A stretch of DNA of 64,000 nt from sequence record NC_041877.1; one strand, 5' to 3'. Below, in pieces: positions 1 to 64,000 of this stretch. The position numbers were made by a program, and so were the translations under genes. This stretch comes from Pseudomonas phage SM1. Position 1 is the first letter of the stretch. Each line of letters begins with the position of its first letter. Below the pieces are notes generated by a model, which had not been told where the DNA came from, ran no database searches, and saw nothing but the letters and a program-made list of their open reading frames with translations.

Positions 1-4
1 TGGA

Positions 5-1114
5 GTGATTGCGGCAGACGGTACACGGGTTTGTAGCGGCGTAGGAGTGTCACATAACACACTCCGTACAGCTCTCGAAGGGCTGGTAGATAAGGGAATA
101 GTTGATATTCACGCGTTTTTGGACGGTAAAACCGAGACGATATCGCGTGTTTACGAGGTAAAAACAGCCAAAATAGTGGCTGATAGAGATACCGAAGGGG
201 TTCGAAGTATGCTCATCAGGTCCCGGAAAACCATGGAAAAACAGCCAGATAGAGACGGTTTTGAGGAGTCTGGGAGGGGGTCCAAAATTTGGCACACCCC
301 CCTCCAAAATTTGGCACACAATAAAGAGATACTACGTATCTCTAAAACATCTTCTAAAGAAGATGTATCCGGATCGGGGGAAAAAGTTGTAGAGCGGGCT
401 TTCAAGCTACCTATGGCCAAGAGGGTTAGGCGTGCAAGCGTTTGCACAGAGCCCACTACTATGTCTGCCCGTGAACGGGCAGAGCAGATACTTGGTGCCG
501 CCAAGGCGAAGCGCAATGATCGGGCGGTGAACACCAAGGTACCTACGAAGAAATGGGAGACCCGAACCCTACAGGCCCTATTGGATAAAGCGCGGGAGTC
601 TGTAGGCACCTCGTGCCCTCGCATCACGGTAGTCTCTAAGGGTATCGGGGTACTCCATCGGCGTATGTTGGAAAGCGAGGTAGAAGACGTAGTTGATTTC
701 TTCTCTTGGGCTCTAACGAACTGGACGTTGGTTGCCAGTGCAAACCGAAAAGCCAAAGCGACCCAGTTGCGTAATAAGGCTACCAAGGCTGCGCAATCGG
801 AAATGCACATGGCACCTAACTTCAGTGATCTGGCGTATCGGTTCCCCTACTTCTTCCGGTTCTACCAAGACCGCTGCTATACCGAGAAGCAACTAGCTAG
901 CGAACTGAAAGCGAAGCAAGAAAAAATACAAACAGCCAAGCGCAAGGAATCCGAAGCCAGCATAGCCCGTCGTAATGAGGTGCGCCGCAGGGACGAGGAA
1001 GCGGAACGTCAGCGTCGCAGGGAAGAAGAGGCATTCCGTAAGCGCAGGGCAGTAATGGCGCAGGATTCTGATGATGATCTGCCAGAGTACGAAGCTCCGG
1101 CATGGGGAGGTTAA
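5..1114 (+). CDS. hypothetical protein with a Lys/Arg/Glu-rich C-terminal coiled-coil region; open at the window edge, with a possible true start at the in-frame ATG at 413
   Basis: ORF of 369 codons open from the window start; strongly charged C-terminus (RRRDEEAERQRRREEE); the 281-343 repeat/palindrome lies inside the N-terminal part, so that part may be non-coding. Confidence 0.4.
   Translation: MIAADGTRVCSGVGVSHNTLRTALEGLVDKGIVDIHAFLDGKTETISRVYEVKTAKIVADRDTEGVRSMLIRSRKTMEKQPDRDGFEESGRGSKIWHTPLQNLAHNKEILRISKTSSKEDVSGSGEKVVERAFKLPMAKRVRRASVCTEPTTMSARERAEQILGAAKAKRNDRAVNTKVPTKKWETRTLQALLDKARESVGTSCPRITVVSKGIGVLHRRMLESEVEDVVDFFSWALTNWTLVASANRKAKATQLRNKATKAAQSEMHMAPNFSDLAYRFPYFFRFYQDRCYTEKQLASELKAKQEKIQTAKRKESEASIARRNEVRRRDEEAERQRRREEEAFRKRRAVMAQDSDDDLPEYEAPAWGG
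281..343. repeat. two 17-bp direct repeats TCCAAAATTTGGCACAC followed by the perfect palindrome AGAGATACTACGTATCTCT
   Basis: Repeat copies at 281-297 and 303-319; palindrome at 325-343. Confidence 0.8.
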
Positions 1115-1115
1115 A

Positions 1116-1682
1116 ATGAAGAAAGTGAATATCCCTTCTCAACTGCGCAAGGCTGGGGTTCCTCGCTCTTGCTGGGCTATTAACTGCGACGACACGGGCC
1201 GTGGGTATATCAACACTTGGGCTGAAGATGTGTATAAGCGTTTCGATAGTCGTGAGAGCCGGCTTGGCGTCTACGTTCGGCCAGCGAGCCGGGAGTCCTC
1301 CATGCTCGCTATCGAGGCCGTGGAGTTGCATGCCCGTCAGGCTGTAGTGCATGGCGTGCCCGGGAAGTACCTAACTTTCTCTCGCCTCGTCCAATTGTTA
1401 CGTCTCTCTGAAACACGAGAGGCTAGCGACGAGGACATCCACTCGTTGGTAGGTCGTGGCTTTTTCGCGATACCGGTCCTGCCTACTGTCGTCAGTTGGC
1501 CGGGCGGCCAGCAACACGCTTACAACGAAGCCATGGGTTTCCTGCATTCCCACATTTGCGAAGGAGGGATTCTTCTGACCTCGGCGGCGCACAAGCTACT
1601 CACTGAGTACAAAGGAGGTGTGGGTTTCCCCCTGGAGCTGGAAAAATTGATCTTTGACACATCGGTAATCGTGGAGGTGTGA
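1116..1682 (+). CDS. hypothetical protein
   Basis: ATG at 1116 lies 6 nt after GGGAGG; ORF runs to the TGA at 1680-1682, immediately followed by the next gene. Confidence 0.5.
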   Translation: MKKVNIPSQLRKAGVPRSCWAINCDDTGRGYINTWAEDVYKRFDSRESRLGVYVRPASRESSMLAIEAVELHARQAVVHGVPGKYLTFSRLVQLLRLSETREASDEDIHSLVGRGFFAIPVLPTVVSWPGGQQHAYNEAMGFLHSHICEGGILLTSAAHKLLTEYKGGVGFPLELEKLIFDTSVIVEV

Positions 1683-1683
1683 T

Positions 1684-2961
1684 GTGACAGTAGGTCTTAA
1701 TTTCCTTGCTACCGTTGTGGCCTCCGAGACAGGATCATCCCTAGCTAGGCTGGAGGAGGATTTGTTTGTAGGTGAGCAGGAGCAGGCTGCTTTCGAGTTC
1801 GTGCGCCGCTACTACCGGCAGTACCGGTCCGTCCCTGACGCCAGGACTGTGCAGGAGCATACCGGGGTACGGCTGCCTACTCCTCGGGGGGATGTCGAAT
1901 TCCACCGAAACAATCTGTATGACCGTCGCACGTTTGACGTGATCCGCGATACGTACTCAACCCTACGCGATGCGATAGGTACGCGGCAGCCCGCCCCGGC
2001 TATTCAGGCCCTTGAATCCGGGCTGCGGCGCGTACGTAGCACACAGCGTAATGCTGGACTGGTAGACCTTGCCCAGGGCATGGCGGAGGTCCGCCAGCGC
2101 CTTGTACGGGTGCAAGCCATGGGAGGTATGTCGGGGGTTCCAACACCATGGCCCACTCTGAACGCAGAGACCGCAGGTTACCAAGACTCGGACCTCATCA
2201 CGTTTGTGGGTCGTATGGGTACTGGTAAAACTATGACCCTTCTCTGGCAGGCCAACCACGTCTACGAGGAAGGCTACTCCGCATTGGTAGTTACAACCGA
2301 GATGGGGTCGGAGCAGATAGCTCGCCGATGGATGGCGATGCATTACGGCCTGGATGCCAAGATGCTGAAGTCCGGCATGGTCTCTACTCGACTTCTACGT
2401 CAGATAGAACAGTACGAAGCTGAGTTGCTGGGGCGAGAGCGTTTCCGGATTCTGTCGCTCGGCACCGGGGCGCAGATATCACAGATTGAGGCGGCAGTGG
2501 AGGAGTTAAGTCCTGATATCGTATTCATCGACGGTGCTTATTTGCTCAAACCGAGTAAGCAGAGCCGACCGCTCAACCGTAATGAAACAGCCGCTTATGT
2601 GTTTGATGAGATAAAGCAGCTAACCATCGACACTAACCGCCCTTGGGTAGTCAATACCCAGTTCAACCGCGCAGCGGGCAAGGGCGGTAAGGATGGCACC
2701 CTGGAGTCCATCGCTATGTCCGATGTGATTGGTTATCACAGCTCGATTGTAGTAGCAGTAAAGCACGGACCCACGGAGAACCCGTATGAGTCTCGTGAGC
2801 TTGATATTCTCAAAGGACGGGAAGGGGAATTCGGGTCATTCTTTACGCACTACCGTTTCAAGCCTGCAAACCTCAACGAGATGACGGCGGAGGAGGTTGA
2901 GGCCGTGTCGGCTGGTCCGGCGGCTGCCGAAGAAGACGATCAAGGATACGCTTGGAGGTAA
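1684..2961 (+). CDS. DnaB-like replicative DNA helicase (RecA-fold ATPase domain)
   Basis: GTG start 7 nt after GGAGG; Walker A FVGRMGTGKT; the segment LVVTTEMGSEQIARRWMAMHYGLD resembles the DnaB H1a/H2 region (SLEM..EQI..R). Confidence 0.65.
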   Translation: MTVGLNFLATVVASETGSSLARLEEDLFVGEQEQAAFEFVRRYYRQYRSVPDARTVQEHTGVRLPTPRGDVEFHRNNLYDRRTFDVIRDTYSTLRDAIGTRQPAPAIQALESGLRRVRSTQRNAGLVDLAQGMAEVRQRLVRVQAMGGMSGVPTPWPTLNAETAGYQDSDLITFVGRMGTGKTMTLLWQANHVYEEGYSALVVTTEMGSEQIARRWMAMHYGLDAKMLKSGMVSTRLLRQIEQYEAELLGRERFRILSLGTGAQISQIEAAVEELSPDIVFIDGAYLLKPSKQSRPLNRNETAAYVFDEIKQLTIDTNRPWVVNTQFNRAAGKGGKDGTLESIAMSDVIGYHSSIVVAVKHGPTENPYESRELDILKGREGEFGSFFTHYRFKPANLNEMTAEEVEAVSAGPAAAEEDDQGYAWR

Positions 2962-2963
2962 TT

Positions 2964-5870
2964 ATGGCATTTGATGAAACACTATGTGATGGCTGCCCGA
3001 TCCAGGGCGAGTTCACACCGTACCGTGGCGTAGACGGGAACGAGGATGCCCCCTACCTGATAGTTACAGATTTGCCTAGCCAAGCTGGCGCGAGAAAAGG
3101 CCGCATGCTTCCCGCCAATCAGGGCAAATTGCTCGCTAAGTGCCTGAAGGATGAAGAGTTCGATACAGCGGATTTCCGCCTAGTTCCTATGTGCCGTTGC
3201 CCGTACAACAAGGATTCCTACAAGACTGCTTTCAAGAAGCAGATTAACCGCCACTGCCGGCGGCACCTAGAAGATTATATCGACGAGACCAAGCCGGCTG
3301 CGATTATCACGCTGGGGGCAGATGCCACCGGTCAGGTGATGAACAAGAACGTCAAGATCACCAAGGTACGCGGCCTAGCGCATCACTCTGAGGAGTTTGG
3401 GGTACCGGTATTCCCGATGCAGTCTATCGCCGTAGCGGTTAACTATCCTCAGAACGAGCCGTTGCTAGCCGCAGACTGCGCGAGTTTTGGCCGTCTTGTA
3501 GATGCCGATCTAGATATCGATACCGCTGACGCCTTCACCACCGGGGAATACACGCTGGTAAAAGACCTGCAATTCCTCATCGATATGGACCCTGAGATTC
3601 TGTCGTTCGATACTGAGACTACTGGATTGCGTTGGTACCAACGTGGCGTCGATGTACGGAGCTACCGTAAGCACCTTCATGAGGGCAAAGCTTGGTTTCA
3701 GCCGCGTTTCCAGATACTCACTATGCAGTTTACCGTCGAAGCTGGCAAATCCTACGTACTGGCCTGGGACCACCCGGAAGACCCAATACCGGAGGAGGAT
3801 AAACCTCGCCTGCGTAATCAGCTCCGCCAGTTGTTATGTGCGCCTAATCGGATAGTGGTAGGCCAGCGTCTCAAGTTCGATAACGTAGCTTTGTGGATGA
3901 CCGAGGGCATTCGCTTCCGCATCGGCGGCGATACTTCGATGATGGCTGCTATCGTGGACGAAAACCTACCCGAGAAAAACTTGGACGTATTGACCAAGCT
4001 GTTCGTGAAGGATATGGCCGGGTACGCGGATCGGTTCAATCAAATCGTGCAGAAAGATCGGATGTGGGAGACCACCTTGGATAGTCTTGTCCCCTACGGC
4101 GGTGGGGATACCGATGCGGTTTTTCGTCTATACCATATTTTGGAGGACAAGATCGCGAGCGACGAGGGGCTCTGGACTCACTACACCCAGGTCTCCATCC
4201 CTGGCCTGAATGCCATGGCTCGCATCGAAACCCATGGTATGTATGTGGACATGGAGGAGGCGATGCCGCAGTTCCAGGCCTACATGGAGGAGGAAGTTGA
4301 GAGGCAGCGGCTTAGCTTGCTTTCGCAGCTTGACCGTGGCTTGAAGCGGGATGTGGTAAGGGACTTTTTGAGCAAATCCCAGAATAAAAATAAGTCCGCG
4401 GAGGAGGCGCTGTCTTTCGGGCGAACTGATTTCCTGAAGGAGATTCTGTTCTATCACCCGAAAGGGTTCCGGCTCAAACCGGTAGTCTTTACAAAGACTA
4501 CTGACAAGCTGGAGGACCCGAACCTAAAAGAACCAAGCACCAGTTCGAAAGACCATCTTCCGTTCTTCTTCGACACATGCCCGTTCACGCTGGAGTTGGC
4601 CCAGTATGTGAAGGATAAACGGATGTTGGAGACGAACATCCTGGGTTTCCAAGAAAAGTTCGTCGTAGACGGTATGGTGCGCCCTACCTACTATCTGGAT
4701 GTCACGGTGACCCGACGTACGGCATCTCGCGACCCCAACGGGCAGAACTTCCCGAAGCGCGGCAAGAAAGCCAAGATGTACCAGAAATCCTTTGTGGCGC
4801 CGAGGGGGTGGGTCATCATCTCTTGCGACTTGTCGCAGGCTGAGCTGCGTATTGCGGGGGACATGGCTCGTGACCCAGAGATCATCCGTATCTACAACGA
4901 GAATGGGGACATTCACATAACCACGGCATGTATCGTGGCCCGCATTAGCGAGGAGGAATTCCATAGACTGCCCGAGGAGCAGAAGAAGGACCTACGTACT
5001 AAAGCGAAAGCGGTGAACTTCGGTTTCCTCTATGGCATGTCTTGGCGGAAGTTCATCATTTACGCCAAAACCCAGTACGGCGCGGTATTCACTGAGCAGC
5101 AGGCGAAGCGTATTCGTACGGATTATTTCCGCCGCTACAAGAATCTGGAGGTATGGCACAAGAGAGTACGGCAGATTGTACAAGAGCGGGGATGGATTCG
5201 GTCTTACTCAGGTCTTATCCGCCATCTCCCTACCGTGTGGAGCCATGAGGAGTACATCCAGGCAGAAGCTATTCGCCAGGGCATTAACAGCCCTGTGCAG
5301 GAGTTTGGCTCGACCCTCGGGGTTATGGCCCTGGGTCGCATGGACGAGGAGTTGGACCCAGAGTACATCAAGCTCATTGGTTTTGTGCATGACGCGATTT
5401 ATGCCTATGTCAGGGAGGAGCATGTTGACTGGGGCTTGAAGACCTTGAAGCGCTACATGGAGACCAACCCGCTGGAGGAAACTTTCAATTTGCGCATGCG
5501 TATCCCGATTGTTGCGGATGCTTCCTTCGGCTGGAATCAGGGCGAAATGTTCGAGTTGAGTAATTTCCGTCTCGACGAGCCTTATGACTTCTCGACAATC
5601 CAAGACAAGGAAGGTAGGCAGCTGTTCGAACTTCCAGAGCAGGTCGCTCCCGCTAATGATGGTTACTTGGTCGGTTCACCGTACACGGAGCCTGATGAGT
5701 TTGAGGATGAGAATGTGGTCTCCATCGCTCGCGTCCGCCGGATACGCGGAGCCAGTGTGAGTAGCACAAAGAAACAGGGCCACCGGAAAGGTCAAGCGCC
5801 GGTCAAAGTGCGTTTCGCGGAAGATAGCGAGACAGCACCAGCAACCTCGCGCATCCGTAGGAGCAGGTAA
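2964..5870 (+). CDS. family-A DNA polymerase with 3'-5' exonuclease domain and an N-terminal family-4 uracil-DNA-glycosylase-like domain
   Basis: RBS GGAGGTAATT then ATG; Exo I motif LSFDTETTGL; Pol A motif A ISCDLSQAELRIAGD, motif B KAVNFGFLYGMS, motif C FVHDAIYAY; first ~180 aa align to the family-4 UDG pattern (GNEDAPYLIVTDLPSQ.. G.ML.AN.GKLL .. C.CPYNK .. ITLGADA .. RG..H). Confidence 0.85.
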   Translation: MAFDETLCDGCPIQGEFTPYRGVDGNEDAPYLIVTDLPSQAGARKGRMLPANQGKLLAKCLKDEEFDTADFRLVPMCRCPYNKDSYKTAFKKQINRHCRRHLEDYIDETKPAAIITLGADATGQVMNKNVKITKVRGLAHHSEEFGVPVFPMQSIAVAVNYPQNEPLLAADCASFGRLVDADLDIDTADAFTTGEYTLVKDLQFLIDMDPEILSFDTETTGLRWYQRGVDVRSYRKHLHEGKAWFQPRFQILTMQFTVEAGKSYVLAWDHPEDPIPEEDKPRLRNQLRQLLCAPNRIVVGQRLKFDNVALWMTEGIRFRIGGDTSMMAAIVDENLPEKNLDVLTKLFVKDMAGYADRFNQIVQKDRMWETTLDSLVPYGGGDTDAVFRLYHILEDKIASDEGLWTHYTQVSIPGLNAMARIETHGMYVDMEEAMPQFQAYMEEEVERQRLSLLSQLDRGLKRDVVRDFLSKSQNKNKSAEEALSFGRTDFLKEILFYHPKGFRLKPVVFTKTTDKLEDPNLKEPSTSSKDHLPFFFDTCPFTLELAQYVKDKRMLETNILGFQEKFVVDGMVRPTYYLDVTVTRRTASRDPNGQNFPKRGKKAKMYQKSFVAPRGWVIISCDLSQAELRIAGDMARDPEIIRIYNENGDIHITTACIVARISEEEFHRLPEEQKKDLRTKAKAVNFGFLYGMSWRKFIIYAKTQYGAVFTEQQAKRIRTDYFRRYKNLEVWHKRVRQIVQERGWIRSYSGLIRHLPTVWSHEEYIQAEAIRQGINSPVQEFGSTLGVMALGRMDEELDPEYIKLIGFVHDAIYAYVREEHVDWGLKTLKRYMETNPLEETFNLRMRIPIVADASFGWNQGEMFELSNFRLDEPYDFSTIQDKEGRQLFELPEQVAPANDGYLVGSPYTEPDEFEDENVVSIARVRRIRGASVSSTKKQGHRKGQAPVKVRFAEDSETAPATSRIRRSR

Positions 5871-5932
5871 TCGGTGTAGGTCAGCATTACCGGCTAAACA
5901 GGTATAATCCTAACAAATGGAGAACACTACCC

Positions 5933-6397
5933 ATGGCAATCATGCGCAATCCGCAAGTCCGCCGGCTGCGCCGTCCCGCAGCCACGGTCGAGCGGGAAGA
6001 CAAGGCGAAAGCTGAGAAAGAACTCAACACCAAGCTCCAGCTCATTGCGGTTGAGCTAGCTAAGGTCGAGGCGGCGACCGATGCTATGGAAGCTTTGCGC
6101 AATCGCGTTGGTGAGCTTTTGAAAACGCTGGGTAAATCTGACCACGAGTTTGCCGGTATATCGGCAGCCTGGAAAGACGAAATGACCAGGGCCAGCCGTG
6201 AAGTCGATCCGCACAAGCTCTACAACAAGCTCGCAGAGAAGGATTTCTTCGCTGTAGTAAAAGTGAGTTTGGGGGAGCTTGGTAAGGTTCTGACCGAAGA
6301 CGAAATTGATGCTATAGCTAAAACGATACCGGCCACTAAAAAGGGACAAAAGCTGGTCGTGGAGCGTAAGAAGGCGGCAGCCGGGAGGAGGAAATGA
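5933..6397 (+). CDS. hypothetical protein (Lys/Glu-rich, predicted helical)
   Basis: 154-aa ORF, compact spacing, no recognisable motif. Confidence 0.5.
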   Translation: MAIMRNPQVRRLRRPAATVEREDKAKAEKELNTKLQLIAVELAKVEAATDAMEALRNRVGELLKTLGKSDHEFAGISAAWKDEMTRASREVDPHKLYNKLAEKDFFAVVKVSLGELGKVLTEDEIDAIAKTIPATKKGQKLVVERKKAAAGRRK

Positions 6398-6585
6398 ATA
6401 ATTTGCGTGAGCGTATTCGTAACGTGGTCAATCGTTACCGGGACGCCAGTAGCCGGCCCGACGTTATCGTCTTGCTCGCGGAGGCCGCAGTCGAGATCGA
6501 CAGCCTAACCGACATCATCGCTGCCTACGCTGAGAAAGAAGTGCAAGCGCTTGCACGGGCTAAGGACAAAGAGGAGTCGAAGTAG
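6394..6585 (+). CDS. hypothetical small protein
   Basis: 63-aa ORF with ATGA overlap to the upstream gene; contains one copy of the 14-bp palindrome (6542-6555). Confidence 0.4.
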   Translation: MNNLRERIRNVVNRYRDASSRPDVIVLLAEAAVEIDSLTDIIAAYAEKEVQALARAKDKEESK

Positions 6586-6588
6586 GGT

Positions 6589-7620
6589 ATGGATCGCGGA
6601 ACGATAAAAGAGGTCGTCCGCGATGTGTTCGGGCGTTCAACGGAAATGATCGACACTGGCGATTGGGTCAGTATGCGATGCCCGTTAGCGCCCTGGACAC
6701 ATGATAGCGGGTCGGACACGCACGCTTCTGCCGGGGTATCCGTGGTAGAGGACGGCACCAGTATTTTCAACTGCTTCACTTGCAAAAATACGGCACCGTT
6801 CCATGTGATGCTAACCCGGTACGCTGAGTTTACCGGGGAGGACCTGGACGACCTTATCGAGGAGCTGGAGGAGGGCGAGTTTCTGGGCCCACGAACCATA
6901 TCCAGCATGGATGCGTGGCTAACGGACAACCTCCAAGAAGTGCTAATGCCCATCAATGAGGGCATTTACATGGACCTATATGATTCTGCCGTTGGGCACC
7001 CATACCTGCGGCAGCGGGGTATATCTAACTCCACCGCCCGTAAACTGGAGCTATTGTTCGACCCCTCCGATAGCGAAGGCGAGCCTAGAATACTTTTCCC
7101 GGTACGGGGGCCGGGGGGAGAACTGTACGGGTTCAGCGGACGTGCTACGAGGGATACCGCCCGCCTCAAGGTGCGGGACTACCACGGTCTGGCCAAATCG
7201 CATTGCGTGCTCGGGGCCCATCTCGTAGGCCCTTCTGATGACGTGGTAGTCGTAGAGGGTTTAGTGGACTACGCGGTAGTTCACGACATGGGGGCTTGCG
7301 GCTGCGCGGTAATGCACTCGACCATGACCAAGTTCCAAGCCGCAATTGTGGCAGGGTTCGGCGCGCCAACCTATTTGTTTTACGACAACGACAGCGCGGG
7401 CCAAAAAGCGATCCCGATAGCAGCGAATCAGCTATGCCAGCATGTGAGCGTATTCCGACCGACCTACCCCAAAGTTTGGATACCTAACAGCGCAGAAAAA
7501 GAAGGCGGCCATTTCTTGAAAGACCCGGGAGAAATGACCGATGAAGAGTTTTGGGAGATGAAGAGAACCGCTAGGCTATGGGATAAACCAAACTGGCTTA
7601 AAAGCAGACGCAACTATTGA
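6589..7620 (+). CDS. DnaG-like DNA primase (zinc-binding plus TOPRIM domains)
   Basis: CHC2-type zinc motif CPLAPWTHDSG...FNCFTCKN; TOPRIM motifs VVVVEGLVDYAVVHDMG and LFYDNDSAGQKAI. Confidence 0.65.
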   Translation: MDRGTIKEVVRDVFGRSTEMIDTGDWVSMRCPLAPWTHDSGSDTHASAGVSVVEDGTSIFNCFTCKNTAPFHVMLTRYAEFTGEDLDDLIEELEEGEFLGPRTISSMDAWLTDNLQEVLMPINEGIYMDLYDSAVGHPYLRQRGISNSTARKLELLFDPSDSEGEPRILFPVRGPGGELYGFSGRATRDTARLKVRDYHGLAKSHCVLGAHLVGPSDDVVVVEGLVDYAVVHDMGACGCAVMHSTMTKFQAAIVAGFGAPTYLFYDNDSAGQKAIPIAANQLCQHVSVFRPTYPKVWIPNSAEKEGGHFLKDPGEMTDEEFWEMKRTARLWDKPNWLKSRRNY

Positions 7621-7645
7621 CATACGCAGGGCTATAGCCTAGTAT
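7617..7645 (+). promoter_or_regulatory. sigma70-like promoter candidate (TTGACA-17-TAGTAT)
   Basis: -35 at 7617-7622, 17-nt spacer, -10 at 7640-7645; lies very close to the 7655 start codon, so the leader would be very short. Confidence 0.35.
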
Positions 7646-7654
7646 GGTGAGCAG

Positions 7655-7990
7655 ATGACTACTGGTCATGTAGATGAACCGAACTACCTACTCCAGACCC
7701 TTTTGCCGTTACGCAACGGCCAGACTGCGAAGTTGGTACAGGTTACTAAATCCCGCCACGGTAAGTTGGCGGTAGAGCGGACGACTAATACTGGAATTCT
7801 TTTTGCCCCTGGTCAGCTTTATGGATTGGACCCGAGGGCCGTTGTGATTTCCCTCCTGGGGAGGGGTAGCTGTGTGATCTTCCCTGGATCACGTAAAGGA
7901 GCGGGCGACTTGGTTCGAGCTGGGGTAGCCCCATCGCTGGCCAAAGCCTTACTTGAAACATTGACTGAAGTGTACGGAGTGAATCGATGA
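7655..7990 (+). CDS. hypothetical protein
   Basis: 111-aa ORF downstream of the predicted promoter at 7617-7645. Confidence 0.45.
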   Translation: MTTGHVDEPNYLLQTLLPLRNGQTAKLVQVTKSRHGKLAVERTTNTGILFAPGQLYGLDPRAVVISLLGRGSCVIFPGSRKGAGDLVRAGVAPSLAKALLETLTEVYGVNR

Positions 7991-9201
7991 GTCGTACTCA
8001 ACGCCCTAGCCGGACCTCTGCGTCCCGTAAGCCGGCAACTACTACCAAACCCCTTCGCTCCACCTACGGCGCCGAAGATGGCCGCCGCCAGATGCAGGAG
8101 GAAGCTCGCCGGCAGGAGGCTCGCCGAGAAGCGCAGAAGCAGCGCTCGTCTGAGCCTCGTCGCTTCTGGATGAAACCGGGAGAGACCCGGGAGCTGATCA
8201 TCGTCGATGAAGAGCTGTCTTTCTTCCGCTATGAGCACGCTCTTCGCAACACAGCAACTGGCCGTTTCGACCTTTTCGTACCGTGCGTCAACGAGAATGC
8301 CAATTGCCCGGTGTGCGCTAACAGCGAAAACAAGCCGTCGTATTTCGCCGCGTACCTCACCGTGATCGATACCACTCCGTACGAGAACTCCAACGGCGAA
8401 GTCATCGAATGGTCCAAGCGCCTGATGGTAATCAAGCCTGCGCAGCAGAAGAAATATCTTCGTTTGCAGGAGCGTGAGAAGAGCCTGCGAGGGCTCGTGA
8501 TCGAAGTCACTCGCGACCGCGAGACCGATGCTGCCATCGGCAACGATGTGGAGTGCGTTGGCGATATCAGCGAAGATGACCTGCTCGCGTACGAGACGGT
8601 TTATGTGGACAAGGATGGTAAAGAGCATGACGTTATCGGGCATGAGCCGTTCGACTACGAAGAGGCTTTCCCGGAGTGGACCGAGAAGCAACTCGTAGCG
8701 GTAGCCGGTGGTCGCTCTCGTTCGACCATGGGTAATCGAGACGATATCGACCGCGATCTTGGTCGTCGCTCTCGTCGCTCCAGCGAAGAGCAGGAGGAGG
8801 ACGAGGATAGCGGCACCCGTGGCCGGCGGTCGGCCAGCCGGGACTCTAGCCGATCTGGAAGTCGTCGCGCTGCCCGCGAAGAGCCGGAAGAGCAGTACGA
8901 GGAAGAAGAGGAAGCTGAAGAGGCTGAAGAGCGCACTCCGAGGCGTTCGGCTGGCCGTACCTCGGCCCGCGCCGCTTCACGTTCCGCCCCTCGCCGGCAG
9001 CCGAGAGAAGAGGCGGAGGAGCCGGAATACGAGGAAGAAGAAGCCGAAGAGCAGCAAACCCCGCGACGCTCCAGTCGCGCGTCTTCTGCTCGTTCGAGGG
9101 ACGAATATTCGGTAGAAGATACCCTGCCTGATGAGCGCCCACAACGGCCCGCTCGCTCCGGTGGCGCTGCCAACCGCCGCGAAGCTCTACGGCGTCGCTA
9201 A
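7987..9201 (+). CDS. hypothetical protein with a CxxC zinc-ribbon-like motif and a long Arg/Ser/Glu-rich disordered C-terminal tail (possible ssDNA-binding or nucleic-acid-associated protein)
   Basis: ATGA overlap with the upstream gene; CPVCANSEN motif; C-terminal ~170 aa are low-complexity RS/E repeats (EEEEAEEAEE, RSSRASSARSR). Confidence 0.5.
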   Translation: MSRTQRPSRTSASRKPATTTKPLRSTYGAEDGRRQMQEEARRQEARREAQKQRSSEPRRFWMKPGETRELIIVDEELSFFRYEHALRNTATGRFDLFVPCVNENANCPVCANSENKPSYFAAYLTVIDTTPYENSNGEVIEWSKRLMVIKPAQQKKYLRLQEREKSLRGLVIEVTRDRETDAAIGNDVECVGDISEDDLLAYETVYVDKDGKEHDVIGHEPFDYEEAFPEWTEKQLVAVAGGRSRSTMGNRDDIDRDLGRRSRRSSEEQEEDEDSGTRGRRSASRDSSRSGSRRAAREEPEEQYEEEEEAEEAEERTPRRSAGRTSARAASRSAPRRQPREEAEEPEYEEEEAEEQQTPRRSSRASSARSRDEYSVEDTLPDERPQRPARSGGAANRREALRRR

Positions 9202-9204
9202 ACC

Positions 9205-10941
9205 ATGCGCCCGGCTATCCTAGCGGGCGCCATGAAAATCCCCGTCGCTCGGATTAACGCAAAACTTGTCGAAAAGCATACTACCTACCTCTATAGACCA
9301 ATGGGGGCGGAGGATGATATCGAAGTTAAAGCGTTTTTCTACGACGGGGATTTTATATGTGTGCCCAGGCAGTATGGTCTTGCGCTATGCAATAAACTAG
9401 GCATTGAGTGGGAGGACCACACCTCATCCGGGGTACCTGTTTCTTTCCCTAAAGTACCGGTACCTCGCGAATACCAAATCCAGACCTTGGACGATATAGT
9501 TCAAGCCTGTGACAACTACTACGATTTTCTTTTCCGAGCGCACACGGGATGGGGCAAGACCATCGGCGCGCTTATCGTGGCCGCCCGTTTGGGTGTATCT
9601 ACCCTCATTATTGTCGATCAAGATAACTTGGCGGACCAATGGGTAGAGCGGCTCACTGACCCTAGCCTCTTCGGTCTTAACCCAGAGGATATAGGGCGAA
9701 TTCAGGGAAAAAAGTGTGACTACGAAGGCAAGCCCGTAACTATTGCGATGGTGCAAACGCTTGCACAAAAAAAATTCGATGAGGAGGTCTACCGCTACCA
9801 CGGTTTGGTAATATCGGATGAGGTCCATACTATTGGAGCCCCGACCTTTAGTCAGGTTCTGACTCAGTTCGCGGCTACATGGAGGATTGGGATATCCGCT
9901 ACTCCGAAACGCCGGGACGGTTTGCAGAAGGCTCTAGATCATAACCTGGGCAAGGTAAGGGTGGCCGCTGACAAAGAACACAAAGAGTCTGCGGTATACA
10001 TGATCTACCATGACACCGTTTATTCGTGGTATGGGAATGTGTCGCCGAAGGTTGGACGGATATTGACGGAAATCGCAGACGATGGTTTTCGAAATCTCAA
10101 GTTGGCTGACGCCGTAGTATGGTTGTACGAGACCGGTAGGGATGTGCTTGTCCTGGGCGACCGAATAGAGCAACTCAAGGAACTCGGTTGTTTGCTGAAA
10201 TACATGGGCGTGGAAGAAGATCGCATAGGACTTTATACTGGGGAAGACCCGGTATTCCGTCTTACCAAGGACCCACGTCCTGCGCGCCGCCCGAAAGGTT
10301 ATGTGCGAGATACGGAGTACACTCCTCTGAAATACGAGCGAGTCCGTAAGAAAGTGCCAAAGGCCCGCCTGAAGCAAGTCTTGCGGGAGTCTAAAATTAT
10401 CCTGGCTACGTATGGGATGTTTCAAAAAGGTGTGGATGAACCGAGGTTGGCTGGGGGCGCTGACGCCACGCCGCGAGGAACCTCTGAGCAGCAAATGGGT
10501 CGTATCCAGCGGGAGGTCGCCGGGAAGCATATGCCCATTTGGGTAACTATCGTGGACAGGCAGAACTACCGACTTCTGAACTCGTTCCTAGGGAGGGCTC
10601 AGGAGTATGTCAAAAACAACTCTCGCCTCTTCGAATGGGGCGAAGACGGGGGACTTACTGAATGCGAACCAAAGCGCCTATTCGCCGAGATACGAAACCG
10701 AATAAACGAACTGAAAGCAATGAGGATCGAAACGAACTCAGACGGTATAAATATGCTAACGACAGCACCCTGCGCGAAGACCAAAGGGCAAAAGCACGAG
10801 ACCGATATACGCGAGTGGGCCAAGCGCCTCTCCCGTCAGCGGTCCGAGGGCGAGGCACGCGAAGGGAAATCACCTTCGAAGGTGCGCCGAGGCCCACCAC
10901 CATCGAAACCTTCAGCATCGCCGAGGCTGCGCAGGCGTTAG
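9205..10941 (+). CDS. superfamily-2 DEXH-box DNA/RNA helicase
   Basis: Motif I FRAHTGWGKT, motif II ISDEVH, motif III ISATPKR, motif VI QQMGRIQRE; the low-complexity C-terminal tail may reflect a mis-called stop or an overlap with the next gene. Confidence 0.75.
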   Translation: MRPAILAGAMKIPVARINAKLVEKHTTYLYRPMGAEDDIEVKAFFYDGDFICVPRQYGLALCNKLGIEWEDHTSSGVPVSFPKVPVPREYQIQTLDDIVQACDNYYDFLFRAHTGWGKTIGALIVAARLGVSTLIIVDQDNLADQWVERLTDPSLFGLNPEDIGRIQGKKCDYEGKPVTIAMVQTLAQKKFDEEVYRYHGLVISDEVHTIGAPTFSQVLTQFAATWRIGISATPKRRDGLQKALDHNLGKVRVAADKEHKESAVYMIYHDTVYSWYGNVSPKVGRILTEIADDGFRNLKLADAVVWLYETGRDVLVLGDRIEQLKELGCLLKYMGVEEDRIGLYTGEDPVFRLTKDPRPARRPKGYVRDTEYTPLKYERVRKKVPKARLKQVLRESKIILATYGMFQKGVDEPRLAGGADATPRGTSEQQMGRIQREVAGKHMPIWVTIVDRQNYRLLNSFLGRAQEYVKNNSRLFEWGEDGGLTECEPKRLFAEIRNRINELKAMRIETNSDGINMLTTAPCAKTKGQKHETDIREWAKRLSRQRSEGEAREGKSPSKVRRGPPPSKPSASPRLRRR

Positions 10942-11171
10942 GCAAGTCGCTGAGTACCTTCCGACGGTGGCTCCGAGAGGACATGCTCCCTGAGCCGTAT
11001 TTGGAGGAGACCAGTTCCGGCTACCACGTCTATAGCCGTGGGGAGCTTGAGGTGATTGCTGCGGTTCTGTCCGAGCATGCGCAAACCTTCGCGAATGCAT
11101 GCCGGACCCATACGCATGTATGGCACCAGATACAGCAGCGCATTAGCGCATATCGCGCCGAACGACTATGA
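10662..11171 (+). CDS. putative HTH (MerR/excisionase-like) DNA-binding protein; the start is uncertain and the ORF overlaps the helicase 3' end in another frame
   Basis: HTH-like segment FSIAEAAQALGKSLSTFRRWLRE in the C-terminal half; no clear in-frame ATG after the helicase stop. Confidence 0.35.
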   Translation: MRTKAPIRRDTKPNKRTESNEDRNELRRYKYANDSTLREDQRAKARDRYTRVGQAPLPSAVRGRGTRREITFEGAPRPTTIETFSIAEAAQALGKSLSTFRRWLREDMLPEPYLEETSSGYHVYSRGELEVIAAVLSEHAQTFANACRTHTHVWHQIQQRISAYRAERL

Positions 11172-11179
11172 GGTGAGTT

Positions 11180-11533
11180 ATGGCACTACCACGCCGGATC
11201 AATACCAAGAGACCGAAACCTTCTACAACCCACAAGGGCTCCGTGGTAAGTAACTCGGCTTTACGACATCGAAAAGCCCTACTGGACGAGCAAGAACTTC
11301 GCGAAGACCTCGACGAGGTAACGTTCCCCGCCGGGGAGGAACCCGCGTTTATACGGGTAGGCGTAGGCCAAACGTACAACATGGGCGACTTTAACTCTCT
11401 GCGGCTAGAAGTCTCCGTAACTCTCCCTTGCCGGGTTGATCGGCTGGAAGATACTTATCGGGAAGCTTCCGATTTCTGTAATGAAAAGCTGGCAGAAGAA
11501 GAAGCGCTTTGGTTTCCTAAAAGGGGTAAGTAG
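11180..11533 (+). CDS. hypothetical protein
   Basis: RBS GAGGTGAG then ATG; 117-aa ORF directly upstream of the recA-like gene. Confidence 0.45.
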   Translation: MALPRRINTKRPKPSTTHKGSVVSNSALRHRKALLDEQELREDLDEVTFPAGEEPAFIRVGVGQTYNMGDFNSLRLEVSVTLPCRVDRLEDTYREASDFCNEKLAEEEALWFPKRGK

Positions 11534-11535
11534 AA

Positions 11536-12738
11536 ATGGCTGTACAGCGGAGAGCGCCGAAGACCTCGCGTAAGATGACCAATGCGACCAGAGACAACCC
11601 CAGGACCGGAGCCGAGCTTACTGCGGCCCTGAAAGCCATCGAGAAGAAACTCGGAGAGCACGTAGTAACTCGGGCCTCTGACTTACGGACGGCCAAGCGA
11701 TTCCCGTCAGGGGTGTTCACCTTCGATGTGGCCACTTGCGGCGGCATACCGATTCAAGGTATGACAGAGATTCACGGTATACGCTCTAGCGGCAAAACGA
11801 CTTTTGCTTATCTGGTAATTGCCCAGGCCCAGATGCACTACCCGGATAAGGTATGTGTACTTGTCGATCAGGAGCGTAGTTTCGACTCGGTGTGGGCCGA
11901 GAAGTGTGGCGTCGATTTGGCCCGTCTGGAAGTTATCACCGCAGATACTGGCGAAGATGCGGTAGACCTCATGGAGGGTATGGTGCGGGTGGCTGAGGTG
12001 TGTTTGGTAGTTTTGGACTCCATCGGTACGCTTACTCCCCACAAGGAAATCGAAGGGGCTTCGGAGGACCAGCACGTTGGTATCCACGCCAAACTCTGTA
12101 CCCGTTTGGTGCGGAAACTTACCACGGCTTTGGGGGTTGAGAAATCGCGAGGACATGAGGTTTCAGTGCTCTGCATCAACCAGCAGCGAGCCGGCGTTGG
12201 CAAATGGGCCCCACCGGGCCAGGAAGCCGTTAGCCTGCCGGGCGGTAAAGCCCTGGAGCATGCTTTCCTCATAATCGCGAGGTTTAAAAATAAGGAAAAT
12301 ATGCGCAAGGACAGTGACGGATTCGACCTCCTTGATTACAACGAGCACGCCTTCACGCTTGAGAAGAATAAAATCTGTGCAGGTATGCGGCAGGGTGAAT
12401 ACCAGCTAATGCGTCGTGACCATGACGAGATCGAGGACCTCCGCGAGGGCATGGTAGACAATGTGCCGACTATGATCGCGTACGCTAAGAAGATGGGGGT
12501 ATATGCGGGGGCTGGCCGTAGCTGGACGTTGTATCTGCCGGACGAGGAGATCACGCTGGGTAGTGCCGACGAACATATCGCAAACATCTATGGCGATCCT
12601 CTGTTGTACTGGCGGTTCCGTAACCACCTAATAGCTCTGCATGCTGCAAAATTGCGGATGCCAGATTACTTCATCGAAAGTTTCTACGGTGACGACGCGC
12701 CGGGGATTGCCTTCTATGAATCGCTTGAGACGGAGTAG
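11536..12738 (+). CDS. RecA-like recombinase
   Basis: GIPIQGMTEIHGIRSSGKTTFAYLVIAQAQ closely matches the RecA P-loop region (G.ESSGKTTL.L..IAEAQ); Walker B CLVVLDSIG. Confidence 0.75.
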   Translation: MAVQRRAPKTSRKMTNATRDNPRTGAELTAALKAIEKKLGEHVVTRASDLRTAKRFPSGVFTFDVATCGGIPIQGMTEIHGIRSSGKTTFAYLVIAQAQMHYPDKVCVLVDQERSFDSVWAEKCGVDLARLEVITADTGEDAVDLMEGMVRVAEVCLVVLDSIGTLTPHKEIEGASEDQHVGIHAKLCTRLVRKLTTALGVEKSRGHEVSVLCINQQRAGVGKWAPPGQEAVSLPGGKALEHAFLIIARFKNKENMRKDSDGFDLLDYNEHAFTLEKNKICAGMRQGEYQLMRRDHDEIEDLREGMVDNVPTMIAYAKKMGVYAGAGRSWTLYLPDEEITLGSADEHIANIYGDPLLYWRFRNHLIALHAAKLRMPDYFIESFYGDDAPGIAFYESLETE

Positions 12739-12938
12739 GCCAGCCGTAGTGACGGAAACCAAACACGAGCGCCTTAAACAGGCGCTCCGCTGGTATCCAA
12801 AGATGCATGAACAGGGGGCCTCCTTCTCCTCTTTGTTATATACCGCTTCTGTATGGCACGGCAGCCGCGCTAACGTACGGGGCGAGACGTGGAGTGATGA
12901 GGAGATATCTAAAGCCTTAACAGAGCTAGGGATTGAGT

Positions 12939-13304
12939 ATGAGCAACCCAGTATTCGACCGGTTCGAAAAGAAATCGAATCTCACCAAGAGCCATCGCAG
13001 GAGCAAGACCCAAGAGCGGGAAGTGGCGAAGCGAGTAGGCGGTCGTTTAACTCCCGCGTCAGGCGCCCGAGAAGTGAAAGGGGATGTGCGGGTAAAGAGA
13101 GTGGTTCGGATAGAATGCAAAACGACGAAGAACAAATCGTTCTCTGTCACGCGCGAGATGATAGAAAAACTGGAAATGGCGGCCACCTTGTCAGGGGAGA
13201 TGCCAGTGCTAGTCGTAGAGTTCAACGACGGCGCTGGGCGCAAGCAAGGTGAGTTGGTCATTTGCCCTAGCTATGTTTTGGACGATCTAGTAGAGGTAAA
13301 CTGA
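12939..13304 (+). CDS. Hjc-like PD-(D/E)xK Holliday-junction resolvase or nuclease
   Basis: Motifs E(ERE)...KGDV...RIECKTTK match the archaeal Hjc-type E / GD / (I/L)ExK arrangement; an overlapping frame-2 ORF (12641-13252) was judged less likely. Confidence 0.5.
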   Translation: MSNPVFDRFEKKSNLTKSHRRSKTQEREVAKRVGGRLTPASGAREVKGDVRVKRVVRIECKTTKNKSFSVTREMIEKLEMAATLSGEMPVLVVEFNDGAGRKQGELVICPSYVLDDLVEVN

Positions 13305-14311
13305 TGCCAACTATTCGCCGCCCTACTTCCGGAAAGCCACCAGCCACCAGAACGGAAGAGGTACTAAAGCGCCGCCGGTCGAGCCCGGAGGAAAAGCCCT
13401 CCACCCGTTTGCGCATACGAGCTGCTCGCAATTTAGTGCAGCCTGCGTCTAGCGGTTTGGGTGAGGTAGTCCGGGCACCCAACACCGATTACGTATACGG
13501 AGATGCGATCCGCCCGGCAGCACGCCAGAGCAAGCCAATGCGAACGGGCGAGTACCTTCACGTTTCGGACTTGATTCATCGGTGCGTTCGAGCCCGCGCA
13601 TTGCATGAGTTGCACCAGTTGTCGCTACCGCAGCAGCGACTTACTGTGTCGGACCTGACCACGTTCGCTCAGGGCGATGCGATACATGACGTTGGCAAAT
13701 CCCTGGCGCGCGATGGGGCGCCATACCTCACTTGGGGTAAGTGGTCGTGCAAATGTGAATACCTCAAACACGAAGACCCCTGCCTGTACGAAGAAATCGA
13801 TCAGGAAGAGGTTTGCCCGCATTGCCACACGCATGTGGATCAGTACCACGAAGTGAGTTTCTTCGACGAGGAGTATGGCGTAGTCGGCAACCCGGACCTT
13901 CTCTTCTACATTCCGCGATCCTCTGCCTACCACGTCGTCGAACTTAAATCGATTTCGCATGAACAGTGGAAGGAGCTGTCCCGCCCTAAGCCGGAGCATG
14001 TCTTGCAAGTAGTGTGGTATTGGCTACTCATGCGCCGGGCCGGAAAGCGGATGACGGATCGATGCAGCATAGTTTACTACACAAAGGGATGGCTGTTCGG
14101 TGACCAGATCAACAATAAAGAGTTTCTGGTAGAACCTGAAAAGGAAGTGAAACGTCTGGACGATATGATCGAGGACGCCAAACGCTATCGGGCACACCGT
14201 AAAGCCCTAATTGCGAAAACGTCGGCACCGCTTCCGACCCGCACTTGCGCCAGGGAGGATGTCAAGGCAGCTAAAGCCTGCCCTGTATGCGAACTCTGCT
14301 TCAGGAGCTGA
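13304..14311 (+). CDS. Cas4/RecB-like PD-(D/E)xK nuclease with Cys-rich clusters
   Basis: GNPDLLFY...HVVELKS (D ... ExK); Cys clusters CKCEYLKHEDPC...CPHCH and C-terminal CAREDVKAAKACPVCELC suggest metal or Fe-S binding. Confidence 0.5.
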   Translation: MPTIRRPTSGKPPATRTEEVLKRRRSSPEEKPSTRLRIRAARNLVQPASSGLGEVVRAPNTDYVYGDAIRPAARQSKPMRTGEYLHVSDLIHRCVRARALHELHQLSLPQQRLTVSDLTTFAQGDAIHDVGKSLARDGAPYLTWGKWSCKCEYLKHEDPCLYEEIDQEEVCPHCHTHVDQYHEVSFFDEEYGVVGNPDLLFYIPRSSAYHVVELKSISHEQWKELSRPKPEHVLQVVWYWLLMRRAGKRMTDRCSIVYYTKGWLFGDQINNKEFLVEPEKEVKRLDDMIEDAKRYRAHRKALIAKTSAPLPTRTCAREDVKAAKACPVCELCFRS

Positions 14312-14313
14312 TT

Positions 14314-14928
14314 ATGCGGATACGACGTACTAAGTCTGATGGTCAGTTGTTCGTTCTGGGCGTAGACCCGTCATTGGGGTCTACCGGCTACTGTTATGAG
14401 CTTGACGGTCGCCCGGTAGTGGGTAGGCTCTGTACTAAGTTTCGTGGAATGCAGAGGCTGGAACACCAGTTAAACCAGTTTCGTGGGCTGTTGGATACGG
14501 TGATGGAGGAGGCGACCGATTACCGGATAGTTTGCGTATACGAAGGGTATGCAATCGGCGCCAAGGGGGTTGGTCGTTGGGAATCCGCAGAGTTGGGCGG
14601 GCAATTCAAGCTGGAACTTTACAAACGCGGGATTCCGGTTATCCTAGTGCCTCCTACTACCCTAAAGCTGGTATTCACTGGCAAGGGGAACAGCAAGAAG
14701 CCTGCGATGAAAGCTGCCGCTATTGAGCACTTCGGTGTAGATAGCAGTTTGAATAACGATGAAGTAGACGCGTATGCTTTGTATCGATTGGGCCATGCGT
14801 TACTTCACGGGATCGGACCGGCGGAGTTTTTGCAACGTGCGTTACGGGCGAAAAGTAAGGTAACATTGCACCCAGGCAAGGGAGCCTTCGAGATGCAAGC
14901 GCTTGCACATTTGGCTTCTGTAGGTTGA
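14314..14928 (+). CDS. RuvC-like Holliday-junction resolvase
   Basis: RBS CAGGAG then ATG at 14314; LFVLGVDPSLGSTGYCY matches the RuvC N-terminal catalytic motif; downstream DEVDAYAL acidic motif. Confidence 0.65.
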   Translation: MRIRRTKSDGQLFVLGVDPSLGSTGYCYELDGRPVVGRLCTKFRGMQRLEHQLNQFRGLLDTVMEEATDYRIVCVYEGYAIGAKGVGRWESAELGGQFKLELYKRGIPVILVPPTTLKLVFTGKGNSKKPAMKAAAIEHFGVDSSLNNDEVDAYALYRLGHALLHGIGPAEFLQRALRAKSKVTLHPGKGAFEMQALAHLASVG

Positions 14929-15010
14929 TTGCGATATACTTTTGACCTACGATCTGCATCGTAAATTCGATAACCAACGACCGGCTTGCCGGTAAAACCA
15001 ACGAAACAGG

Positions 15011-16360
15011 ATGGAAGACACCATGGCACAGACCAAGCCCAAGACCGCCCCGGTCGTGGAACAGGCGGAACAAGAAATCGTAATCGGCAGCCGAGTCAAG
15101 TTCCTCGGCTACGACGAGCAGACCAAGGAAGAGGATCGTATCCTCGAAGACGGCGGCATCTACCTCGTGGTCGGCTTCGAGCCGGAGCAGGAAGGTGACG
15201 ACGATGAAACCCTGCCGGTCCTTCAGGCGCCGAACCCGGGCTTCAATCCGAAGAAGAAGAAGCACCCGGAAACCAACCCGGAATTCCTCGAAGTCGTCTG
15301 CTTCCCCGAGGAAGTAGAGCTTTCTGACGAGGCCGACGAGGCCGAGGAAGAAGCCGAGGAAGAAGAAGTCGAAGAGCAGCCGGAAAAACCGGCGCGCGGC
15401 GCCAAGGGTAAGGCCGCCGACAAGGGCAAAGCTGCCGACAAGGGCAAGGCGCCGGCCAAGGGCAAGGCTGCCGAAAAAGCGCCGGCCAAGGGCAAAGCAG
15501 TGGCCAAGCAGGTCGAAGAAGAGCCGGAAGACGCGGGCGACCCGGTACTGGCCGACGTTCCCGATCTGGAGCAGGAAGACCCGTCCGTTCTCGATCTGGT
15601 AAACGACAACGACGATCTGATCGCTGCCGTCCAGACCATGGAAAACGAGATCGCCACCACCGAGTTCCAGATCGGCGGCATGCTGTACCACATCAAGCGC
15701 GAAGTGCCCTGGCGTGACATGGACCCTGCCTACGCAGAGCAGGGCGGTTGGGGCAAGTTCGTCGAGGCCTACTTCAACCTCGGCGCGCGTAAAGCCACCC
15801 AACTGATCGCGATCTACGTTCAGTTCAACCAGGCCGGCATCGCCAACCCGTCGGAAGTCGTATCGACCCTCGGCTGGTCCAAGGCGGCCAAGCTGTGTGG
15901 CTACCTCAACGAGGAAGGCGTCGATGCCGGCGAACTGATCGAACTCGCAGGCGAGACCGCCACCAACGACCTGTCCACGGTCCTCAAGGAGACCTACCGC
16001 GAAGGCGGCACCGGCGGCACCCCGGGCGAGAAGAAGGTGCGGGTTAAGGTGAACCTGTCCTTCGAGCAGGAGAAGGGCGAGCTGGTTCAGGACATCATCT
16101 CGGAAGCCGTCTCCACCTTCGGCGCGGCCACCGAAGAAGAAGCTCTGTTCCAAGTTCTCGTCGAGTGGCGCGCCAGTAACACCGCCGGCGGCGCGGCTGT
16201 CGATGCCAAAGAGAGCGGCAAAGAGGTGGCAGAAAAAGCGGTAGCGGACGCCAAGGCCAAGCGCGCCGGCGCCAAGCCCGCTTCGAAGCCCGCCGCCAAA
16301 CCGGCAGCCAAGCCAGCGACCAAACCGGCGACCAAGCCGGCCAGCCGTGGCCGTAAATAA
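15011..16360 (+). CDS. hypothetical protein with acidic N-terminal region, KGKA repeats and C-terminal KPA repeats (histone-H1/AlgP-like low complexity)
   Basis: GKAADKGKAADKGKAPAKGKAAEKAPAKGKAVAK and AKPASKPAAKPAAKPATKPATKPAS; followed by a strong intrinsic terminator. Confidence 0.55.
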   Translation: MEDTMAQTKPKTAPVVEQAEQEIVIGSRVKFLGYDEQTKEEDRILEDGGIYLVVGFEPEQEGDDDETLPVLQAPNPGFNPKKKKHPETNPEFLEVVCFPEEVELSDEADEAEEEAEEEEVEEQPEKPARGAKGKAADKGKAADKGKAPAKGKAAEKAPAKGKAVAKQVEEEPEDAGDPVLADVPDLEQEDPSVLDLVNDNDDLIAAVQTMENEIATTEFQIGGMLYHIKREVPWRDMDPAYAEQGGWGKFVEAYFNLGARKATQLIAIYVQFNQAGIANPSEVVSTLGWSKAAKLCGYLNEEGVDAGELIELAGETATNDLSTVLKETYREGGTGGTPGEKKVRVKVNLSFEQEKGELVQDIISEAVSTFGAATEEEALFQVLVEWRASNTAGGAAVDAKESGKEVAEKAVADAKAKRAGAKPASKPAAKPAAKPATKPATKPASRGRK

Positions 16361-16386
16361 CGCCCGGCGCATCCTGTAACCCCGAA

Positions 16387-16420
16387 GGGGCTCTCCATAG
16401 CGGGGAGCCCCTTTTTCTTT
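16387..16420 (+). terminator. rho-independent terminator
   Basis: GGGGCTCTCC-ATAGC-GGGGAGCCCC 10-bp stem followed by TTTTTCTTT. Confidence 0.7.
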
Positions 16421-16433
16421 GAGGAGAGAAAAC

Positions 16434-17144
16434 ATGGCTCTACAACGTAGCCGGCGCTCGGCGTCTTCGTCCAAAACCAACGCGAAGCCCCGACGTGCGG
16501 CTGAGCCCGTACGGATCAAAATCGACTATATCCCTATCGAGGAGATTGTCCCCTACGAGTTCAACGCCCGTAACAATGAGCAGGCCATCGAAGCGGTCAA
16601 AAAGTCTATTCAGCAATTTGGCTTTCTGAACCCGATTGTCCTCGACGAGAACAACGTGCTGGTCGCGGGCCATACGCGAACGGAAGCGGCCAAGCAACTA
16701 GGCTATATCGAGCTTCCGTTCGTAAGCGCAGCCCACCTTACTCCGGAGCAAGTACAGGCCTTCCGCCTCGTAGACAACAAAGTAGCTGAGATTGCTACAT
16801 GGGATGACGCACTCTTGGCGCAGGAAATGTATGCGATCAAGGAGATGTTTGATTTCACTGATTTCGGTTGGGACGCGGCAGAGATCGATTGCCTGGGCCA
16901 GCTTGTTTCTGACGATTGCCTACTCACTGCTGGTCTAGCTACGCCGGAGGAGGATGAAGAAGGTAGCGCCCGCCTTCCTGTGCGGCGTTCCCCGGCAACT
17001 GCGCGTATTGTGATCGGAGAGTTCGTCTTTTTCCGTCCGGCATCCTCAGTTCGCAATTTCCTCGACGGTCTGCGGCGTGCCCACAACGCCGACAGTGCGG
17101 CGATGGAAGAGGATATCGCTAACCGGCTTGGGCTACTGGATTAA
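16434..17144 (+). CDS. ParB-like nuclease-domain protein
   Basis: RBS GAGGAGAGAAAAC then ATG; IEEIVPYEFNARNN...NPIVLDENNVLVAGHTRTEAAKQLGY matches the ParB N-terminal (ParB/Srx) domain. Confidence 0.65.
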   Translation: MALQRSRRSASSSKTNAKPRRAAEPVRIKIDYIPIEEIVPYEFNARNNEQAIEAVKKSIQQFGFLNPIVLDENNVLVAGHTRTEAAKQLGYIELPFVSAAHLTPEQVQAFRLVDNKVAEIATWDDALLAQEMYAIKEMFDFTDFGWDAAEIDCLGQLVSDDCLLTAGLATPEEDEEGSARLPVRRSPATARIVIGEFVFFRPASSVRNFLDGLRRAHNADSAAMEEDIANRLGLLD

Positions 17145-17154
17145 GGAGCACCAA

Positions 17155-18711
17155 ATGGCACTTCGTCAGCGCCGCACCAGGGTGAGTGCAGCCGATAAAC
17201 TTACCTCGATTACTGTCGTCAATGTACCTACGGAGAACCACTCGCCCGACATCAAGAACCCGCGAAAGGCGGACCCTGCGCGTCTGGGCCTGCTTCGGTT
17301 GTCTATCGTCAAATTAGGGTTCCTGATGCCGATATTCGCGCGAGAACAGGACGGAACTTTGTTGTCTGGGCACCAGCGACAAAGGGTATGCCTGGAGGCG
17401 GGAATCCCCACCATGCCGACCGTGTACGTATCGCTCACGGAGCAGGAGATGATGGGTATCAACATACTCTTCAACCGCGTCACCAACGACTTCAGTGCTT
17501 TCGACACAGGCAGCACCGGAGTGGCCCGGATCAACATGAAACAAACACTGGAAGCGCTGGAGTCTTTGCCCGACTGTGACTTCAGTAACTTCTATGCAAA
17601 CGCTTGCAAAAACGAACCGATCAAAGTATTCGCGGCGGGTTGCGTAGACCAGTACGATAAAAAGGCCATTGTCACCGCCGGGGCGTTCGTTCGAATGGGG
17701 GTCAAAATCCCACTCGTAGTCAGTGAGTCTGGGGAGGTAGTAAATGGGGTCCACCGCCTATTCGCCGCTATTGAGAAGGGTTTGGATCAGTGGCCTGTAG
17801 TCCGTATCCCGGATCGCATCGCCGAGGTCGCTAAGATTGTTCTCAACTACCTGAGCATGGACTTCCACATCGACGAGGACTTCAAGGACCTTCTCCGTGG
17901 TGGTGCCTTCCGGCGAGTTTCAAATAACCGAGGTTTGGTGCCGAAGAGTTTTCGTTTCTGGGCCAATGGCGAACGATCTCTACTTGACAGGGATAGCTAC
18001 AGCACGGAGTTTTGGCTACGTTTCCGTGAGATACATGGTAACTCCATTCTCGATTTCGGAGCTGGGCTTTGCCGTGTAGCCCCCTACCTGCGGACCAAGG
18101 GATTCGAGGCAATGGATTTCGAGCCCTATCGCGTCGATCCCGTACTTAACGAAGCAGAGCCTAGCCCCGACTATAGCCGGTCCATGGCGAAGCAATTCCT
18201 GTCCGCTATCGCTGATCCTAGGCACAAATTCGATTCTATTTTTATGTCGGCAGTGATGAATTCGATTCCTTTCCCGGAGGATCGATTGAAGGTATTGGTT
18301 ATTGTGCATGCACTCTGTCGGCTGGATACTTCGGTTTACGGAACGTGCCGAGATATTTCCGATTTCTCCTACGAGTATGGCGGGGTAAGGAACGGTAACT
18401 ACTTCGTGATGGACGGAGAGCCGGGCATACGGTTGGGTGACATCAACTCTAGGCCTAAAATTCAGAAATTCATGACGCAGGACGAAGCTCGTAGCTACTT
18501 TGACCGCTTCTGGAACAAAGTCGAATTTTGGGAGGGTGGCAACGTTTTCTTCTTCCGTTTGTCTGCTCCCAAAGCACCGAATCTGAAAGCTCTGGGCCAG
18601 AGTTTGGATTTCGAATTTGGCGATCTGCCTTTTCTTGACGGCTCGCGTATGGGTTTAGCTAAAGAGGCTCGTGCGGCTTTCGCAAAGCGATTGGGGCGGG
18701 CGATTCCCTAG
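17155..18711 (+). CDS. ParB-like domain(s) fused to a class-I SAM-dependent methyltransferase domain
   Basis: AGGAG RBS then ATG 17155; ParB-like segments LSGHQRQRVCLEAGIPTMPTVYV and VVNGVHRLFAAIEKGLDQWPVV; MTase motif I ILDFGAGLCRVAPYL; no DPPY/NPPY motif seen. Confidence 0.6.
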   Translation: MALRQRRTRVSAADKLTSITVVNVPTENHSPDIKNPRKADPARLGLLRLSIVKLGFLMPIFAREQDGTLLSGHQRQRVCLEAGIPTMPTVYVSLTEQEMMGINILFNRVTNDFSAFDTGSTGVARINMKQTLEALESLPDCDFSNFYANACKNEPIKVFAAGCVDQYDKKAIVTAGAFVRMGVKIPLVVSESGEVVNGVHRLFAAIEKGLDQWPVVRIPDRIAEVAKIVLNYLSMDFHIDEDFKDLLRGGAFRRVSNNRGLVPKSFRFWANGERSLLDRDSYSTEFWLRFREIHGNSILDFGAGLCRVAPYLRTKGFEAMDFEPYRVDPVLNEAEPSPDYSRSMAKQFLSAIADPRHKFDSIFMSAVMNSIPFPEDRLKVLVIVHALCRLDTSVYGTCRDISDFSYEYGGVRNGNYFVMDGEPGIRLGDINSRPKIQKFMTQDEARSYFDRFWNKVEFWEGGNVFFFRLSAPKAPNLKALGQSLDFEFGDLPFLDGSRMGLAKEARAAFAKRLGRAIP

Positions 18712-18777
18712 CCACTGTAGCTAAGGCGTAGAGACAAGCTGTATAGTGCAAGCGTTTGCATTCAAGGAGCGGCGATC

Positions 18778-19515
18778 ATGCTGACAAGAAAAGATGACAG
18801 GCCGGTGCATATGCCGGCCAACCCAGCTAAGTTTGAATTCGATGCCGAGGTGGCTGCTATTTTTCCGGACATGGCGTGCCGGTCCATACCGGATTTCCTG
18901 CGGGCTCACGACCTCCATGCGGAGTTATGCAGAGAGTTGTTCGAAGTTGGCCGTAACTCCGTAGCTGACCTGGGCGCCAGTCGCGGCCACTTCCTCGGGG
19001 CATTAAGTAGACGCTACGGTAAAGAGTTCCATGCTTACGCCTGCGACTATTCACTGCCAATGGTTGAGCATCTGCGCAAGGATTTTCCCTGGGCGGATGT
19101 GGAGCTGGTTGATCTGACCGCGCCCACTTTCTTCCATGATCGTCGTACGTATGACGTAGTTAATCTGTCGTACGTATTGCAATTCATCACTCCTGCAATG
19201 CAGCGCAGAGTGCTCGCCAAGGTGGTAGAAATGGTTAGGCCGGGTGGGTTGCTATTTATCGGGTCGAAATACGAGGTGCTTGGACAAGTAGGGGAAATGC
19301 TCCATCGTCAGTACATAGAGTGGAGAATGGAGCGTGGCTACTCTCGTGAGGAGATTGAAGCCAAGACCAAGGCACTAGCCGGAAGTATGTGGCCGCGCAC
19401 GCGTAATGCACTCCTCATCGACTTGAAGGATTTCGGTATGGAGAATATCTCTGATACTACCTACAACATGGTGTTCGGCAATATCGTGTGTCGTAAAGGC
19501 GGAGAACGAGAATGA
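18778..19515 (+). CDS. CmoA-like (carboxy-SAM synthase family) SAM-binding methyltransferase-fold protein
   Basis: N-terminus FDAEVAAIFPDMACRSIPDFL parallels CmoA [20 protein letters not shown]; motif I VADLGASRGHF; motif II-like YDVVNLSYVLQFI. Confidence 0.55.
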   Translation: MLTRKDDRPVHMPANPAKFEFDAEVAAIFPDMACRSIPDFLRAHDLHAELCRELFEVGRNSVADLGASRGHFLGALSRRYGKEFHAYACDYSLPMVEHLRKDFPWADVELVDLTAPTFFHDRRTYDVVNLSYVLQFITPAMQRRVLAKVVEMVRPGGLLFIGSKYEVLGQVGEMLHRQYIEWRMERGYSREEIEAKTKALAGSMWPRTRNALLIDLKDFGMENISDTTYNMVFGNIVCRKGGERE

Positions 19516-20354
19516 CAGATCGGACCGAAGATGGGCGTCGCCCAGTTGCGCGCCGCAATTTGCGCCGGGTGCGGGGTGGGGCACGCTTCGCCTCCAACTC
19601 TGGCAGTAGTAACTTGCGAACTCCACGAGATTTCGATGAGCAGGAGCACGATGACGTAGATGACGCCATTGATCCCCTCGCCGTACATCGCGGTGTAGTA
19701 TCCCGTGCTCGTGCAGATGATGCCGAGCCTGGGACGGATGTCTCTCCGGCTCAGCGGATGTTTGATGTGCAGCGAAATGCCCCAGCCAGTGTTTCACGGG
19801 AATACCGCCTGAATCTAGTTGGCCGGTTGTTGATGCGCAAGATTCCATTGGATCGGATCGCCCAACAACTGAACGTGTCTGTATCGACGGTAGAGAAAGA
19901 TAGGGCGGCCTGGAAAAAGATGCTAGCTGAACGGGCCCGCCAATTCGATGTGAACGAGTACATCGGCATTCAGTCGGAGTTCTACGACGAGGTGAGCGGT
20001 CAGGCAATGCAGATCGCCTCTATGGCAGCGGGTGAGAATGCCGTACCTACGGCCATGCGTTTGGCTGCGATGCGGACTGCGCTGGCTGGCCAAGCCGACA
20101 AGACTCGTACACTACAGTCTGCCGGCGTATTTGAGGCCGCGCGCTTCCGCCGAACTACGGACGGCTCTGCCATGAGCGATGTACAGATGCTTATGGCTCG
20201 GACTATGGAAGCTCTGGAAGACCTGATGCAGGCTGACGAGCCTCCACCTCCGCCGCCGCGCGGTGGGCCCCCGACAACCCGCCGACGTGACGGAAGCGGT
20301 TTCGACGATCTGACGTTGGATGACCCGGAGGAAGGGGAGGTTATGGAGCTATGA
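19512..20354 (+). CDS. putative terminase small subunit (HTH-containing); alternatively a sigma-region-4-like regulator
   Basis: Lies immediately upstream of and overlaps (ATGA) the large terminase; HTH-like LDRIAQQLNVSVSTVEKDRAAWKKM. Confidence 0.35.
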   Translation: MTDRTEDGRRPVARRNLRRVRGGARFASNSGSSNLRTPRDFDEQEHDDVDDAIDPLAVHRGVVSRARADDAEPGTDVSPAQRMFDVQRNAPASVSREYRLNLVGRLLMRKIPLDRIAQQLNVSVSTVEKDRAAWKKMLAERARQFDVNEYIGIQSEFYDEVSGQAMQIASMAAGENAVPTAMRLAAMRTALAGQADKTRTLQSAGVFEAARFRRTTDGSAMSDVQMLMARTMEALEDLMQADEPPPPPPRGGPPTTRRRDGSGFDDLTLDDPEEGEVMEL

Positions 20355-22282
20355 ACGTGAGTCCCATGAAGAAAACACGCCGTGTTCAAGCTTTTCTGCG
20401 CACCATAGAAAGCGTGTCGAAGGATATCGATAATGCGTTTTTTGGCCTGCTCTACCGTACGGCCATGGAGCGCATGGTCGATGGGGAGGCTACGCTGTTC
20501 GAGTTCCTTGGGCAGCTAGAGCATATGCCTGTGAGCATTGAAACCTTCCTCGACAGCGCGGAGTTCTTGGGCGCTACTGACTTGGTGATGTGGCCCGAGG
20601 TTCGAAAGGCAATCGTCGAGGAAAATCAGAACTGGTGGCGAGGCCTCGATACCGCTCCTGGCGCTCTCGGTGGGGCCTTTGATACGGCCTGCCTGATGGG
20701 TTGTACGCGTTCTGGTAAGTCTACCCAGGCCATCGTGGGGTTCATGTACCAGCTTCACATTCTGTTGTGTATGAAGAACCCGCAAGGCTGGTACGGGCTG
20801 CCCTCCGCTACCTCGATTGTCATGGCGATCATGGGCGCCAAACCTCATGTTACCAAGAAAGTGGTTTACGCGCCGATGAAGAAGTATATCGAGCGTATGC
20901 CATGGTTCCAGAAGTATGGAGTACCGGACAAGAATATCGACAGCGAAATGCTGTTCATCGAAAAGAACATTCGTGTTGTGCCGGTAGCGGGTAATGAAGA
21001 CGCGGTTCTCGGTGAAGCCTTGATCGCGTGTTTGATTGACGAGATCAACTTCATGAACGTGGTGCAGAAGTCCAAAAAGGCAGAAGTATCCACGGGGCGC
21101 TCTGGCGTATACGATCAGGCGCAAACGGTCTACGATACCGTGGTACGTCGTCGGCGTGGTACTTTCCCTAAACGGTACCCCCAGATCGGCATCATCTACG
21201 CCAGTTCGTCTACCCGGTACAAAGGTGATTTCACTGATAAGCTGAAGGCGGAGACCGAGAAGTTCAACCATAACAACGTCTACATTTTCAACAAGAAGCA
21301 GTACGAAGTTCAGCCCAAAGAAAACTTCTGCGGAGAGACGTTCCGTCTACTGATCGGCAATGATGTACAGCACGATACTCGTGTTCTAGGGCCGGACGAG
21401 GCGGTGCCGGAGGGGTCCTGGGTAGAGCTGGTGCCTATCGAATATTTGCCGGACTTCCAGCGTAAGCCCTATGACGCCATGCGAGACGTTCTTGGTATAT
21501 CCTCGAACGCGATCAGCCCGTTCATCAAAATGCGCTACCGGGTCTACGAGTGCGTTGAACTCGGCCACGAGAAGCGGTTGGAGTCGTTCCTTGAGAAAGA
21601 TCACGTCATTCTTGGCGTTGACGGTATGCCAAAAGTTCGACATGGGCACGTATGCACCAACCCGAGCAAGCCTCGGTACGTCCATATCGACCTGTCACGT
21701 ACTGGAGACCGCTGCGGTGTAGCGATGGTTCGCTTCGACGGGATGAGTAACTTTGAGCGGGCCGGGGACCAGTCAGAGCGGTTGCCGTTGGCTACGGTGG
21801 AGATGGCACTTTCCATCGAGCCAGATGCGAATAACGAGATTCAGATTGCAGAGGTGCGGTCCTGGGTTCGATCCCTTATTAAAGTGCATGGCTACCCGAT
21901 TAAAGGCGTTTCGTACGACGGCTTTGATAGCCGCGAGTCCATCCAGCAATGGCGTAAGGACCGCATGCCGTCCAAGGAGGTTTCGGTGGATCGTACCAGC
22001 GCGCCGTACAAGCAATTCCGCGATGCACTCTACGACAGGCGTGTAGCCCTTCTCGATGATCCCATCTTGCTGAATGAAATATTGGAGTTGGAGTACGACA
22101 CGCATAAGGACAAGATAGATCACCCGATGATGGGTAGTAAGGACGTATCCGATGCTGTATGCGGCGCGTATTGTAATATGCTGGAACGCCGAAGCACTTG
22201 GGCTGCCGTTCACGAGATCGATGGCGGTGATATGGCCGGCAGGTTCGAAGGCGAACGTTTTGACGATGATCGACGTTTTTAA
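20351..22282 (+). CDS. terminase large subunit
   Basis: 643 aa; Walker A GCTRSGKST; Walker B-like LIACLIDEINFM; C-terminal acidic nuclease-like region. Confidence 0.7.
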   Translation: MNVSPMKKTRRVQAFLRTIESVSKDIDNAFFGLLYRTAMERMVDGEATLFEFLGQLEHMPVSIETFLDSAEFLGATDLVMWPEVRKAIVEENQNWWRGLDTAPGALGGAFDTACLMGCTRSGKSTQAIVGFMYQLHILLCMKNPQGWYGLPSATSIVMAIMGAKPHVTKKVVYAPMKKYIERMPWFQKYGVPDKNIDSEMLFIEKNIRVVPVAGNEDAVLGEALIACLIDEINFMNVVQKSKKAEVSTGRSGVYDQAQTVYDTVVRRRRGTFPKRYPQIGIIYASSSTRYKGDFTDKLKAETEKFNHNNVYIFNKKQYEVQPKENFCGETFRLLIGNDVQHDTRVLGPDEAVPEGSWVELVPIEYLPDFQRKPYDAMRDVLGISSNAISPFIKMRYRVYECVELGHEKRLESFLEKDHVILGVDGMPKVRHGHVCTNPSKPRYVHIDLSRTGDRCGVAMVRFDGMSNFERAGDQSERLPLATVEMALSIEPDANNEIQIAEVRSWVRSLIKVHGYPIKGVSYDGFDSRESIQQWRKDRMPSKEVSVDRTSAPYKQFRDALYDRRVALLDDPILLNEILELEYDTHKDKIDHPMMGSKDVSDAVCGAYCNMLERRSTWAAVHEIDGGDMAGRFEGERFDDDRRF

Positions 22283-22306
22283 TGCAAGCGTTTGCACGGA
22301 GATACT

Positions 22307-22867
22307 ATGACCATTCTTTCCTATACCCGTCTTTGCGAAGTAGTGGACCGGGGCTATCTTAGTGGCCTTGAGGATCGGAGCCAGATAAACGCTGCAAGCA
22401 TAGACGTTCGTCTGGGTTGCACCTTTCTAGTAGAAGACGCACCTTTCGACGAGGACTATTTCACAGAACCTCCTTTGCTGAATGTAGATTTGGCGGCCAG
22501 GGAATCTGTGTGTTTCAGGGAACATAAGGGACGGATCAGGCTGGAGCCAATGGAATTTGTACTGGCCCATACTGTGGAGCAGTTTAACCTCCCGGACTGG
22601 TTATCCTGTGAATTCTCATTGAAGTCCTCCATCGCCAGGAATGGCTTGGAGCACCTCAACGCGTGTTGGGTGGATGCCGGGTTCAGTAGCTCGGTACTCA
22701 CCCTTGAACTGAAGAACATGACCCGTCATCATGCGCTGGTGCTAAGGCCCGGTATGCTGATCGGGCAGCTCAAGTTCTTCGAGCATGAACCGGTGCCGGA
22801 AGAGCAGAGCTATCGCAATCGCGGTCGCTACAACGGTGATGCTTCGGTGAGCACTATCAAACCGTGA
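22307..22867 (+). CDS. dcd: dCTP deaminase family protein (dUTPase superfamily)
   Basis: SIDVRLG, RSSIARNGLEHL...DAGFSSSVLTLELKN, LRPGMLIGQL align along the length of bacterial dCTP deaminase. Confidence 0.75.
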   Translation: MTILSYTRLCEVVDRGYLSGLEDRSQINAASIDVRLGCTFLVEDAPFDEDYFTEPPLLNVDLAARESVCFREHKGRIRLEPMEFVLAHTVEQFNLPDWLSCEFSLKSSIARNGLEHLNACWVDAGFSSSVLTLELKNMTRHHALVLRPGMLIGQLKFFEHEPVPEEQSYRNRGRYNGDASVSTIKP

Positions 22868-22882
22868 GCAAAGGAGTAACAC

Positions 22883-23698
22883 ATGGCTAAAGGTGAACAG
22901 GGCAAAGCTCGAAACGGTAGCCGTAAAAATCGCCGCGATGACGATGTGATGCGGGATGACTTCGAGGCCAGAATGGAGGGGCCCGTAAAGAAGTCTTGGA
23001 CATTGCATGATCTGGTACCGCTGGAGCCGGGTTCGGATAACCAGCGTGCGGCTATCGAGGCCTACTGCCAAGGTGACCATCTCGCCATGCTCGGCTCTGC
23101 CGGGGCGGGCAAGACTACCTTAGCGTGCTATCTGGCAGCAGGGTCTTTAGTGAGGAATGAGGTTGAGAAAATCATCCTTGTTCGTTCTGCCGTAGAGCAG
23201 CGAGAGCAGGGCTTCGTACCCGGTACCCAAGAAGAGAAAGATGCCAAATTCGAAGAGCCGTATGTCTCGGCCTTCGGCCACATCTTTGGCCACCCCACCA
23301 CTTACCAGTGGATGAAGCGGCGTGGATTGATCGAGTTCCGTACGACTGGCAATCTACGGAGTCTGAATTTCGATAATGCGGTAGTCGTGGGTGATGAAGT
23401 GCAGAATCTCAATTTCGAGGAGTTGCATACTTTCATAACCCGTCTAGGCCCTCGTTCTAGGTTGATCATGTGCGGAGACCAAGCGCAGTGCGACCTGAAG
23501 CGGTTCGAGATCAAAGGGCTGCCGATTTTCGAGGAGCTGGCAGGCGACTTGCCAAACCTCACAGTTGTGAAGTTCAGCAGACATGACTGCCTTCGTCATG
23601 GATTTGTCCGCGCATGGCTCGGTGCCGTCGAGGACTGGCACAAGCGTCGGGAGGAAACACGACCCGTAGCCGATATAACCACGAAGGTAGCCGGCTAG
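22883..23698 (+). CDS. PhoH-like P-loop ATPase
   Basis: AAGGAG RBS; Walker A MLGSAGAGKTTLA, Walker B VVVGDEVQNL, and GDQAQCDL (PhoH signature GD.xQ.D). Confidence 0.7.
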   Translation: MAKGEQGKARNGSRKNRRDDDVMRDDFEARMEGPVKKSWTLHDLVPLEPGSDNQRAAIEAYCQGDHLAMLGSAGAGKTTLACYLAAGSLVRNEVEKIILVRSAVEQREQGFVPGTQEEKDAKFEEPYVSAFGHIFGHPTTYQWMKRRGLIEFRTTGNLRSLNFDNAVVVGDEVQNLNFEELHTFITRLGPRSRLIMCGDQAQCDLKRFEIKGLPIFEELAGDLPNLTVVKFSRHDCLRHGFVRAWLGAVEDWHKRREETRPVADITTKVAG

Positions 23699-23750
23699 TA
23701 GACACCAGCCACTATAGCCGTCCTTCGGGGCGGCTTTTTACGGGGAGCGG

Positions 23751-24081
23751 TATGGGATACAAACTGTTCAGCACTTTCCAGGCAACGCCTAGTACGCTGG
23801 GAGAAGTAAAGCCTGTTTTCTATCTTGATTTAGCTGGCCCGTCGCATAAATGTTTATGGCGATTTGAGGGGCAAGTGGCATCCTCTGTTTCTCACGATAG
23901 TAATCTACAGTGTGTTGTCGAGGTTGAGTTCGAAGTAGCAAAACCGATCAGCTATTCGGCCCTTGCTCCGTTGGCTATCTCGGTGATGAGGGACGCGATA
24001 CGTGAGGCGGAAGAGGAGCCGGGAGGGTGGGCTGCTATGAAGTGGAGCGTCTATGCCAAACCGCGACACAGCCATGTGTAG
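23751..24081 (+). CDS. hypothetical protein
   Basis: ATG after GGGGAGCGGT; 110-aa ORF; longer ORF-track version 23614 overlaps the phoH-like 3' end. Confidence 0.4.
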
Positions 24082-24109
24082 TTGACACTACTTTTCAAAA
24101 GAGTATTAT
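24082..24109 (+). promoter_or_regulatory. sigma70-like promoter (TTGACA-16-TATTAT)
   Basis: Consensus -35 TTGACA at 24082-24087, 16-nt spacer, -10 TATTAT at 24104-24109; reads into the ORF-free RNA region. Confidence 0.55.
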
Positions 24110-24122
24110 TGAGGGCGTAGAG

Positions 24123-24168
24123 CGGGCTCGGCGTTATTTTCACTACTTCCGTCGAGCCCGTTTTCTCC
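24123..24168 (+). terminator. terminator-like hairpin downstream of the promoter (possible short RNA or attenuator)
   Basis: CGGGCTCG ...22-nt loop... CGAGCCCG followed by TTTTCTCCCC. Confidence 0.4.
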
Positions 24169-24767
24169 CCATACGTGTGGGTCCTGGGTTCAACCTAGCT
24201 GGGCTGAATCAACCGCCTAGGGCTCACACGTATGGCGAGACCCGGTAGCACCGGGGTGATAAACGCAACACGCTACGAAACGTGAGGCTCCCATCCAATG
24301 GTGACATTGGCTAATATGGGGAGTAGGTGGCAGGGCGGAAAGCACGTTAGCGCTGACGTTAGGCACTCCAATTTTGGAATGCGTAGCACGGCCCTGGGAA
24401 GTAGGCACAATGCGCCCGCGCTCTAGTTGTAGCAACAGAGCGCCCACGCGACTAGGCACGTTTGCGTCAATCCCCTCCGAGCAGGTTAGTAGGAGGGTGA
24501 GGGCCTCTACCTCAAAACTCTGCGGATGCGCGCTGGTCGTTGCGGGGGTCGTCTAGAGGCTCTAAACTGTAGCTAGTCGGGGTAGCGTCCGACCGCCATA
24601 TTTGATCTGTTGTTACGGGGTGGCAGGTTGTTCAGGACCTGATGCTCTATGGCTACGTATCGTAGCCACGGCTGAAACACTGAACCGAGGGGCTGGAAGG
24701 GGCCCCTGCCAAACAAATGCAAGCGTTTGCACTCTACGTAGAACGGATCACGGGAGGCAAAACTTGG

Positions 24768-24839
24768 GGGGTGGTAGCTCAGGGGTAGAGCGAGCGTTTT
24801 CTAAACGCTTGGGCGTGGGTTCGAATCCCACTCACTCCA
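24768..24839 (+). tRNA. tRNA-Arg (anticodon TCT)
   Basis: Manual cloverleaf: acceptor GGGGTGG/TCACTCC, D arm GCTC-AGGGGTA-GAGC, anticodon arm AGCGT-TTTCTAA-ACGCT, T arm GTGGG-TTCGAAT-CCCAC, discriminator A; CCA not encoded. Confidence 0.8.
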
Positions 24840-24907
24840 TCTAGAAGTTTAGATGCCACGGAAGGCGTCTACCTAGAATTGCTGTAATCCCTTCAAAGGG
24901 GAAACGT

Positions 24908-24942
24908 GGCGGACGGGGGTTCGATTCCCCCCAGCTCCACCA
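24908..24942 (+). ncRNA. tmRNA (ssrA) 3'-end-like segment: T arm, acceptor 3' strand and encoded CCA
   Basis: GGCGGACGGGGGTTCGATTCCCCCCAGCTCCACCA closely resembles the 3' end of proteobacterial tmRNA (…GGACGCGGGTTCAACTCCCGCCAGCTCCACCA); no canonical tRNA 5' half could be paired upstream. Confidence 0.4.
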
Positions 24943-25266
24943 AAGACATTCTCGGCCAGCACGTTCGTTCCTAGGTGTGAGAAGGTGGCTGCGATACTGC
25001 CGGGTGGTTGCTAGGAACATCATTCGGAAAGTCCAGCTAGAGAGTGTCTCTGATGGGGCTGTTCAGGATTCGACGCCGCGCGTACTTAGCGAAGGCAGCA
25101 AGGAAAGGCGACGCACCTTGACGCGCGCAAATCGATAAACGCCAACGATACTTCGTTCGACGTTCGCCTCGCAGCCTAAACCCCTGCGGAGTGACGGGTA
25201 GCCTCCGGGCTTCCTCCCCCTGCTACGGCTAGTACCCGTAGTTGCCTTGGAACAGAAAGGGGAGGG

Positions 25267-25342
25267 CCTTCGCGTAGGCGCACTGACGGTCGGCACTCCA
25301 CCGCACGCCTGTCAGGGGGCTGTCAGTGCGCCTACGCGAAGG
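25267..25342. repeat. 21-bp perfect inverted repeat (CCTTCGCGTAGGCGCACTGAC / GTCAGTGCGCCTACGCGAAGG) with a 34-nt loop
   Basis: Exact reverse-complement arms at 25267-25287 and 25322-25342. Confidence 0.85.
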
Positions 25343-25665
25343 TAGCGATAGTGACCTTCGATCACAAGTGGATATTTCTGCTACGCAACGGGCAGTGCCC
25401 GTCACTCTGTCTAACCTTCGGGCGAGACTGGCAAGGCCACCACCGGCATAGCCGGCGCTGGAAACAGAAGGTGGCCAATTTCAGGAATCAGTGAGCTAGA
25501 GCCTGCGGGCCATGACTAGGGGACACACTTCAGTGTGGACGGTAATGCTCGCCGGGCGCCGCGCTAGCCTCTCTCGTCAAGAGGTACACCCCAGGGGGGT
25601 AACGTTGACCACCCCGCCGGCTCTAGCTCAGTGATCCCTACCCACACCAGACAGAGGATCGGAAA

Positions 25666-26493
25666 ATGTCTGATGTACTTGAGCCCTTCTATCGGACGGG
25701 CCGCACCACCCGAGCGCTACACTACGTCGCCATGTGCGCGGTCGAAGGCCAGAAGATTGCCTTTCACTGCCCCAATAAAGAGTCTACTTCGCTTAGCGTC
25801 CAAGCTTTCATGGGGCTTCTCTGCGCCTCATTTGTACGTTACGAGGCCAAACAGCTAGACAAGGGATACCTATTCGGTACCCACGAGATCACGGTGATAG
25901 ACGACGTAGGCCGCTCTCGTGGCTCAGTCGCGTTCTTCACATACCGCAACGGCAGTCTAGGGCCTGACGGTAATCACCGGGAGCTTAGCGAATTCAAGAA
26001 CGTCTTCGATCCGTCCTGCTTCGAGCAGGACCCAAGACTGAGGAAGATTCTCTACGCATACCATGCCTTCGACGATCAGAACGAAACCACGACTCCACGC
26101 AACGTGCGCAACGCTATGTCGGCGCAGAAGGGTCTGCGGGGTAACTCCAGCATCCGCGACGACGGTGCGTATTGGGAGCGCCGTATCGTTCGCAAACTCG
26201 CTGAGGCTGGCGTCAAGGATGTTGTACCGGGCAAGAACAAGGTAGACGACATCGGCTATGGCCATCGTTTCTCCATTCCGTTCAATGCGGCCACATCGCT
26301 ATCGATTCCGGACGAAGCAGCCAAAGGCGAGTACCTCCCCGACTGGCAGGCCTGCCTGGGCATCTCCAACGAGCCGCCGGTACACGAGGCCCTGTCCAAC
26401 TTCTCCGAAGACCAAACCGAGAATAACGCTGTGTGCGTGATTCGGGCTATTGTTACTTCCATCCGGGCCCGAATCTTCAAGGCGTTTCCCTGA
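25666..26493 (+). CDS. hypothetical protein
   Basis: RBS GAGGATCGGAAA then ATG; 275-aa ORF; no recognised motif. Confidence 0.5.
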   Translation: MSDVLEPFYRTGRTTRALHYVAMCAVEGQKIAFHCPNKESTSLSVQAFMGLLCASFVRYEAKQLDKGYLFGTHEITVIDDVGRSRGSVAFFTYRNGSLGPDGNHRELSEFKNVFDPSCFEQDPRLRKILYAYHAFDDQNETTTPRNVRNAMSAQKGLRGNSSIRDDGAYWERRIVRKLAEAGVKDVVPGKNKVDDIGYGHRFSIPFNAATSLSIPDEAAKGEYLPDWQACLGISNEPPVHEALSNFSEDQTENNAVCVIRAIVTSIRARIFKAFP

Positions 26494-26542
26494 GCGATGG
26501 AATGGAAGTACGTACTCTGATTGAGAATGCCAACGACGAGAC

Positions 26543-26854
26543 ATGCCTATGACCGACCACGCAGAGTTGCGGAGGCTTGCTGAACAGGCTAGCTATTTCG
26601 ATATAACTACGGATTGGATGTTCAAGCCAGTTATAGCCTTTCAAAAAGCATCCGACCCCAAGATCGTCCTCGCCCTTCTGGACGAGATCGACAGGCTCAA
26701 GTCAGAAAACGATGCGCTGCGCAAGGATGCTGCGCGATACCGCGCATTGCGGCAGGAGGGTCGTGGAGTTGTAGTTGTACGAGACCGAGTATCTCATTTG
26801 TTCGAAAACAAGCTCGACGCTGCAATTGATGCAATCATAGAAGGAGATAAGTAG
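26543..26854 (+). CDS. hypothetical protein, Ea22/Ead-like coiled-coil N-terminal family
   Basis: PKIVLALLDEIDRLKSENDALRKDAARYRALRQ is typical of lambdoid Ea22-like N-terminal domains. Confidence 0.4.
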   Translation: MPMTDHAELRRLAEQASYFDITTDWMFKPVIAFQKASDPKIVLALLDEIDRLKSENDALRKDAARYRALRQEGRGVVVVRDRVSHLFENKLDAAIDAIIEGDK

Positions 26855-28863
26855 TGGCTGATCAAGAGAATACTCAACCTACCCAAAGGGAAGGGTTGTG
26901 TGGGCCTACGATAGTAGCCTATTTGCTCGTTAGACCGGATGGAAGCCTGTCGATGGATGCAGTCAGGCACAAGCCGAAACAACCCGCCGTTGCAGTTATG
27001 GCCGTAGATGAGCACGCTGCTAGTGTTGCCAGATGGGCAGAAATGTTCAATCGTGCTATTGAAGGGCATGGGCATGTTTTTCCGCGTGCGGATGGAGTAA
27101 AGATGCGGTGCGGCGGCCCTGGGCTCTGCTCGAAATGCACTGCCGACGCTTCTCTCGTCCATCCGTGCCCGGCACATCCTGCGGTAGAGCAGGCAGGCGG
27201 AGATGCGCGCAAACTGTCAGACCTCGGTAACGAATTGCACAACCTTTCGTGCTCGATCATTCACGAAAACGAGGAATGGGCTGAACAGATCGGCGGCATT
27301 GCCCGCGAGCTTTGGAATTGGCCACAAGCCCGCGCTGCCCTGGCGCACGACGAACAAGAACAGGCAGCACATGAACTCAGGCTGCTGGCAAACGCACTTG
27401 GCGAGTGCATTCAGGCGGCTGGCATTACTGCGCCCGGAGTGCCATTGACTGGGCCGCAGCTTCTCATGTTCGCCGAAGACCTGAAGCGCGATCTGCAACG
27501 CTCCTCCCTAGCGCAACCCTCCCCGAAGTGCGCGACCTGCAACGGCTCGAAAGTCGTTTCCACGACGGACACCGATCACAACGGCGACTACATCGAAGCG
27601 CCCTGTCCGAAGTGCTGCGGCACTGGCGAAGCAGATTCCGGTGGCGCCCACCCATGGGGAGAGCCGGTCTTGATCCCCTGTGACTGCGAGACAGAGCAGG
27701 CAGAGCCGGAACTGGAGCCGCATATACCTGCACAGAACATCGCTGAGGCCGCAATAGAGCAGTTGATTAAGTCTGGCGCCAAACACTATCAGGAATTCCA
27801 TTTCGACCTCCACCTTGATGGTCAGGAAGGGGCACGCCCTGTTGTCGTGACAGTAGCGTTTTCTGATGGGCCGTCTGCGCACGAACTACGCATGAAAGCA
27901 GAGCAAGAGCGCGACGCCGCTCTGGCCGAAGTCGAGCGCCTGAGTGAGTCAAAAGGTGACCCTGTTGGCAGCCTCGAAAAGTGCATGAAAGTGATGTACG
28001 AGCGCGACGAAAACGCTAAGCGGCTGGAAGCCGCCCTGGCCAGGGTGGCGGAGTTGGAAGGGAAGTTGACGGACTGGGTGCACGAAGGGTTCCGGCTCAA
28101 CGAGGCGCTAGCGGTCGCCAAGGCTCAGCACAGCGTGCCGGATGACGACATGATCTTGCAGATTTTTGCCGATAATGCTGAGCACTCGGAGCAAGGCGAC
28201 GAGCATGGTTACTGTATCGTGCGCGAACAGCATGCTCAAGCAATTGCGCGAAAACTGCTCGCCGCCGCGCCCGGCAACTCGGCTCAGCACAGCGTACCGG
28301 AGGGCTGGAAGCTGGTTCCGATTGAGCCGCTTCTCAACATGATGAGCGACAAGGACCACGACACCCGAATTACGGCTGAGCGCCAACTGCTTTCGATACT
28401 CGCCGACGCGCCCGCCCAGGCTCAGCACAGCGCGCCGGAAGTGTCAGGGATCGGACGCGACACTGGTCATCCGCGCGCGGTCGTTCTGTACCTACGCAAG
28501 GAGCCGACCGACGATGATCTGCGAGCCATCCATGATGCTCTGCGCTCTCTCGCCGCCGCGCCCGGCAAGGAAGTGCCACAGGCATGGCTCGACGTGCAGG
28601 CAGAGCGCCGCCGGCAGATCACCGCCGAGGGATGGACGCCGGAGCACGACGACCTCTATTGCGCCGCCGAACTTCCGCGCGCCGCAGCGGCATACATCCT
28701 CAACGGAGCCAATGACGAGGCGCCGGCTATCTGGCCGTTCTCGGCGAAGTGGTGGAAACCCCGCGACGCGCGTGCCAACTACGTGCGGGCAGCCGCCCTG
28801 ATCCTGGCCGAGATCGAGCGACTGGACCGCGCCGCGCCCGGTAAGGATGTAGGCCATGAGTAA
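26854..28863 (+). CDS. large hypothetical protein with a DnaJ-type CxxCxGxG zinc-finger-like motif and internal AQHSVP/AAPG repeats
   Basis: GTG start abutting the previous stop; CATCNGSKVV...CPKCCGTGE; three copies of GCTCAGCACAGCG(T)(G/A)CCGGA at about 150-bp spacing (28124, 28272, 28423). Confidence 0.5.
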   Translation: MADQENTQPTQREGLCGPTIVAYLLVRPDGSLSMDAVRHKPKQPAVAVMAVDEHAASVARWAEMFNRAIEGHGHVFPRADGVKMRCGGPGLCSKCTADASLVHPCPAHPAVEQAGGDARKLSDLGNELHNLSCSIIHENEEWAEQIGGIARELWNWPQARAALAHDEQEQAAHELRLLANALGECIQAAGITAPGVPLTGPQLLMFAEDLKRDLQRSSLAQPSPKCATCNGSKVVSTTDTDHNGDYIEAPCPKCCGTGEADSGGAHPWGEPVLIPCDCETEQAEPELEPHIPAQNIAEAAIEQLIKSGAKHYQEFHFDLHLDGQEGARPVVVTVAFSDGPSAHELRMKAEQERDAALAEVERLSESKGDPVGSLEKCMKVMYERDENAKRLEAALARVAELEGKLTDWVHEGFRLNEALAVAKAQHSVPDDDMILQIFADNAEHSEQGDEHGYCIVREQHAQAIARKLLAAAPGNSAQHSVPEGWKLVPIEPLLNMMSDKDHDTRITAERQLLSILADAPAQAQHSAPEVSGIGRDTGHPRAVVLYLRKEPTDDDLRAIHDALRSLAAAPGKEVPQAWLDVQAERRRQITAEGWTPEHDDLYCAAELPRAAAAYILNGANDEAPAIWPFSAKWWKPRDARANYVRAAALILAEIERLDRAAPGKDVGHE

Positions 28864-29179
28864 AGTGAAGCGATTCTACGCCCCTGGCCTGGATTGCCTT
28901 TACCGCAGCGATGCAGACGCACCCCGGCAACTGATTGCTCTGGTTCTGGGGTCGGATTACGACGCACTCGCCGCCAAGCTGGCCATGGCCGAGGACGCAG
29001 CAGCAAAGGGAGATGCTGCTCGCCAGCAATGCGGCGGAATGGGGATGGAGATCGAGGAACTTCGCGCTGAACTAGCGGAACTGCGCGCAAGGGTGGTGGT
29101 TTTGCCGGAGCCGTTGAACGAAGGCGATGCTCGACGAGAATGCGGGGGAGTACGGAGCGGCCATGCAGCGTGGATATAA
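28856..29179 (+). CDS. hypothetical protein
   Basis: ATG 28856 overlaps the upstream stop; 107-aa ORF. Confidence 0.4.
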   Translation: MSKVKRFYAPGLDCLYRSDADAPRQLIALVLGSDYDALAAKLAMAEDAAAKGDAARQQCGGMGMEIEELRAELAELRARVVVLPEPLNEGDARRECGGVRSGHAAWI

Positions 29180-29354
29180 CGCATGCCTGCGCGAACTGGC
29201 GCGCATCAACGGTATGACGGTCAGCGAAGGACTACTGCGACGTACTTTGGAGTTCGTCAAGGTTACCAATTGCAAGGGCTCTATCCCGCTCGGACTGATC
29301 GAAGAGTTGAGCGAGCTGCTCGGTGAGGTGAATGATGTCAGCCGTACTAAGTGA
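29163..29354 (+). CDS. hypothetical small protein
   Basis: GGAGCGGCC then ATG; 63 aa; overlaps neighbours at both ends. Confidence 0.3.
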   Translation: MQRGYNACLRELARINGMTVSEGLLRRTLEFVKVTNCKGSIPLGLIEELSELLGEVNDVSRTK

Positions 29355-29847
29355 ATGTGGTTTGTACCGCTACCGGCTAGAACGGAGTGTAAACCTTGGC
29401 CGCCCATTTGAGCCTAGGTCAGTCGCCTTCATAGGGGTCAATCCCTCTACTGCCGATGCTGTATCAGATGACCCTACTATCCGGAAGATGGTCGGCTTCG
29501 CCCGGCAATGGGGCTATAGCCGTATCCTTGTCGGTAATCTGTTTGCTTACCGCGCGGCAGATGTGCGGGAGTTGCGTCGAGTCTATCTCGATCCGTTCGG
29601 GGCCGGAACTCTGTTCGAAACCGAGTCTGTCTATCTGCTTGATATTTTGCAAGAAGCGGAGCTGTTGGTACCTTGCTGGGGTGATCGTAAAAAGCTTCCC
29701 AGGGTGTTGCGTGAGCGTGTTATTGACGTTCTCAGCATGCTGCGCCAGCAGCTTAAGCCTGTTTGCCATCTTGGCTTGACCGCTGGGGGAGACCCCAAAC
29801 ACCCGCTCTATCTACCATACTCTACGGAGCTACAGCTATGGGAGTGA
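29332..29847 (+). CDS. DUF1643-like protein (family I recall as belonging to the UDG-fold clan)
   Basis: YRYRLER...IGVNPSTADAVSDDPTIRKMVGFARQWGYSRILVGNLFAYRA matches the DUF1643 signature (G.NPSTAD ... DPT.RR..GFA ... NLFA.RAT). Confidence 0.45.
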   Translation: MMSAVLSECGLYRYRLERSVNLGRPFEPRSVAFIGVNPSTADAVSDDPTIRKMVGFARQWGYSRILVGNLFAYRAADVRELRRVYLDPFGAGTLFETESVYLLDILQEAELLVPCWGDRKKLPRVLRERVIDVLSMLRQQLKPVCHLGLTAGGDPKHPLYLPYSTELQLWE

Positions 29848-30263
29848 TAAAGAAAATAGTCGGTAAGGTTACAATCGCACGTAACTCCAATGGCCGTATG
29901 AGCATTCAAGTAGTCGATAGCGCGTCTAAGCTTCAAGTGATCGATATAGACATGGACTTGACTTTGTTCGCTATGGCCCTTACGGGCATTGCCCGCCAAG
30001 AGGCAGAATGTGAAGTCAACATCGATCCGGACATTGGCCAGCTTCTGGTTCGGGAACCGCGCAGCGTGGTAGTGCCCGGTAGTGTACCTACTGAGCAGCG
30101 GGAAAAATACTTGTTGGAGCATTGTAAAGAGGATGGCTGGCGTGTAGACCCGTATCTGCGTTCTCAGAACTCTGTACAGCACGTACCAGAGGGTGTGCGT
30201 TTGAACTACCACGTATACAAGTATGTGGATTCCGTTGCTTCTCGGAAAAGAATCAGGCGGTAG
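29838..30263 (+). CDS. hypothetical protein
   Basis: ATG 29838 overlaps the upstream stop by 10 nt; 141 aa. Confidence 0.45.
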   Translation: MGVIKKIVGKVTIARNSNGRMSIQVVDSASKLQVIDIDMDLTLFAMALTGIARQEAECEVNIDPDIGQLLVREPRSVVVPGSVPTEQREKYLLEHCKEDGWRVDPYLRSQNSVQHVPEGVRLNYHVYKYVDSVASRKRIRR

Positions 30264-30401
30264 TGCAAACGCTTGCACTAGGTCTGTGTAGCTATACGTA
30301 GTTTGCAATACAGCATAGTCTAGACCGTATCTAGAATCCGTCGTTGGACCCCAGCCGGGCGGGGCAAGGCCCGGCAACTATTACGAACCGAGGAAATAGA
30401 C

Positions 30402-30842
30402 ATGACTGTAAGCAAAAAGAAAGGGGTAGGCGCGAGTCTGGTCCGGTCGAACCTGAGCGAGGAGGAAGCGAAGGATGCTGCGGCTGCCTTACAAAATGTG
30501 GTCTTCGTCCCGTCAGGCGGACCGTACCTGCGCCATGGCCACCCCTACGCTCTTCGTTGCGATGAAGATGGCGATGGTACCTTTATTTACATTCGTGACG
30601 AAAAAGACGACAATGTAGACCTCCGGTGCGTGCCGGAATCCGGCGATATTCGGACCTACTGCGGTAAGTTCTATCTTCAAGAAGTCTGGGACGAGATAGA
30701 GCGAGAATCCGACCCGGATAAAAACGAACTGAGCCAGATGAGTTCCGACGAACTGATGGCTCTGTATAAGGACTGCGAGAAGCGTATGACCATTGCGAAA
30801 AACTTGCTTACTCGCCGTCTTTCCGGTATTTTATCGAAGTAG
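30402..30842 (+). CDS. hypothetical protein
   Basis: RBS GAGGAAATAGAC then ATG; followed by an intrinsic terminator. Confidence 0.5.
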   Translation: MTVSKKKGVGASLVRSNLSEEEAKDAAAALQNVVFVPSGGPYLRHGHPYALRCDEDGDGTFIYIRDEKDDNVDLRCVPESGDIRTYCGKFYLQEVWDEIERESDPDKNELSQMSSDELMALYKDCEKRMTIAKNLLTRRLSGILSK

Positions 30843-30856
30843 TTTGTTTTGACATA

Positions 30857-30883
30857 AAGCCCCGTTCGCTCGGGGCTTTTTTA
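30857..30883 (+). terminator. rho-independent terminator
   Basis: AAGCCCCG-TTCGCT-CGGGGCTT stem followed by TTTTTTAT. Confidence 0.7.
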
Positions 30884-30933
30884 TGCCTGGGATTTGAGCT
30901 ACTGTATGGACCATTTACAGGAGGAGATACGTT

Positions 30934-31254
30934 ATGAATGGCCCAACGATGTGCCACACCCGTGGCGATAGCTTTGTTGTACAGGGCCGGGTGAGCCAGG
31001 ATGGAATTCCAGTAGATATCACGGACTGGGTTATTCGTTCCCAAGTCCGCAATGGTAGTGAAGTGGTTGCGGAGCTGGTTATCTCGATGACGGATGCGAC
31101 CAAAGGTCTGTATCGAGCGGAGGCTTTGGATACCACGAACTGGCCGTTGGTCACATTGGATATCGACATCCACTATGCCATGCCCGGAGGCTACAAGTAC
31201 ACCACGCCGACCGGGAAGGTGGCTGTAAAGCCGGGGGGTTATTATGCCCCTTGA
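30934..31254 (+). CDS. hypothetical protein, possible virion or tail-associated beta-sandwich protein
   Basis: RBS CAGGAGGAGATACGTT then ATG; first gene of the tail-fibre block. Confidence 0.45.
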   Translation: MNGPTMCHTRGDSFVVQGRVSQDGIPVDITDWVIRSQVRNGSEVVAELVISMTDATKGLYRAEALDTTNWPLVTLDIDIHYAMPGGYKYTTPTGKVAVKPGGYYAP

Positions 31255-31534
31255 GATGACGCTCATACCGGTGATGCGGTACGAAACAGCTTGGACACTG
31301 GGAGATGGGGCGGTGGTCCAATTTGGTCCGGCCCTAGAGCCGATGATCCTGCTGACTGAGGTATCTGTAGGCCCTCCTGGGCCGCCGGGCAAGGACGGAA
31401 ATATAGACAATTTGGAGGCGGCGATAAGCACAGACCCTGGGAACAATCTGGCGCTGGGCTCCGATAGTAAGTTGTACACTCCGGACGACATAGCGTCCGA
31501 TCCACTCGCATATTACATACTCGCAAAGGGGTAA
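31244..31534 (+). CDS. hypothetical protein with collagen-like GPPGPPGKDG triplets (tail-fibre-associated)
   Basis: GPPGPPGKDGNID motif; lies directly upstream of the tail-fibre genes. Confidence 0.4.
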   Translation: MPLEMTLIPVMRYETAWTLGDGAVVQFGPALEPMILLTEVSVGPPGPPGKDGNIDNLEAAISTDPGNNLALGSDSKLYTPDDIASDPLAYYILAKG

Positions 31535-31538
31535 TGCC

Positions 31539-32222
31539 ATGAGTCTCGAAACTAAACTCAATCAGCTCGCTACGGCAGTCGGTACCGATGTCAAAGGTAT
31601 TTTAGTGTCTATTGGCAATCTGGCAGACCTGGGCATCACTCCCACTCCTGCTAGTTTGGTCGCCGCTCTACTCCTGTATAAAGCTGATATCGATGGCAAC
31701 ACGAACAGCATAGGCGACCTCAGTGCCCTGACCACGACGGCTAAGAGCAACCTCGTAGCCGCGATCAACGAAGTAAAAAGTCTGATCGGGCAGTCTGGCG
31801 CGGTGATCGACGATAACGCTGGCATCGGCGACACGGACGTAACTTGGTCTGCCGACAAGTCAGCTACGGAACTCGCTGGTAAATTGGCCATCACCAGCAA
31901 AGCCACTGGCGACGACGTGATTGCAGGTACCGATGACGTTAAGTACACCACATCCAAAGCTGTCGCTGCGGGTATCGCCAAGGCAGTAGGTGATCTGGTA
32001 AATGGCGCGCCCGAGGTACTGGATACTCTGAAAGAGCTGGCTGACGCCCTCGGCAACGATCCTAACTACGCGGCCACTATCGCAGAGGCGTTGGGCAAGC
32101 GTGTACGGGTAGACGCAGCGCAGACTTTCACCACCGCCGAGAAGCTTCAAGGTTGTCAGAATCTGGGTGTTGGCGACCCAGAGCAGGACCTCGTAGCCGT
32201 ATATAATGCAGCTAAGGCGTAA
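31539..32222 (+). CDS. tail fibre protein (N-terminal conserved fibre domain)
   Basis: GAPEVLDTLKELADALGNDPNYAATIAEALGKRV is a widespread tail-fibre N-terminal motif; N-terminus paralogous to the next gene. Confidence 0.6.
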   Translation: MSLETKLNQLATAVGTDVKGILVSIGNLADLGITPTPASLVAALLLYKADIDGNTNSIGDLSALTTTAKSNLVAAINEVKSLIGQSGAVIDDNAGIGDTDVTWSADKSATELAGKLAITSKATGDDVIAGTDDVKYTTSKAVAAGIAKAVGDLVNGAPEVLDTLKELADALGNDPNYAATIAEALGKRVRVDAAQTFTTAEKLQGCQNLGVGDPEQDLVAVYNAAKA

Positions 32223-32227
32223 CAACT

Positions 32228-33958
32228 ATGAGCCTCGCACAACGTCTATCAGCACTAGCCCAGGCGATAGCTCAGGATGTAAAAAACATCATCCTTAACT
32301 ATCGTTTGAAGACCGATCTGTACGAGGAGAAGACTACTGCGGTAACAGTGGCACCTTCTACTTTCGACCAAGTTAAGCAGGCTCGATGGCTAAAGGCGAC
32401 CTGGGCGCCCTCTTCTGCCAGCAATGGAGGGGTAGTAGCTGCTGACTTCGTAGATATGATCTTCAACGGGGCTAACGGAAGCGTAACTGGGGGCGGCCAC
32501 TACGTTGGCCGCTTTACCTATTTGCAAGCGATTGGCGGCGGCGCGCTCGATCAAGGCTTTCTCGAAGAGCATCGAGTAGGCGTCCGCAACAGCACTACGG
32601 TAAACACGGTCATAGGACGTAAGTGGGTTATCGATAAGAACTCGGAAGCTAGCGGTACTATAGGCAAGTTGGCGTTGGAGGTATTCGACGACATGCGCGC
32701 CGATGTCAGTTACGTGCAGCGATTCACTCGCGAGTTCTTAGACCCGCGTATGGTTACGTTACATGCTGGCGGGGTAATACAGACTGGAGTCATCATAGGG
32801 GACGAAACTACAACAGTCTCCATTGCGGACTATTGGTCAGGTAAGTCTGTCTACCTCAATAGTGCCAGTAATCGAACTCTATCGGTACCTGCCTCGATCA
32901 CTGAAGGCTTCTCTTTGAAGCTGATCCAGGGATCGTTAGGTGGTAAATGGTCGATCACCGCTCCGGGCCGTACGATTCTGTCTAACACTGGAGCAACAGC
33001 CACTGTTAACGCCTACGATATAGTCACCTTGAAGGTCTACCCCGGAGGGATAGTGTGGCTAGAGTTCGAGGCTAATCCGGCCACCAGTTACGACACTTCC
33101 AAGGTCGTGCCGATTATTAATGGCGGTACTGGCGCTACGAGTGCCGCTGCCGCGCGGTCGAATCTATTCGATACCCGTTTGCAGAACTTCAGTTCGCTAT
33201 CGGGTGGCGTTGACCAACTCCCATATCAGACTGGGGCCAATACCTGGGCGCAGACCCCTCTCACCTCGGTAGGGCGGGGCGTTTTAGGTGGAAGTACAGT
33301 TGCTAACGTCCTTTCTTACCTTGGCGGCGTACCCAAAAGTCTAGCGTCTAACCGGACGGTCTCCGATCCGAATACTGTGCCGGATGAGTGTGGTTTTTAC
33401 AGCATAGGTTCGAGCCCGTGGTCTAACTTACCGGCGGGCGTAGACTCTCTGAACCCCATAGGTTCAATGCTGTATCACCATCCGTACGATGCAGCTACCG
33501 CAGTTCAAATGTTGGTGGTTCGTACATCTAACTTGATGTACTTCCGACGGCGCGCGGCTGGGTCGTGGCAGGCGTGGAACCGTGTTTTGTCGGATACTCA
33601 GCTACTCGGTATTGTCGCCCAGACTGGAGGCGTTCCTGTAGGTTCCGTGATAGAGCGTGGTAGTAACTCTAACGGCCAGTATGTTCGTTTTGCTGATGGG
33701 ACTCAGATTTGCATAATTAGCTTGCTAGGGGCGAATGACCGGACTGCTGGCGTAGGCTACACGCTCACGTTGCCTGTATCTTTCACTCCAGATTGGACCG
33801 TGGGGGTATCGGTGTCCTGGGTGTCGCACGCAACGAACCCGTCAACATACAACGGCACGCGTGTTGCTTATGCTAACGGTAACGCCTTGACGTTTATACT
33901 CTCTGAGAACCTGACAACTAACCGATTAATTTTTACCTGCATAGGAAGGTGGTTCTAA
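32228..33958 (+). CDS. tail fibre / receptor-binding protein
   Basis: 576 aa; N-terminus MSLAQRLSALAQAIAQDVKNI paralogous to the 31539 gene; Gly/Ser/Thr-rich beta-like composition. Confidence 0.55.
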   Translation: MSLAQRLSALAQAIAQDVKNIILNYRLKTDLYEEKTTAVTVAPSTFDQVKQARWLKATWAPSSASNGGVVAADFVDMIFNGANGSVTGGGHYVGRFTYLQAIGGGALDQGFLEEHRVGVRNSTTVNTVIGRKWVIDKNSEASGTIGKLALEVFDDMRADVSYVQRFTREFLDPRMVTLHAGGVIQTGVIIGDETTTVSIADYWSGKSVYLNSASNRTLSVPASITEGFSLKLIQGSLGGKWSITAPGRTILSNTGATATVNAYDIVTLKVYPGGIVWLEFEANPATSYDTSKVVPIINGGTGATSAAAARSNLFDTRLQNFSSLSGGVDQLPYQTGANTWAQTPLTSVGRGVLGGSTVANVLSYLGGVPKSLASNRTVSDPNTVPDECGFYSIGSSPWSNLPAGVDSLNPIGSMLYHHPYDAATAVQMLVVRTSNLMYFRRRAAGSWQAWNRVLSDTQLLGIVAQTGGVPVGSVIERGSNSNGQYVRFADGTQICIISLLGANDRTAGVGYTLTLPVSFTPDWTVGVSVSWVSHATNPSTYNGTRVAYANGNALTFILSENLTTNRLIFTCIGRWF

Positions 33959-34260
33959 TGTACATAAAACTATCCCCGTACGTAGTGATCCCTGGCGACA
34001 GCACGGATATGGAGGTTTCCGTATCTGGCGATTTGATCGCCATCAACGGTACCGACTTCGACTTTTCGCCGTTGCCGGAGGGTGCAGAGCTGCCAGCCGT
34101 AGCTACAGGCTCGGACTACTTTGAGGGCTCTATTACCCGCGTTGATGGGGAAATCCGCTTGACCTTGAAGTTGCCTATCTCCTCGGACGCAAGCGAAGAG
34201 GCGCGATTCCCGGCGCCGATTCACGTAACGTGGAGCGGTCCAGTGGAGTTGCCGAAATGA
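33949..34260 (+). CDS. hypothetical protein (possible tail-fibre assembly or accessory protein)
   Basis: 103-aa ORF overlapping the tail-fibre 3' end. Confidence 0.4.
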   Translation: MVLMYIKLSPYVVIPGDSTDMEVSVSGDLIAINGTDFDFSPLPEGAELPAVATGSDYFEGSITRVDGEIRLTLKLPISSDASEEARFPAPIHVTWSGPVELPK

Positions 34261-34472
34261 CTATCGATTGGGGTCATTTGAAAACTCCCGAGGAACTGTT
34301 GGAGGAGAAGCGACAGCTTGTCAGGCAGCAGCGGAGAGAAGCCTACGGCATAGAATCACTCCCGCTGTATATGGAGGCCCAGTACGAAGCGGCCAAGACG
34401 GGACAACCTGCTGACCTAACCGAATGGGTAGCTAAGGTTGACGAAATCGTAGCGCGCTATCCGATGCCGTAG
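34257..34472 (+). CDS. hypothetical small protein
   Basis: ATGA overlap with the upstream gene; 71 aa. Confidence 0.4.
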   Translation: MTIDWGHLKTPEELLEEKRQLVRQQRREAYGIESLPLYMEAQYEAAKTGQPADLTEWVAKVDEIVARYPMP

Positions 34473-34486
34473 AGGTAGAAAGGAAA

Positions 34487-34590
34487 TCCTGTGTGGGCAT
34501 GGACGCTCCCCTACTAAATCCTGTGTGGGCATACGCCTTCCCCTACTGTCCAGATTCTGTGTGGGCATACGGGCTCCCCTACTACACCCC
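34487..34590 (+). repeat. three tandem 32-36-bp repeats (TCCTGTGTGGGCAT...TCCCCTACT)
   Basis: CTGTGTGGGCAT at 34489, 34521 and 34557, each followed by a CCCCTACT half; the CTGTGTGGGCAT core also occurs at 42811 and 43904. Confidence 0.8.
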
Positions 34591-34838
34591 AGTGCAGTTT
34601 TGTGCTTATTCGCCGGCGTCAGTGTTCGATTACTGGCAGCTCCCGCTGGCCGCTGGGTGGTCTCCTTCTGGTTACTGGTGTTGAGCTGGTGAACTCTTCT
34701 TGTGCTACCCCACTGACTGTCAGATTTAGCTTTCTGGTAGTAGGCCTCTGGTATTCGCTCGCTGTAGCAGCACACAATCCCATATCGCGTATAATGCAAG
34801 CGTTTGCACTAATTCAGTCACCCAGAGGGGATGCTTAG

Positions 34839-35105
34839 GTGAAACTTACAGAACAAGATATCCGCAAAGCATTGGGGCTCCCGGAACCTAAGAAAGCCAA
34901 AAAGGCTGCGCAGAGCCGACCCCATAAAGGTCCGACTATAGTAGTAGTATTAAATGTCCGCCGACCGAATTCCTGGCCGCCGGAGCGAAAACTTTATCGC
35001 ATGCCTACTATATTCGAAACGCAAGCTATCGTAGCGGCGCACCAGCAAGCCCGCGCGGAAGGTTATATAGTTCATGCGCACCTCGACACGTACATAGAGG
35101 ATTGA
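34839..35105 (+). CDS. hypothetical small basic protein
   Basis: GTG start 7 nt after the conserved TCACCCAGAGGGGA leader motif. Confidence 0.45.
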   Translation: MKLTEQDIRKALGLPEPKKAKKAAQSRPHKGPTIVVVLNVRRPNSWPPERKLYRMPTIFETQAIVAAHQQARAEGYIVHAHLDTYIED

Positions 35106-35179
35106 TCTCTGTCTATTGTCGAACTAATTAGACGGCTCCATAATGGGGCCATATACCTACAGTACCCAGAGGGGCTAGC

Positions 35180-35824
35180 ATGAAAACGAAAACTGAAATT
35201 GCATCGATGGTACGGGAAGGGTTGACGAGCCTTTCTGAGAAAGCACTCGCTGAACTTACCCGTCTTGAGAAAAATAATGGTGAAACCTTCAAACGCCTGA
35301 TGCAACGGCAGGAGAAAGTAGGCGCCGCTGAAGCTGCCGCCGAGTTGCTGCTAGCTATCGCGATTAGCGCGGCTGCGGAGTTTCGGCCAACTAATGTCCA
35401 GCTCACTGCTAAGCCTGGAAATTGCCTATCGTCAGCGTCTGCGCAAAGATCGCGTGAATCCGCCGGGCAGGTTTTAGATTTTCTTTGGCGACTCGAAAAT
35501 GAACCAACGGTAGATACCTCATACTCGCTGGTATACCTCGGTACCTGCCTGCCGGACTATTTTCTAGGTTTTGGCGGGCATGTGTTCGCCGTTCCGCTCT
35601 CGGCCCGGCCACGCAAGCGCGACGTTAAAACCGGGCTGCTATCGAGTATTAACGTCGAAGAAATTTACGACGAGAGTGGCGAACCCGTCGGTGAAAGTGC
35701 GTACCTAGGTCTGGCTCAAGCAGTAGAAGAACTGTTTGCTGGAGAAAACATGATGGAGTCTTGGATGCGCTCTATTGTGGACCTGAGCGAGAGCTACGCT
35801 TATTTCGGTGTTGTCCGGGTTTGA
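35180..35824 (+). CDS. hypothetical protein
   Basis: ATG preceded by TACCCAGAGGGG leader motif. Confidence 0.5.
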   Translation: MKTKTEIASMVREGLTSLSEKALAELTRLEKNNGETFKRLMQRQEKVGAAEAAAELLLAIAISAAAEFRPTNVQLTAKPGNCLSSASAQRSRESAGQVLDFLWRLENEPTVDTSYSLVYLGTCLPDYFLGFGGHVFAVPLSARPRKRDVKTGLLSSINVEEIYDESGEPVGESAYLGLAQAVEELFAGENMMESWMRSIVDLSESYAYFGVVRV

Positions 35825-35893
35825 TCATTATACTCTAACTCGCCAGTTCGACGCTGACTGTTATTCAATATTCGTTACCCAGAGGGAACAATC

Positions 35894-36469
35894 ATGGAAA
35901 AGCTTAAAATTTCTGATCTAGAGTCCGGCGATATTACTCTGAAGATTCTGGCTTCCGTCGATACCGAACATAGGGATTATCTTCGTGTTCTTCATCGGCT
36001 CGGTTTGTTCCGGTTACGTACGGAGGCCGACTCTAGTTGTAGTTTCGAGGACTTGTGTGGCGACTCTTATAACCCTGAAGTAGTCACTGATATTGACGCG
36101 GATGAGCTTAAAAAACAGAAAGAAAAATTCCGTAGGGAAGTAAAGGCCTCTGGAGTCTGGGGCGTGATTTTGGAGGCTCGGCCCAGCTCCTCTGTTCCCT
36201 GGGAGGATGCTGAGCACGTTGATTCCATATGGGGTTTTGTTGGTACTAGCTTCCAGGGATCAGGCTATGATAGGGATATGTTGGCGCTAGCCTATGAGTG
36301 GTTGGCCCAACATAGCACCGACGAAATCCATAATCTGTATGTCCAGTGCCTGTATAGCCAAGCGGTTCTCGCTGAACTTTCGGATCGTCTACCGGTTGAG
36401 GAGTGCGCCATACTGAAGGATATACAAGCGCGTCTTTCGGTTGCCGTGCGCAAGCTAACTAATCCGTAA
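35894..36469 (+). CDS. hypothetical protein
   Basis: ATG preceded by TACCCAGAGGGAA leader motif. Confidence 0.5.
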   Translation: MEKLKISDLESGDITLKILASVDTEHRDYLRVLHRLGLFRLRTEADSSCSFEDLCGDSYNPEVVTDIDADELKKQKEKFRREVKASGVWGVILEARPSSSVPWEDAEHVDSIWGFVGTSFQGSGYDRDMLALAYEWLAQHSTDEIHNLYVQCLYSQAVLAELSDRLPVEECAILKDIQARLSVAVRKLTNP

Positions 36470-36524
36470 CTGGCCGGCGTGCAAACGCTTGCACGCCTAC
36501 GTGTCCTGAAAAAGGGGTTTAGTA

Positions 36525-37043
36525 ATGAGCAAATTTATTATTGAGTGGGGACGTTTGGACGAGACTCTACCGACTTCTGTACCCATGGCTACTGCCATGT
36601 TTGAAGTAGAGTCGCTCTCTGGGGCTTTCCGAATGGTGGGAAGCCTCGCCCATACGCTCACCACTGATCGGGTGGAAGATAGCGCCGTTTTGAGTAATAT
36701 CTACGGATGCGTAGCGCATCGGTTCAATTCTGCTCTGAAGGCGAACGGGCGTGCAGTCTTCTGGGGCGCGAGAGATGACTGGTTCATCTCCATAACCAAC
36801 CGGGACAAACATCCTCTGGATGGAGGTTACCGCTCAGTAGCGCAGACGAAAGTAAAGGCCAAGTGGATGGCCACGCTTAGCCTTCGTCGAGAATTCCCGC
36901 TGAAGGAACAAACGCGCAAACTCGTGCAGCAGCTAATAGCAGAGCATGAGCGTTGTCATTCCTATTGCGAGGGCGACTGCCGTATGGGGATCGCTATTCG
37001 CGATGCGGAGATAGCTCTGAACGCCATGGAGAGTCCGCTGTGA
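36525..37043 (+). CDS. hypothetical protein
   Basis: 172-aa ORF after an intergenic palindrome copy (36480-36493). Confidence 0.5.
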   Translation: MSKFIIEWGRLDETLPTSVPMATAMFEVESLSGAFRMVGSLAHTLTTDRVEDSAVLSNIYGCVAHRFNSALKANGRAVFWGARDDWFISITNRDKHPLDGGYRSVAQTKVKAKWMATLSLRREFPLKEQTRKLVQQLIAEHERCHSYCEGDCRMGIAIRDAEIALNAMESPL

Positions 37044-37249
37044 TCACTATCCTGGGCCCTCTGGCGGTAATGGTAGTCACGGTATGCACGCCAGAGAATG
37101 GATGTGCTACGGCTACCAGTAAGGTAGTTCCTCTCGTGGAGTGCGAGGCAAGAAAAGAGATGGTTCTATCCGGCGCAGACGGGCGGCGCCCGCTAAGGTA
37201 TGATAAGTCTGTAAGTATTGAATGCCGGAGAGTCCAGCATGGCAACTAA
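37040..37249 (+). CDS. hypothetical small protein with a hydrophobic N-terminus
   Basis: GTG overlapping the upstream stop; VITILGPLAVMVVTV hydrophobic start. Confidence 0.35.
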   Translation: MITILGPLAVMVVTVCTPENGCATATSKVVPLVECEARKEMVLSGADGRRPLRYDKSVSIECRRVQHGN

Positions 37250-37448
37250 ACTCTATATCGTCGAGGTGCGGGATTCCGATGGGAATCTTGTATTGTCCCC
37301 GCAGTCTCCCCCGCCATTCGCTACGGCTAGCGAGCGCCAATTGCAGGAATACCACGACGAGGTTACCGGAGACTACATGGCGGAATTTAGGGATGTTCTG
37401 GGATGGTACAGAACGCAAGGTTGGCACGTACGGCGGCGGCCATGGTAG
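37239..37448 (+). CDS. hypothetical small protein
   Basis: ATG 37239; 69 aa. Confidence 0.4.
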   Translation: MATKLYIVEVRDSDGNLVLSPQSPPPFATASERQLQEYHDEVTGDYMAEFRDVLGWYRTQGWHVRRRPW

Positions 37449-37563
37449 GGGGAAAGCATGACCGAGGGTATCCTAGCACTATGGCGACTTTCAAAGCTGG
37501 CGGCCATGGTATTTGCGTTTTGTTTTCTATGGCGTCTTAACCTTCACCTAACGGATTCACCGA

Positions 37564-37878
37564 ATGAACCTACTGTTCGACACGCCGCAGTTTCGGCTGG
37601 TACCGGCGGCGCAGAAAATGAATTACGCGAACGTATCGAACCTGCTGGAGGTAAGCTACAACGGTAAGGAGGTTTACCATCCGATTGAGGTAAATACTCT
37701 AATTTTCCACTTGATGGACACGCTCGGTGTAGCCGTCGAGAGCCGAGTTACTCTCTATCTGGACAAAGCCTCTGTAGGTTGGGTATTTGGAATATGCGTG
37801 GATGAGGAGGCGATATTCGACCTTTGGCGCTATTCTGAAACAGAGTTCCCGCCATGGTTGGAGATTGAGCCTCTGTAG
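37564..37878 (+). CDS. hypothetical protein
   Basis: 104-aa ORF with a globular-looking composition; the overlapping 37458-37667 ORF was judged less likely. Confidence 0.4.
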   Translation: MNLLFDTPQFRLVPAAQKMNYANVSNLLEVSYNGKEVYHPIEVNTLIFHLMDTLGVAVESRVTLYLDKASVGWVFGICVDEEAIFDLWRYSETEFPPWLEIEPL

Positions 37879-37942
37879 GCGCCCAAGCACGCAAGGCTGC
37901 GTTATACTTCGTTTATCGCATACTACCCATGAGGGGGTTACC

Positions 37943-38698
37943 ATGAGCTTTGCAGGCAAGACCGTTAATTTCACTTGGCAGGACGCTTCCGAAAACGAAC
38001 GCGGGGTTTCCGGCTGGGTTATGTCCACCATGCCGCACTTCGATCCTGTACAGGGTATGGGCGCCGCGCATGACATCCTTGAGCACTTCACCCCGCGTGC
38101 AGGCAACGCCGGCGAAGCCGAGGCGTTCGGCGCTATCGTGTGGATTCGCCTCGACGGCGGGTATTGGGCGGCATTCGCCGATAACCCGCATACCAGCCGC
38201 ATGAGCGTAGAGGAGCACGCTAAGGGTCTGGGCCAGGAGTTCGGTGACTTCCTGCACTACAGCGATTACGAAATGGCCGAGCCTCTGGACTTCGAGCGGG
38301 TAGAAGAGCCTGACGACGAAGACGGCACCCGCTCCATTCTGCGCCTTATCTGCGCCCACGCGGCACGGCACTGTCGCAACGAACATGGCATGGACCCCAG
38401 CAAACGCCATTGCATCAAGCTGATGTACCAGTGGCTATGCAGCGGCTATGCCAAGGTGCAGGAGTTCTACGGCAACAACGCGCCGAACATGGCCGCGCTC
38501 TTCTGGGAGCTGGAGAAGGCTATCGACGACAATATCAAGTATGTGGAGCACTACTCCGGTGATCGTATCGAGGTTCGAATCGACCCCGACTACACCTGGG
38601 CGCTGACCACCATCACGGGCATCGACGAGAATGGCGACATCTGGGAGGATGGCGTCTTGTGGGGAAACGGGGAACCCGCCTACGCCGATGCCGACTAA
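37943..38698 (+). CDS. hypothetical protein
   Basis: ATG preceded by the TACCCATGAGGGGG leader-motif variant. Confidence 0.5.
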   Translation: MSFAGKTVNFTWQDASENERGVSGWVMSTMPHFDPVQGMGAAHDILEHFTPRAGNAGEAEAFGAIVWIRLDGGYWAAFADNPHTSRMSVEEHAKGLGQEFGDFLHYSDYEMAEPLDFERVEEPDDEDGTRSILRLICAHAARHCRNEHGMDPSKRHCIKLMYQWLCSGYAKVQEFYGNNAPNMAALFWELEKAIDDNIKYVEHYSGDRIEVRIDPDYTWALTTITGIDENGDIWEDGVLWGNGEPAYADAD

Positions 38699-38773
38699 TC
38701 ACTGTACGGCCCAAACCTCGTATATTTTGCTATAGTCACTTCGTATTCGTCAGTCACCCAGAGGGGATAAACA

Positions 38774-39292
38774 ATGCATAGGCCTATTCTTTCCGCAGAC
38801 GGCACCGTAGAGCTTAGCTTTATGCCGTCTTGTGTTAGCTATCGAGACTCCGCCCGTCCGGATGTACGACAGGTATTGGATGGCATTCTGTCCATGATTG
38901 GGGTCTACACGCTCACCGAGTTCGCGTCAGTGAAGCGCCTTAAAAAAGCCGAGCCTGTAGAGTACGATTACATATGGTCCAGACACGGTAGTCGTCTCTC
39001 GCCCTCGTGGCAAGAGTTCGAAGCGGCCAGGAAGCCCTACGTTGGTGCATACCTGATCAGTGGAAACTTTCGCGAAATCTCGTGCGCTTTTCGGTTCATC
39101 ACTTCTGATCGCACGTTGGCTTCCAAGTTCATCCGGGCGATGGAGCGCAATCCCGGTTGGCCAGACGCTTGCCGCTGGAGCGAAGAATTTGCACTGAAGT
39201 ATCAGGTATTCGTCGATAACTATGAGCGCTGGAAAGAATTTCGTACGGCGCGCAACCAGGGGGTGCCCAGTGAACAACAAAAACTCCATTAA
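38774..39292 (+). CDS. hypothetical protein
   Basis: ATG preceded by TCACCCAGAGGGGATAAACA leader motif. Confidence 0.5.
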   Translation: MHRPILSADGTVELSFMPSCVSYRDSARPDVRQVLDGILSMIGVYTLTEFASVKRLKKAEPVEYDYIWSRHGSRLSPSWQEFEAARKPYVGAYLISGNFREISCAFRFITSDRTLASKFIRAMERNPGWPDACRWSEEFALKYQVFVDNYERWKEFRTARNQGVPSEQQKLH

Positions 39293-39623
39293 AGCCGTAC
39301 CAGTCCGCGTATTCACCCGTGAACGTCCGTGCGACAAGGTGGACCTGTATCTGTGCTTTACCAATGGCGGCGGGGCCTATGTTCCTCGTGCCGTTGTAGA
39401 GGCCAGGGGTGAAATAGGCTTGAATGCAATAAAGTACCTGAAGAAGAACGGCCTCGCCGTGCAATTCGAGTCGGGCTCGGTGGACTACTGGCAGCTTACC
39501 CCGCCCGGTGAACAATGGTTGCAAGAAGGTCTTGCCCGGTTTCTGGAGTTACACCCGGACGCGGCTGCGCGTATACCCAAGCGCCAGGCTTCTGCTCGAA
39601 CGCGCGTGCGCCGGGCAAAGTAG
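39268..39623 (+). CDS. hypothetical protein
   Basis: GTG start overlapping the upstream gene; 118 aa. Confidence 0.4.
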
Positions 39624-39724
39624 TAAAATTCTATTAAACCCCGAAAGTTTAGAAAGTTTGCGATTTTTTGCGATAAATTCCGGACGTGCAAGCGTTTGCA
39701 CGCCTCACATCAATAGGTAAATTT

Positions 39725-40057
39725 ATGTCGAAACGTACTGAGAACGGACGCGCAGTAATTCGCGTCTGCGGGCTGGAGCCCGTAGTGCCCTTAGATATCG
39801 TGGGTAAGCTGGCGCGGGTTAGTCCGTCTGACATCATCCGCATTGCCGCAGCTATTCAGGTATTGAGCGCGGTAACCGGGATCGATAAGGCCACTCTGCT
39901 CGATTGGGATAGCTTGCCTACGGCGCAGGCTGACCCCGAACGCGCACGCGCTACGGAGGCTTTGTTTTCCGGTATCCTGGCGAATATCGACTATGAGGAG
40001 GAGTGTGCGAAAGCGTTGCAATTGCGCCGCCGGTCGAGGAAACGCCATGCCGAGTAA
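39725..40057 (+). CDS. hypothetical protein
   Basis: ATG 39725 chosen over the palindrome-embedded ATG at 39686. Confidence 0.45.
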   Translation: MSKRTENGRAVIRVCGLEPVVPLDIVGKLARVSPSDIIRIAAAIQVLSAVTGIDKATLLDWDSLPTAQADPERARATEALFSGILANIDYEEECAKALQLRRRSRKRHAE

Positions 40058-40129
40058 AACCGAGCTTTTGGTTAGCGCCGCTCTATTGGTATTGGTTTTC
40101 TCCCTTTTTTACGTACTGGGGCCAGTTCA

Positions 40130-40423
40130 ATGACTGAGATGAAGTATGTAATGTTCAGGCTCACCCACAAGGAATCTGGAATCTATAAGCTAGTCCCTGT
40201 CATATTCCCGACCTTGCTAGTTCACGCCTCGGTGGCTCATGCCAATCTGGCCTTACTGATGCAGGATTTTCCGAGGTTCGATGTGTGGGTAGATAGTGCA
40301 GGGTTCGTGAACCTCGAAGATGCCCACTGCTTCGGTGAGTCTGAGACGCTGAATAAGAAAGCGGATGGAGAGCGCGATTCTCTGGTAATCAGCACGTACA
40401 ACTATACGCACGGAATGGTCTGA
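40130..40423 (+). CDS. hypothetical protein
   Basis: 97-aa ORF. Confidence 0.4.
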   Translation: MTEMKYVMFRLTHKESGIYKLVPVIFPTLLVHASVAHANLALLMQDFPRFDVWVDSAGFVNLEDAHCFGESETLNKKADGERDSLVISTYNYTHGMV

Positions 40424-40498
40424 TCGCTGTATCTTGCGCCCCTTAGCCGGGGCGTTATAATTTCGCTATATCCATCTACTACCCATGAGGGGGTTATC

Positions 40499-40882
40499 GT
40501 GACTCGTGTAGCCGCAAGTATCGAAAAGTTCGATTTGGTTAAAAATGTGGACCGCGCTCTGGCCAAGCGGATTCGTGCCATCTGGAGAGGCGATCTTGAC
40601 GAAGTGCGCAAACACTTCCCGGAGACCGATACTCTGATCGAGGAATATTACACCCAGCCCGGGGCCCGTGAATTACGCCGTGTCATCATTGACCGCCTGT
40701 TGGACACCTGTGGCGTAGAGTACCTGGGCCAATACAAGCGCTCTGGAGAGCACGTTCACTATTGCAACGCGGGTGATCCGTACGTTACTACGGTCATGTT
40801 CTTCGATCAGAGGTTGGTTATTGGCTGTTGGGGAGACCTTGTAGAGCGTAACCTAATCCGCGAACCGGCCACCGCTTACTAA
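40499..40882 (+). CDS. hypothetical protein
   Basis: GTG preceded by the TACCCATGAGGGGG leader-motif variant. Confidence 0.45.
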   Translation: MTRVAASIEKFDLVKNVDRALAKRIRAIWRGDLDEVRKHFPETDTLIEEYYTQPGARELRRVIIDRLLDTCGVEYLGQYKRSGEHVHYCNAGDPYVTTVMFFDQRLVIGCWGDLVERNLIREPATAY

Positions 40883-40920
40883 TGCAAGCGCTTGCACCTA
40901 CTTAGAAAGGGCGAAACATC

Positions 40921-41604
40921 ATGATCAAAAATCGAGCCTACTACTACGGATTCGGGTATGAGAACGCCGGTGCGTTGCATGCTCTCGGTTGCCTGGAGCC
41001 GGAAGGTTACCCCGTGACCTTCGGAAATTTGGCTATTGCCATGAATGGTTCATGGCAGGCTAAGGCTTTCAAAGAAGGCTTTGATGCCAAGCGCGATCTG
41101 CTCCGTGACACTAAAGAGTATGCGGCGGATATGGATCGTTTCAACCGCTCTACGATCAAGAGCAGGGTAATCTCTGACCGTATCGGGAAAATGGCAAAGG
41201 GTTATATCGCTTGTGCATTGTGGGCGTCCGACGGTATACATCCTGAAACTGAAAAATTTCTCGATTCGCTGGAAGGCTTCGAGGCTGCTCCCTCATTCCT
41301 CGCCCACGCCGAGCGTACCTGCTCTGCCTTCTATGCGCAGAACATGACCGATTGCGCCGCCTTTGTCGATTTGTACCCATCGCGGGTCAGTAGCGAGTCT
41401 GACCCGTGGGAAGGCCTGGGCCACGATCTCTGGCTCACTCGCAACGGGCACGGCGCCGGTTTCTGGGATCGCGGCATGGGTAGGGTTGGTGAGCGTCTTT
41501 CTGGTAAATGCGGGCACGGTAAAGCCTTCGCCCCGCTATATCCCTACCTCACTGACGAGATTCTCGTAGACGTGGATAAGCCGTATCACAGTAAAGTCGA
41601 TTGA
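40921..41604 (+). CDS. hypothetical protein
   Basis: 227-aa ORF after palindrome copy 40883-40896. Confidence 0.5.
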   Translation: MIKNRAYYYGFGYENAGALHALGCLEPEGYPVTFGNLAIAMNGSWQAKAFKEGFDAKRDLLRDTKEYAADMDRFNRSTIKSRVISDRIGKMAKGYIACALWASDGIHPETEKFLDSLEGFEAAPSFLAHAERTCSAFYAQNMTDCAAFVDLYPSRVSSESDPWEGLGHDLWLTRNGHGAGFWDRGMGRVGERLSGKCGHGKAFAPLYPYLTDEILVDVDKPYHSKVD

Positions 41605-41674
41605 TCGCTGTAAGTAGCGCGGACGACTTGCCGACGCTACTATGCACCTACTAATCACCCAGAGGGGATAAACA

Positions 41675-42265
41675 ATGGAAATGCGTACAAAGAGTTTTAT
41701 GAATGTGTGGTCCTTCAGAGGTCGTCGGATCGAGTCCCTGAAGTTCTACACCCGCGAGGCTGGCGTTTTGGCTACTTCTGACACCGGCTATCTCCCGCAC
41801 TCGGCGGATCGATACTGCTACGAGGCGGCCACTGAAGTTAAACAGATTGCCGAGGTACGGCCAGCACGCGCCGAGCTATCCAATATCGCCCGTGGCGGTC
41901 ACTTCGTAATAGGCGGTACTCTTTATTTGGATTTGTCCGAGTTCGATTACTGGAGTATCGAAGAGCAGCAGGTAAGCTCTGGGGCTGGTTACACTCTGCA
42001 CGCTCGTGGAATAGTTTTGCAGTATGACGCTTCGGGCAGCTCCCTGGTCGGGGCTAACGAGTTTCTCAATATTCAGCGGTTCGTTTATGACCGCAGTAAA
42101 ACCGAGGAACGCGCATCCGAAAACAGGGCCAAGCTGGAAGCTGTGGCAGAGTGGTATAACCGCAATGTAGCGGACCATAGTAACCGGTACCTAAGCTTGG
42201 CCGGGGCTGAACGCCTTTTGAGCAAATTCCGGGAACTGAAGGCTATAGTAGAGGGGGAGCTATGA
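41675..42265 (+). CDS. hypothetical protein
   Basis: ATG preceded by TCACCCAGAGGGGATAAACA leader motif. Confidence 0.5.
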   Translation: MEMRTKSFMNVWSFRGRRIESLKFYTREAGVLATSDTGYLPHSADRYCYEAATEVKQIAEVRPARAELSNIARGGHFVIGGTLYLDLSEFDYWSIEEQQVSSGAGYTLHARGIVLQYDASGSSLVGANEFLNIQRFVYDRSKTEERASENRAKLEAVAEWYNRNVADHSNRYLSLAGAERLLSKFRELKAIVEGEL

Positions 42266-42388
42266 TGAGTCCCGCACCGTTCGAAGCCTTGCGCAATTTC
42301 GATGAGGCGCACGTCGCATTGTTGGGGAGAATCAAGCGAGGTAAGAAACGCTAACCCTGTATAGGCAATTGCAAGCGCTTGCACAGCA

Positions 42389-42417
42389 GCCCCGGGTCAC
42401 TCCGGGGCTTTTCTTTT
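42389..42417 (+). terminator. rho-independent terminator
   Basis: GCCCCGG-GTCACT-CCGGGGC stem followed by TTTTCTTTT; preceded by a palindrome copy (42370-42383). Confidence 0.7.
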
Positions 42418-42429
42418 CCGGGCCGAACA

Positions 42430-43100
42430 TTCGGGGGCCCGAACGCTATACAGGAAATACCTATATAGACCTTCTATATGTACTTCCCCCCTTTGAGCCC
42501 TCTTATCCCCTATCCCTCCTATACAGTCCAGCCAGGGCGATCCGGGGGCCCTCCTACCTAACTTTCGGGGCCAGAACAAAAAGAAATACATATATAGGAG
42601 AGAATCCATATAGGACTATATAGATACATAGAGAGAGTATAGAGGAAGTAGATAGCTTGTGTTCTACCTGTGGAATGTTTGCAGCAAAAATTTTGTGAAC
42701 AGGCAAGGGGTGGCCTCTGCTGTAGCTATCTGTGTCCTTCTGCTGGCTGGCGTGACTTGTGTCCTAGCTAACGTGAGCTACTGACTGCTGGATGGTAGCT
42801 ATCGTGGATTCTGTGTGGGCATGTGATATGTACTACTGTTCTCTCTGCTGTCCTATATAGGGTACTTGCTGGTGGTATGGCTCCCTGGTGATGGCTGGTG
42901 ATAACTGGTGCTGCCCGCTGATCGCTGCTGGTGACTGGTGGTCTCTGCTGCTGGTGGCTGCTGGTGAACCCGGGCCGCTGGGTGGAGCCGCTCCTACTGA
43001 TGCTCTCCTATATAGGGCGTGTGGCAATTACGACCTGGGCTTCTGGTAGGTATTGCACTCCTATATAGGGAGACCATAATGGGGCCTACGAAATACACAG
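42430..43100. other. ~670-bp ORF-free repeat-dense hub (candidate early promoter cluster or origin)
   Basis: Contains the TATATAGG family motifs, CTGTGTGGGCAT, eight CTGGTG repeats including two exact GCTGGTGG, and three TCCTATATAGGG copies; no credible ORF on either strand. Confidence 0.6.
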
Positions 43101-43121
43101 TCACCCAGGAGGGGACACATC

Positions 43122-43367
43122 ATGCCGAGCACCTATCCCAATCTTGTCTTTTGCACCCTGCCGCAGGAGATCGACGGCGACCTGTATGTAGAAGGGTTCG
43201 AAGCTTCCAATGGAATGATCGATGTAGGTAGCTTCATCCTTTCCCAGGGAATGATCCAAGGTCTGGCCCCGCTCTGCGTTACTACCAGCGTCGAGGCTGG
43301 GCTTTCGTTCCTCGATAGCTTGGAACCGCCGACCGAATTGGATATCGCTTACCTCGACAGCCTCTAA
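43122..43367 (+). CDS. hypothetical acidic small protein
   Basis: ATG preceded by TCACCCAGGAGGGGA leader motif. Confidence 0.45.
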   Translation: MPSTYPNLVFCTLPQEIDGDLYVEGFEASNGMIDVGSFILSQGMIQGLAPLCVTTSVEAGLSFLDSLEPPTELDIAYLDSL

Positions 43368-43400
43368 TGCAAGCGCTTGCACCTATATAGGAGAATCATT

Positions 43401-43853
43401 ATGTACGCCATCTATGTACACGAACGCGCAGAGAACGGCGGCGCCGGAAAGCTGGTAGACCTGATAGTGCGCGAAAGCATGTCAGAGGCGCACCGCGCCG
43501 CCTGCCGCCAGTATGGTTTTAAAAAGATGGTTTTCAAGCCGGGCGATCTACCCTTGTCCACCATCGCGGAGCTATACGAAAATCTCGACACCCGTGAGCG
43601 CTTTTTCGAACGCGTCAATACTCTGGAGCTGCGCCAGGGCGACATCGTTGTCCATACCCTCGGCTTGATCCACCTAGGCGAGCGGCTCATCAGTGAAGCT
43701 CATAACGACGTGAAGGATGATGGCGGATGGTGCGAGTATGGGCCGGACGACGAGCTGCTCTGGGCGTGGCCTTCCGGCATCTCTACCTCTACCCGGAAAT
43801 ACAATATCCAAGGTAACGGCCTCGCCAACTGGATTCGGTTCAAACGTACTTAG
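43401..43853 (+). CDS. hypothetical protein
   Basis: ATG after GGAGAATCATT; the start embedded in the palindrome/TATATAGG motif was rejected. Confidence 0.45.
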   Translation: MYAIYVHERAENGGAGKLVDLIVRESMSEAHRAACRQYGFKKMVFKPGDLPLSTIAELYENLDTRERFFERVNTLELRQGDIVVHTLGLIHLGERLISEAHNDVKDDGGWCEYGPDDELLWAWPSGISTSTRKYNIQGNGLANWIRFKRT

Positions 43854-44145
43854 TGGATCGGGGCCCGGTGTGGCCCCATCTCTGTTATTACTCCCTGGTG
43901 ATCCTGTGTGGGCATGTGTATTTAATTACTGGTGACTGGTGAAGCTTCCGGCCCAGTGATCGCTGGTGAAGTGGAAACCCCTGTAGCACGCCATTGACGT
44001 GCTTCACCGCTGGTCGAGGGGTACAGACGTGCTACAACTTTTGGCACGGTCCGTGCTACGCCCGCGCGCACCCGTTTCCTCCTTCTGGTAGGGAAAGCAG
44101 GTGCAAGCGCTTGCCTTGTGTTATGAAATTATTTTGAAAATATGC

Positions 44146-44174
44146 TTGACCTGGCTCTGTGAGGTACATATTAT
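44146..44174 (+). promoter_or_regulatory. sigma70-like promoter (TTGACC-17-TATTAT) with an AT-rich UP-like element
   Basis: -35 TTGACC at 44146-44151, 17-nt spacer, -10 TATTAT at 44169-44174; upstream AT-rich TTATGAAATTATTTTGAAAATATG. Confidence 0.55.
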
Positions 44175-44227
44175 GACTTCCAAGCCAGGCAATACCGCCT
44201 AGGCAAGTCACCCAGAGGGGACGTACC

Positions 44228-44794
44228 ATGCAAGCTCTCATTGAAAAGAACATCGCCGAAACCGCCGCCCAAGTTACTGAAGCTCCGGCCAAGGCCAAAA
44301 AAGCCACTGCCGCCAAGCCCGCAGCCAAGCCCGTCAAGAAAGCGGCAGCCAAGCCCAAGGCAAAAGCTCCGGCCAAAGCAAAAACCGCAGCCAGCAAAGG
44401 CGCAGCCAAGCCCCGCGCGGCCAAGGCGAAAGCAGCCACTACCGCAGCTTTCTTTATCCATCCGCAGTTCCGTCCGGTAGCCGGGGCCCGTCTCGCAGCT
44501 CATACCGAGGCCGTTCTTCAGTATTTCGGTCTGTACGGCGAAGGCGTCAAAGTTTCCCGCCGGGAGCTGGCGCGCGTAATGGGCGATACCGCAGTCGGTT
44601 ACCACCTTAACAAGACTCGCAATTTCGAGGAGTCCGACAAGATGATCAGCCTGAGCAAAGTAGGCCGTATTGCCTTCGGGGCCCGTCAGGGTAACGTACG
44701 CGACGAAGAACGCGATGCGTTCCTGGCCATCTTCCGGACCGGCAAGGCGAACGAGATTGCCCATATCCCGCAAGACTTGATCCTGGCCGCGTAA
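44228..44794 (+). CDS. histone-H1/AlgP-like DNA-binding protein (AKP-repeat N-terminus plus globular C-terminal domain)
   Basis: ATG preceded by TCACCCAGAGGGGA leader motif; N-terminus AKAKKATAAKPAAKPVKKAAAKPKAKAPAKAKTAASKGAAKPRAAKAKA. Confidence 0.55.
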   Translation: MQALIEKNIAETAAQVTEAPAKAKKATAAKPAAKPVKKAAAKPKAKAPAKAKTAASKGAAKPRAAKAKAATTAAFFIHPQFRPVAGARLAAHTEAVLQYFGLYGEGVKVSRRELARVMGDTAVGYHLNKTRNFEESDKMISLSKVGRIAFGARQGNVRDEERDAFLAIFRTGKANEIAHIPQDLILAA

Positions 44795-44848
44795 CCTCGA
44801 ACGGGGCCCATAGCGGGCCCCACTACCTAACCCTATAGGAGATATCCC

Positions 44849-45073
44849 ATGGCACGTAAACCTCTCGTAGTGAGCGCCGTAGCTCGCATCTTCCGCGTCC
44901 AGGCTAATGAGACCGTCATAGTTGAGGAACTGGCCTATAGCGATCTTACAGCAGAGCAACGCGCCTACTTCGAAGGCCTGAAAGAGCGTGATCGCCTGGA
45001 CAGCATTCGGGCAAAGGCTGAGGCCTACGCGCTAGCTAACCCGCAGCCCCGCGCTATGTTCCTTATCGACTAA
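44849..45073 (+). CDS. hypothetical small protein
   Basis: RBS AGGAGATATCCC then ATG; 74 aa. Confidence 0.4.
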   Translation: MARKPLVVSAVARIFRVQANETVIVEELAYSDLTAEQRAYFEGLKERDRLDSIRAKAEAYALANPQPRAMFLID

Positions 45074-45086
45074 AGGAGTCAATACG

Positions 45087-45434
45087 ATGTCCGCACCTAT
45101 CGTTATTCACCATCCGGTACACTCCAGCCACCCGAACGGGGGAGCTGAACAAGTAACCCATATCTATGAGCCGTTGGACCTCTCCGACAAGGGGGCCATT
45201 GAACATTTCGCGGCCACCTACAATCGCGCATTGCGACACGCTCAAGGCGAAGGCGTGCATTCCGTAGATATCTATCTGGGGGAACGTACTCAGCCTAAGA
45301 TCATTGACGGCGAAATAATGATCCAAGGGGGATGGCTGGAGCATACGATTGTCGTTCGGTATACCGAGGGCAAGTCGTTCACCATCGGCGCCATTCAACG
45401 CAAGCCGAATGATGCGAGCGAATTCCATAGCTAG
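45087..45434 (+). CDS. hypothetical protein
   Basis: RBS AAGGAG then ATG; 115 aa. Confidence 0.45.
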   Translation: MSAPIVIHHPVHSSHPNGGAEQVTHIYEPLDLSDKGAIEHFAATYNRALRHAQGEGVHSVDIYLGERTQPKIIDGEIMIQGGWLEHTIVVRYTEGKSFTIGAIQRKPNDASEFHS

Positions 45435-45680
45435 CGCAAGCGCTTGCACGGGGGCTCCAATCGGGGCCCTTCTTTATGCACCCCCTATGCCATATAGGAA
45501 TAATCCACCATAGAAATTCTCTATCCAAGAACGGTCGTGGCGCAGCACAGTTTTTATACCCATGGGATTTTGAATACCCCCTATTCACTTTTTTCGTCAA
45601 CGGGCAGACCACCAGACCACCACGCGAAGTTGGCAGACAGCATCATGACTCTCTCATGATTTGGGCAGCTCTCATCGCAA

Positions 45681-45733
45681 CAGGGTCATGTCCAGGGTCA
45701 TGCTCTTTTCATGATCAGGGTCATGATCAGGGT
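45681..45733 (+). repeat. CAGGGTCATG direct repeats (three full copies plus one partial) inside a 520-bp ORF-free region
   Basis: CAGGGTCATG at 45681, 45693 and 45716; CAGGGT at 45728. Confidence 0.7.
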
Positions 45734-45959
45734 TTCTGAACTAATGCGAAAAATCGCTTCAGGGTATGGGAAATTTTCAAATTCAATTAGTGTCCAAGCC
45801 AGCTTTCCAGCAAGCTTCCATCGCGATATAGGCAGGACACTATCATGAGTCACTGTAGGATGATGGCGCATCAGTTTCAGGATAGAATCCAAAAAACGCA
45901 CGGTTTAACATTCTCATGAGCTGCGGGCGCATAAGAGCCCCGAAATAGGTTAAGGAACC

Positions 45960-46406
45960 ATGTCTCTACCCATAGTCCACCAGACCCAGCCTCTACCCGA
46001 TGCCTGCGCATGCACCTGCCTAGCAATGCTATCAGGGCAGCCGGCGGCCACTATCATTGACAGCTACCATGCGGGGTACCGCGACGGAAGCATGTCCGTA
46101 TTCGAGATCATGGATAAGCTGGGCATCTGCGCAGAGTACGCGGAAGGCCATACGCTGTACCCAGGAAATCTCTACCTTCTATACGTAGCGTCGCTGAATT
46201 TGCGAGGAGTTCTCCATCAGGTAATTGCCGATATGCGCGAGGGGAGTTTGGTCATATTCGATCCGAACAAGGGCCGAGCAGGTAAGAGTTACTACTATGT
46301 AGGCCACGAGCAGCTTCCGCCTGACCCTTTAGCGGTGCCGCTCACAGACTGGGGAGTGGATGCCAAAATAGTCGTAGCGCCTGCGCTGCAATTTTCAATA
46401 CGTTAA
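45960..46406 (+). CDS. hypothetical protein (Cys-containing, possibly peptidase-like)
   Basis: RBS AAGGAACC then ATG; 148 aa; N-terminal DACACTCLAM. Confidence 0.45.
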   Translation: MSLPIVHQTQPLPDACACTCLAMLSGQPAATIIDSYHAGYRDGSMSVFEIMDKLGICAEYAEGHTLYPGNLYLLYVASLNLRGVLHQVIADMREGSLVIFDPNKGRAGKSYYYVGHEQLPPDPLAVPLTDWGVDAKIVVAPALQFSIR

Positions 46407-46416
46407 AAACGCGAGG

Positions 46417-46638
46417 TTGAATAGTATGGACGAAATGACAATGCTGGGCGCCCTGGGCTGTGTGCTCGTAGTAGTGGGGGTGATGGCCGGGTACGTAGCT
46501 GCCGACATGTCGCAGTACAACGCGCTCTCTTCGGTAACGGCTGCCGTCATATTGGTGGTATCCATGGTCTTCGTTGTAGTGGGCGGGTCCGCCGTGGCGC
46601 TAGCCGTGTACGGTACTGTCCACCTCTATTTTATGTAG
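46417..46638 (+). CDS. small membrane protein
   Basis: Two predicted transmembrane helices (LGALGCVLVVVGVMAGYVAA, AAVILVVSMVFVVVGG). Confidence 0.4.
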   Translation: MNSMDEMTMLGALGCVLVVVGVMAGYVAADMSQYNALSSVTAAVILVVSMVFVVVGGSAVALAVYGTVHLYFM

Positions 46639-46646
46639 GAGGCAAC

Positions 46647-46934
46647 ATGCTCATCTTCAAGATTCTGGCTACTCAGTTAGTGCTCGCCGTAGGGGTATGG
46701 CTGGCCCTGTGCATAAACGAAAAGTACGTTAGCCGTTGTTGCGAGCAACTTAAGCGCCAGCGCCTGCACCGTGACTGCTTCACCGGGGAGACACAGGCTG
46801 AGCGTGATGAGCGTTTGGGCCTGAGTAAGAGCCTGCGTAACCGGGAAAGGCTGCGCTCCATCTTGGTAGTATCTGAGTGGTTGATACTCTACTCTGCCAT
46901 GCTGGTAATCGTGATCGCCGTATGGGGTGCGTAG
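46647..46934 (+). CDS. small membrane protein
   Basis: Hydrophobic N- and C-terminal segments. Confidence 0.4.
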   Translation: MLIFKILATQLVLAVGVWLALCINEKYVSRCCEQLKRQRLHRDCFTGETQAERDERLGLSKSLRNRERLRSILVVSEWLILYSAMLVIVIAVWGA

Positions 46935-46936
46935 CT

Positions 46937-47161
46937 ATGAGCGGTGGTCTGTCTTTCTTCAAAGCGGCGGTAGTGTATTTGTTCTTGGGAGGCCTGTTAT
47001 TGGGGCCTGTAGCCGGCGACCGAGCCAGAGCTTGCCCCAATGAGCCAATGCAGTTTTCATTGGTTGTAGCGGTCGTTATATGGCCTGCCATGCTCGGTAT
47101 GTCTGTCACAGCCGGCAAGCTACCGAAATCCAACGTCTCCAATTGCGAGGTGCCGCTATGA
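46937..47161 (+). CDS. small membrane protein
   Basis: ATG overlaps the upstream stop; LSFFKAAVVYLFLGGLLLGPVAG. Confidence 0.35.
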   Translation: MSGGLSFFKAAVVYLFLGGLLLGPVAGDRARACPNEPMQFSLVVAVVIWPAMLGMSVTAGKLPKSNVSNCEVPL

Positions 47162-47490
47162 GAACGGAGGTGCGTACCTACGATGGTACCCTGGTCCATC
47201 TGGAGTGCTTCGATCTGGACTACGACGAAAAGCGCGGAACCTTAGTGTTTCGCCGGCTGGACGGGGCTTGGGCCTGCATTCGTTTCTTGCACGAAAACCA
47301 CGGTCTAGTAGTGGTCGCCGCAGCGCCACAAGACGAGATAATGAGCACGGTAGCTCGTTTAAGAACGGCTGCTAGTCGAAGGGCCGCCGAGGCCCGAATC
47401 GGAGAGGCCCTAAAGGCGCTACATCGGTTCTTCTACTCCAACTGGAAAGAAGAAACCGGCTTGGCTCGATTCAAAGAAGTGAAACTGTGA
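47159..47490 (+). CDS. hypothetical protein
   Basis: ATGA overlap; 110 aa. Confidence 0.4.
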
Positions 47491-47491
47491 G

Positions 47492-47833
47492 GTGACTATG
47501 CGTTTGACACTGGCTACATGGGACGACAAGCCTCTGGGTTTGCCGGGGTTCGAGATGAACTACGATGTGGTAACTCAGGGTGTTCAGTTCGTTAAGCACG
47601 GCGCCGTCTATGAGTTTAGCTGCTCCTTCGGTAGCGTGACCGCCACGGCGGGGCGTACGGATTCGGAGTGCCGGTTGAGGGCTCGTGGGTATGTCAATAC
47701 CAGACACATCGACGCCGAGAAACTCATCGACGCCAAGCTGTTGGGTGCTCTGGAGTTGGTTCGGCGGTTTTTCTCGGGAGACCCCTCGGACCCTGAGTGG
47801 GTGGCGTTCTTCTCGAAGGCGCATGCACTATGA
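47492..47833 (+). CDS. hypothetical protein
   Basis: 113 aa. Confidence 0.4.
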   Translation: MTMRLTLATWDDKPLGLPGFEMNYDVVTQGVQFVKHGAVYEFSCSFGSVTATAGRTDSECRLRARGYVNTRHIDAEKLIDAKLLGALELVRRFFSGDPSDPEWVAFFSKAHAL

Positions 47834-48096
47834 AACGGCTGAGACCCTGGATGCCGCAGCGAGCCTTCTGGTCCGGCGGTAACTGCCTGATGAGGGGCCG
47901 AACCCAGGTGCGTGGCGGGCGAGAAACCTTCTACATGGAGCGCTTACTATACCGGCGAGTGCGCTCTGGTTATCGGGTAGTAGAGCGCGGCGTATCTTGC
48001 AGCCATAAGCATGTGCCTTCTTTCGGCAAGGCGGTGCCTGGATGGAGGCGAGCCCACTACAAATATCCCAACTCACCCTACTCCCGGCGTAGTTGA
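47830..48096 (+). CDS. hypothetical basic protein
   Basis: ATGA overlap; Arg-rich, so could be a GC-driven artefact. Confidence 0.3.
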   Translation: MKRLRPWMPQRAFWSGGNCLMRGRTQVRGGRETFYMERLLYRRVRSGYRVVERGVSCSHKHVPSFGKAVPGWRRAHYKYPNSPYSRRS

Positions 48097-48186
48097 CCAC
48101 TGAGGGTCGATAGCGCGAGCGTCTTGAGTTAACATCAGGTTGTCCCTAGAGGGCACCCATTAACCAGGGCGCTACGCGCCGGAGAC

Positions 48187-48372
48187 ATGCACATGTCTGT
48201 AGTTAGCATAGTCATCACAGGGGCAATAATGCTCCTCTTGATCGCTCTCTGTGTACTGATTGCCGATCTAGGCGACCGAGGCCCACTGCACTACCTCGCC
48301 GCCTCTCTTATCTTGGTAGCCGTCGTATTCCTCGCCGCGCTGCTCTCCATCACACTACGCATGCAATCGTGA
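48187..48372 (+). CDS. small membrane protein
   Basis: 61 aa, two hydrophobic helices. Confidence 0.35.
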   Translation: MHMSVVSIVITGAIMLLLIALCVLIADLGDRGPLHYLAASLILVAVVFLAALLSITLRMQS

Positions 48373-48605
48373 GGCCCCGCATGGAACTCCACAACCAGGG
48401 GATGGCCTTGTGGCTGTCCGTCGCTTACGTACTCGTCCTGCTCCTGCTCACCACCTTCGTCAATCGCCGGGTGCTCAAGTACACCATGGCCGATTCATAC
48501 GCCAGGGCTCACCGGCTGGTTCGATGGTACGCGTTCTGTGTTACCCCGATCCTGTTCTCGGCGGTAGTAATCATCGGAACCCTACTTCTCGGGCCAGAGC
48601 TATAG
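48369..48605 (+). CDS. small membrane protein
   Basis: ATGA overlap; hydrophobic helices. Confidence 0.4.
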   Translation: MRPRMELHNQGMALWLSVAYVLVLLLLTTFVNRRVLKYTMADSYARAHRLVRWYAFCVTPILFSAVVIIGTLLLGPEL

Positions 48606-48614
48606 GAGGTCGTC

Positions 48615-48914
48615 ATGCTTGATATCGCTTTCGGGGTAGTGAGCCACCCAGGCTACTTGATCCTTTTCAATCTGCTGCTCATGGTGGGGTGTTTGCTACT
48701 GGTTAGCGCCTCGGTTACGTGCGCTCGCTATATACGGGAGAACTGCGATTGCCATGGTGGCCGCCGTGATCCTGAGCTGATGCTCCAGCGGCAGAAGACT
48801 GTAAATTTCTGGTACCGAGTAAGCTACGTTGTACTTACCATCGCGGCGGTGCTTGGCTTGTTGTATATCGCCATCCGTAGCTATCTCCTGCTCTTGGTCT
48901 TGGGGGCAGTATGA
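48615..48914 (+). CDS. small membrane protein
   Basis: GGAGG RBS; hydrophobic helices. Confidence 0.4.
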   Translation: MLDIAFGVVSHPGYLILFNLLLMVGCLLLVSASVTCARYIRENCDCHGGRRDPELMLQRQKTVNFWYRVSYVVLTIAAVLGLLYIAIRSYLLLLVLGAV

Positions 48915-49153
48915 TTCTGGCGCAGGCCATGCTTTGCCTTTTTATGGCGATTGGGTGCCTGTTTTACTCACTCGCGCGTGAAGACTTCGTGCGTTTTGCG
49001 TGCATTTGGTCTGCGGGACGTAATCGGAGAGGTATCGCCCTCACGCGGCATCTTCTCAAAGTGGCGGCCATAGCTACCCTCTGGGTTATGGCCGTTCGTC
49101 TGCTTGCTATTCTGTGTCTAGGTACGGGGTTATGGCTATTGGCTACACTATGA
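48911..49153 (+). CDS. small membrane protein
   Basis: ATGA overlap; hydrophobic helices. Confidence 0.4.
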   Translation: MILAQAMLCLFMAIGCLFYSLAREDFVRFACIWSAGRNRRGIALTRHLLKVAAIATLWVMAVRLLAILCLGTGLWLLATL

Positions 49154-49182
49154 TGGCCACTTCAAACTACAGGGAGTAATCC

Positions 49183-49485
49183 ATGGCCCAGCGTCCCCCA
49201 TACTTCGAGCATGTCTGCAAAGCAGCAGACCGTTTGGTAGCAGAAATCAAGAAGGACAACCTTCCCGCAGCATCGATTCACTTCGAAACGTTCAGAGTGT
49301 TGCTTGACCTGCCTGACATGATCGAATCTGATCCGCAGTTCTCGGCGTTCCGTACCCAGGTGCGCATCCGGGGCTACAAGATAGTCCATGTCGTAAAAGG
49401 CCGGTACTGTGTACTGGAACACGAGTTCTTGGTCCGCAGTTTGCCCAGTCTCGTGTTCCAAGAAGAAAGTCGCCAATCGGCATAA
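49183..49485 (+). CDS. hypothetical protein
   Basis: RBS GGGAGTAATCC then ATG; 100 aa. Confidence 0.4.
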   Translation: MAQRPPYFEHVCKAADRLVAEIKKDNLPAASIHFETFRVLLDLPDMIESDPQFSAFRTQVRIRGYKIVHVVKGRYCVLEHEFLVRSLPSLVFQEESRQSA

Positions 49486-49795
49486 CTGGAGCAATCGCAT
49501 GGACCTTAATATCAAACATGTCCCGGCCACCTGCGCTATCGTCTACATACCGCAGGCGCCGGTCTCTTTCTTCGCGCTTTATGAGGCCTGAATATGGACC
49601 GTGAGCTGGAAATGCAAACGCTTGCACGCCCGCTCTCGCGCATAAATTTTTTGTTCTTTGCCGCCGGGGTTCGCATGTCGAATGCCCGGCTGCGGCGCGA
49701 AAAGCGGCTACTCGATAGCCTTGTTGAACGCTGTGCAGACTTGGACCTGTATTACGCAGGTCTGGTAAGTCAATTCCCGTATAGGAGCCCTAGCA

Positions 49796-50104
49796 ATGCC
49801 AAAAGCAGTACGACCCGCGAAAGAAACTGAAGCAGAGAAGCTCAAGCGGGAAACCCTGGACCAGTTCCTCGCCGCCGTCGAGGAGACGGGTATCGCCGTA
49901 GTTGTTATCCCGGAATATGCCCGGCGGCACCATGCGGCTATTTTCAATCGAGACTATTCGGCATTACTGAGCGTGGACGCTCGGGTATTCCAGTGGCTCG
50001 ATGAGCTTGTAGAGCGGGGCATGGTGCATAGGGGTCCGTACGGGCATGATATAGCCTATTACTCCCCGCTGGGTACTAGGTCTTTCGGGCCCAACGCTGT
50101 TTAG
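49796..50104 (+). CDS. hypothetical protein
   Basis: 102 aa; the upstream palindrome-embedded ORF 49594 was rejected. Confidence 0.4.
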   Translation: MPKAVRPAKETEAEKLKRETLDQFLAAVEETGIAVVVIPEYARRHHAAIFNRDYSALLSVDARVFQWLDELVERGMVHRGPYGHDIAYYSPLGTRSFGPNAV

Positions 50105-50126
50105 TTGCTTTGGTTTATAGGACTCC

Positions 50127-50936
50127 ATGGAGAATATAGAAATGTCTGAGAATGAAAGACCGAAAGTAGATATCACGGCCAAAATGCGCCAGGAGATCAG
50201 CCTGTTCGTAGCCAAAAGGCGGGTGTTGGATACTCCGGCTTCCGAGTGGTTCTCCAGCGGAAGTTTGGTGCAGGTTTATTTGCGGGCCGGTAGGTACGCG
50301 CACGACCGGCAGACCGATAGTTTCGAGTACGCAATCGGGCTGTCAAATATCTCGGTAAACCCAAAGTTTCATTGCCGAGGCGTGTTCTCGCGAGTTCTCG
50401 AACATCTGGAGGCCATGGCGAAAGAGCTGAACTACAGCTACGTGCAGGTTGAGCAAGTAATGCATCCCTGGCTTGGTGCGCGCCTCGAAGCTCGCGGGTA
50501 CAAGATACTGCACGCGGGTGAGCTGGCCCCGATTTATCGGAAACCTGTAGCTTGGGATGGCCGTATAGACAGTGCCGAGCTATCGATCTACACCTACCCA
50601 ATACCCAACGGGGAAGGTAGCTGGGCCCGTGCTATGGCTACTAAAACAGGGGTAGCGGTTTGTCATAAACCGTCAGGGATCGAGGTGCGATCAAGTCTTC
50701 AGTTCTCCGTACATGCGAACCGGCATATGGCTTTCTCGGTTTTGCATAACGGCCTGGGGCGGTCGGATGCGGTAGTATTGGAGCAACAATTGAAGAAGGC
50801 TTGCGACCTCCTCCATAACGCAACGCTTACGCTCCATTCCGGCGAGAAACGCGCAGACATCACCGAGTTTCTCAACGAAGTCCAGTACACCGGAACCCGA
50901 GGATTGGCGCAGCGGGACGAAGAAGAGTCCGAATAG
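50127..50936 (+). CDS. hypothetical protein, possibly a GNAT-like acyltransferase
   Basis: Weak GNAT motif-A-like NISVNPKFHCRGVFSRVLEHL. Confidence 0.35.
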   Translation: MENIEMSENERPKVDITAKMRQEISLFVAKRRVLDTPASEWFSSGSLVQVYLRAGRYAHDRQTDSFEYAIGLSNISVNPKFHCRGVFSRVLEHLEAMAKELNYSYVQVEQVMHPWLGARLEARGYKILHAGELAPIYRKPVAWDGRIDSAELSIYTYPIPNGEGSWARAMATKTGVAVCHKPSGIEVRSSLQFSVHANRHMAFSVLHNGLGRSDAVVLEQQLKKACDLLHNATLTLHSGEKRADITEFLNEVQYTGTRGLAQRDEEESE

Positions 50937-50938
50937 CC

Positions 50939-51652
50939 ATGAGCGATGCACTCTTTGTCACCCTCTTAGGCGCTAGCCTGCTGGTCTACGCATTTTACCA
51001 ACCCGTACGTAGGCTGTGCTTGATACTTCGGGCTATGCATCGCTACCGGCTAGGGCTATCTCGGGCTAGCGAGATCGTCGAGGCAGAACCTAGCGGGTCT
51101 TTGCCGGCCCGAATGTCCGCAGTGCGTGACGTTGCAATGTCGAACGAGGGGTACAGGAAAGACGACTGGGCAATGCGCGGTATGCTCGACTACTGTTGTA
51201 CGTACGAGAGAGAGGACGCTATCTCAGTCTCCCGAGAAGGTGAAACCCTATCGGATTTCCAGTTGAGTCAGTATTCCAGTGACCCAACCATGGAGTGCAT
51301 CACACGCCTCGCGAACGCCTGCATAGCTGAAGTGGAGGAGAGCCATACGCGGCCATGGCGCGTCCCGAGTGCGAGGCTGGAGGTAGAGAGATTCATCGCC
51401 GGAACTCAAAGTTTTGTCTACGAAAAACTCAATCGCGTAGAGCTGGCCGTACACGCGGAGGCAGAAATAGACAGAGTAGTAGCCGCTTGGCGAGGGCGGT
51501 TAGCGAGCCAGGCCAGGGCCGCATCAACCATCTCGATACCGAATGAAGAGACCCCGCAGACCGTACCCGCCTCTGCGATAGAGCCGATCAGGGTTCTAGC
51601 TCGGGTTCCCCGCCGCAAGCGGAGAGGCCCGGATCAATGTAAGGAGAATTGA
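50939..51652 (+). CDS. hypothetical protein
   Basis: 237 aa; hydrophobic N-terminus. Confidence 0.45.
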   Translation: MSDALFVTLLGASLLVYAFYQPVRRLCLILRAMHRYRLGLSRASEIVEAEPSGSLPARMSAVRDVAMSNEGYRKDDWAMRGMLDYCCTYEREDAISVSREGETLSDFQLSQYSSDPTMECITRLANACIAEVEESHTRPWRVPSARLEVERFIAGTQSFVYEKLNRVELAVHAEAEIDRVVAAWRGRLASQARAASTISIPNEETPQTVPASAIEPIRVLARVPRRKRRGPDQCKEN

Positions 51653-51653
51653 A

Positions 51654-51920
51654 ATGCAAACGCTTGCACCGAATGAAGTGACTTTCGAGGTGTATCAAGA
51701 GAACGGGCTGACCGTATGCATGATCCGGTCCGACGATACGGCCTACGAAGTTGGGTTCGCTGTCGCCCCAGGCTTCGTATGCACAGACTGCTTGGTGTAC
51801 GACCGCTACAAGTTTGTCGTCGGGCACGAATCGCGCTATGGGCAGAAATCCATTACCAAAACAATAACTGAACTAGGCTGTCTGACAGGTATGGACGGCG
51901 CTAATCGCATACCTGTGTAG
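51654..51920 (+). CDS. hypothetical small protein (start may be GTG 51678)
   Basis: The annotated ATG lies inside a palindrome copy; an in-frame GTG sits 24 nt downstream. Confidence 0.35.
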   Translation: MQTLAPNEVTFEVYQENGLTVCMIRSDDTAYEVGFAVAPGFVCTDCLVYDRYKFVVGHESRYGQKSITKTITELGCLTGMDGANRIPV

Positions 51921-51972
51921 CTAGCCAACCGTAGAAGGTTGGGGTAGTCTGCCGTAGACAAGGAGGAGTAGC

Positions 51973-52215
51973 ATGACGACCGTTACTTCAGCACCGGAAG
52001 AATTTCAAATTGTCGATCCGGATATAAATGAGCGCATCCAAGCGGGTGACCTACTTTGGGACCCTAGCGAGTTCGATTGGCTTCCTGCCTGCCGATCTGA
52101 GATAGGCGAATATGTATACGGATTTGCTGCCGTAGCACGTCGTAAAGCGGAACAACCCAAACCAGAACTGCCGGCAGTTAAGAGACTGCCGCGACGAGTC
52201 AGACCAACCAAGTAA
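51973..52215 (+). CDS. hypothetical small protein
   Basis: RBS AAGGAGGAG then ATG. Confidence 0.4.
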   Translation: MTTVTSAPEEFQIVDPDINERIQAGDLLWDPSEFDWLPACRSEIGEYVYGFAAVARRKAEQPKPELPAVKRLPRRVRPTK

Positions 52216-52226
52216 GGAGTAACCAA

Positions 52227-52544
52227 ATGCCAGTTTTCGCTAACGACTCCGAGTTGCACGAGTTTTACGGGCCCGATATTCGTTTCGTAAACCTGCGGCT
52301 TCCGCAGGCTTTCGATCAGTGGATCGAGGGGCGGCAAGCCCTCGCAAAGGACAACCCCGGCATGCCGGCGCTGGTTGCAGCCGACCACGACATCGGTCTG
52401 CTGCTCGATTCGGAGGCCAACGTTCTGGGTTACGTGGCTTGGGCCGGTAAGCGCTGGTACACCAGTCTGCACGCTCAGCCGATCCGCCCCAGCCCCTCGG
52501 TACTGGTTTCGGCTGCGGTGTGCAAGGCCAACGCGTCCTTGTGA
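52227..52544 (+). CDS. hypothetical protein
   Basis: RBS AAGGAG; 105 aa. Confidence 0.4.
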   Translation: MPVFANDSELHEFYGPDIRFVNLRLPQAFDQWIEGRQALAKDNPGMPALVAADHDIGLLLDSEANVLGYVAWAGKRWYTSLHAQPIRPSPSVLVSAAVCKANASL

Positions 52545-52609
52545 AAACCGCCACCTGTACCGGTAGTTGAAGTTGTATCTACTTTGAGGCAGAAATTGAG
52601 AGGAAGAAA

Positions 52610-52990
52610 ATGAGCAAATTCGACACGCGTAATGCTGAGAAGTTCGTGGTCCGTATGCCGCCTGGGATGCGCTCCGAGATCGGTAAACTGGCCTCGCAAA
52701 ATCACCGCAGCATGAACTCCGAAATCCTCGACAGGCTGACGGCCAGCCTCGCGGGTCTGCCGCTCGATGGCGGACCTCCCCAGGAGAAGGTATGGACGCC
52801 GGTACGCGGTATGTTGGTGGAGCACCCAGGCGGGTTCGGTATTATCGAAGATTTCTACCTGAGCGCCGGGCAAGTTTTTGCTGAAGTGGAAACCTTCAAT
52901 CGTGCCGGGAAGGTAAGTGCCAACTACCCGTTGAGCAGTCTCAGGCCACTGATAGCCCGCCAAGGGCTTGCCGACATCTACGAGTCCTGA
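52610..52990 (+). CDS. ribbon-helix-helix (Arc/CopG family) transcriptional regulator
   Basis: N-terminus KFVVRMPPGMRSEIGKLASQNHRSMNSEILDRL is a typical RHH beta-strand plus two-helix motif. Confidence 0.55.
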   Translation: MSKFDTRNAEKFVVRMPPGMRSEIGKLASQNHRSMNSEILDRLTASLAGLPLDGGPPQEKVWTPVRGMLVEHPGGFGIIEDFYLSAGQVFAEVETFNRAGKVSANYPLSSLRPLIARQGLADIYES

Positions 52991-52998
52991 ACCTTGAC

Positions 52999-53021
52999 TG
53001 TGCGATCTGGCCGTCGCACAG
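52999..53021. promoter_or_regulatory. 8/9-bp inverted repeat ACTGTGCGA-N5-TCGCACAGT (operator-like or hairpin) directly after the RHH gene
   Basis: CTGTGCGA and its reverse complement TCGCACAG separated by about 8 nt; TTGACT lies immediately upstream. Confidence 0.4.
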
Positions 53022-53050
53022 TGTTCACAGGTAGTTATCAGGAGTAGAAG

Positions 53051-53701
53051 ATGGATCAGATAGACCGCAATACCCTAGGCGACGCTGTAGCTGCCTTTCT
53101 CGCCAATGGTGGCTCGGTTGAACAGTGCCCGCCCGTCGAGCCCAGTAGTAGAAAGCCGAAAACCACGCGCCGATCCAAGTCACCTCGGGCTAGTGGATTG
53201 CCAGAAACCCACCCGTTTGATGTTCCTCTGAGCCTTGGTGAACGTACCCATGCGAGCGCCGTTAAACGCTGCGTAGAGCAAGGGTACAGCCTGACGCAGG
53301 CAGTGAAGCACCTGGGGCTCCCTCGTGATGTTGTCCTGCGAATCTGCCGAGAGTATCAATTTCGACTACGCGGCCCTCGCCCAGAAAGCGAAACCCAGGC
53401 TATACAGGCTCTAGCAGAACGGTACGCCATAGGAGACTGTCACGCGGTAGCCTGTCGAAAACTGGGATTGGACCAGGGAGTTTACCAAACCGCCTACGCC
53501 CGCTACCGGGCCGCCGACCCTTCTCTACCGGAGCCTCCCTCCGCGTCTAGCTATTCTGAAGCTCAGATTCTTTCTATGCTGCTGCTAGGTCTTCGACAGG
53601 GCCGCAAACTGATAGAGATCATAGACGACAACGGCCTGAATACGGCTGAGGCTATGCGCATCTACGACCGGCATAGGCGCGCTCGCCGCCGATTACTGTA
53701 G
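53051..53701 (+). CDS. hypothetical protein with HTH-like segments
   Basis: GYSLTQAVKHLGLPRDVVLRICREY HTH-like segment. Confidence 0.45.
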   Translation: MDQIDRNTLGDAVAAFLANGGSVEQCPPVEPSSRKPKTTRRSKSPRASGLPETHPFDVPLSLGERTHASAVKRCVEQGYSLTQAVKHLGLPRDVVLRICREYQFRLRGPRPESETQAIQALAERYAIGDCHAVACRKLGLDQGVYQTAYARYRAADPSLPEPPSASSYSEAQILSMLLLGLRQGRKLIEIIDDNGLNTAEAMRIYDRHRRARRRLL

Positions 53702-53758
53702 GTAGGCTAGGGTGCGATAGATGGTAAAATTTAGGGAACGTATCCATGGAGTTCAGAA

Positions 53759-54490
53759 ATGCAAGAACAAAGAGTTGAGATACTGTTGAGGGCGATTGGC
53801 TCCAGCTTCGACGAAGGTAAAATTCGAGCGCGCATGGATGATCTGGCCAAAGGTCGTGGCCCCCAAACGGCAACAATGCGGCAAGAGCTGGCCATGGAAG
53901 CCGGGTATACGGAAGGGGCGGCAATCGCGGTAGGGACGCTTTTGGGCATGACGGACCAGCTCACTTCCTGCATGGCTCACGGGTACAAGCTGTCTGAGCG
54001 CGCTTTGGCTCTGACGGGTGATTTGCCGTCCGGTCCGCTGTTGGACACCCTTTTGGAGCTTCGCAATTACCACATTGCAGAGGGTAACAAAATCTGGAAT
54101 GGCATATGGAGCCGTATGGAGGGCTTGGTAGTCATGCTCTCGGGAATGGCGCCGAGCATTCTCAACGGCAGTGCAACCCCGGTCTACTCGGAGTTCGTAG
54201 ACATAATCAAGCAGATGTACCGGACCAGAGAGCTGCACTATTTCATGGTGTGGCTCGATATGCGGCACGAAGGCAAATCGCCGTCCTTCGCCAACCACGC
54301 GGGTGGCTTAGCCGAGACCGTGAAAGACCGGCAGAACGAGGTAGACGAAGAGTTGTTGAGGGAATACGTTGAGTGGGGCCGTGCGGAGTACAAAAGACTC
54401 GGCGGGGCGCTGGCGAAGATTCAGAGAGAGTGCCCGTTCCCGGACAGGGACGCCGAGTTGAAAATAGCCAAATTATTCGGAGTTTACTGA
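53759..54490 (+). CDS. hypothetical protein
   Basis: 243 aa. Confidence 0.45.
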   Translation: MQEQRVEILLRAIGSSFDEGKIRARMDDLAKGRGPQTATMRQELAMEAGYTEGAAIAVGTLLGMTDQLTSCMAHGYKLSERALALTGDLPSGPLLDTLLELRNYHIAEGNKIWNGIWSRMEGLVVMLSGMAPSILNGSATPVYSEFVDIIKQMYRTRELHYFMVWLDMRHEGKSPSFANHAGGLAETVKDRQNEVDEELLREYVEWGRAEYKRLGGALAKIQRECPFPDRDAELKIAKLFGVY

Positions 54491-54491
54491 T

Positions 54492-54797
54492 ATGGAGAAA
54501 GCCAATATCAGCCGGGCTCATAAGCATCTGGAGTCCTTACTGAAGGAGCAGAAGGAATGGGTAGCCTACGCTCAGCAGGTTCTCAATACGTGGCATAAAG
54601 AGACGGATTTCCTAGTAACAGCTATCGCGACTGGTCTAAAGGACGCGTACGAGCGTGGGGCAAAAGGTCTACCGCCGCCAACGGCAGCGGGCGCAGGGGA
54701 CGTGGCGAAGCCGGCAAGAGTACGACCGGCGAAACCCACCATCTCCAAAAACGAGAGCAAATCTCCTGCGATACGCAGGGTTCGGAGGGGCACGTAA
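54492..54797 (+). CDS. hypothetical protein
   Basis: 101 aa. Confidence 0.4.
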   Translation: MEKANISRAHKHLESLLKEQKEWVAYAQQVLNTWHKETDFLVTAIATGLKDAYERGAKGLPPPTAAGAGDVAKPARVRPAKPTISKNESKSPAIRRVRRGT

Positions 54798-55210
54798 TGC
54801 TAGGGGTGGAGGAGGTAAAAATACTTCCGCCTAACTTACTTGTCTCCCACTACCTGCTAGCCTCGTATTGTTACTACTGGCAGGACGAATCACCTATGAC
54901 GGATGCAGCGTATGATTTAATGTGCAAACGCTTGCACGCGGCGTGGGATCAAATAGACCACCAACACAAGCATCTAGTAGATCGGGAGGCGCTGTCCGCT
55001 GGTACTTGCCTATTGCCGGCGTGCGACTACCCGAACGTGGTCTACAACGGTTGGGAGTCGTATTTGCGTAATTGTCTATCCGGTAGGGCCCGCGTCGATC
55101 TGCACACCCTCTACGCCGGTAGATTACCTACCCCTCTAGCACCTACAATGGCACCAAAGCCAGTGTGCCGCCGGATATCCACGACCCGAGTAAGACGGCG
55201 CTCTAGGTGA
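54797..55210 (+). CDS. hypothetical protein
   Basis: 137 aa; contains a palindrome copy in frame. Confidence 0.4.
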   Translation: MLGVEEVKILPPNLLVSHYLLASYCYYWQDESPMTDAAYDLMCKRLHAAWDQIDHQHKHLVDREALSAGTCLLPACDYPNVVYNGWESYLRNCLSGRARVDLHTLYAGRLPTPLAPTMAPKPVCRRISTTRVRRRSR

Positions 55211-55264
55211 CTTTAATCCTCGTTTTTCGATATAATGCGCAGCATTAGACCCCGGAGTTAGTCA

Positions 55265-55702
55265 ATGGACCAGTACAACCAAGAAATGCTTAGCGCGGAG
55301 TTCGACCGGATTCTCGCGCAAGCCATCCCTCTAGGGGATTTTTTGAATACGGCGCAGCTTTTTATCGATGCAGATGATTTCCAAAAACTCGGGATGAATC
55401 TGCATCACTCGGCGCTTATCCAGGCTGCGGCGGAGCTGCATCACCCTGATGATAGCTTTATCGATGAAGGAGTAACTACGCAGACGGAGGTTTATTTCGA
55501 GACCTACCGCCGTGCCTTCTTTGACGTGCTCCACGGCGCCCGCTTGGGTACCCTGGAGATTGTCAGAGACAGCGCACAACGGGAGTATGTAGCGTCTACG
55601 CTATATGCCCGGATTGCGGAGCATGCACCCGATGCCGGTAATCCGGCCACGGACAAGTGCATCGGCAAGGTAGTGGATATTTCATCGCGTCGGAAGCATT
55701 GA
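55265..55702 (+). CDS. hypothetical protein
   Basis: 145 aa. Confidence 0.45.
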   Translation: MDQYNQEMLSAEFDRILAQAIPLGDFLNTAQLFIDADDFQKLGMNLHHSALIQAAAELHHPDDSFIDEGVTTQTEVYFETYRRAFFDVLHGARLGTLEIVRDSAQREYVASTLYARIAEHAPDAGNPATDKCIGKVVDISSRRKH

Positions 55703-55703
55703 A

Positions 55704-56855
55704 ATGCGGATACTCAATCCTACTGAAACCCGTCTATCCCCGCATTTCATGCTTTCGGATTTTATGGGATGCCACTCCGTTTACTCGAAAGGGTATCGCA
55801 ATGAGTTCGAGAGCGGCGATGCGCTGGTAGATGTTCGTCTGGAGAACGCGAAAGCACTTTGCGAGTTTGCGTTAGAGCCCGTCTTAGGGACAGCCGGTCC
55901 CATCTCGATCTCCTATGGCTATATCTCACTTGAGCTTTCTGAGCGGATAGTCAGGTATCAAGACCCCAGGAAGCCTAGCCACCACATGTGGAACCTCGGG
56001 GCAGCCGCAGATATCTGCGTGCATGAATGGGTGCAAACGCTTGCACCTGGGGCGCAAGACAGAACCGGCGCACCGCTCGAATTCGCTCTACTGCATATGG
56101 CGGACTTGCCACTTTCTAGGCTCATCACCTATAGCGAATCGCCGTTCTTCTGCGTCGCGGTATCGCAGCAGGAGGTGCTCAGTGGCCTGCCGCGTAAGAT
56201 GTGGTACGAGAACGAATACGGTGGCGTGCCCGGGGCTAAACCGCATTTTCGGAAGTTGGCTTCCGATCCCGCCCGAGAGCTGAGACTGCACGACATCACG
56301 CAAGACGGCTTTGAGCATGGGTGGCAGGGGGCGGGCTTCCCTACGTACCACGGCGGCGGCAAACGCCAGTATCAACATTTTCGAGTAAGCGCTTATACGA
56401 TGCTCAGCGATTGGCTCTTTGATGAGCTGTTTGTCAGGGTCGGCATAAGCAATGAACCGCAGATGGGTAACCCGCTAACCAGGGAAGCTTTCTACCTCGC
56501 GGGATACGCGTACGACTTACTCATAAAAGTTTTGGGCGTTCCGCGTCTGTCCATTGTGAGCGCCTACACCAACCCCAGAAGTAGCAATAAATGGATAGAA
56601 GGGCGCGATTGGGCCGGCAGCTCGATTGTCTTCGAGTTGGTACCGCCGGAGTACCTCAGCCCAGAAGACGCCCAGGCCTCTTGCCTACAGCATCCTAGCA
56701 TCTCGGAAATTATGAACATAGAAGTAGACGAAGATCGTCTAATAGTTATAGTGGAGCGAGAAAATGCGAAAAACTCCAAGGGATTTAAGGCAAGCACCTC
56801 CGCCGTGCTTGCACATGCAAGAGCCAGTTCCGGGCAAAGAATACGTCGTAGTTAG
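55704..56855 (+). CDS. protein with N-terminal peptidase M15A-like (zinc D,D/L,D-peptidase) domain; possible cell-wall hydrolase
   Basis: HFMLSDFMGCHS and SHHMWNLGAAADI resemble the M15A/YcbK H..G.A.D zinc-binding motifs. Confidence 0.4.
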   Translation: MRILNPTETRLSPHFMLSDFMGCHSVYSKGYRNEFESGDALVDVRLENAKALCEFALEPVLGTAGPISISYGYISLELSERIVRYQDPRKPSHHMWNLGAAADICVHEWVQTLAPGAQDRTGAPLEFALLHMADLPLSRLITYSESPFFCVAVSQQEVLSGLPRKMWYENEYGGVPGAKPHFRKLASDPARELRLHDITQDGFEHGWQGAGFPTYHGGGKRQYQHFRVSAYTMLSDWLFDELFVRVGISNEPQMGNPLTREAFYLAGYAYDLLIKVLGVPRLSIVSAYTNPRSSNKWIEGRDWAGSSIVFELVPPEYLSPEDAQASCLQHPSISEIMNIEVDEDRLIVIVERENAKNSKGFKASTSAVLAHARASSGQRIRRS

Positions 56856-57507
56856 CAGTGATTTGGCTATCGGCGCAGACGAAATGGTGCTCAATATACG
56901 TGGCTCCGCATCGGCGATTTTAACTATAGATGAGCTTTCATCAGAGTTCTTTGACGCCCTTTTCTACGACCAGACTGCGCATCAAGAGAGAGCGCAGAGC
57001 ACAATTCGCGGAAGTTTCATAAATGCCGCCTTGGATCGACTCCGGGGTAAAATTACTTTCGTGGAATCTGCGGTATCCACCCTGGAAGACGCAGCGAGAG
57101 CCGAAGGGTGGAGGCTGGGGCGTGACAATAAAAAGTCCCCTGGTTTGGTAGTCATTCGGGCGGCGGCAAACGCTTTCTACGAATACATCGAAACTCTTAG
57201 TCGCGAGGAGCCAGAGATTAGGTACGCCGCTATCCACGGGCAGGGCGCCGGTCGGCATGTAGTATTCGTGGCGCTTACGCCCTCTGCGGCTATGTCTTAT
57301 GCGACTTCCGGTTTGCCTAATTCGCACCCTATCAGGCAGTACATGCCGCTAGAGGCGACCGACACGCCAGAGGAGGAGAGAGTTGCGCTGGCCGTAGGTT
57401 CCGTAGTTCTGGCTATCCGCCGTCGAGCGTACCAGCCTCCCAGCAGGGCTCCCACTTTACGCGAATCGCTTAGGGGGACTCGAAGATTCGGGTTTGTACG
57501 GGAATAG
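56813..57507 (+). CDS. hypothetical protein
   Basis: ATG 56813 chosen; overlaps the upstream 3' end. Confidence 0.4.
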
Positions 57508-57514
57508 AACGTCC

Positions 57515-57934
57515 ATGATTAACAAGGAACGGAAACATTTTGGATTAGTCGGTCTGTCTAGGGCCCCCAGAAAACGCCACTCGGTAATCAGCAACACCTG
57601 CTTGGTGCAGGATGGGGAGACTTCCGGATATTGCTACATAAAGTTCAGTGAGAGTTTCGTGACTTTTGTAGGTAAAAAACTGCATCGCGGGGTAGCCGTT
57701 TTCGATCCAGCTTTTGTGGAGGTCGTAAAGGTAGGGGAGTCGTGGGAGGTATGGGCCTGCTATCATAGGGACGCACATCGAACGATGTTATGGGTGACGG
57801 ATAGACAGCCGTCGTGGATTGAAACAGTCAAAAAGGTAAGAGCAAATGGCAACGTCCAGTCGCATCCGACCGAAAAGATCGGCTCCGGTAGGGCAGGAAG
57901 CTCAAGAGAAGAAAACCACTCTAGCGAGACCTAG
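57515..57934 (+). CDS. hypothetical protein
   Basis: 139 aa; overlaps the next ORF by about 90 nt. Confidence 0.35.
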   Translation: MINKERKHFGLVGLSRAPRKRHSVISNTCLVQDGETSGYCYIKFSESFVTFVGKKLHRGVAVFDPAFVEVVKVGESWEVWACYHRDAHRTMLWVTDRQPSWIETVKKVRANGNVQSHPTEKIGSGRAGSSREENHSSET

Positions 57935-58259
57935 AGTCCGCGTAAGACCGGCGCGGGGGGTAGAGGAGCCCGTAAAACCGGTAGAGTTGATCCCCGTACG
58001 CACCGAAACACCACCGGAGCGCGAGGTAGTTCATTCTTGGTCGGACCGTGTTGATTATGATGCGATCATCCAGAACTACAAGTCTAAGGCCACCAGTTAC
58101 AAAACTGCGATACGCTCCCATTGTGTGGATTGTATGGGCGGCCTGGTACAGTCGATCAAGGATTGCACGTCCTACGACTGCTCGTTGTACCCCTTCCGGA
58201 TGGGCGAGAACCCGTACGACGCCCGGACCGTTAAGGCCAGGGAAAAGAAAGAGGGCTGA
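57846..58259 (+). CDS. hypothetical Cys-rich (zinc-ribbon-like) protein
   Basis: CVDCMGG...CTSYDC motif; basic N-terminus. Confidence 0.4.
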   Translation: MATSSRIRPKRSAPVGQEAQEKKTTLARPRVRVRPARGVEEPVKPVELIPVRTETPPEREVVHSWSDRVDYDAIIQNYKSKATSYKTAIRSHCVDCMGGLVQSIKDCTSYDCSLYPFRMGENPYDARTVKAREKKEG

Positions 58260-58263
58260 CAGC

Positions 58264-58917
58264 ATGCAGATAGTAGGACTTACGGGTCTTCCTCGCAGCG
58301 GGAAAGACACTCTGGCCAATCTAATGGTGGCAAGGCATAGCTGGATTAGGATGGCCTACGCCGAGCCGCTGTACGAGGAGGTAGCGGAAGCCTTCGGGGT
58401 CACGGTGGTTCAGCTACTTAGCAACGAGTGGAAGACACAGCCTCAAGCGCGCTTGGTAATCGACCGCTGCACTGACAAGGAATTTTTCGATGTATTCGAA
58501 AAAGCCATGGATGGTGATTGTCTCTACCGGTACAACACCTCTCGAACCATTTTGCAGTTGTGGGGGACTGAGTACCGGCGCCTGTCTTGCCGCCAATCAT
58601 ACTGGACCGAGAAGATGGAGCAGCGCATCATGGAGGCCTATCACAACGGGCACTCAAGGATCGTCGTGTCAGATGTGCGGGTCTTTCTCGACGGGCAGGG
58701 CCAACCCGTTTACGATGAGTTTGAATGTCTGGATTCCTTGGCATTCGAGCTGGGAGGTTCTATGAAGTTGGTAGAAGTCCTCCGGGAGGGTACTACGAGT
58801 AACGGCCATAGCAGTGATTCGCGGTTCCCTGACCATCTGATATACGCCAAACTCAACAACAACCGGACGCCGGAAGAGTTATTCTTCCAGGCTGGAAAAA
58901 TGGGAATAGTCACATGA
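58264..58917 (+). CDS. dNMP-kinase-like P-loop nucleotide kinase
   Basis: MQIVGLTGLPRSGKDTLANLM parallels the T4 gp1 dNMP kinase N-terminus (MKLIFLSGVKRSGKDTTADFI). Confidence 0.6.
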   Translation: MQIVGLTGLPRSGKDTLANLMVARHSWIRMAYAEPLYEEVAEAFGVTVVQLLSNEWKTQPQARLVIDRCTDKEFFDVFEKAMDGDCLYRYNTSRTILQLWGTEYRRLSCRQSYWTEKMEQRIMEAYHNGHSRIVVSDVRVFLDGQGQPVYDEFECLDSLAFELGGSMKLVEVLREGTTSNGHSSDSRFPDHLIYAKLNNNRTPEELFFQAGKMGIVT

Positions 58918-59660
58918 CCATTGCAAAAGATAGCAACGCCGACGCCGCGTTTTCTCAAATGTTTCCCAAGGGTTTGGACATGTGCGAGCTGGATGCGCGC
59001 ATGCACCAGCTTTTTGGCAACCGCGAAGGCAATAAGTTCTCCCCGAGCTGGGCCGACCTACAGCGGTATACTGACATTCTGAAATCCGAAGTTGAGGAAC
59101 TGGAGAAAGGAGTAAACGAGCAGGATTTCGTCGAAGTTCTCGATGGCCTTGGTGATATTCTGACCGTTCTCCACGGCTTGGCCAACTTGGCTGGCGTCGA
59201 TATTCGAGAAGTATGGATGCGGGTGTTCGAGTCCAATCTCACTAAATTCTGCCGTAACGCCGGTGAGATGGAGGCCACCTTGGAAAAATATAAAAACCAG
59301 GGCGTATCAGTAGAGGCGGGCGGCGTATTCCCCTTTGCCTACGTCACAACTTCGGAAGCTCAGGTAGTAAACGGGCGTCAGGTGCCGAAGGGCAAGTTTC
59401 TCAAGTGCGTACGCTTCACGGAGCCGGATTTTTCGGACCTCTTATCAAGTGAGTACAAAGGCACCCGTAGCCTTGTAGGTATGTTGGATAGTTTCGATGT
59501 ACCGCTACAGCACCGGCTTCGGAGTATGCTGACGGGAGCCAAACCACGACAGGCCTCCGAGCGTATCCTTCTACAGCTCGAAAGCCAAGGTATGCTGAGC
59601 CCTGTAAGCCAGCCGTCGAACGCGAAGCCGACCCCCAGGGTCCGAGATATCCTGAGATAG
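58914..59660 (+). CDS. MazG-like nucleotide pyrophosphohydrolase
   Basis: LKSEVEELEKG...EVLDGLGDILTVLHGLA matches the MazG EExxE / E..D..GD metal-binding helices. Confidence 0.6.
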   Translation: MTIAKDSNADAAFSQMFPKGLDMCELDARMHQLFGNREGNKFSPSWADLQRYTDILKSEVEELEKGVNEQDFVEVLDGLGDILTVLHGLANLAGVDIREVWMRVFESNLTKFCRNAGEMEATLEKYKNQGVSVEAGGVFPFAYVTTSEAQVVNGRQVPKGKFLKCVRFTEPDFSDLLSSEYKGTRSLVGMLDSFDVPLQHRLRSMLTGAKPRQASERILLQLESQGMLSPVSQPSNAKPTPRVRDILR

Positions 59661-59678
59661 TGCAAGCGTTTGCACAGA

Positions 59679-59705
59679 GCCCCGCCAAGTGCGGGGCTTT
59701 TTATT
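59679..59705 (+). terminator. rho-independent terminator
   Basis: GCCCCGC-CAAGT-GCGGGGC stem followed by TTTTTATT; directly preceded by a palindrome copy. Confidence 0.7.
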
Positions 59706-59761
59706 GCCCGGGATTCAGTTTGTGTTGTAAGCTCGCGCCAGTTTGGAAAGGGAGAAACGAT

Positions 59762-60121
59762 ATGGGCAATGAAACTGCGTCCGTATTTCCTGCGTTGGTG
59801 CAAGAAGTGTTGTCCGGAGACGATCTGGTTTTGTTGGTAGACCTGGGAGTTGATGGCTTGCATAAGCGCGTGCGGGTACGGCTTAAAGATGTGGATGCAC
59901 CCAATGCGATACGGCAGGGTTCGGATACGGAAGCTGGAAAACTGAGGGACCGAGTTGCAAACCTTTGCAACCACTCGAAGGTTACGGCCACTGTAGTCAA
60001 GAAAACTGCACATGCTTGGGTAGTGATCCTCAACCTTGAAACTTCTGACGGGCAGAACATCGACCTGAATGAAATGCTCAAGAGCGAAGGCTACGTCTAC
60101 CGGGGGCTACGAAATGAGTGA
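59762..60121 (+). CDS. hypothetical protein
   Basis: RBS GGGAGAAACGAT then ATG. Confidence 0.4.
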   Translation: MGNETASVFPALVQEVLSGDDLVLLVDLGVDGLHKRVRVRLKDVDAPNAIRQGSDTEAGKLRDRVANLCNHSKVTATVVKKTAHAWVVILNLETSDGQNIDLNEMLKSEGYVYRGLRNE

Positions 60122-61736
60122 AACAACCCAACGAGTTCCGCGCCGTCGCCGGGCCTCCGCGATCACTGCGCGTTCGACCGTAATTCAGGTCAAACGTGCA
60201 GACGCTGATACCTCGCGACAAGTGGATTTTCTAGAGGACTGGACCGGCATTGATTCTGCCGGCGGGATTATTCTGCTTCCGCCGTACGACCCGGGTCGTC
60301 TTTTCGAGATCATCGAAACCTCTAACGCCTTGCGGCCCTGCATCGACGCCTACGTGACAAACGTAGTCAAGCCGGGGTGGGAAGTAGGGCCGATTCGTCG
60401 TGGCGCCAAGATCAATGCTGGCGAGGCTGACGAGCTTCAGTCTTTTATCGAGTACGCAAACAGCGACCAGAACCTGGAAGCGGTCTTGGATGCGGCTGTG
60501 CGTGACCGGGAATCAGTAGGCTACGGATTCGTAGAGGCTATTCGCGACCTATCCAACAATCTCAGTCTTTTCCGCCATGCGCCTGCGCTGCATACGCGCC
60601 TTGGGGTCAAGCACCCGCAGGAGGTTGAGGTTCGCTACACGATAGCCCGTGGTCGTCGAGTTACGACCGTTACCGAATTCCGCCGTTTTCGCAAATTCGT
60701 TCAACGAGTGAACGCAAGGACCGTGTGGTTCAAAGAGTTTGGCGACCCGCGCCGCATGAACCGCAATACTGGTCTCTTCGAGGGCGAAGACGGCTATACC
60801 CCCGGAGCCGATGCCACTGAAATTCTGCACCTGAAACTGCCGTCCAACGAGCCTTACGGAGTGCCGCGCTGGATTAACCAGCTTCCCTCGATCATCGGCA
60901 GCCGCGAGGCTGAAGAAGTAAACATGCGCTATTTTCAGGAAAACACGGTGCCCCCGATGATGCTGACGGTTTCGGGTGGCCGGCTTACTGCCTCGTCGTT
61001 CAAGAACCTGACCAACATGTTCACGCAGAACACCGGCCAGGAGCGCCAGAACCGCATCATGATCGTGGAAGCGGTAGGTGAAGGAGACAGTCTGGATAAC
61101 AAAGGCTCTACTATCCAGATGAAGGTCGAGAAACTTACCGATGCCCGCCAGTCGGACGCGTTGTTCAAGGACTATGACGCAGCCAACATGGCTAAAGTAC
61201 GGTCTTCCTGGCGCCTAGGTGCGGTGCTTGTCGGTATGGGTAATGAGACCAACTACGCTAACGCGCAAGTGGCAATTGCGCTGGCTGAAGCCCAGGTATT
61301 CGGGCCCGAACGAAGTGACATGGATGAGCTTCTGAATAAGTTGGTTGTCAACGGTTATCGAGGTCTGGCCCTGAAGACCTGCAAGTTGGTATCTCGCGTT
61401 CCGCCGATCAGCAGTCCGGAAATGGTCATCAAGGCGTTGACCGCACTGAACGTGATGGGTGGCGTAACTCCGCGTAGCGCTATCGATGCGGCAAATACCT
61501 TCTTGCAAACCGAGCTGCCGCAATATCCGGAGAAAGGGGAGGCCGGCTATGAACCCTGGATGGACCAACCTATGGCGAGGTCCATCAAAAACAGCGGCGG
61601 GGAGTCCACTACTGGCAAGCTCCCGACAACTCATGCCGGCCAGAGTCTCAAAGATGACGCTACCAAGTCATTGGAGCAAGATGGCGATATCGAGTTCCGG
61701 GCCCCGGAGCATGGTAGGGAGGGTGAAAGCCTATGA
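60114..61736 (+). CDS. putative portal protein
   Basis: 540 aa; first gene of a head-morphogenesis-like block ending in an HK97-like capsid gene; no motif-level support. Confidence 0.4.
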   Translation: MSETTQRVPRRRRASAITARSTVIQVKRADADTSRQVDFLEDWTGIDSAGGIILLPPYDPGRLFEIIETSNALRPCIDAYVTNVVKPGWEVGPIRRGAKINAGEADELQSFIEYANSDQNLEAVLDAAVRDRESVGYGFVEAIRDLSNNLSLFRHAPALHTRLGVKHPQEVEVRYTIARGRRVTTVTEFRRFRKFVQRVNARTVWFKEFGDPRRMNRNTGLFEGEDGYTPGADATEILHLKLPSNEPYGVPRWINQLPSIIGSREAEEVNMRYFQENTVPPMMLTVSGGRLTASSFKNLTNMFTQNTGQERQNRIMIVEAVGEGDSLDNKGSTIQMKVEKLTDARQSDALFKDYDAANMAKVRSSWRLGAVLVGMGNETNYANAQVAIALAEAQVFGPERSDMDELLNKLVVNGYRGLALKTCKLVSRVPPISSPEMVIKALTALNVMGGVTPRSAIDAANTFLQTELPQYPEKGEAGYEPWMDQPMARSIKNSGGESTTGKLPTTHAGQSLKDDATKSLEQDGDIEFRAPEHGREGESL

Positions 61737-62335
61737 GTAATGAAATTGCTTTACGCCGGATATCCAGGGATGGCTACGAGTGGGAGCAAGTAGCGTGGGC
61801 CGAGTTGTTGGTGCCGGATACCCCAAACGTCTACGGCGACGTGTATACCAGAGAGGCCATCGTAGGGTTCCGCGATGCCTACATGGAGGCCAACTACGGT
61901 CTCGATTTGGAGCACGACGGGGAGGATATCCGTAATACCGGGTACTACATTGTGGAGTCGTTCATCGCCAGGGAAGGCGATCCTGATTTCATCCCAGGTT
62001 CGTGGGTGCTCGGGGTAAAAGTTCTGGACTCGGACATCTGGAATCGCATCCTTACGGGCGACTTGAATGGATTCAGCTTCGAGGCTCTTGTCGGTCTAGA
62101 GCCGATAACTCTGTTGTATTCGGACGAGATGGAGCAGGTATTGGTGCATGGAACTACTGAGCCTGACCCTTTCGACGGACATACCCATTCTTTTTCAGTG
62201 GTACTAGGGCCACTGAATAAGGTAATCTCCGGCTCAACCGGAGAAACGGATGGGCATTTCCACCCTATAACCACCCATACGGTAACCGGGCACGCAGCCG
62301 GGCATAACCATCGATTCCAAGTCCTGGGAGACTAA
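61733..62335 (+). CDS. hypothetical head-morphogenesis protein (possible prohead protease)
   Basis: 200 aa between the putative portal and scaffold; ATGA overlap. Confidence 0.3.
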   Translation: MSNEIALRRISRDGYEWEQVAWAELLVPDTPNVYGDVYTREAIVGFRDAYMEANYGLDLEHDGEDIRNTGYYIVESFIAREGDPDFIPGSWVLGVKVLDSDIWNRILTGDLNGFSFEALVGLEPITLLYSDEMEQVLVHGTTEPDPFDGHTHSFSVVLGPLNKVISGSTGETDGHFHPITTHTVTGHAAGHNHRFQVLGD

Positions 62336-62336
62336 A

Positions 62337-63719
62337 ATGAGTAAGAACCAACGTATTCGTCGGTCCACTGAAGTGGAAGGAAACCTCGTCACGATCAGCA
62401 AACCGGCGTTCATTACCATGTGCAAGAAACCGGCTAACCAGCGTGGTTTCTCTGTACTTCGTTCCGATGGTGACGAGCCGGCGACCTCCAAGCGCGTCCG
62501 CCCGGCTCGGGCCCGCCGTAGCGACACCGCCAATCTCGTGCGTCTGGAGTTCCCGGCAGATTTGACCGAGGAGCAGGTAAAGGAGAGTCTGCAAAGCTTC
62601 GGCCTGGGGGAACTCCAGATCACCCGTAACGAAGGAGAGCCGTGGAAAGCCGTCAATAGTGCAATCGCTTGCACGGACGACGAGCTGGTTGCCCATAAGA
62701 TCACGGAAGATGGAGTAACCGCATTCGTTAAACGTTCCGAAGCGGTTAGCGGAACTCCGGGTAAAAACAAAATCGTGGTCAATGCCATTCGTTTCGACGA
62801 CAAAGATGCGTCGCGAGAAGAAGTCGAAGCATGGCTCGCTGAAAATGGTGTTGACTTCGATGAAAAAGACCTCAACAATTCGTCCGGCAAATTTGTGTTG
62901 CAGCGGGCGGAGTTGGAGGATGGGGTAGAAACTCGCCAAGTGGAGTTGTCCGAGGGGGTTGTCGCAGTTATTTCGCGAGGTGACTCCCAGGATATTCCGG
63001 CGGGTTTCGTACTGGTCGTGAATGAGTTGGCTTACTCCGGCTACGGCTGGGGGCAGTTGGATTTCAACTCCTACATGGCCGACCGTACTGTTGGTGAGGC
63101 TGTTCGGGATGCGATGTACAACCTCGACAGCGTTATTAACAATATCCTGTTCTGGAACACGGAATTGACGGTAGAGGCGAAAAAGACCTTGGTTACCCGC
63201 AGCGTGAATCAGTTCGCTGAATACGTTAACGGTTTCCTCGACAGCTTGCCGCGCTCGCTGCTGATCCCGGTAACCCCCGAAACAATTTCTGCTCAACGTA
63301 GCGATACCGTCAAGGAGTCCAAAGAGATGAATATGAAGTCCACCCCCACCGCGTATGTAACCAAGGAGGATTTGGCCTCCACCGTCGCCGAGGTGCTGCG
63401 TTCCGAGCGCGAAGCCGAACGTGAGCGTGAGCGTCAGGCTGCTGCCGAAAAAGAGCGCCTGGAGCAGGAAGCGCAAATTCGCCGCAGCGAAACCGAGGAA
63501 GTGGTAAAGGCCGCCGTCCAGCCTCTGCTGCAACAGATCGAAGAGCTGAAGGGCACCACCGTCGTTCGCAGCGGCGAAGAGCCGATCACCAAGCCGCGCA
63601 AGGAAGAAGATGTAACCCGTAACGACGGCAGTGTCTTCTCCGGCATGCTGGGTGACATCCACGGCCTGCGGGACATCAGCGAACTGGAAGACGAAGCCGA
63701 CGAGAGCGGCGACGAGTAA
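62337..63719 (+). CDS. putative scaffolding protein
   Basis: C-terminal coiled-coil REAERERERQAAAEKERLEQEAQIRR and acidic tail DEADESGDE; lies immediately upstream of the capsid gene. Confidence 0.4.
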   Translation: MSKNQRIRRSTEVEGNLVTISKPAFITMCKKPANQRGFSVLRSDGDEPATSKRVRPARARRSDTANLVRLEFPADLTEEQVKESLQSFGLGELQITRNEGEPWKAVNSAIACTDDELVAHKITEDGVTAFVKRSEAVSGTPGKNKIVVNAIRFDDKDASREEVEAWLAENGVDFDEKDLNNSSGKFVLQRAELEDGVETRQVELSEGVVAVISRGDSQDIPAGFVLVVNELAYSGYGWGQLDFNSYMADRTVGEAVRDAMYNLDSVINNILFWNTELTVEAKKTLVTRSVNQFAEYVNGFLDSLPRSLLIPVTPETISAQRSDTVKESKEMNMKSTPTAYVTKEDLASTVAEVLRSEREAERERERQAAAEKERLEQEAQIRRSETEEVVKAAVQPLLQQIEELKGTTVVRSGEEPITKPRKEEDVTRNDGSVFSGMLGDIHGLRDISELEDEADESGDE

Positions 63720-63776
63720 TTCAACCCGGCGCGTGCTGTAAGGCAAGCCATCAGTAAAGCAACAGGAGAGACAGAG

Positions 63777-64000
63777 ATGTCCAAGAAAGCGTACGAACTC
63801 ATGAAAAAGCGCGCCGACCTGTCCATCGGGCAGATCACCTCGGCGGGCGGTGTTCTGCTGCCGCAGCAGTCGAACCGCTTCATCGACTTCATCCTCGAAC
63901 AACCGACCGTGATCCGGCAAGCCCGTGTAATCCGCATGGGCGCCCCCGAGGTCAACATCAACCGCATGGGCTTCGACAGTCGTGTACTGCGCGCCGCGCG
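63777..64000 (+). CDS. major capsid protein, HK97-fold family (5' partial; continues beyond the window)
   Basis: RBS AGGAGAG; N-terminus ...SIGQITSAGGVLLPQQ...VIRQARVIRMG matches common HK97-like major-capsid N-terminal patterns. Confidence 0.5.
   Translation, partial: MSKKAYELMKKRADLSIGQITSAGGVLLPQQSNRFIDFILEQPTVIRQARVIRMGAPEVNINRMGFDSRVLRAA

Follow-up and report, generated by a model that had tools for sequence, protein, structure and literature searches.

A bulged stem-loop before nine unrelated genes of a Pseudomonas aeruginosa siphophage as a candidate translational operator

Why should a phage carry the same short sequence directly before the start codons of nine unrelated genes? The question is raised by a window of 64,000 nt (the whole stretch of DNA that was analysed; Pseudomonas phage SM1, NC_041877.1) from a Samunavirus (SM1/PaMx31-like, ~94 kb), a siphophage infecting P. 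aeruginosa. All nine copies reported in a first-pass annotation of this DNA, variants included, were recovered, and all lie in the 34.8-44.2 kb interval of the window, on its coding (+) strand. The exact motif CACCCAGAGGGGA occurs at 34819, 38755, 41656 and 44209, two-mismatch forms of it at 35163 and 35876, the variant TACCCATGAGGGGG at 37924 and 40480, and the variant TCACCCAGGAGGGG at 43101; the longer form that the annotation had ascribed to two copies is TCACCCAGAGGGGATAAACAATG, common to 38754 and 41655. When up to two mismatches were allowed, CACCCAGAGGGGA gave 8 matches against 1.79 expected (both strands), a number reached in none of 100 shuffles, and the looser core ACCCANNGGG gave 11 matches against 1.8 expected. 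As the annotation had also noted, every copy directly precedes a start codon, either GTG (34839, 40499) or ATG (35180, 35894, 37943, 38774, 41675, 43122, 44228). In eight of the nine genes the ORF has no earlier possible start; for 37943, by contrast, the longest reading frame would begin at TTG 37787 and overlap the upstream gene by 92 nt.

Judged from its sequence pattern, the motif reflects, at the DNA level, a predicted RNA stem-loop of 16-17 nt in the nine 5′ leaders, of the form 5′-N1N2N3-A(bulged)-CCC-A(N)GA-GGG-N3′N2′N1′-3′, that is, a 6-bp stem with one bulge and a 3-4-nt loop. The 5′ arm, (A/G)UCACCC, is similar to the anti-Shine-Dalgarno (anti-SD) end of 16S rRNA, and its partner in the stem is the GGG of the SD belonging to the same gene. 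This SD is GAGG, lengthened to GAGGGGAU in several copies, and is split between loop and stem, half in each. The nine hairpins, with covariance-model scores in bits for some of them, and one promoter are:

34817..34832 (+), hairpin 1, GUC-A-CCC-AGA-GGG-GAU, 6 nt before GTG 34839 (gene 34839-35105, 88 aa); upstream, TATAAT (34790) and the palindrome TGCAAGCGTTTGCA (34795)
35161..35176 (+), hairpin 2, AGU-A-CCC-AGA-GGG-GCU, 3 nt before ATG 35180 (gene 35180-35824, 214 aa); compared with hairpin 1, every change in the lower stem is compensated
35874..35889 (+), hairpin 3, GUU-A-CCC-AGA-GGG-AAC, 4 nt before ATG 35894 (gene 35894-36469, 191 aa)
37922..37938 (+), hairpin 4, ACU-A-CCC-AUGA-GGG-GGU, 4 nt before ATG 37943 (gene 37943-38698, 251 aa); 11.6 bits
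38753..38768 (+), hairpin 5, GUC-A-CCC-AGA-GGG-GAU, 5 nt before ATG 38774 (gene 38774-39292, 172 aa); 32.1 bits
40478..40494 (+), hairpin 6, ACU-A-CCC-AUGA-GGG-GGU, 4 nt before GTG 40499 (gene 40499-40882, 127 aa); 13 bits
41654..41669 (+), hairpin 7, AUC-A-CCC-AGA-GGG-GAU, 5 nt before ATG 41675 (gene 41675-42265, 196 aa)
43100..43116 (+), hairpin 8, GUC-A-CCC-AGGA-GGG-GAC, 5 nt before ATG 43122 (gene 43122-43367, 81 aa); 20.4 bits, not in the training set of the covariance model
44207..44222 (+), hairpin 9, GUC-A-CCC-AGA-GGG-GAC, 5 nt before ATG 44228 (gene 44228-44794, 188 aa; product basic and lysine/alanine/proline-rich)
44146-44174, sigma-70-like consensus promoter TTGACC-17-TATTAT, upstream of hairpin 9

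Pairing is possible in all 54 pair cells, and two-sided changes are seen in all three lower pairs (7 cells). The observed pairing or covariation score was reached by only one of 500 shuffles, and sliding the partner by 1-3 columns lowered pairing to 37-65%, figures that rest on three pairs at nine sites of one genome, with three near-duplicate pairs among the sites and an alignment that was fitted to the model. Minimum free energy folding gave the common small hairpin in eight of the nine leaders, hairpin 6 adopting an ACCC/GGGU variant; this alternative fold, with a 6-nt loop, is available to both copies with an AUGA loop, whose scores of 11.6-13 bits are at the level of background matches. 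G.U pairs occur in five of the nine copies and work on the mRNA strand only. The first-pass annotation had regarded the ACCCA extension as unexplained by rRNA pairing. Indeed it does not derive from such pairing, but it has an explanation in pairing with the GGG of the SD. Moreover, 11 core positions, among them the bulge A and the loop A/GA, which are unpaired, show no variation (2.0 bits), whereas the flanking positions are near random (0.03-0.8 bits), which argues for selection rather than recent duplication.

The motif also marks out a small set of genes. In the complete genome of PA_L9 (>98% identical) it precedes only nine of the 127 annotated genes, all within ~10 kb, and the other 118 use ordinary AAGGAG/GGAG sites instead; the motif is thus not simply the genome-wide SD consensus, the outcome that the annotation had named as fatal to its proposal. 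A covariance model recovered the same nine sites and, on either strand of PA_L9, only two more matches at the 11.6-13-bit level. The nine downstream proteins are unrelated, with no paralogues among them, and the motif is therefore no by-product of gene duplication. Taken together, the sequence data suggest that the nine genes are probably a co-regulated set marked by the hairpin. The region holding them is probably an early one, a label that the annotation had applied outright and that comes from gene order, not from measurement.

Six of the copies are part of a promoter-like cassette with a fixed stop-to-start layout. It opens with a TGATCNCTGTA-like box, placed at the upstream stop or adjoining it, and 23-25 nt separate this box from a -10-like hexamer; the hairpin follows after 10-21 nt and the start codon after a further 3-6 nt. 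The bipartite promoter-like parts, numbered as the hairpins, are:

34762..34795 (+), cassette 1, CTGTA-N23-TATAAT
35109..35144 (+), cassette 2, CTGTC-N25-CATAAT; box starts at the upstream gene's stop codon (TGATCTCTGTC, 35103-35113)
37873..37908 (+), cassette 4, CTGTA-N25-TATACT; CTGTA begins 5 nt before the end of ORF 37564-37878, overlapping it
38702..38736 (+), cassette 5, CTGTA-N24-TATAGT; box begins at the preceding stop (TAATCACTGTA, 38696-38706)
40427..40461 (+), cassette 6, CTGTA-N24-TATAAT; box begins at the preceding stop (TGATCGCTGTA, 40421-40431)
41608..41643 (+), cassette 7, CTGTA-N25-TACTAT; box begins at the preceding stop (TGATCGCTGTA, 41602-41612)

The TGA in GATTGAGCCTCTGTA (37866-37868) was rejected as the stop of the ORF upstream of hairpin 4, since ORF 37564-37878 ends later. 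Three hairpin genes have no upstream box, showing that the hairpin is separable from the cassette. Furthermore, the 3′ end of the hairpin is held at 3-6 nt from the start codon in all nine copies (the annotation had placed the motif about 7-10 nt upstream), whereas anything between 10 and 39 nt separates the hairpin from the nearest -10-like hexamer; this contrast points to a link to translation and not to transcription.

Across five genomes, all >98% identical outside one swapped allele and thus spanning a short evolutionary distance, the hairpins are unchanged save for two differences in UF_RH6, one an A-to-G substitution that turns a U-A pair into U.G and so leaves the pairing intact, the other an extra G in a G run. 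The spacer after hairpin 9 differs between strains. The swapped allele is in PaMx31, where the gene after hairpin 4 is replaced and the hairpin 4 leader is unchanged. For one of the hairpin genes, the leaders of homologues in other phages are ordinary.

These observations are best read as pointing to a role at translation initiation. The annotation had proposed a translational operator, and the association with start codons, the restriction to nine genes and the fixed distance to the start all agree with this; the trans-acting protein is a step further, which we infer. We give a probability of about one half to the reading in which the hairpin would be a structured translational operator tying the nine genes into one post-transcriptional regulon, probably via a trans-acting factor. 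Within it we lean slightly towards a protein-bound over an autonomous hairpin, the main sub-alternative being a purely cis-acting tuning of initiation without a partner. At -2.9 to -6.6 kcal/mol the hairpins have little stability, and SD:anti-SD complementarity is above average (mean -9.3 kcal/mol vs -7.9 kcal/mol in other genes), a combination that suits an operator in need of a partner. Predicted accessibility of the SD region (0.42) is within the range of other genes (mean 0.51), and sequestration alone would accordingly have a small effect. Being only marginally stable, the hairpin should be opened by ribosomes, and translation would proceed when the mRNAs first appear; most likely, a trans-acting factor would then recognise the invariant bulged A and the loop A/GA and, once bound, stabilise the hairpin over the SD, shutting off the nine genes together. 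Such a factor could come from the host, or it could be a phage protein that has escaped recognition, perhaps encoded by one of the nine genes. The search for a phage RNA-binding protein that the annotation had called for found no recognisable RNA-binding domain in the 125 PA_L9 proteins or in the nine hairpin-linked proteins, and the most basic candidate, modelled from its single sequence, gave a structure of low confidence (pLDDT 61).

Such behaviour has a precedent in the coat-protein operators of MS2 and PP7, small hairpins with a bulged A and loop A residues that overlap the ribosome-binding site, are marginally stable and become repressive once protein-bound. The hairpins described here share the bulged A, the conserved unpaired loop A, the overlap and the marginal stability, protein-bound repression being only proposed. 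The RNA phages, however, have one operator per genome, bound by the capsid protein, whereas here there are nine candidate operators in a dsDNA phage, with unrelated loop and stem sequences, and no coat-protein homologue was detected in the PA_L9 proteome.

The motif could instead be the most strongly conserved piece of a repeated promoter and ribosome-binding-site cassette, copied and homogenised by recombination in a variable gene block, with no dedicated regulator; descent and gene conversion would then keep it as a good ribosome-binding site and recombination joint. We consider this unlikely. It would account for the 64-75-nt stop-to-start layout shared by six cassettes, whose bipartite CTGTA-(-10) pattern is found nowhere else in the window, for the three copy pairs with near-identical leaders, for the identity of the hairpin 9 spacer in PA_L9 with that of hairpin 8, and for the PaMx31 replacement, a 53%-identical allele between cassettes 93-100% identical. 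The distant relative Agrobacterium phage JP1, with a different start-associated leader, GGAGCAACGACCAATG, and no evident hairpin, also fits. A parallel exists in the PeSL of T4-type phages, which combine a sigma-70 promoter and a terminator stem-loop (Arbiol et al. 2010, PMC2839356): here too, small intergenic promoter-like cassettes are repeated around small uncharacterised genes in a variable block, and bound one allele replacement, but the stem-loop comes after the promoter-like part, lacks a U tract, holds the SD and abuts the start codon. Outside the conserved blocks, however, the cassettes are essentially unalignable (mean column identity 47%), which, with the core at 2.0 bits, indicates that the copies are old and the core is held by selection. 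Moreover, descent predicts neither the compensatory, stem-keeping changes nor invariant unpaired A residues that are dispensable for rRNA pairing, and the box-less hairpin genes do not fit.

Three further explanations are less probable again. A DNA-level operator or roadblock, bound by a phage or host protein like the stoperators of cluster A mycobacteriophages, would make use of the imperfect inverted repeat GTCACCC-AGA-GGGGAC, and Arc-like and helix-turn-helix proteins are encoded in the same region, with copies downstream of promoter-like sequences. We regard it as improbable, as the extra A makes the half-sites unequal, the G.U-dependent copies are mismatched in duplex-DNA symmetry, the outer positions covary, contrary to what base-specific protein-DNA contact predicts, and the copies have a single orientation and a spacing fixed to the start codon, not to the -10-like hexamers. 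Slightly more doubtful is an endoribonuclease site at which mRNAs would be inactivated or matured, like that of T4 RegB, for which one could cite the position in the SD of probably early genes and an A-rich stretch 3′ of the SD in several copies (GAGGGGAUAAACA) recalling the RegB consensus GGAGRAYARAA. The sites cut by RegB are unpaired GGAG sequences with an A-rich tract behind them; the enzyme needs its GGA unpaired and is blocked by secondary structure, and RegA operators are A+U-rich, unstructured and include the AUG (PMC3014915). The present element, although likewise short, placed at the ribosome-binding site of many unrelated messages and a possible means of coordinated shut-off, is G+C-rich and structured, with GGAG in only one of nine copies; neither a RegA or RegB homologue nor any RNase family beyond replication and repair enzymes was detected in the PA_L9 proteome, and the RegA/RegB models of the annotation do not fit. 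The least probable explanation is a merely strong SD variant, its hairpin being a coincidence of a G-rich SD beside a C-rich stretch. GAGGGGAU does agree with the extended SD GAGGUGAU at seven of eight positions (alignment to the known 16S rRNA 3′ end), and the SD:anti-SD duplexes are of above-average strength, but the invariant ACCCA, the covarying lower stem, the 118 genes without the motif and the lack of any comparable match scoring over 15 bits in 407 kb of DNA from other phages all speak against coincidence.

Identity of the motif with RegA, RegB, MS2, boxB and RsmA sites was in each case rejected. The boxB of lambda, a 5-bp stem with a 5-nt loop recognised by a small phage protein, lies alongside boxA, once per operon and with no link to a start codon. 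Its GCCC...GGGC type of short G+C stem, its purine-rich loop and its place in early leader RNA are reminiscent of the candidate operator considered here, which differs in its 3-4-nt loop, bulged A and nine copies at start codons; no conserved boxA-like sequence was found upstream of the hairpins.

Among known systems, the start-associated sequence (SAS) of cluster K mycobacteriophages comes closest; it is 13 bp long and has about 7-19 copies (Pope et al. 2011, PMC3203893; 188-genome survey 2025, PMC12699233). Both are short asymmetric repeats (a 13-16-nt core in nine copies here) in one orientation, 3-7 bp upstream of the starts of unrelated genes and confined to the non-structural part of the genome; both combine an SD core with conserved flanks that 16S rRNA pairing does not explain, and for both a role in translation initiation has been proposed. 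The ends of SAS, GGGAUAGGAGCCC, are complementary as well, in the order GGG...CCC, which is reversed to CCC...GGG here, and the SD occupies the loop and 3′ arm here as opposed to the would-be 7-nt loop of SAS. Sequence, host (Actinobacteria vs Pseudomonas) and phage lineage are all unrelated. The 17-bp inverted repeats of the extended SAS are absent, six copies having the upstream CTGTA-N24-(-10) instead, and, unlike in SAS, the pairing is backed by covariation.

All nine copies of the start-associated motif described by the first-pass annotation, its three named variants among them, were confirmed, each lying just upstream of a start codon. The copies (hairpins 1 to 9, numbered along the plus strand) fall on the plus strand between 34.8 and 44.2 kb, upstream of small genes without known function (ORFs of 81-251 codons), with the start codon within a few bases 3′ of every copy; in eight of the nine genes the first available start of the ORF is used. 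The motif consensus in SM1 is (G/A)TCACCCAGAGGGGA(T/C). The form CACCCAGAGGGGA occurs in four exact copies, with two-mismatch forms at 35163 and 35876, and a scan of both strands returned 8 matches against 1.79 expected, a number reached in none of 100 shuffles; the core ACCCANNGGG gave 11 matches where 1.8 were expected. In PA_L9, a complete Samunavirus relative, the motif was found upstream of 9 of the 127 annotated genes, all in one 10-kb block, the remaining genes having ordinary AAGGAG/GGAG sites. The possibility, left open by the first-pass annotation, that the motif is simply the genome-wide Shine-Dalgarno (SD) consensus was therefore rejected, since it is confined to nine genes encoding unrelated proteins and other matches are low-level. 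No similarity was found among the nine hairpin-gene proteins, so that leaders carried along by paralogous genes were likewise rejected: the hairpin is restricted to nine unrelated genes. Motif-like matches at 49075 and 50063 (minus strand) and at 26875 (plus strand) were low-scoring and away from starts, and were judged to be chance occurrences.

A covariance model built from six copies recovered the three held-out copies at 20.4, 13.0 and 11.6 bits; its other matches in the window and in PA_L9 scored 11.6-13.3 bits only, and none adjoined a start codon. The same model gave nothing above 15 bits over 407 kb of unrelated phage DNA, and the Rfam covariance models gave no match at E≤5 in the region 34000-46000. 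An exact 14-mer scan of IMG/VR returned 87 stretches with single, scattered copies, with no clusters among the 84 of 87 listed. A scan seeded with the protein of the neighbouring gene g37943 gave no match, and a tail-fibre-region protein used in the same way brought up unrelated phages in which the model found nothing above 15 bits.

When the leader RNAs were folded, eight of the nine gave the same small stem-loop, and hairpin 6 a near-equivalent ACCC/GGGU fold. From the base upwards the structure has three variable pairs, a bulged A, three C-G pairs and a loop, followed by the 3′ arm; the loop is AGA in six copies, AUGA in two and AGGA in one. The lower stems (5′ arm/3′ arm, all plus strand) are as follows:

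Hairpins 1 and 5: lower stem GUC/GAU
Hairpin 2: lower stem AGU/GCU
Hairpin 3: lower stem GUU/AAC
Hairpins 4 and 6: lower stem ACU/GGU
Hairpin 7: lower stem AUC/GAU
Hairpins 8 and 9: lower stem GUC/GAC

Since the ten public relatives are all more than 98% identical, covariation was scored among the sites within one genome. In the nine-site alignment standard pairs were present in all 54 of 54 cells, with two-sided changes in all three lower pairs (7 cells), and of 500 column shuffles only 1 scored as high as the real alignment in pairing or covariation. When the 3′ partner was shifted by 1-3 columns, pairing fell to 37-65% and nearly all double changes disappeared, and an ungapped six-site alignment gave a matching picture. 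The position profile consists of eleven invariant bases (A, CCC, A, GA and GGG) flanked by the covarying positions, beyond which the outer flanks are nearly random (0.03-0.8 bits; 0.1-0.65 bits in the upstream 10 nt). The first-pass annotation had remarked on a conserved ACCCA that rRNA pairing does not explain. It was right about the pairing, but the sequence does have an explanation, because an invariant island with covarying neighbours and random flanks identifies ACCCA as the 5′ arm of a hairpin in which the SD supplies the 3′ arm. The feature is real and specific, and more structured than could be seen at first reading: it is a strand-specific hairpin with the SD inside it, tied to the start codon, and it is under selection, unpaired A residues included.

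The 3′ end of 16S rRNA is GAUCACCUCCUUA. By comparison with it, the (A/G)UCACCC arm resembles the anti-SD, and GAGGGGAU agrees with the extended SD, GAGGUGAU, in 7 of 8 positions. In both hairpins with an AUGA loop, the loop AUG begins a five-codon mini-ORF (37929-37946 and 40485-40502), AUG AGG GGG UUA CCA/UCG UGA, whose UGA overlaps the true start codon (AUGA or GUGA); as these two copies are near-duplicates, the mini-ORF may be incidental.

The 34-46 kb region and the rest of the window are 98-99% identical to ten P. aeruginosa phage records, including UF_RH6, PA_L9, vB_PaeS_FBPa45, PaMx31 and the BHU series, all of the genus Samunavirus with genomes of about 94 kb. All genes lie on the plus strand. 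A literature search found no paper on Samunavirus gene regulation. The BHU 'partial genome' records OL473897, OL622073 and OL343755 consist of joined coding sequences with 100-nt gaps (900 N in 10.6 kb) and, being devoid of intergenic DNA, are unsuitable for regulatory comparison; the ends of the PA_L9 record (PP869205) are cut within hairpin 4, with about 100 bp repeated at both ends. Elsewhere in the window a tRNA-Arg(TCT) lies at 24768-24839 (within 24689-25270), and two ARAGORN 'tmRNA' calls that overlap it and each other are probably false positives.

Across the five genomes with intergenic DNA the nine hairpins are unchanged save for two changes in UF_RH6, a U-A pair becoming U.G and one extra G in the G run, while the 5-nt spacer 3′ of hairpin 9 exists in four versions among strains. 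In PaMx31 and the BHU phages, whose genomes are otherwise 98% identical, the allele at 37943-38698 has only 53% protein identity. The divergence in PaMx31 runs from just past the ATG to about 55 nt before the stop (window 37950-38645), and the cassettes on both sides, hairpins included, were left intact (93-100% identical). In UF_RH6 an additional segment of about 875 bp (record 12694-13570; window 43886-43938), with two small genes, orf50 and orf49, sits between hairpin genes 8 and 9 and is without a hairpin copy. The gene at 35894-36469 has homologues in a Vibrio phage and in Pseudomonas phage Astolliot that are preceded by ordinary leaders, so the hairpin belongs to the regulatory system of SM1 and not to particular genes.

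Six of the nine hairpin genes (1, 2, 4, 5, 6 and 7) stand behind an intergenic cassette of near-constant length, with gaps of 64-75 nt. Each cassette starts with a TGATCNCTGTA-like box at or adjoining the stop codon of the upstream gene, followed after 23-25 nt by a -10-like hexamer (TATAAT, TATACT, TATAGT, TACTAT or CATAAT) and, after another 10-21 nt, by the hairpin. Six matches to the pattern CTGTM-N23-25-YAYWVT occur in the window, and they are the six cassettes; because the pattern was derived from them, the result speaks for exclusivity but carries no independent significance. Hairpin 9 has upstream of it a consensus sigma-70-type promoter, TTGACC-17-TATTAT. Pfam recognised no RNA polymerase or sigma factor in the PA_L9 proteome, and the cassette promoters are therefore presumably read by the host polymerase. 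For the same reason, and given the sigma-70-like elements upstream, a DNA hairpin promoter of the N4 type was dropped. A role as a 5′-terminal mRNA stabiliser is also unlikely, since the distance from the -10-like hexamer to the hairpin varies from 10 to 39 nt. Cassette 6 contains a further G+C hairpin (40436-40455), placed after its CTGTA box and before its TATAAT. The first hairpin gene is separated from the last tail-fibre-region genes by a 366-bp non-coding gap, and the block is probably early, judging from its position after this gap and from its small genes without known function. Inside the gap, at 34484-34584, are three tandem copies of the 32-bp unit AAATCCTGTGTGGGCATACGCTCCCCTACT, which could be origin iterons, packaging or terminal sequence, or regulator sites.

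We infer that the hairpin is a translational operator. The isolated hairpins are weak (-2.9 to -6.6 kcal/mol, calculated) and for the SD region the predicted probability of being unpaired, 0.42, is within the spread of other genes (mean 0.51), so that by calculation the structure alone should repress little. A trans-acting factor would instead recognise the hairpin and, in the way known from the operators of MS2 and PP7, clamp the stem over the SD, a scheme favoured because the stem is marginal and because the bulged A and the loop A are invariant, yet needed neither for rRNA pairing nor for the stem. In its full form, the nine hairpins would be operators for a phage-encoded RNA-binding protein, possibly one of the nine products, which, by recognising the bulged A together with the A/GA loop, would shut off the whole host-takeover block at once at the translational level; we give this reading a probability of little more than one in four (about 0.28). 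An autonomous hairpin that tunes translation by itself is a minority sub-case of the same explanation. A plain strong SD is an alternative to the operator, and the calculated SD:anti-SD duplexes of the hairpin genes are indeed somewhat stronger than average (-9.3 vs -7.9 kcal/mol); against it stand the invariant unpaired A residues, which rRNA pairing does not require. Another alternative is a DNA operator, against which stands the G.U pair needed in five copies, since these copies can pair only in plus-sense RNA.

An RNase site is a further alternative, and the first-pass annotation had proposed an operator or cleavage site in the manner of T4 RegA or RegB. Neither model fits in sequence or structure. 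RegA operators are A+U-rich and unstructured and overlap or abut the AUG (PMC3014915), whereas the SM1 site is G+C-rich and structured; RegB sites have an unpaired GGAG(/U) followed by an A-rich tract (PMC3014915), whereas in SM1 the G residues are in the stem and GGAG is found in hairpin 8 only. Neither family had a match among the 125 PA_L9 proteins. A recombining promoter-RBS cassette, conserved by descent, is the remaining alternative, and would recall the PeSLs of T4-type phages, in which a strong sigma-70 promoter is coupled to a terminator stem-loop and the copies recombine with one another (PMC2839356). In SM1 promoter-like parts are present and one allele swap is bounded by cassettes; the stem-loop, however, does not look like a terminator, and a consensus promoter was scored beside one hairpin only, which is without the box. 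The SM1 hairpin resembles the MS2 and PP7 coat-protein operators in having a bulged A and overlapping the ribosome-binding site; no levivirus coat-protein domain was found in the PA_L9 proteome (125 proteins). In the lambda nut system each operon has a single site, made up of a conserved boxA and, a few nt 3′ of it, a 5-bp stem capped by a pentaloop, whereas SM1 has a 3-4-nt loop, a bulge, an unconserved upstream 10 nt and nine copies at start codons. RsmA/CsrA sites are short hairpins whose loop displays GGA, as A(N)GGA, and in SM1 only hairpin 8 has an AGGA loop, the other eight being AGA or AUGA. The SM1 element lacks at least one defining feature of RegA, of RegB, of boxB and of RsmA sites, and probably one of PeSLs as well.

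The closest known kind is the start-associated sequence (SAS) of cluster K mycobacteriophages, defined as GGGATAGGAGCCC with at most 2 mismatches and typically 3-7 nt before starts (PMC3203893, PMC12699233); it has been known since 2011, and a 2025 survey lists its function as untested (PMC12699233). Like the SAS, the SM1 motif ends 3-6 nt before the start codon, has a single orientation, precedes non-structural genes of unrelated families and combines an SD core (GAGG) with conserved bases that do not pair with 16S rRNA (the invariant ACCCA). The SM1 consensus lies outside the GGGATAGGAGCCC definition, however, and as sequence, host and architecture all differ it is an analogue and not a member. 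The motif is of the start-associated-sequence or translational-operator kind, with a function that we infer.

Pfam on the PA_L9 proteome (125 proteins), and Pfam, PHROGs and NCBIfam on the nine hairpin-gene proteins, revealed no relevant RNA-binding domain. The product of the first hairpin gene, a basic protein of 88 aa, had no sequence match in the PDB, and its single-sequence AlphaFold model (pLDDT 60.8) was of low confidence and too poor for a fold search. If the binding-protein reading is true, SM1, a dsDNA Pseudomonas phage, would combine a RegA-like regulon with a structured operator of the MS2 kind, controlled by a new type of phage translational regulator, and the hairpin-protein pair could serve as a compact orthogonal switch in Pseudomonas synthetic biology. 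It would also be a tractable model for start-associated-sequence function in mycobacteriophages. As an independent example, the element provides a second, genetically easy system in a well-studied host, P. aeruginosa, with a clear, covariation-supported secondary structure and nine targets only. The element also groups nine function-unassigned proteins into a single, probably co-regulated module, a help in setting priorities among the proteins of a genus now in therapy collections.

Among the early-region proteins of PA_L9, one matches the SutA RNA-polymerase-binding domain (E=1.3e-4), one an Arc-like DNA-binding domain (E=1.3e-15) and another HTH_23/HTH_28; these domain matches make them candidates for redirecting the host RNA polymerase or for binding a 14-bp palindrome, TGCAA[G/A]CG[T/C]TTGCA, that has 24 sites in the window, for example:

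433, 6542, 18747, 22283, 34795, 36480, 39687, 40883, 43368 and 59661: copies of the 14-bp palindrome

With up to 3 mismatches allowed, 53 strand-matches were obtained against about 6 expected. The centre is GCGT, ACGC or GCGC, giving a symmetric half-site TGCAAR, and copies occur in intergenic and coding DNA, often directly after stop codons or -10-like hexamers; within the hairpin block the palindrome precedes genes without a hairpin. A strong terminator-like hairpin (9-bp stem and T run) at 42388-42409 is directly 3′ of the copy at 42370.

Beyond the genus, the nearest phages are Agrobacterium phage JP1 and some Rhodobacter and Rhizobium phages, with DNA polymerase identities of 34-37%. In JP1 (36%), TTGCAAAC(G/A)TTTGCAA is present 32 times at comparable places, and the palindrome looks like a lineage-wide operator, or a promoter-linked site, for a dimeric DNA-binding protein. 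No equivalent of the CCC/GGG hairpin was found in JP1, only a different conserved leader, the start-associated sequence GGAGCAACGACCAATG, which is found ahead of about 8 genes, in most cases immediately behind the palindrome:

40428, 43759, 69852, 81407 and 85769 (JP1 coordinates): examples of the GGAGCAACGACCAATG leader

JP1 also has a cluster of GTATATAC motifs, at 83-87 kb. The wider phage lineage may be characterised by conserved promoter-leader cassettes.

Follow-up and report, generated by a model that had tools for sequence, protein, structure and literature searches.

The window analysed here is a 64-kb stretch of DNA, about two thirds of the genome, from phage SM1 of Samunavirus, a genus of Pseudomonas aeruginosa siphophages with genomes of approximately 93-95 kb that also comprises PaMx31, PA_L9, UF_RH6, FBPa45 and the BHU records. 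Identity to PA_L9, PaMx31, UF_RH6, FBPa45 and the BHU records ranged from 97 to 99.7%. The remaining ~29 kb, which hold structural and some other genes, were read from PA_L9 as a proxy, and coordinates were converted by adding 37,924 to the PA_L9 position to obtain the window position. Every annotated gene of PA_L9 is on one strand, so the single-strand gene order originally noted for the window is true of all the genes annotated in that genome. The genome start is set differently in each of the database records of the genus.

The last and the first genes of this one-strand genome meet at a gene-free stretch of 766 bp (42356-43121), referred to here as the hub, bounded by the stop codon of the last gene at 42355 and by the start codon (ATG) of the first at 43122. 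The original prediction had described an ORF-free hub of about 700 bp, and the annotation bears this out: the ORFs inside the hub are short and unconserved, and three 1-nt indels between isolates break an 84-aa ORF. The features of the hub and of its right-hand neighbourhood are the following:

42356 to 42624, no strand assigned: degenerate copies of the motif with one mismatch, CCTGTATAGG at 42356, CCTATATAGA at 42460 and CATATATAGG at 42589.
42445, 42518, 42605 and 42615, no strand assigned: degenerate copies with two mismatches, in the same 42356 to 42624 block.
42370: a copy of the 14-bp hairpin palindrome.
42388 to 42418, plus strand: strong intrinsic terminator with a 9-pair GC-rich stem and TTTTCTTTT, closing the preceding gene block.
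42807 to 43050, plus strand: upstream module with CTGTGTGGGCATGTG, the CTGGTG array and CTTCTGGTAGG, common to 43880-44100.
42851 to 42862, plus strand: motif copy 1, TCCTATATAGGG, exact, preceded by TGCTG, with flanks unlike those of the other copies except for TGC.
43006 to 43017, plus strand: motif copy 2, TCCTATATAGGG, exact, preceded by TGCTC.
43053 to 43080, plus strand: P1, the candidate first early promoter, TTGCAC (43053-58), 16 nt, CATAAT (43075-80).
43059 to 43070, plus strand: motif copy 3, TCCTATATAGGG, the first 12 nt of the 16-nt P1 spacer.
43122 to 43853, plus strand: the first two genes 3' of the hub, for an 81-aa acidic protein (43122-43367) and a 150-aa protein (43401-43853).
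43382 to 43391, plus strand: motif copy 4, CCTATATAGG, with the hairpin palindrome 43368-43381 before it and the second gene's ribosome-binding site and ATG (43401) after it.
43854 to 44227, plus strand: IGR2, a paralogous intergenic region with the consensus promoter TTGACC-17-TATTAT (44146-44174) and without TCCTATATAGGG.

From left to right, the degenerate sites lie within a C/T-rich and then AT-/purine-rich block (GC 0.35-0.37 at 42550-42700), followed by a G/T-rich stretch that holds CTGTGTGGGCATGTG and motif copy 1. An array of CTGGTG with a 10-bp period occupies 42866-42966, between copies 1 and 2, after which come copy 2, CTTCTGGTAGG, TTGCAC, copy 3, CATAAT, the leader AGTCACCCAGGAGGGG and the first ATG. 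The terminator of PA_L9 differs by an inversion of its central 6 nt (GTCACT to AGTGAC) that leaves the stem intact. Neither the 81-aa nor the 150-aa protein had a family match.

Three other readings of the hub as a whole were considered and set aside. A non-coding RNA found no support: no Rfam match was obtained in the hub at E <=1, its folding energies were no better than those of shuffles (z -1.05 and -0.12), and no tRNA was detected in it. As to a nested inverted-repeat or mobile-element structure, only one pair of arms besides the motif cores was above chance (42591-42606/42999-43014, 15/16). A set of Chi sites was suggested by the CTGGTG/GCTGGTGG array, in which the E. coli Chi octamer occurs twice; the Pseudomonas Chi, as determined in P. 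syringae, is GCTGGCGC and not GCTGGTGG (PMC5959072), and the hub contains a single 7+1 variant of it, GCTGGCGT at 42746.

The 12-mer TCCTATATAGGG was found as three exact copies on the plus strand, at the positions originally reported for it (42851, 43006 and 43059), whereas none occurred in any of 100 dinucleotide-preserving shuffles, so that the expected number of copies is zero. Its inner 10 bp, CCTATATAGG, form a perfect palindrome of a length that suits a protein dimer, and are present as four exact copies, namely the three 12-mers and 43382-43391. Seven sites with at most one mismatch were detected genome-wide, all of them in the 1,036 bp from 42356 to 43391, and none was detected in the other ~92 kb, as read from the window and the ~29-kb PA_L9 proxy. 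When two mismatches were allowed, 11 of the 30 window sites were inside this 1-kb hub stretch. Among the relatives listed at the outset, CATATATAGG at 42589-42598 and the site at 43382 were retained, but the one near 45478 is CCATATAGGA at 45489, which has two mismatches and is background-like, there being 19 other two-mismatch sites in the window outside the hub. The motif cluster is thus real, statistically solid and unique in the genome.

The three 12-mers share one orientation, which is that of the genes, and TGC at positions -5 to -3 (TGCNN followed by the 12-mer), and nothing else. Their cores are 100% identical, whereas their 25-nt flanks are identical at only 4-9 of 25 positions, which is the level of chance, indicating a selected short site rather than a recent duplication. 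The successive copies are spaced by 155, 53 and 322 bp. The 53 bp between the centres of copies 2 and 3 correspond to approximately 5.0 helical turns, so that proteins bound at both could cooperate from the same side of the helix, while the 155 and 322 bp spacings do not amount to a whole number of turns.

Isolates were compared using five near-identical genomes from different countries. The motif and P1 were invariant in all five, with about 1.5 motif substitutions expected between these near-identical genomes and none seen, too small a difference to amount to a real comparative test. The phage collection contributed ten Samunavirus records only, at 95-99% identity, the BHU ones being concatenations of genes without intergenic DNA. 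No distant relatives of the genus were recovered from IMG/VR with the motif pair or with three hub-proximal proteins as queries, and a search of 5.8 billion proteins with the 196-aa protein adjoining the hub gave no homologue from beyond the genus. A single metagenome scan with the motif pair gave two matches, both in unrelated satellite-like contigs, and the look-up of encoding contigs gave GenBank records only. Literature searches with either palindrome retrieved only papers on eukaryotic CArG boxes and unrelated ones.

A permissive scan of 42300-44300 identified P1 as the sole sigma-70-like hexamer pair in the hub, a weak one (8/12), in which copy 3 sits directly after the -35 hexamer, inside the spacer; the contexts of copies 1 and 2 are not promoter-like. 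A sigma-54 reading of the TGG...TTGCA by copy 3 was rejected, the arrangement being GG-N8-GC and the required one GG-N10-GC. The second intergenic region, IGR2, carries one of the four matches of at least 10/12 on the plus strand of the whole window, together with an AT-rich upstream element. IGR2 is collinear with the right half of the hub, with which it has in common CTGTGTGGGCATGTG (78%, 32 nt), CTCCCTGGTGAT, CTGGTGACTGGTG, GCCC..TGATCGCTG, CTTCTGGTAGG (83%, 18 nt) and the leader AGTCACCCAG(G)AGGGG (87%, 15 nt). Its promoter occupies the place equivalent to that of TTGCAC-copy 3-CATAAT in the hub, upstream of the same leader, suggesting that copy 3 lies where a promoter is to be expected. 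Taken by itself, a pair such as P1 would be weak evidence of a promoter, and the paralogy with IGR2 would strengthen it; the motif, in turn, appears to be what sets the first promoter region apart from the second.

The copies had originally been read as T7-promoter-like elements, with the suggestion that a gene for a single-subunit RNA polymerase could lie outside the window. T7-type promoters are asymmetric elements of about 17-23 bp that are spread along the genome and need their own polymerase. Every ORF of at least 270 aa, both in the window and in the PA_L9 sequence that stands for the remaining genome, was scanned against Pfam or PHROG, and none of them belonged to an RNA polymerase family; nor was any RNA polymerase found in the annotations of PA_L9, UF_RH6 and FBPa45. 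The scans matched a DNA polymerase A fused to a UDG domain, DnaB-like and DEAD-type helicases, a primase, a UvsX-like recombinase, a ParB-methyltransferase, the large terminase, portal, tape measure, tail fibre, endolysin, PhoH and an AAA ATPase, and the few ORFs without a family match were of low complexity or otherwise unlike polymerases. As far as the sequence tells, the complete genome encodes no phage RNA polymerase, and the T7-like reading is not supported.

Several points speak for the T7-type reading. Copy 3 contains TATAGGGAGACCA, which is identical over 13 nt to the start region of the T7 phi10 promoter, TATAGGG is present in all the copies, and the genes follow one strand; by our own count against the textbook consensus, copy 3 agrees at 15 of 23 positions without gaps. 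However, a 2-nt gap is needed to align its CACTCC with the ACTCAC of T7, and the T7-like downstream flank exists in this copy only. The similarity between the copies is limited to the 12 nt and TGC and does not extend to the specificity region (-17 to -8); the conserved core is palindromic, and the motif is found at one locus of about 1 kb instead of before gene clusters along the genome. Moreover, TATAGGGAGACCA in copy 3 reads equally well as a ribosome-binding site followed by an ATG (43079), an arrangement like that at the genuine gene start behind copy 4, with 77% identity between these contexts over 22 nt. The 50-aa ORF that begins at this ATG is disrupted in UF_RH6 by a 1-nt insertion. 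The start codons at 43401, 44849, 48615 and 49796 are each immediately preceded by TATAGGAG, the sequence further upstream not being shared. On these grounds, it is extremely unlikely that the copies serve a single-subunit RNA polymerase of the phage as promoters.

The other suggestion made originally, that of an operator or iteron set in a control region, fits the data, and motifs of this kind are familiar as putative binding sites in phage control regions. The best explanation, which we advance tentatively as something short of probable, is that the TCCTATATAGGG copies are operators for a symmetric-dimer phage DNA-binding protein at the first early promoter. It builds on several direct observations: the dyad-symmetric motif, the confinement of that motif to one region, the place of one copy in a promoter candidate, and the existence of a paralogous region with what looks like a real promoter. 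The site is the non-coding junction that leads from the terminator of the last unit (42388-42418) to the first early unit, where the sigma-70 RNA polymerase of the host would start early transcription from P1. A regulator bound to copy 3, in the P1 spacer, would block the polymerase. Its occupancy may be aided, through cooperative binding or looping, by copy 2 (five turns upstream), by copy 1 and by the degenerate copies, and copy 4, before the ribosome-binding site of the second gene, might act as an additional roadblock. The predicted outcome is the specific shut-off or autoregulation of a two-gene immediate-early unit (43122-43853), while the motif-less consensus promoter at 44146 would be unaffected.

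The most obvious candidate for the regulator is the following protein:

52610 to 52990, plus strand: Arc/Mnt-like ribbon-helix-helix protein of 126 aa (Pfam PF03869, E=1.2e-15; PHROG 'Arc-like transcriptional regulator', E=7e-66).

Ribbon-helix-helix proteins bind as dimers to short dyad-symmetric boxes. The DNA-contacting strand of the phage protein, KFVVR, is unlike those of Arc and Mnt, so that its target is not predictable, and other helix-turn-helix candidates are encoded, including the HTH protein at 53051-53701. Several observations stand against the operator reading. P1 is weak and copies 1 and 2 are outside promoter-like contexts; the common orientation of the 12-mers and their TGC extension are not required by a purely symmetric operator; and the start of the FBPa45 record, 1 nt from copy 2, is left unexplained.

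This last coincidence favours a different role, in which the copies would be terminase recognition or cutting sites, or else the mark of a fixed end or a nick in the DNA. The genes concerned are:

19512 to 22282, plus strand: candidate small terminase (19512-20354, weak HTH_7) and large terminase (20351-22282).

In such a case the physical left end would be at 43005 and the early genes would enter the cell first, with a layout like that of the lambda cosB R-sites, the phage P1 pac hexamers and the arrays adjacent to the T7 terminal repeats. T7-, T5- and N4-type phages have fixed ends at the junction of the last and first genes, which is what the hub is in this one-strand genome, and the ends of N4-like genomes are not known to lie in the gp53-like gene. 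In FBPa45, the first letter of the linear record corresponds to 43005, just 1 nt upstream of copy 2, and the last to 43004; by our own arithmetic, a random cut of a 93-kb genome would fall within 2 nt of one of the three copies about twice in 10,000. The large terminase has its closest relatives in large siphophages whose terminases are annotated, a phased CTGGTG array that might be a platform for the small terminase lies between copies 1 and 2, and the symmetry of a palindrome would allow a single enzyme to nick either of the strands. According to its authors, the record starts of the FBPa45 study were set with PhageTerm, but FBPa45 was assigned to the class 'New' (Table S3) from a transposase-type library, and libraries of that type were declared unsuitable by the authors of PhageTerm. 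In addition, FBPa1, an N4-like phage of the same study and class that serves as a control, starts in the middle of its gp53-like gene. The FBPa45 start was consequently downgraded as proof of a physical end. UF_RH6, for its part, was reported as circularly permuted by PhageTerm, there are three or four copies where one site would be expected, the terminase genes are 21 kb away, and the CTGGTG array and adjoining blocks recur upstream of the second promoter, which argues that they are not specific to packaging. The coincidence keeps a role in packaging, or as an end or nick, alive, and we consider such a role unlikely. Given that a plain symmetric operator leaves the record start, the common orientation and the TGC unexplained, two further readings were also contemplated, a dual-use palindrome serving as packaging end or nick and as early-promoter switch through one complex, or a new class of promoter for the host RNA polymerase with a SutA-like HTH factor; both are improbable.

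The remaining alternatives take up other parts of the same evidence. The copies might be functionless relics of the duplication of a local gene-start cassette (half hairpin TTGCAC, TATAGGAG-type ribosome-binding context and ATG), the palindrome resulting from the head-to-head juxtaposition of two TATAGG units. The similarity between the contexts of copies 3 and 4, which continues up to ATAATG and ATTATG, respectively, the disrupted ORF after copy 3, the recurrence of TATAGGAG before four start codons, and the common blocks from which the hub and IGR2 are built agree with such a history; but relics should decay evenly, a perfect 10-bp dyad would not persist four times, three copies are identical over 12 nt with flanks at chance, and the copies are kept in five of the five isolates. 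Duplication may be possible for the origin of the copies, with a poor fit to four perfect dyads amid diverged flanks, and we regard the view that they are mere relics as quite unlikely. A replication origin, also contemplated in the original prediction, would make the sites iterons for a phage initiator and the AT-rich segment at 42550-42700 the unwinding element, consistent with eleven related sites in about 1 kb of non-coding DNA adjoining a trough of low GC (0.35-0.37). It drew little support, however: no DnaA boxes were found in the hub, the cumulative GC skew shows no switch there, the replication genes are far off (window 1-19 kb) with no initiator gene adjoining, and the exact copies are irregularly spaced and palindromic, whereas typical iterons are direct repeats, making an origin very unlikely. 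The core also holds a -10-like TATATA and the 12-mers all point in the direction of the genes, as they would if they were a phage-specific promoter element for host RNA polymerase retargeted by a phage factor, for which the candidate is the helix-turn-helix protein at 53051-53701, with weak HTH and SutA-like RNAP-binding-domain matches. Yet a motif restricted to the hub could not drive middle or late genes, a transcript from copy 4 would be almost leaderless, and the SutA match is under the Pfam cut-off (21.7 vs 29.3 bits), so that retargeting is very improbable.

The sites offer a concrete handle on how the genus starts and shuts off early transcription, as well as a defined target for simple experiments. 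Samunavirus phages are used or considered for P. aeruginosa therapy; PA_L9 was given to a patient, and UF_RH6 was obtained from a lung. A tempting but wrong T7-type annotation is removed: there is no reason to expect that Samunavirus phages have, or depend on, a T7-like polymerase. If the link to a terminus were true, the correct genome start for the genus would be fixed.

Compared with known systems, the SM1 copies resemble T7-group promoters (consensus TAATACGACTCACTATAGGGAGA) in having TATAGGG in all of them, GGGAGACCA in copy 3 and the orientation of the genes, and differ from them in the absence of a cognate polymerase and of a conserved -17 to -8 region, in being palindromic and in their confinement to a single locus. 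T4 late promoters, with their lone TATAAATA box, are the comparison for an element used by a retargeted polymerase. The terminase repeats of lambda (cosB R1-R3/R4), phage P1 (pac) and T7 (repeat arrays) are similar in that an element of 12-17 bp, in three or four copies, and a phased hexamer array occupy a gene-free junction, and in that one database record starts 1 nt from an SM1-type copy, whereas the SM1 terminus is putative, the terminase genes are 21 kb off and the hexamer array is found at the second promoter too. As regards operators, those of Arc, Mnt and lambda measure 17-21 bp and the SM1 sites 10-12 bp; unlike in the Arc, Mnt, MetJ and lambda systems, two exact SM1 copies are off promoters and an asymmetric extension, TGCNN-T...G, is present in all; and, unlike the phages with Arc/Mnt/lambda-type operators, the SM1-type phage is reported to be virulent and its sites are putative operators. 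On the other hand, P22 Arc/Mnt at the immI promoters, the 8-bp boxes of MetJ and the OR/OL triplets of lambda have in common with the SM1 sites that short dyads are present in several copies in a non-coding control region; as with operators of these types, one SM1 copy is located between the -35 and -10 hexamers of a promoter candidate, and, as in P22, the SM1-type phage encodes a protein of the Arc/Mnt family.

The intergenic region at 43854-44227 is paralogous to, and collinear with, the right half of the hub, the gene-free junction at 42356-43121. CTGGTG arrays occur in both; the promoter listed after them belongs to the second region.

42866-42966 and 43895-43970: CTGGTG hexamers, phased at 10 bp
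44146-44174: near-consensus sigma-70 promoter, TTGACC-17-TATTAT, with an AT-rich upstream element, in the second intergenic region

The CTGGTG arrays are located upstream of both candidate early promoters (43053-43080 in the hub and 44146-44174), and eight of the 17 copies of the hexamer in the window fall inside 100 bp. The E. coli Chi octamer GCTGGTGG is present twice in the array, but these octamers are probably not Chi sites, since the Pseudomonas Chi, as reported for P. syringae, is GCTGGCGC (PMC5959072) and not GCTGGTGG. Two proteins carry AlgP / histone-H1-like (A/K)KPAA repeat tracts, and the first is the product of the gene predicted to lie behind the consensus early promoter; a possible polymerase-binding factor and a tRNA locus are listed with them.

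44228-44794 and 15011-16360: proteins with AlgP / histone-H1-like (A/K)KPAA repeat tracts
53051-53701: 216-aa protein with weak helix-turn-helix matches, which also resembles the SutA RNA-polymerase-binding domain at a sub-threshold score
24082-24110: near-consensus promoter, TTGACA-16-TATTAT, upstream of the tRNA-Arg(TCT) gene
24768-24839: tRNA-Arg(TCT) gene

The SutA-domain match (E=1.3e-4, 21.7 bits) lies below the cut-off of 29.3, and the 216-aa product may be a factor through which the phage acts on the host RNA polymerase. The ARAGORN tmRNA calls overlapping the tRNA-Arg(TCT) locus are probably false.

Recurrent sequences were also found at translation starts, where a leader, (AGT)CACCCAGAGGGGA, immediately precedes several start codons, and at several early genes TATAGGAG stands 6-8 nt 5' of the start codon. 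The latter is an extended ribosome-binding context, seen mainly within 43-50 kb.

38760, 41660, 43099, 44206 and ~34815: leader (AGT)CACCCAGAGGGGA, for start codons at 38774, 41675, 43122, 44228 and a GTG at ~34830, respectively
43386, 44834, 48601 and 49780: TATAGGAG; variant TATAGGAC at 50116

Near-identical isolates differ around the hub. At the centre of its intrinsic terminator hairpin (42396-42401), six nucleotides read GTCACT in the window and AGTGAC, its reverse complement, in PA_L9, although the stem is identical in both; the difference is a loop inversion. Just upstream of 42266, where the 196-aa gene is followed by the hub, PaMx31 and FBPa45 have about 430 additional bases with two small ORFs; neither the window nor PA_L9 or UF_RH6 has this segment. 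UF_RH6 has additional genes (~0.9 kb) downstream of 43853.

The large terminase is about 40 kb away from the portal gene (60069-61736), and its neighbours are replication and nucleotide-metabolism genes. The UF_RH6 product labels look shifted by several genes, with "terminase small subunit" on a tail-fibre-like gene and "minor tail protein" on the terminase; in PA_L9 the portal is named "DNA replication protein".

20351-22282: large terminase, 35% identical to proteins annotated as terminases in Rhizobium and Vibrio phages
2952-5870, 22292-22867 and 58048-59660: a fusion of DNA polymerase A with a UDG-family domain, a dCTP deaminase, a dNMP kinase and a MazG-like pyrophosphatase

Taken together, the latter set gives a hint of modified DNA or of a non-canonical nucleotide metabolism, and this could also distort sequencing read-start statistics. 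The record starts in the study of the N4-like phage FBPa1, which also described FBPa45, are said to have been set by PhageTerm; caution is needed in using them as termini, because the FBPa1 record (L012, ON857943; 1-600) begins mid-gene, inside a gp53-like gene.

The 14-bp palindrome TGCAAGCGCTTGCA is dispersed through the genome, with 23 copies in the window at two or fewer mismatches, against 0.35 expected, and eight further copies in the rest of the genome (26-55 kb of PA_L9). All 23 have at most one mismatch, and 18 are exact or changed only at position 6 or 9, which form the loop of a hairpin with a 5-bp stem; the next base is usually C. About nine of the 23 lie immediately 3' of a stop codon, in the short gap preceding the next gene.

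6542, 14894, 22283, 40883, 42370, 43368 and 59661: example copies of the palindrome, spread window-wide
16419-17144 and 17077-18711: ParB-like proteins encoded by the phage

No mention of this palindrome was found in the literature searched. Its distribution is similar to that of the mycobacteriophage stoperators and to that of KorB operators.
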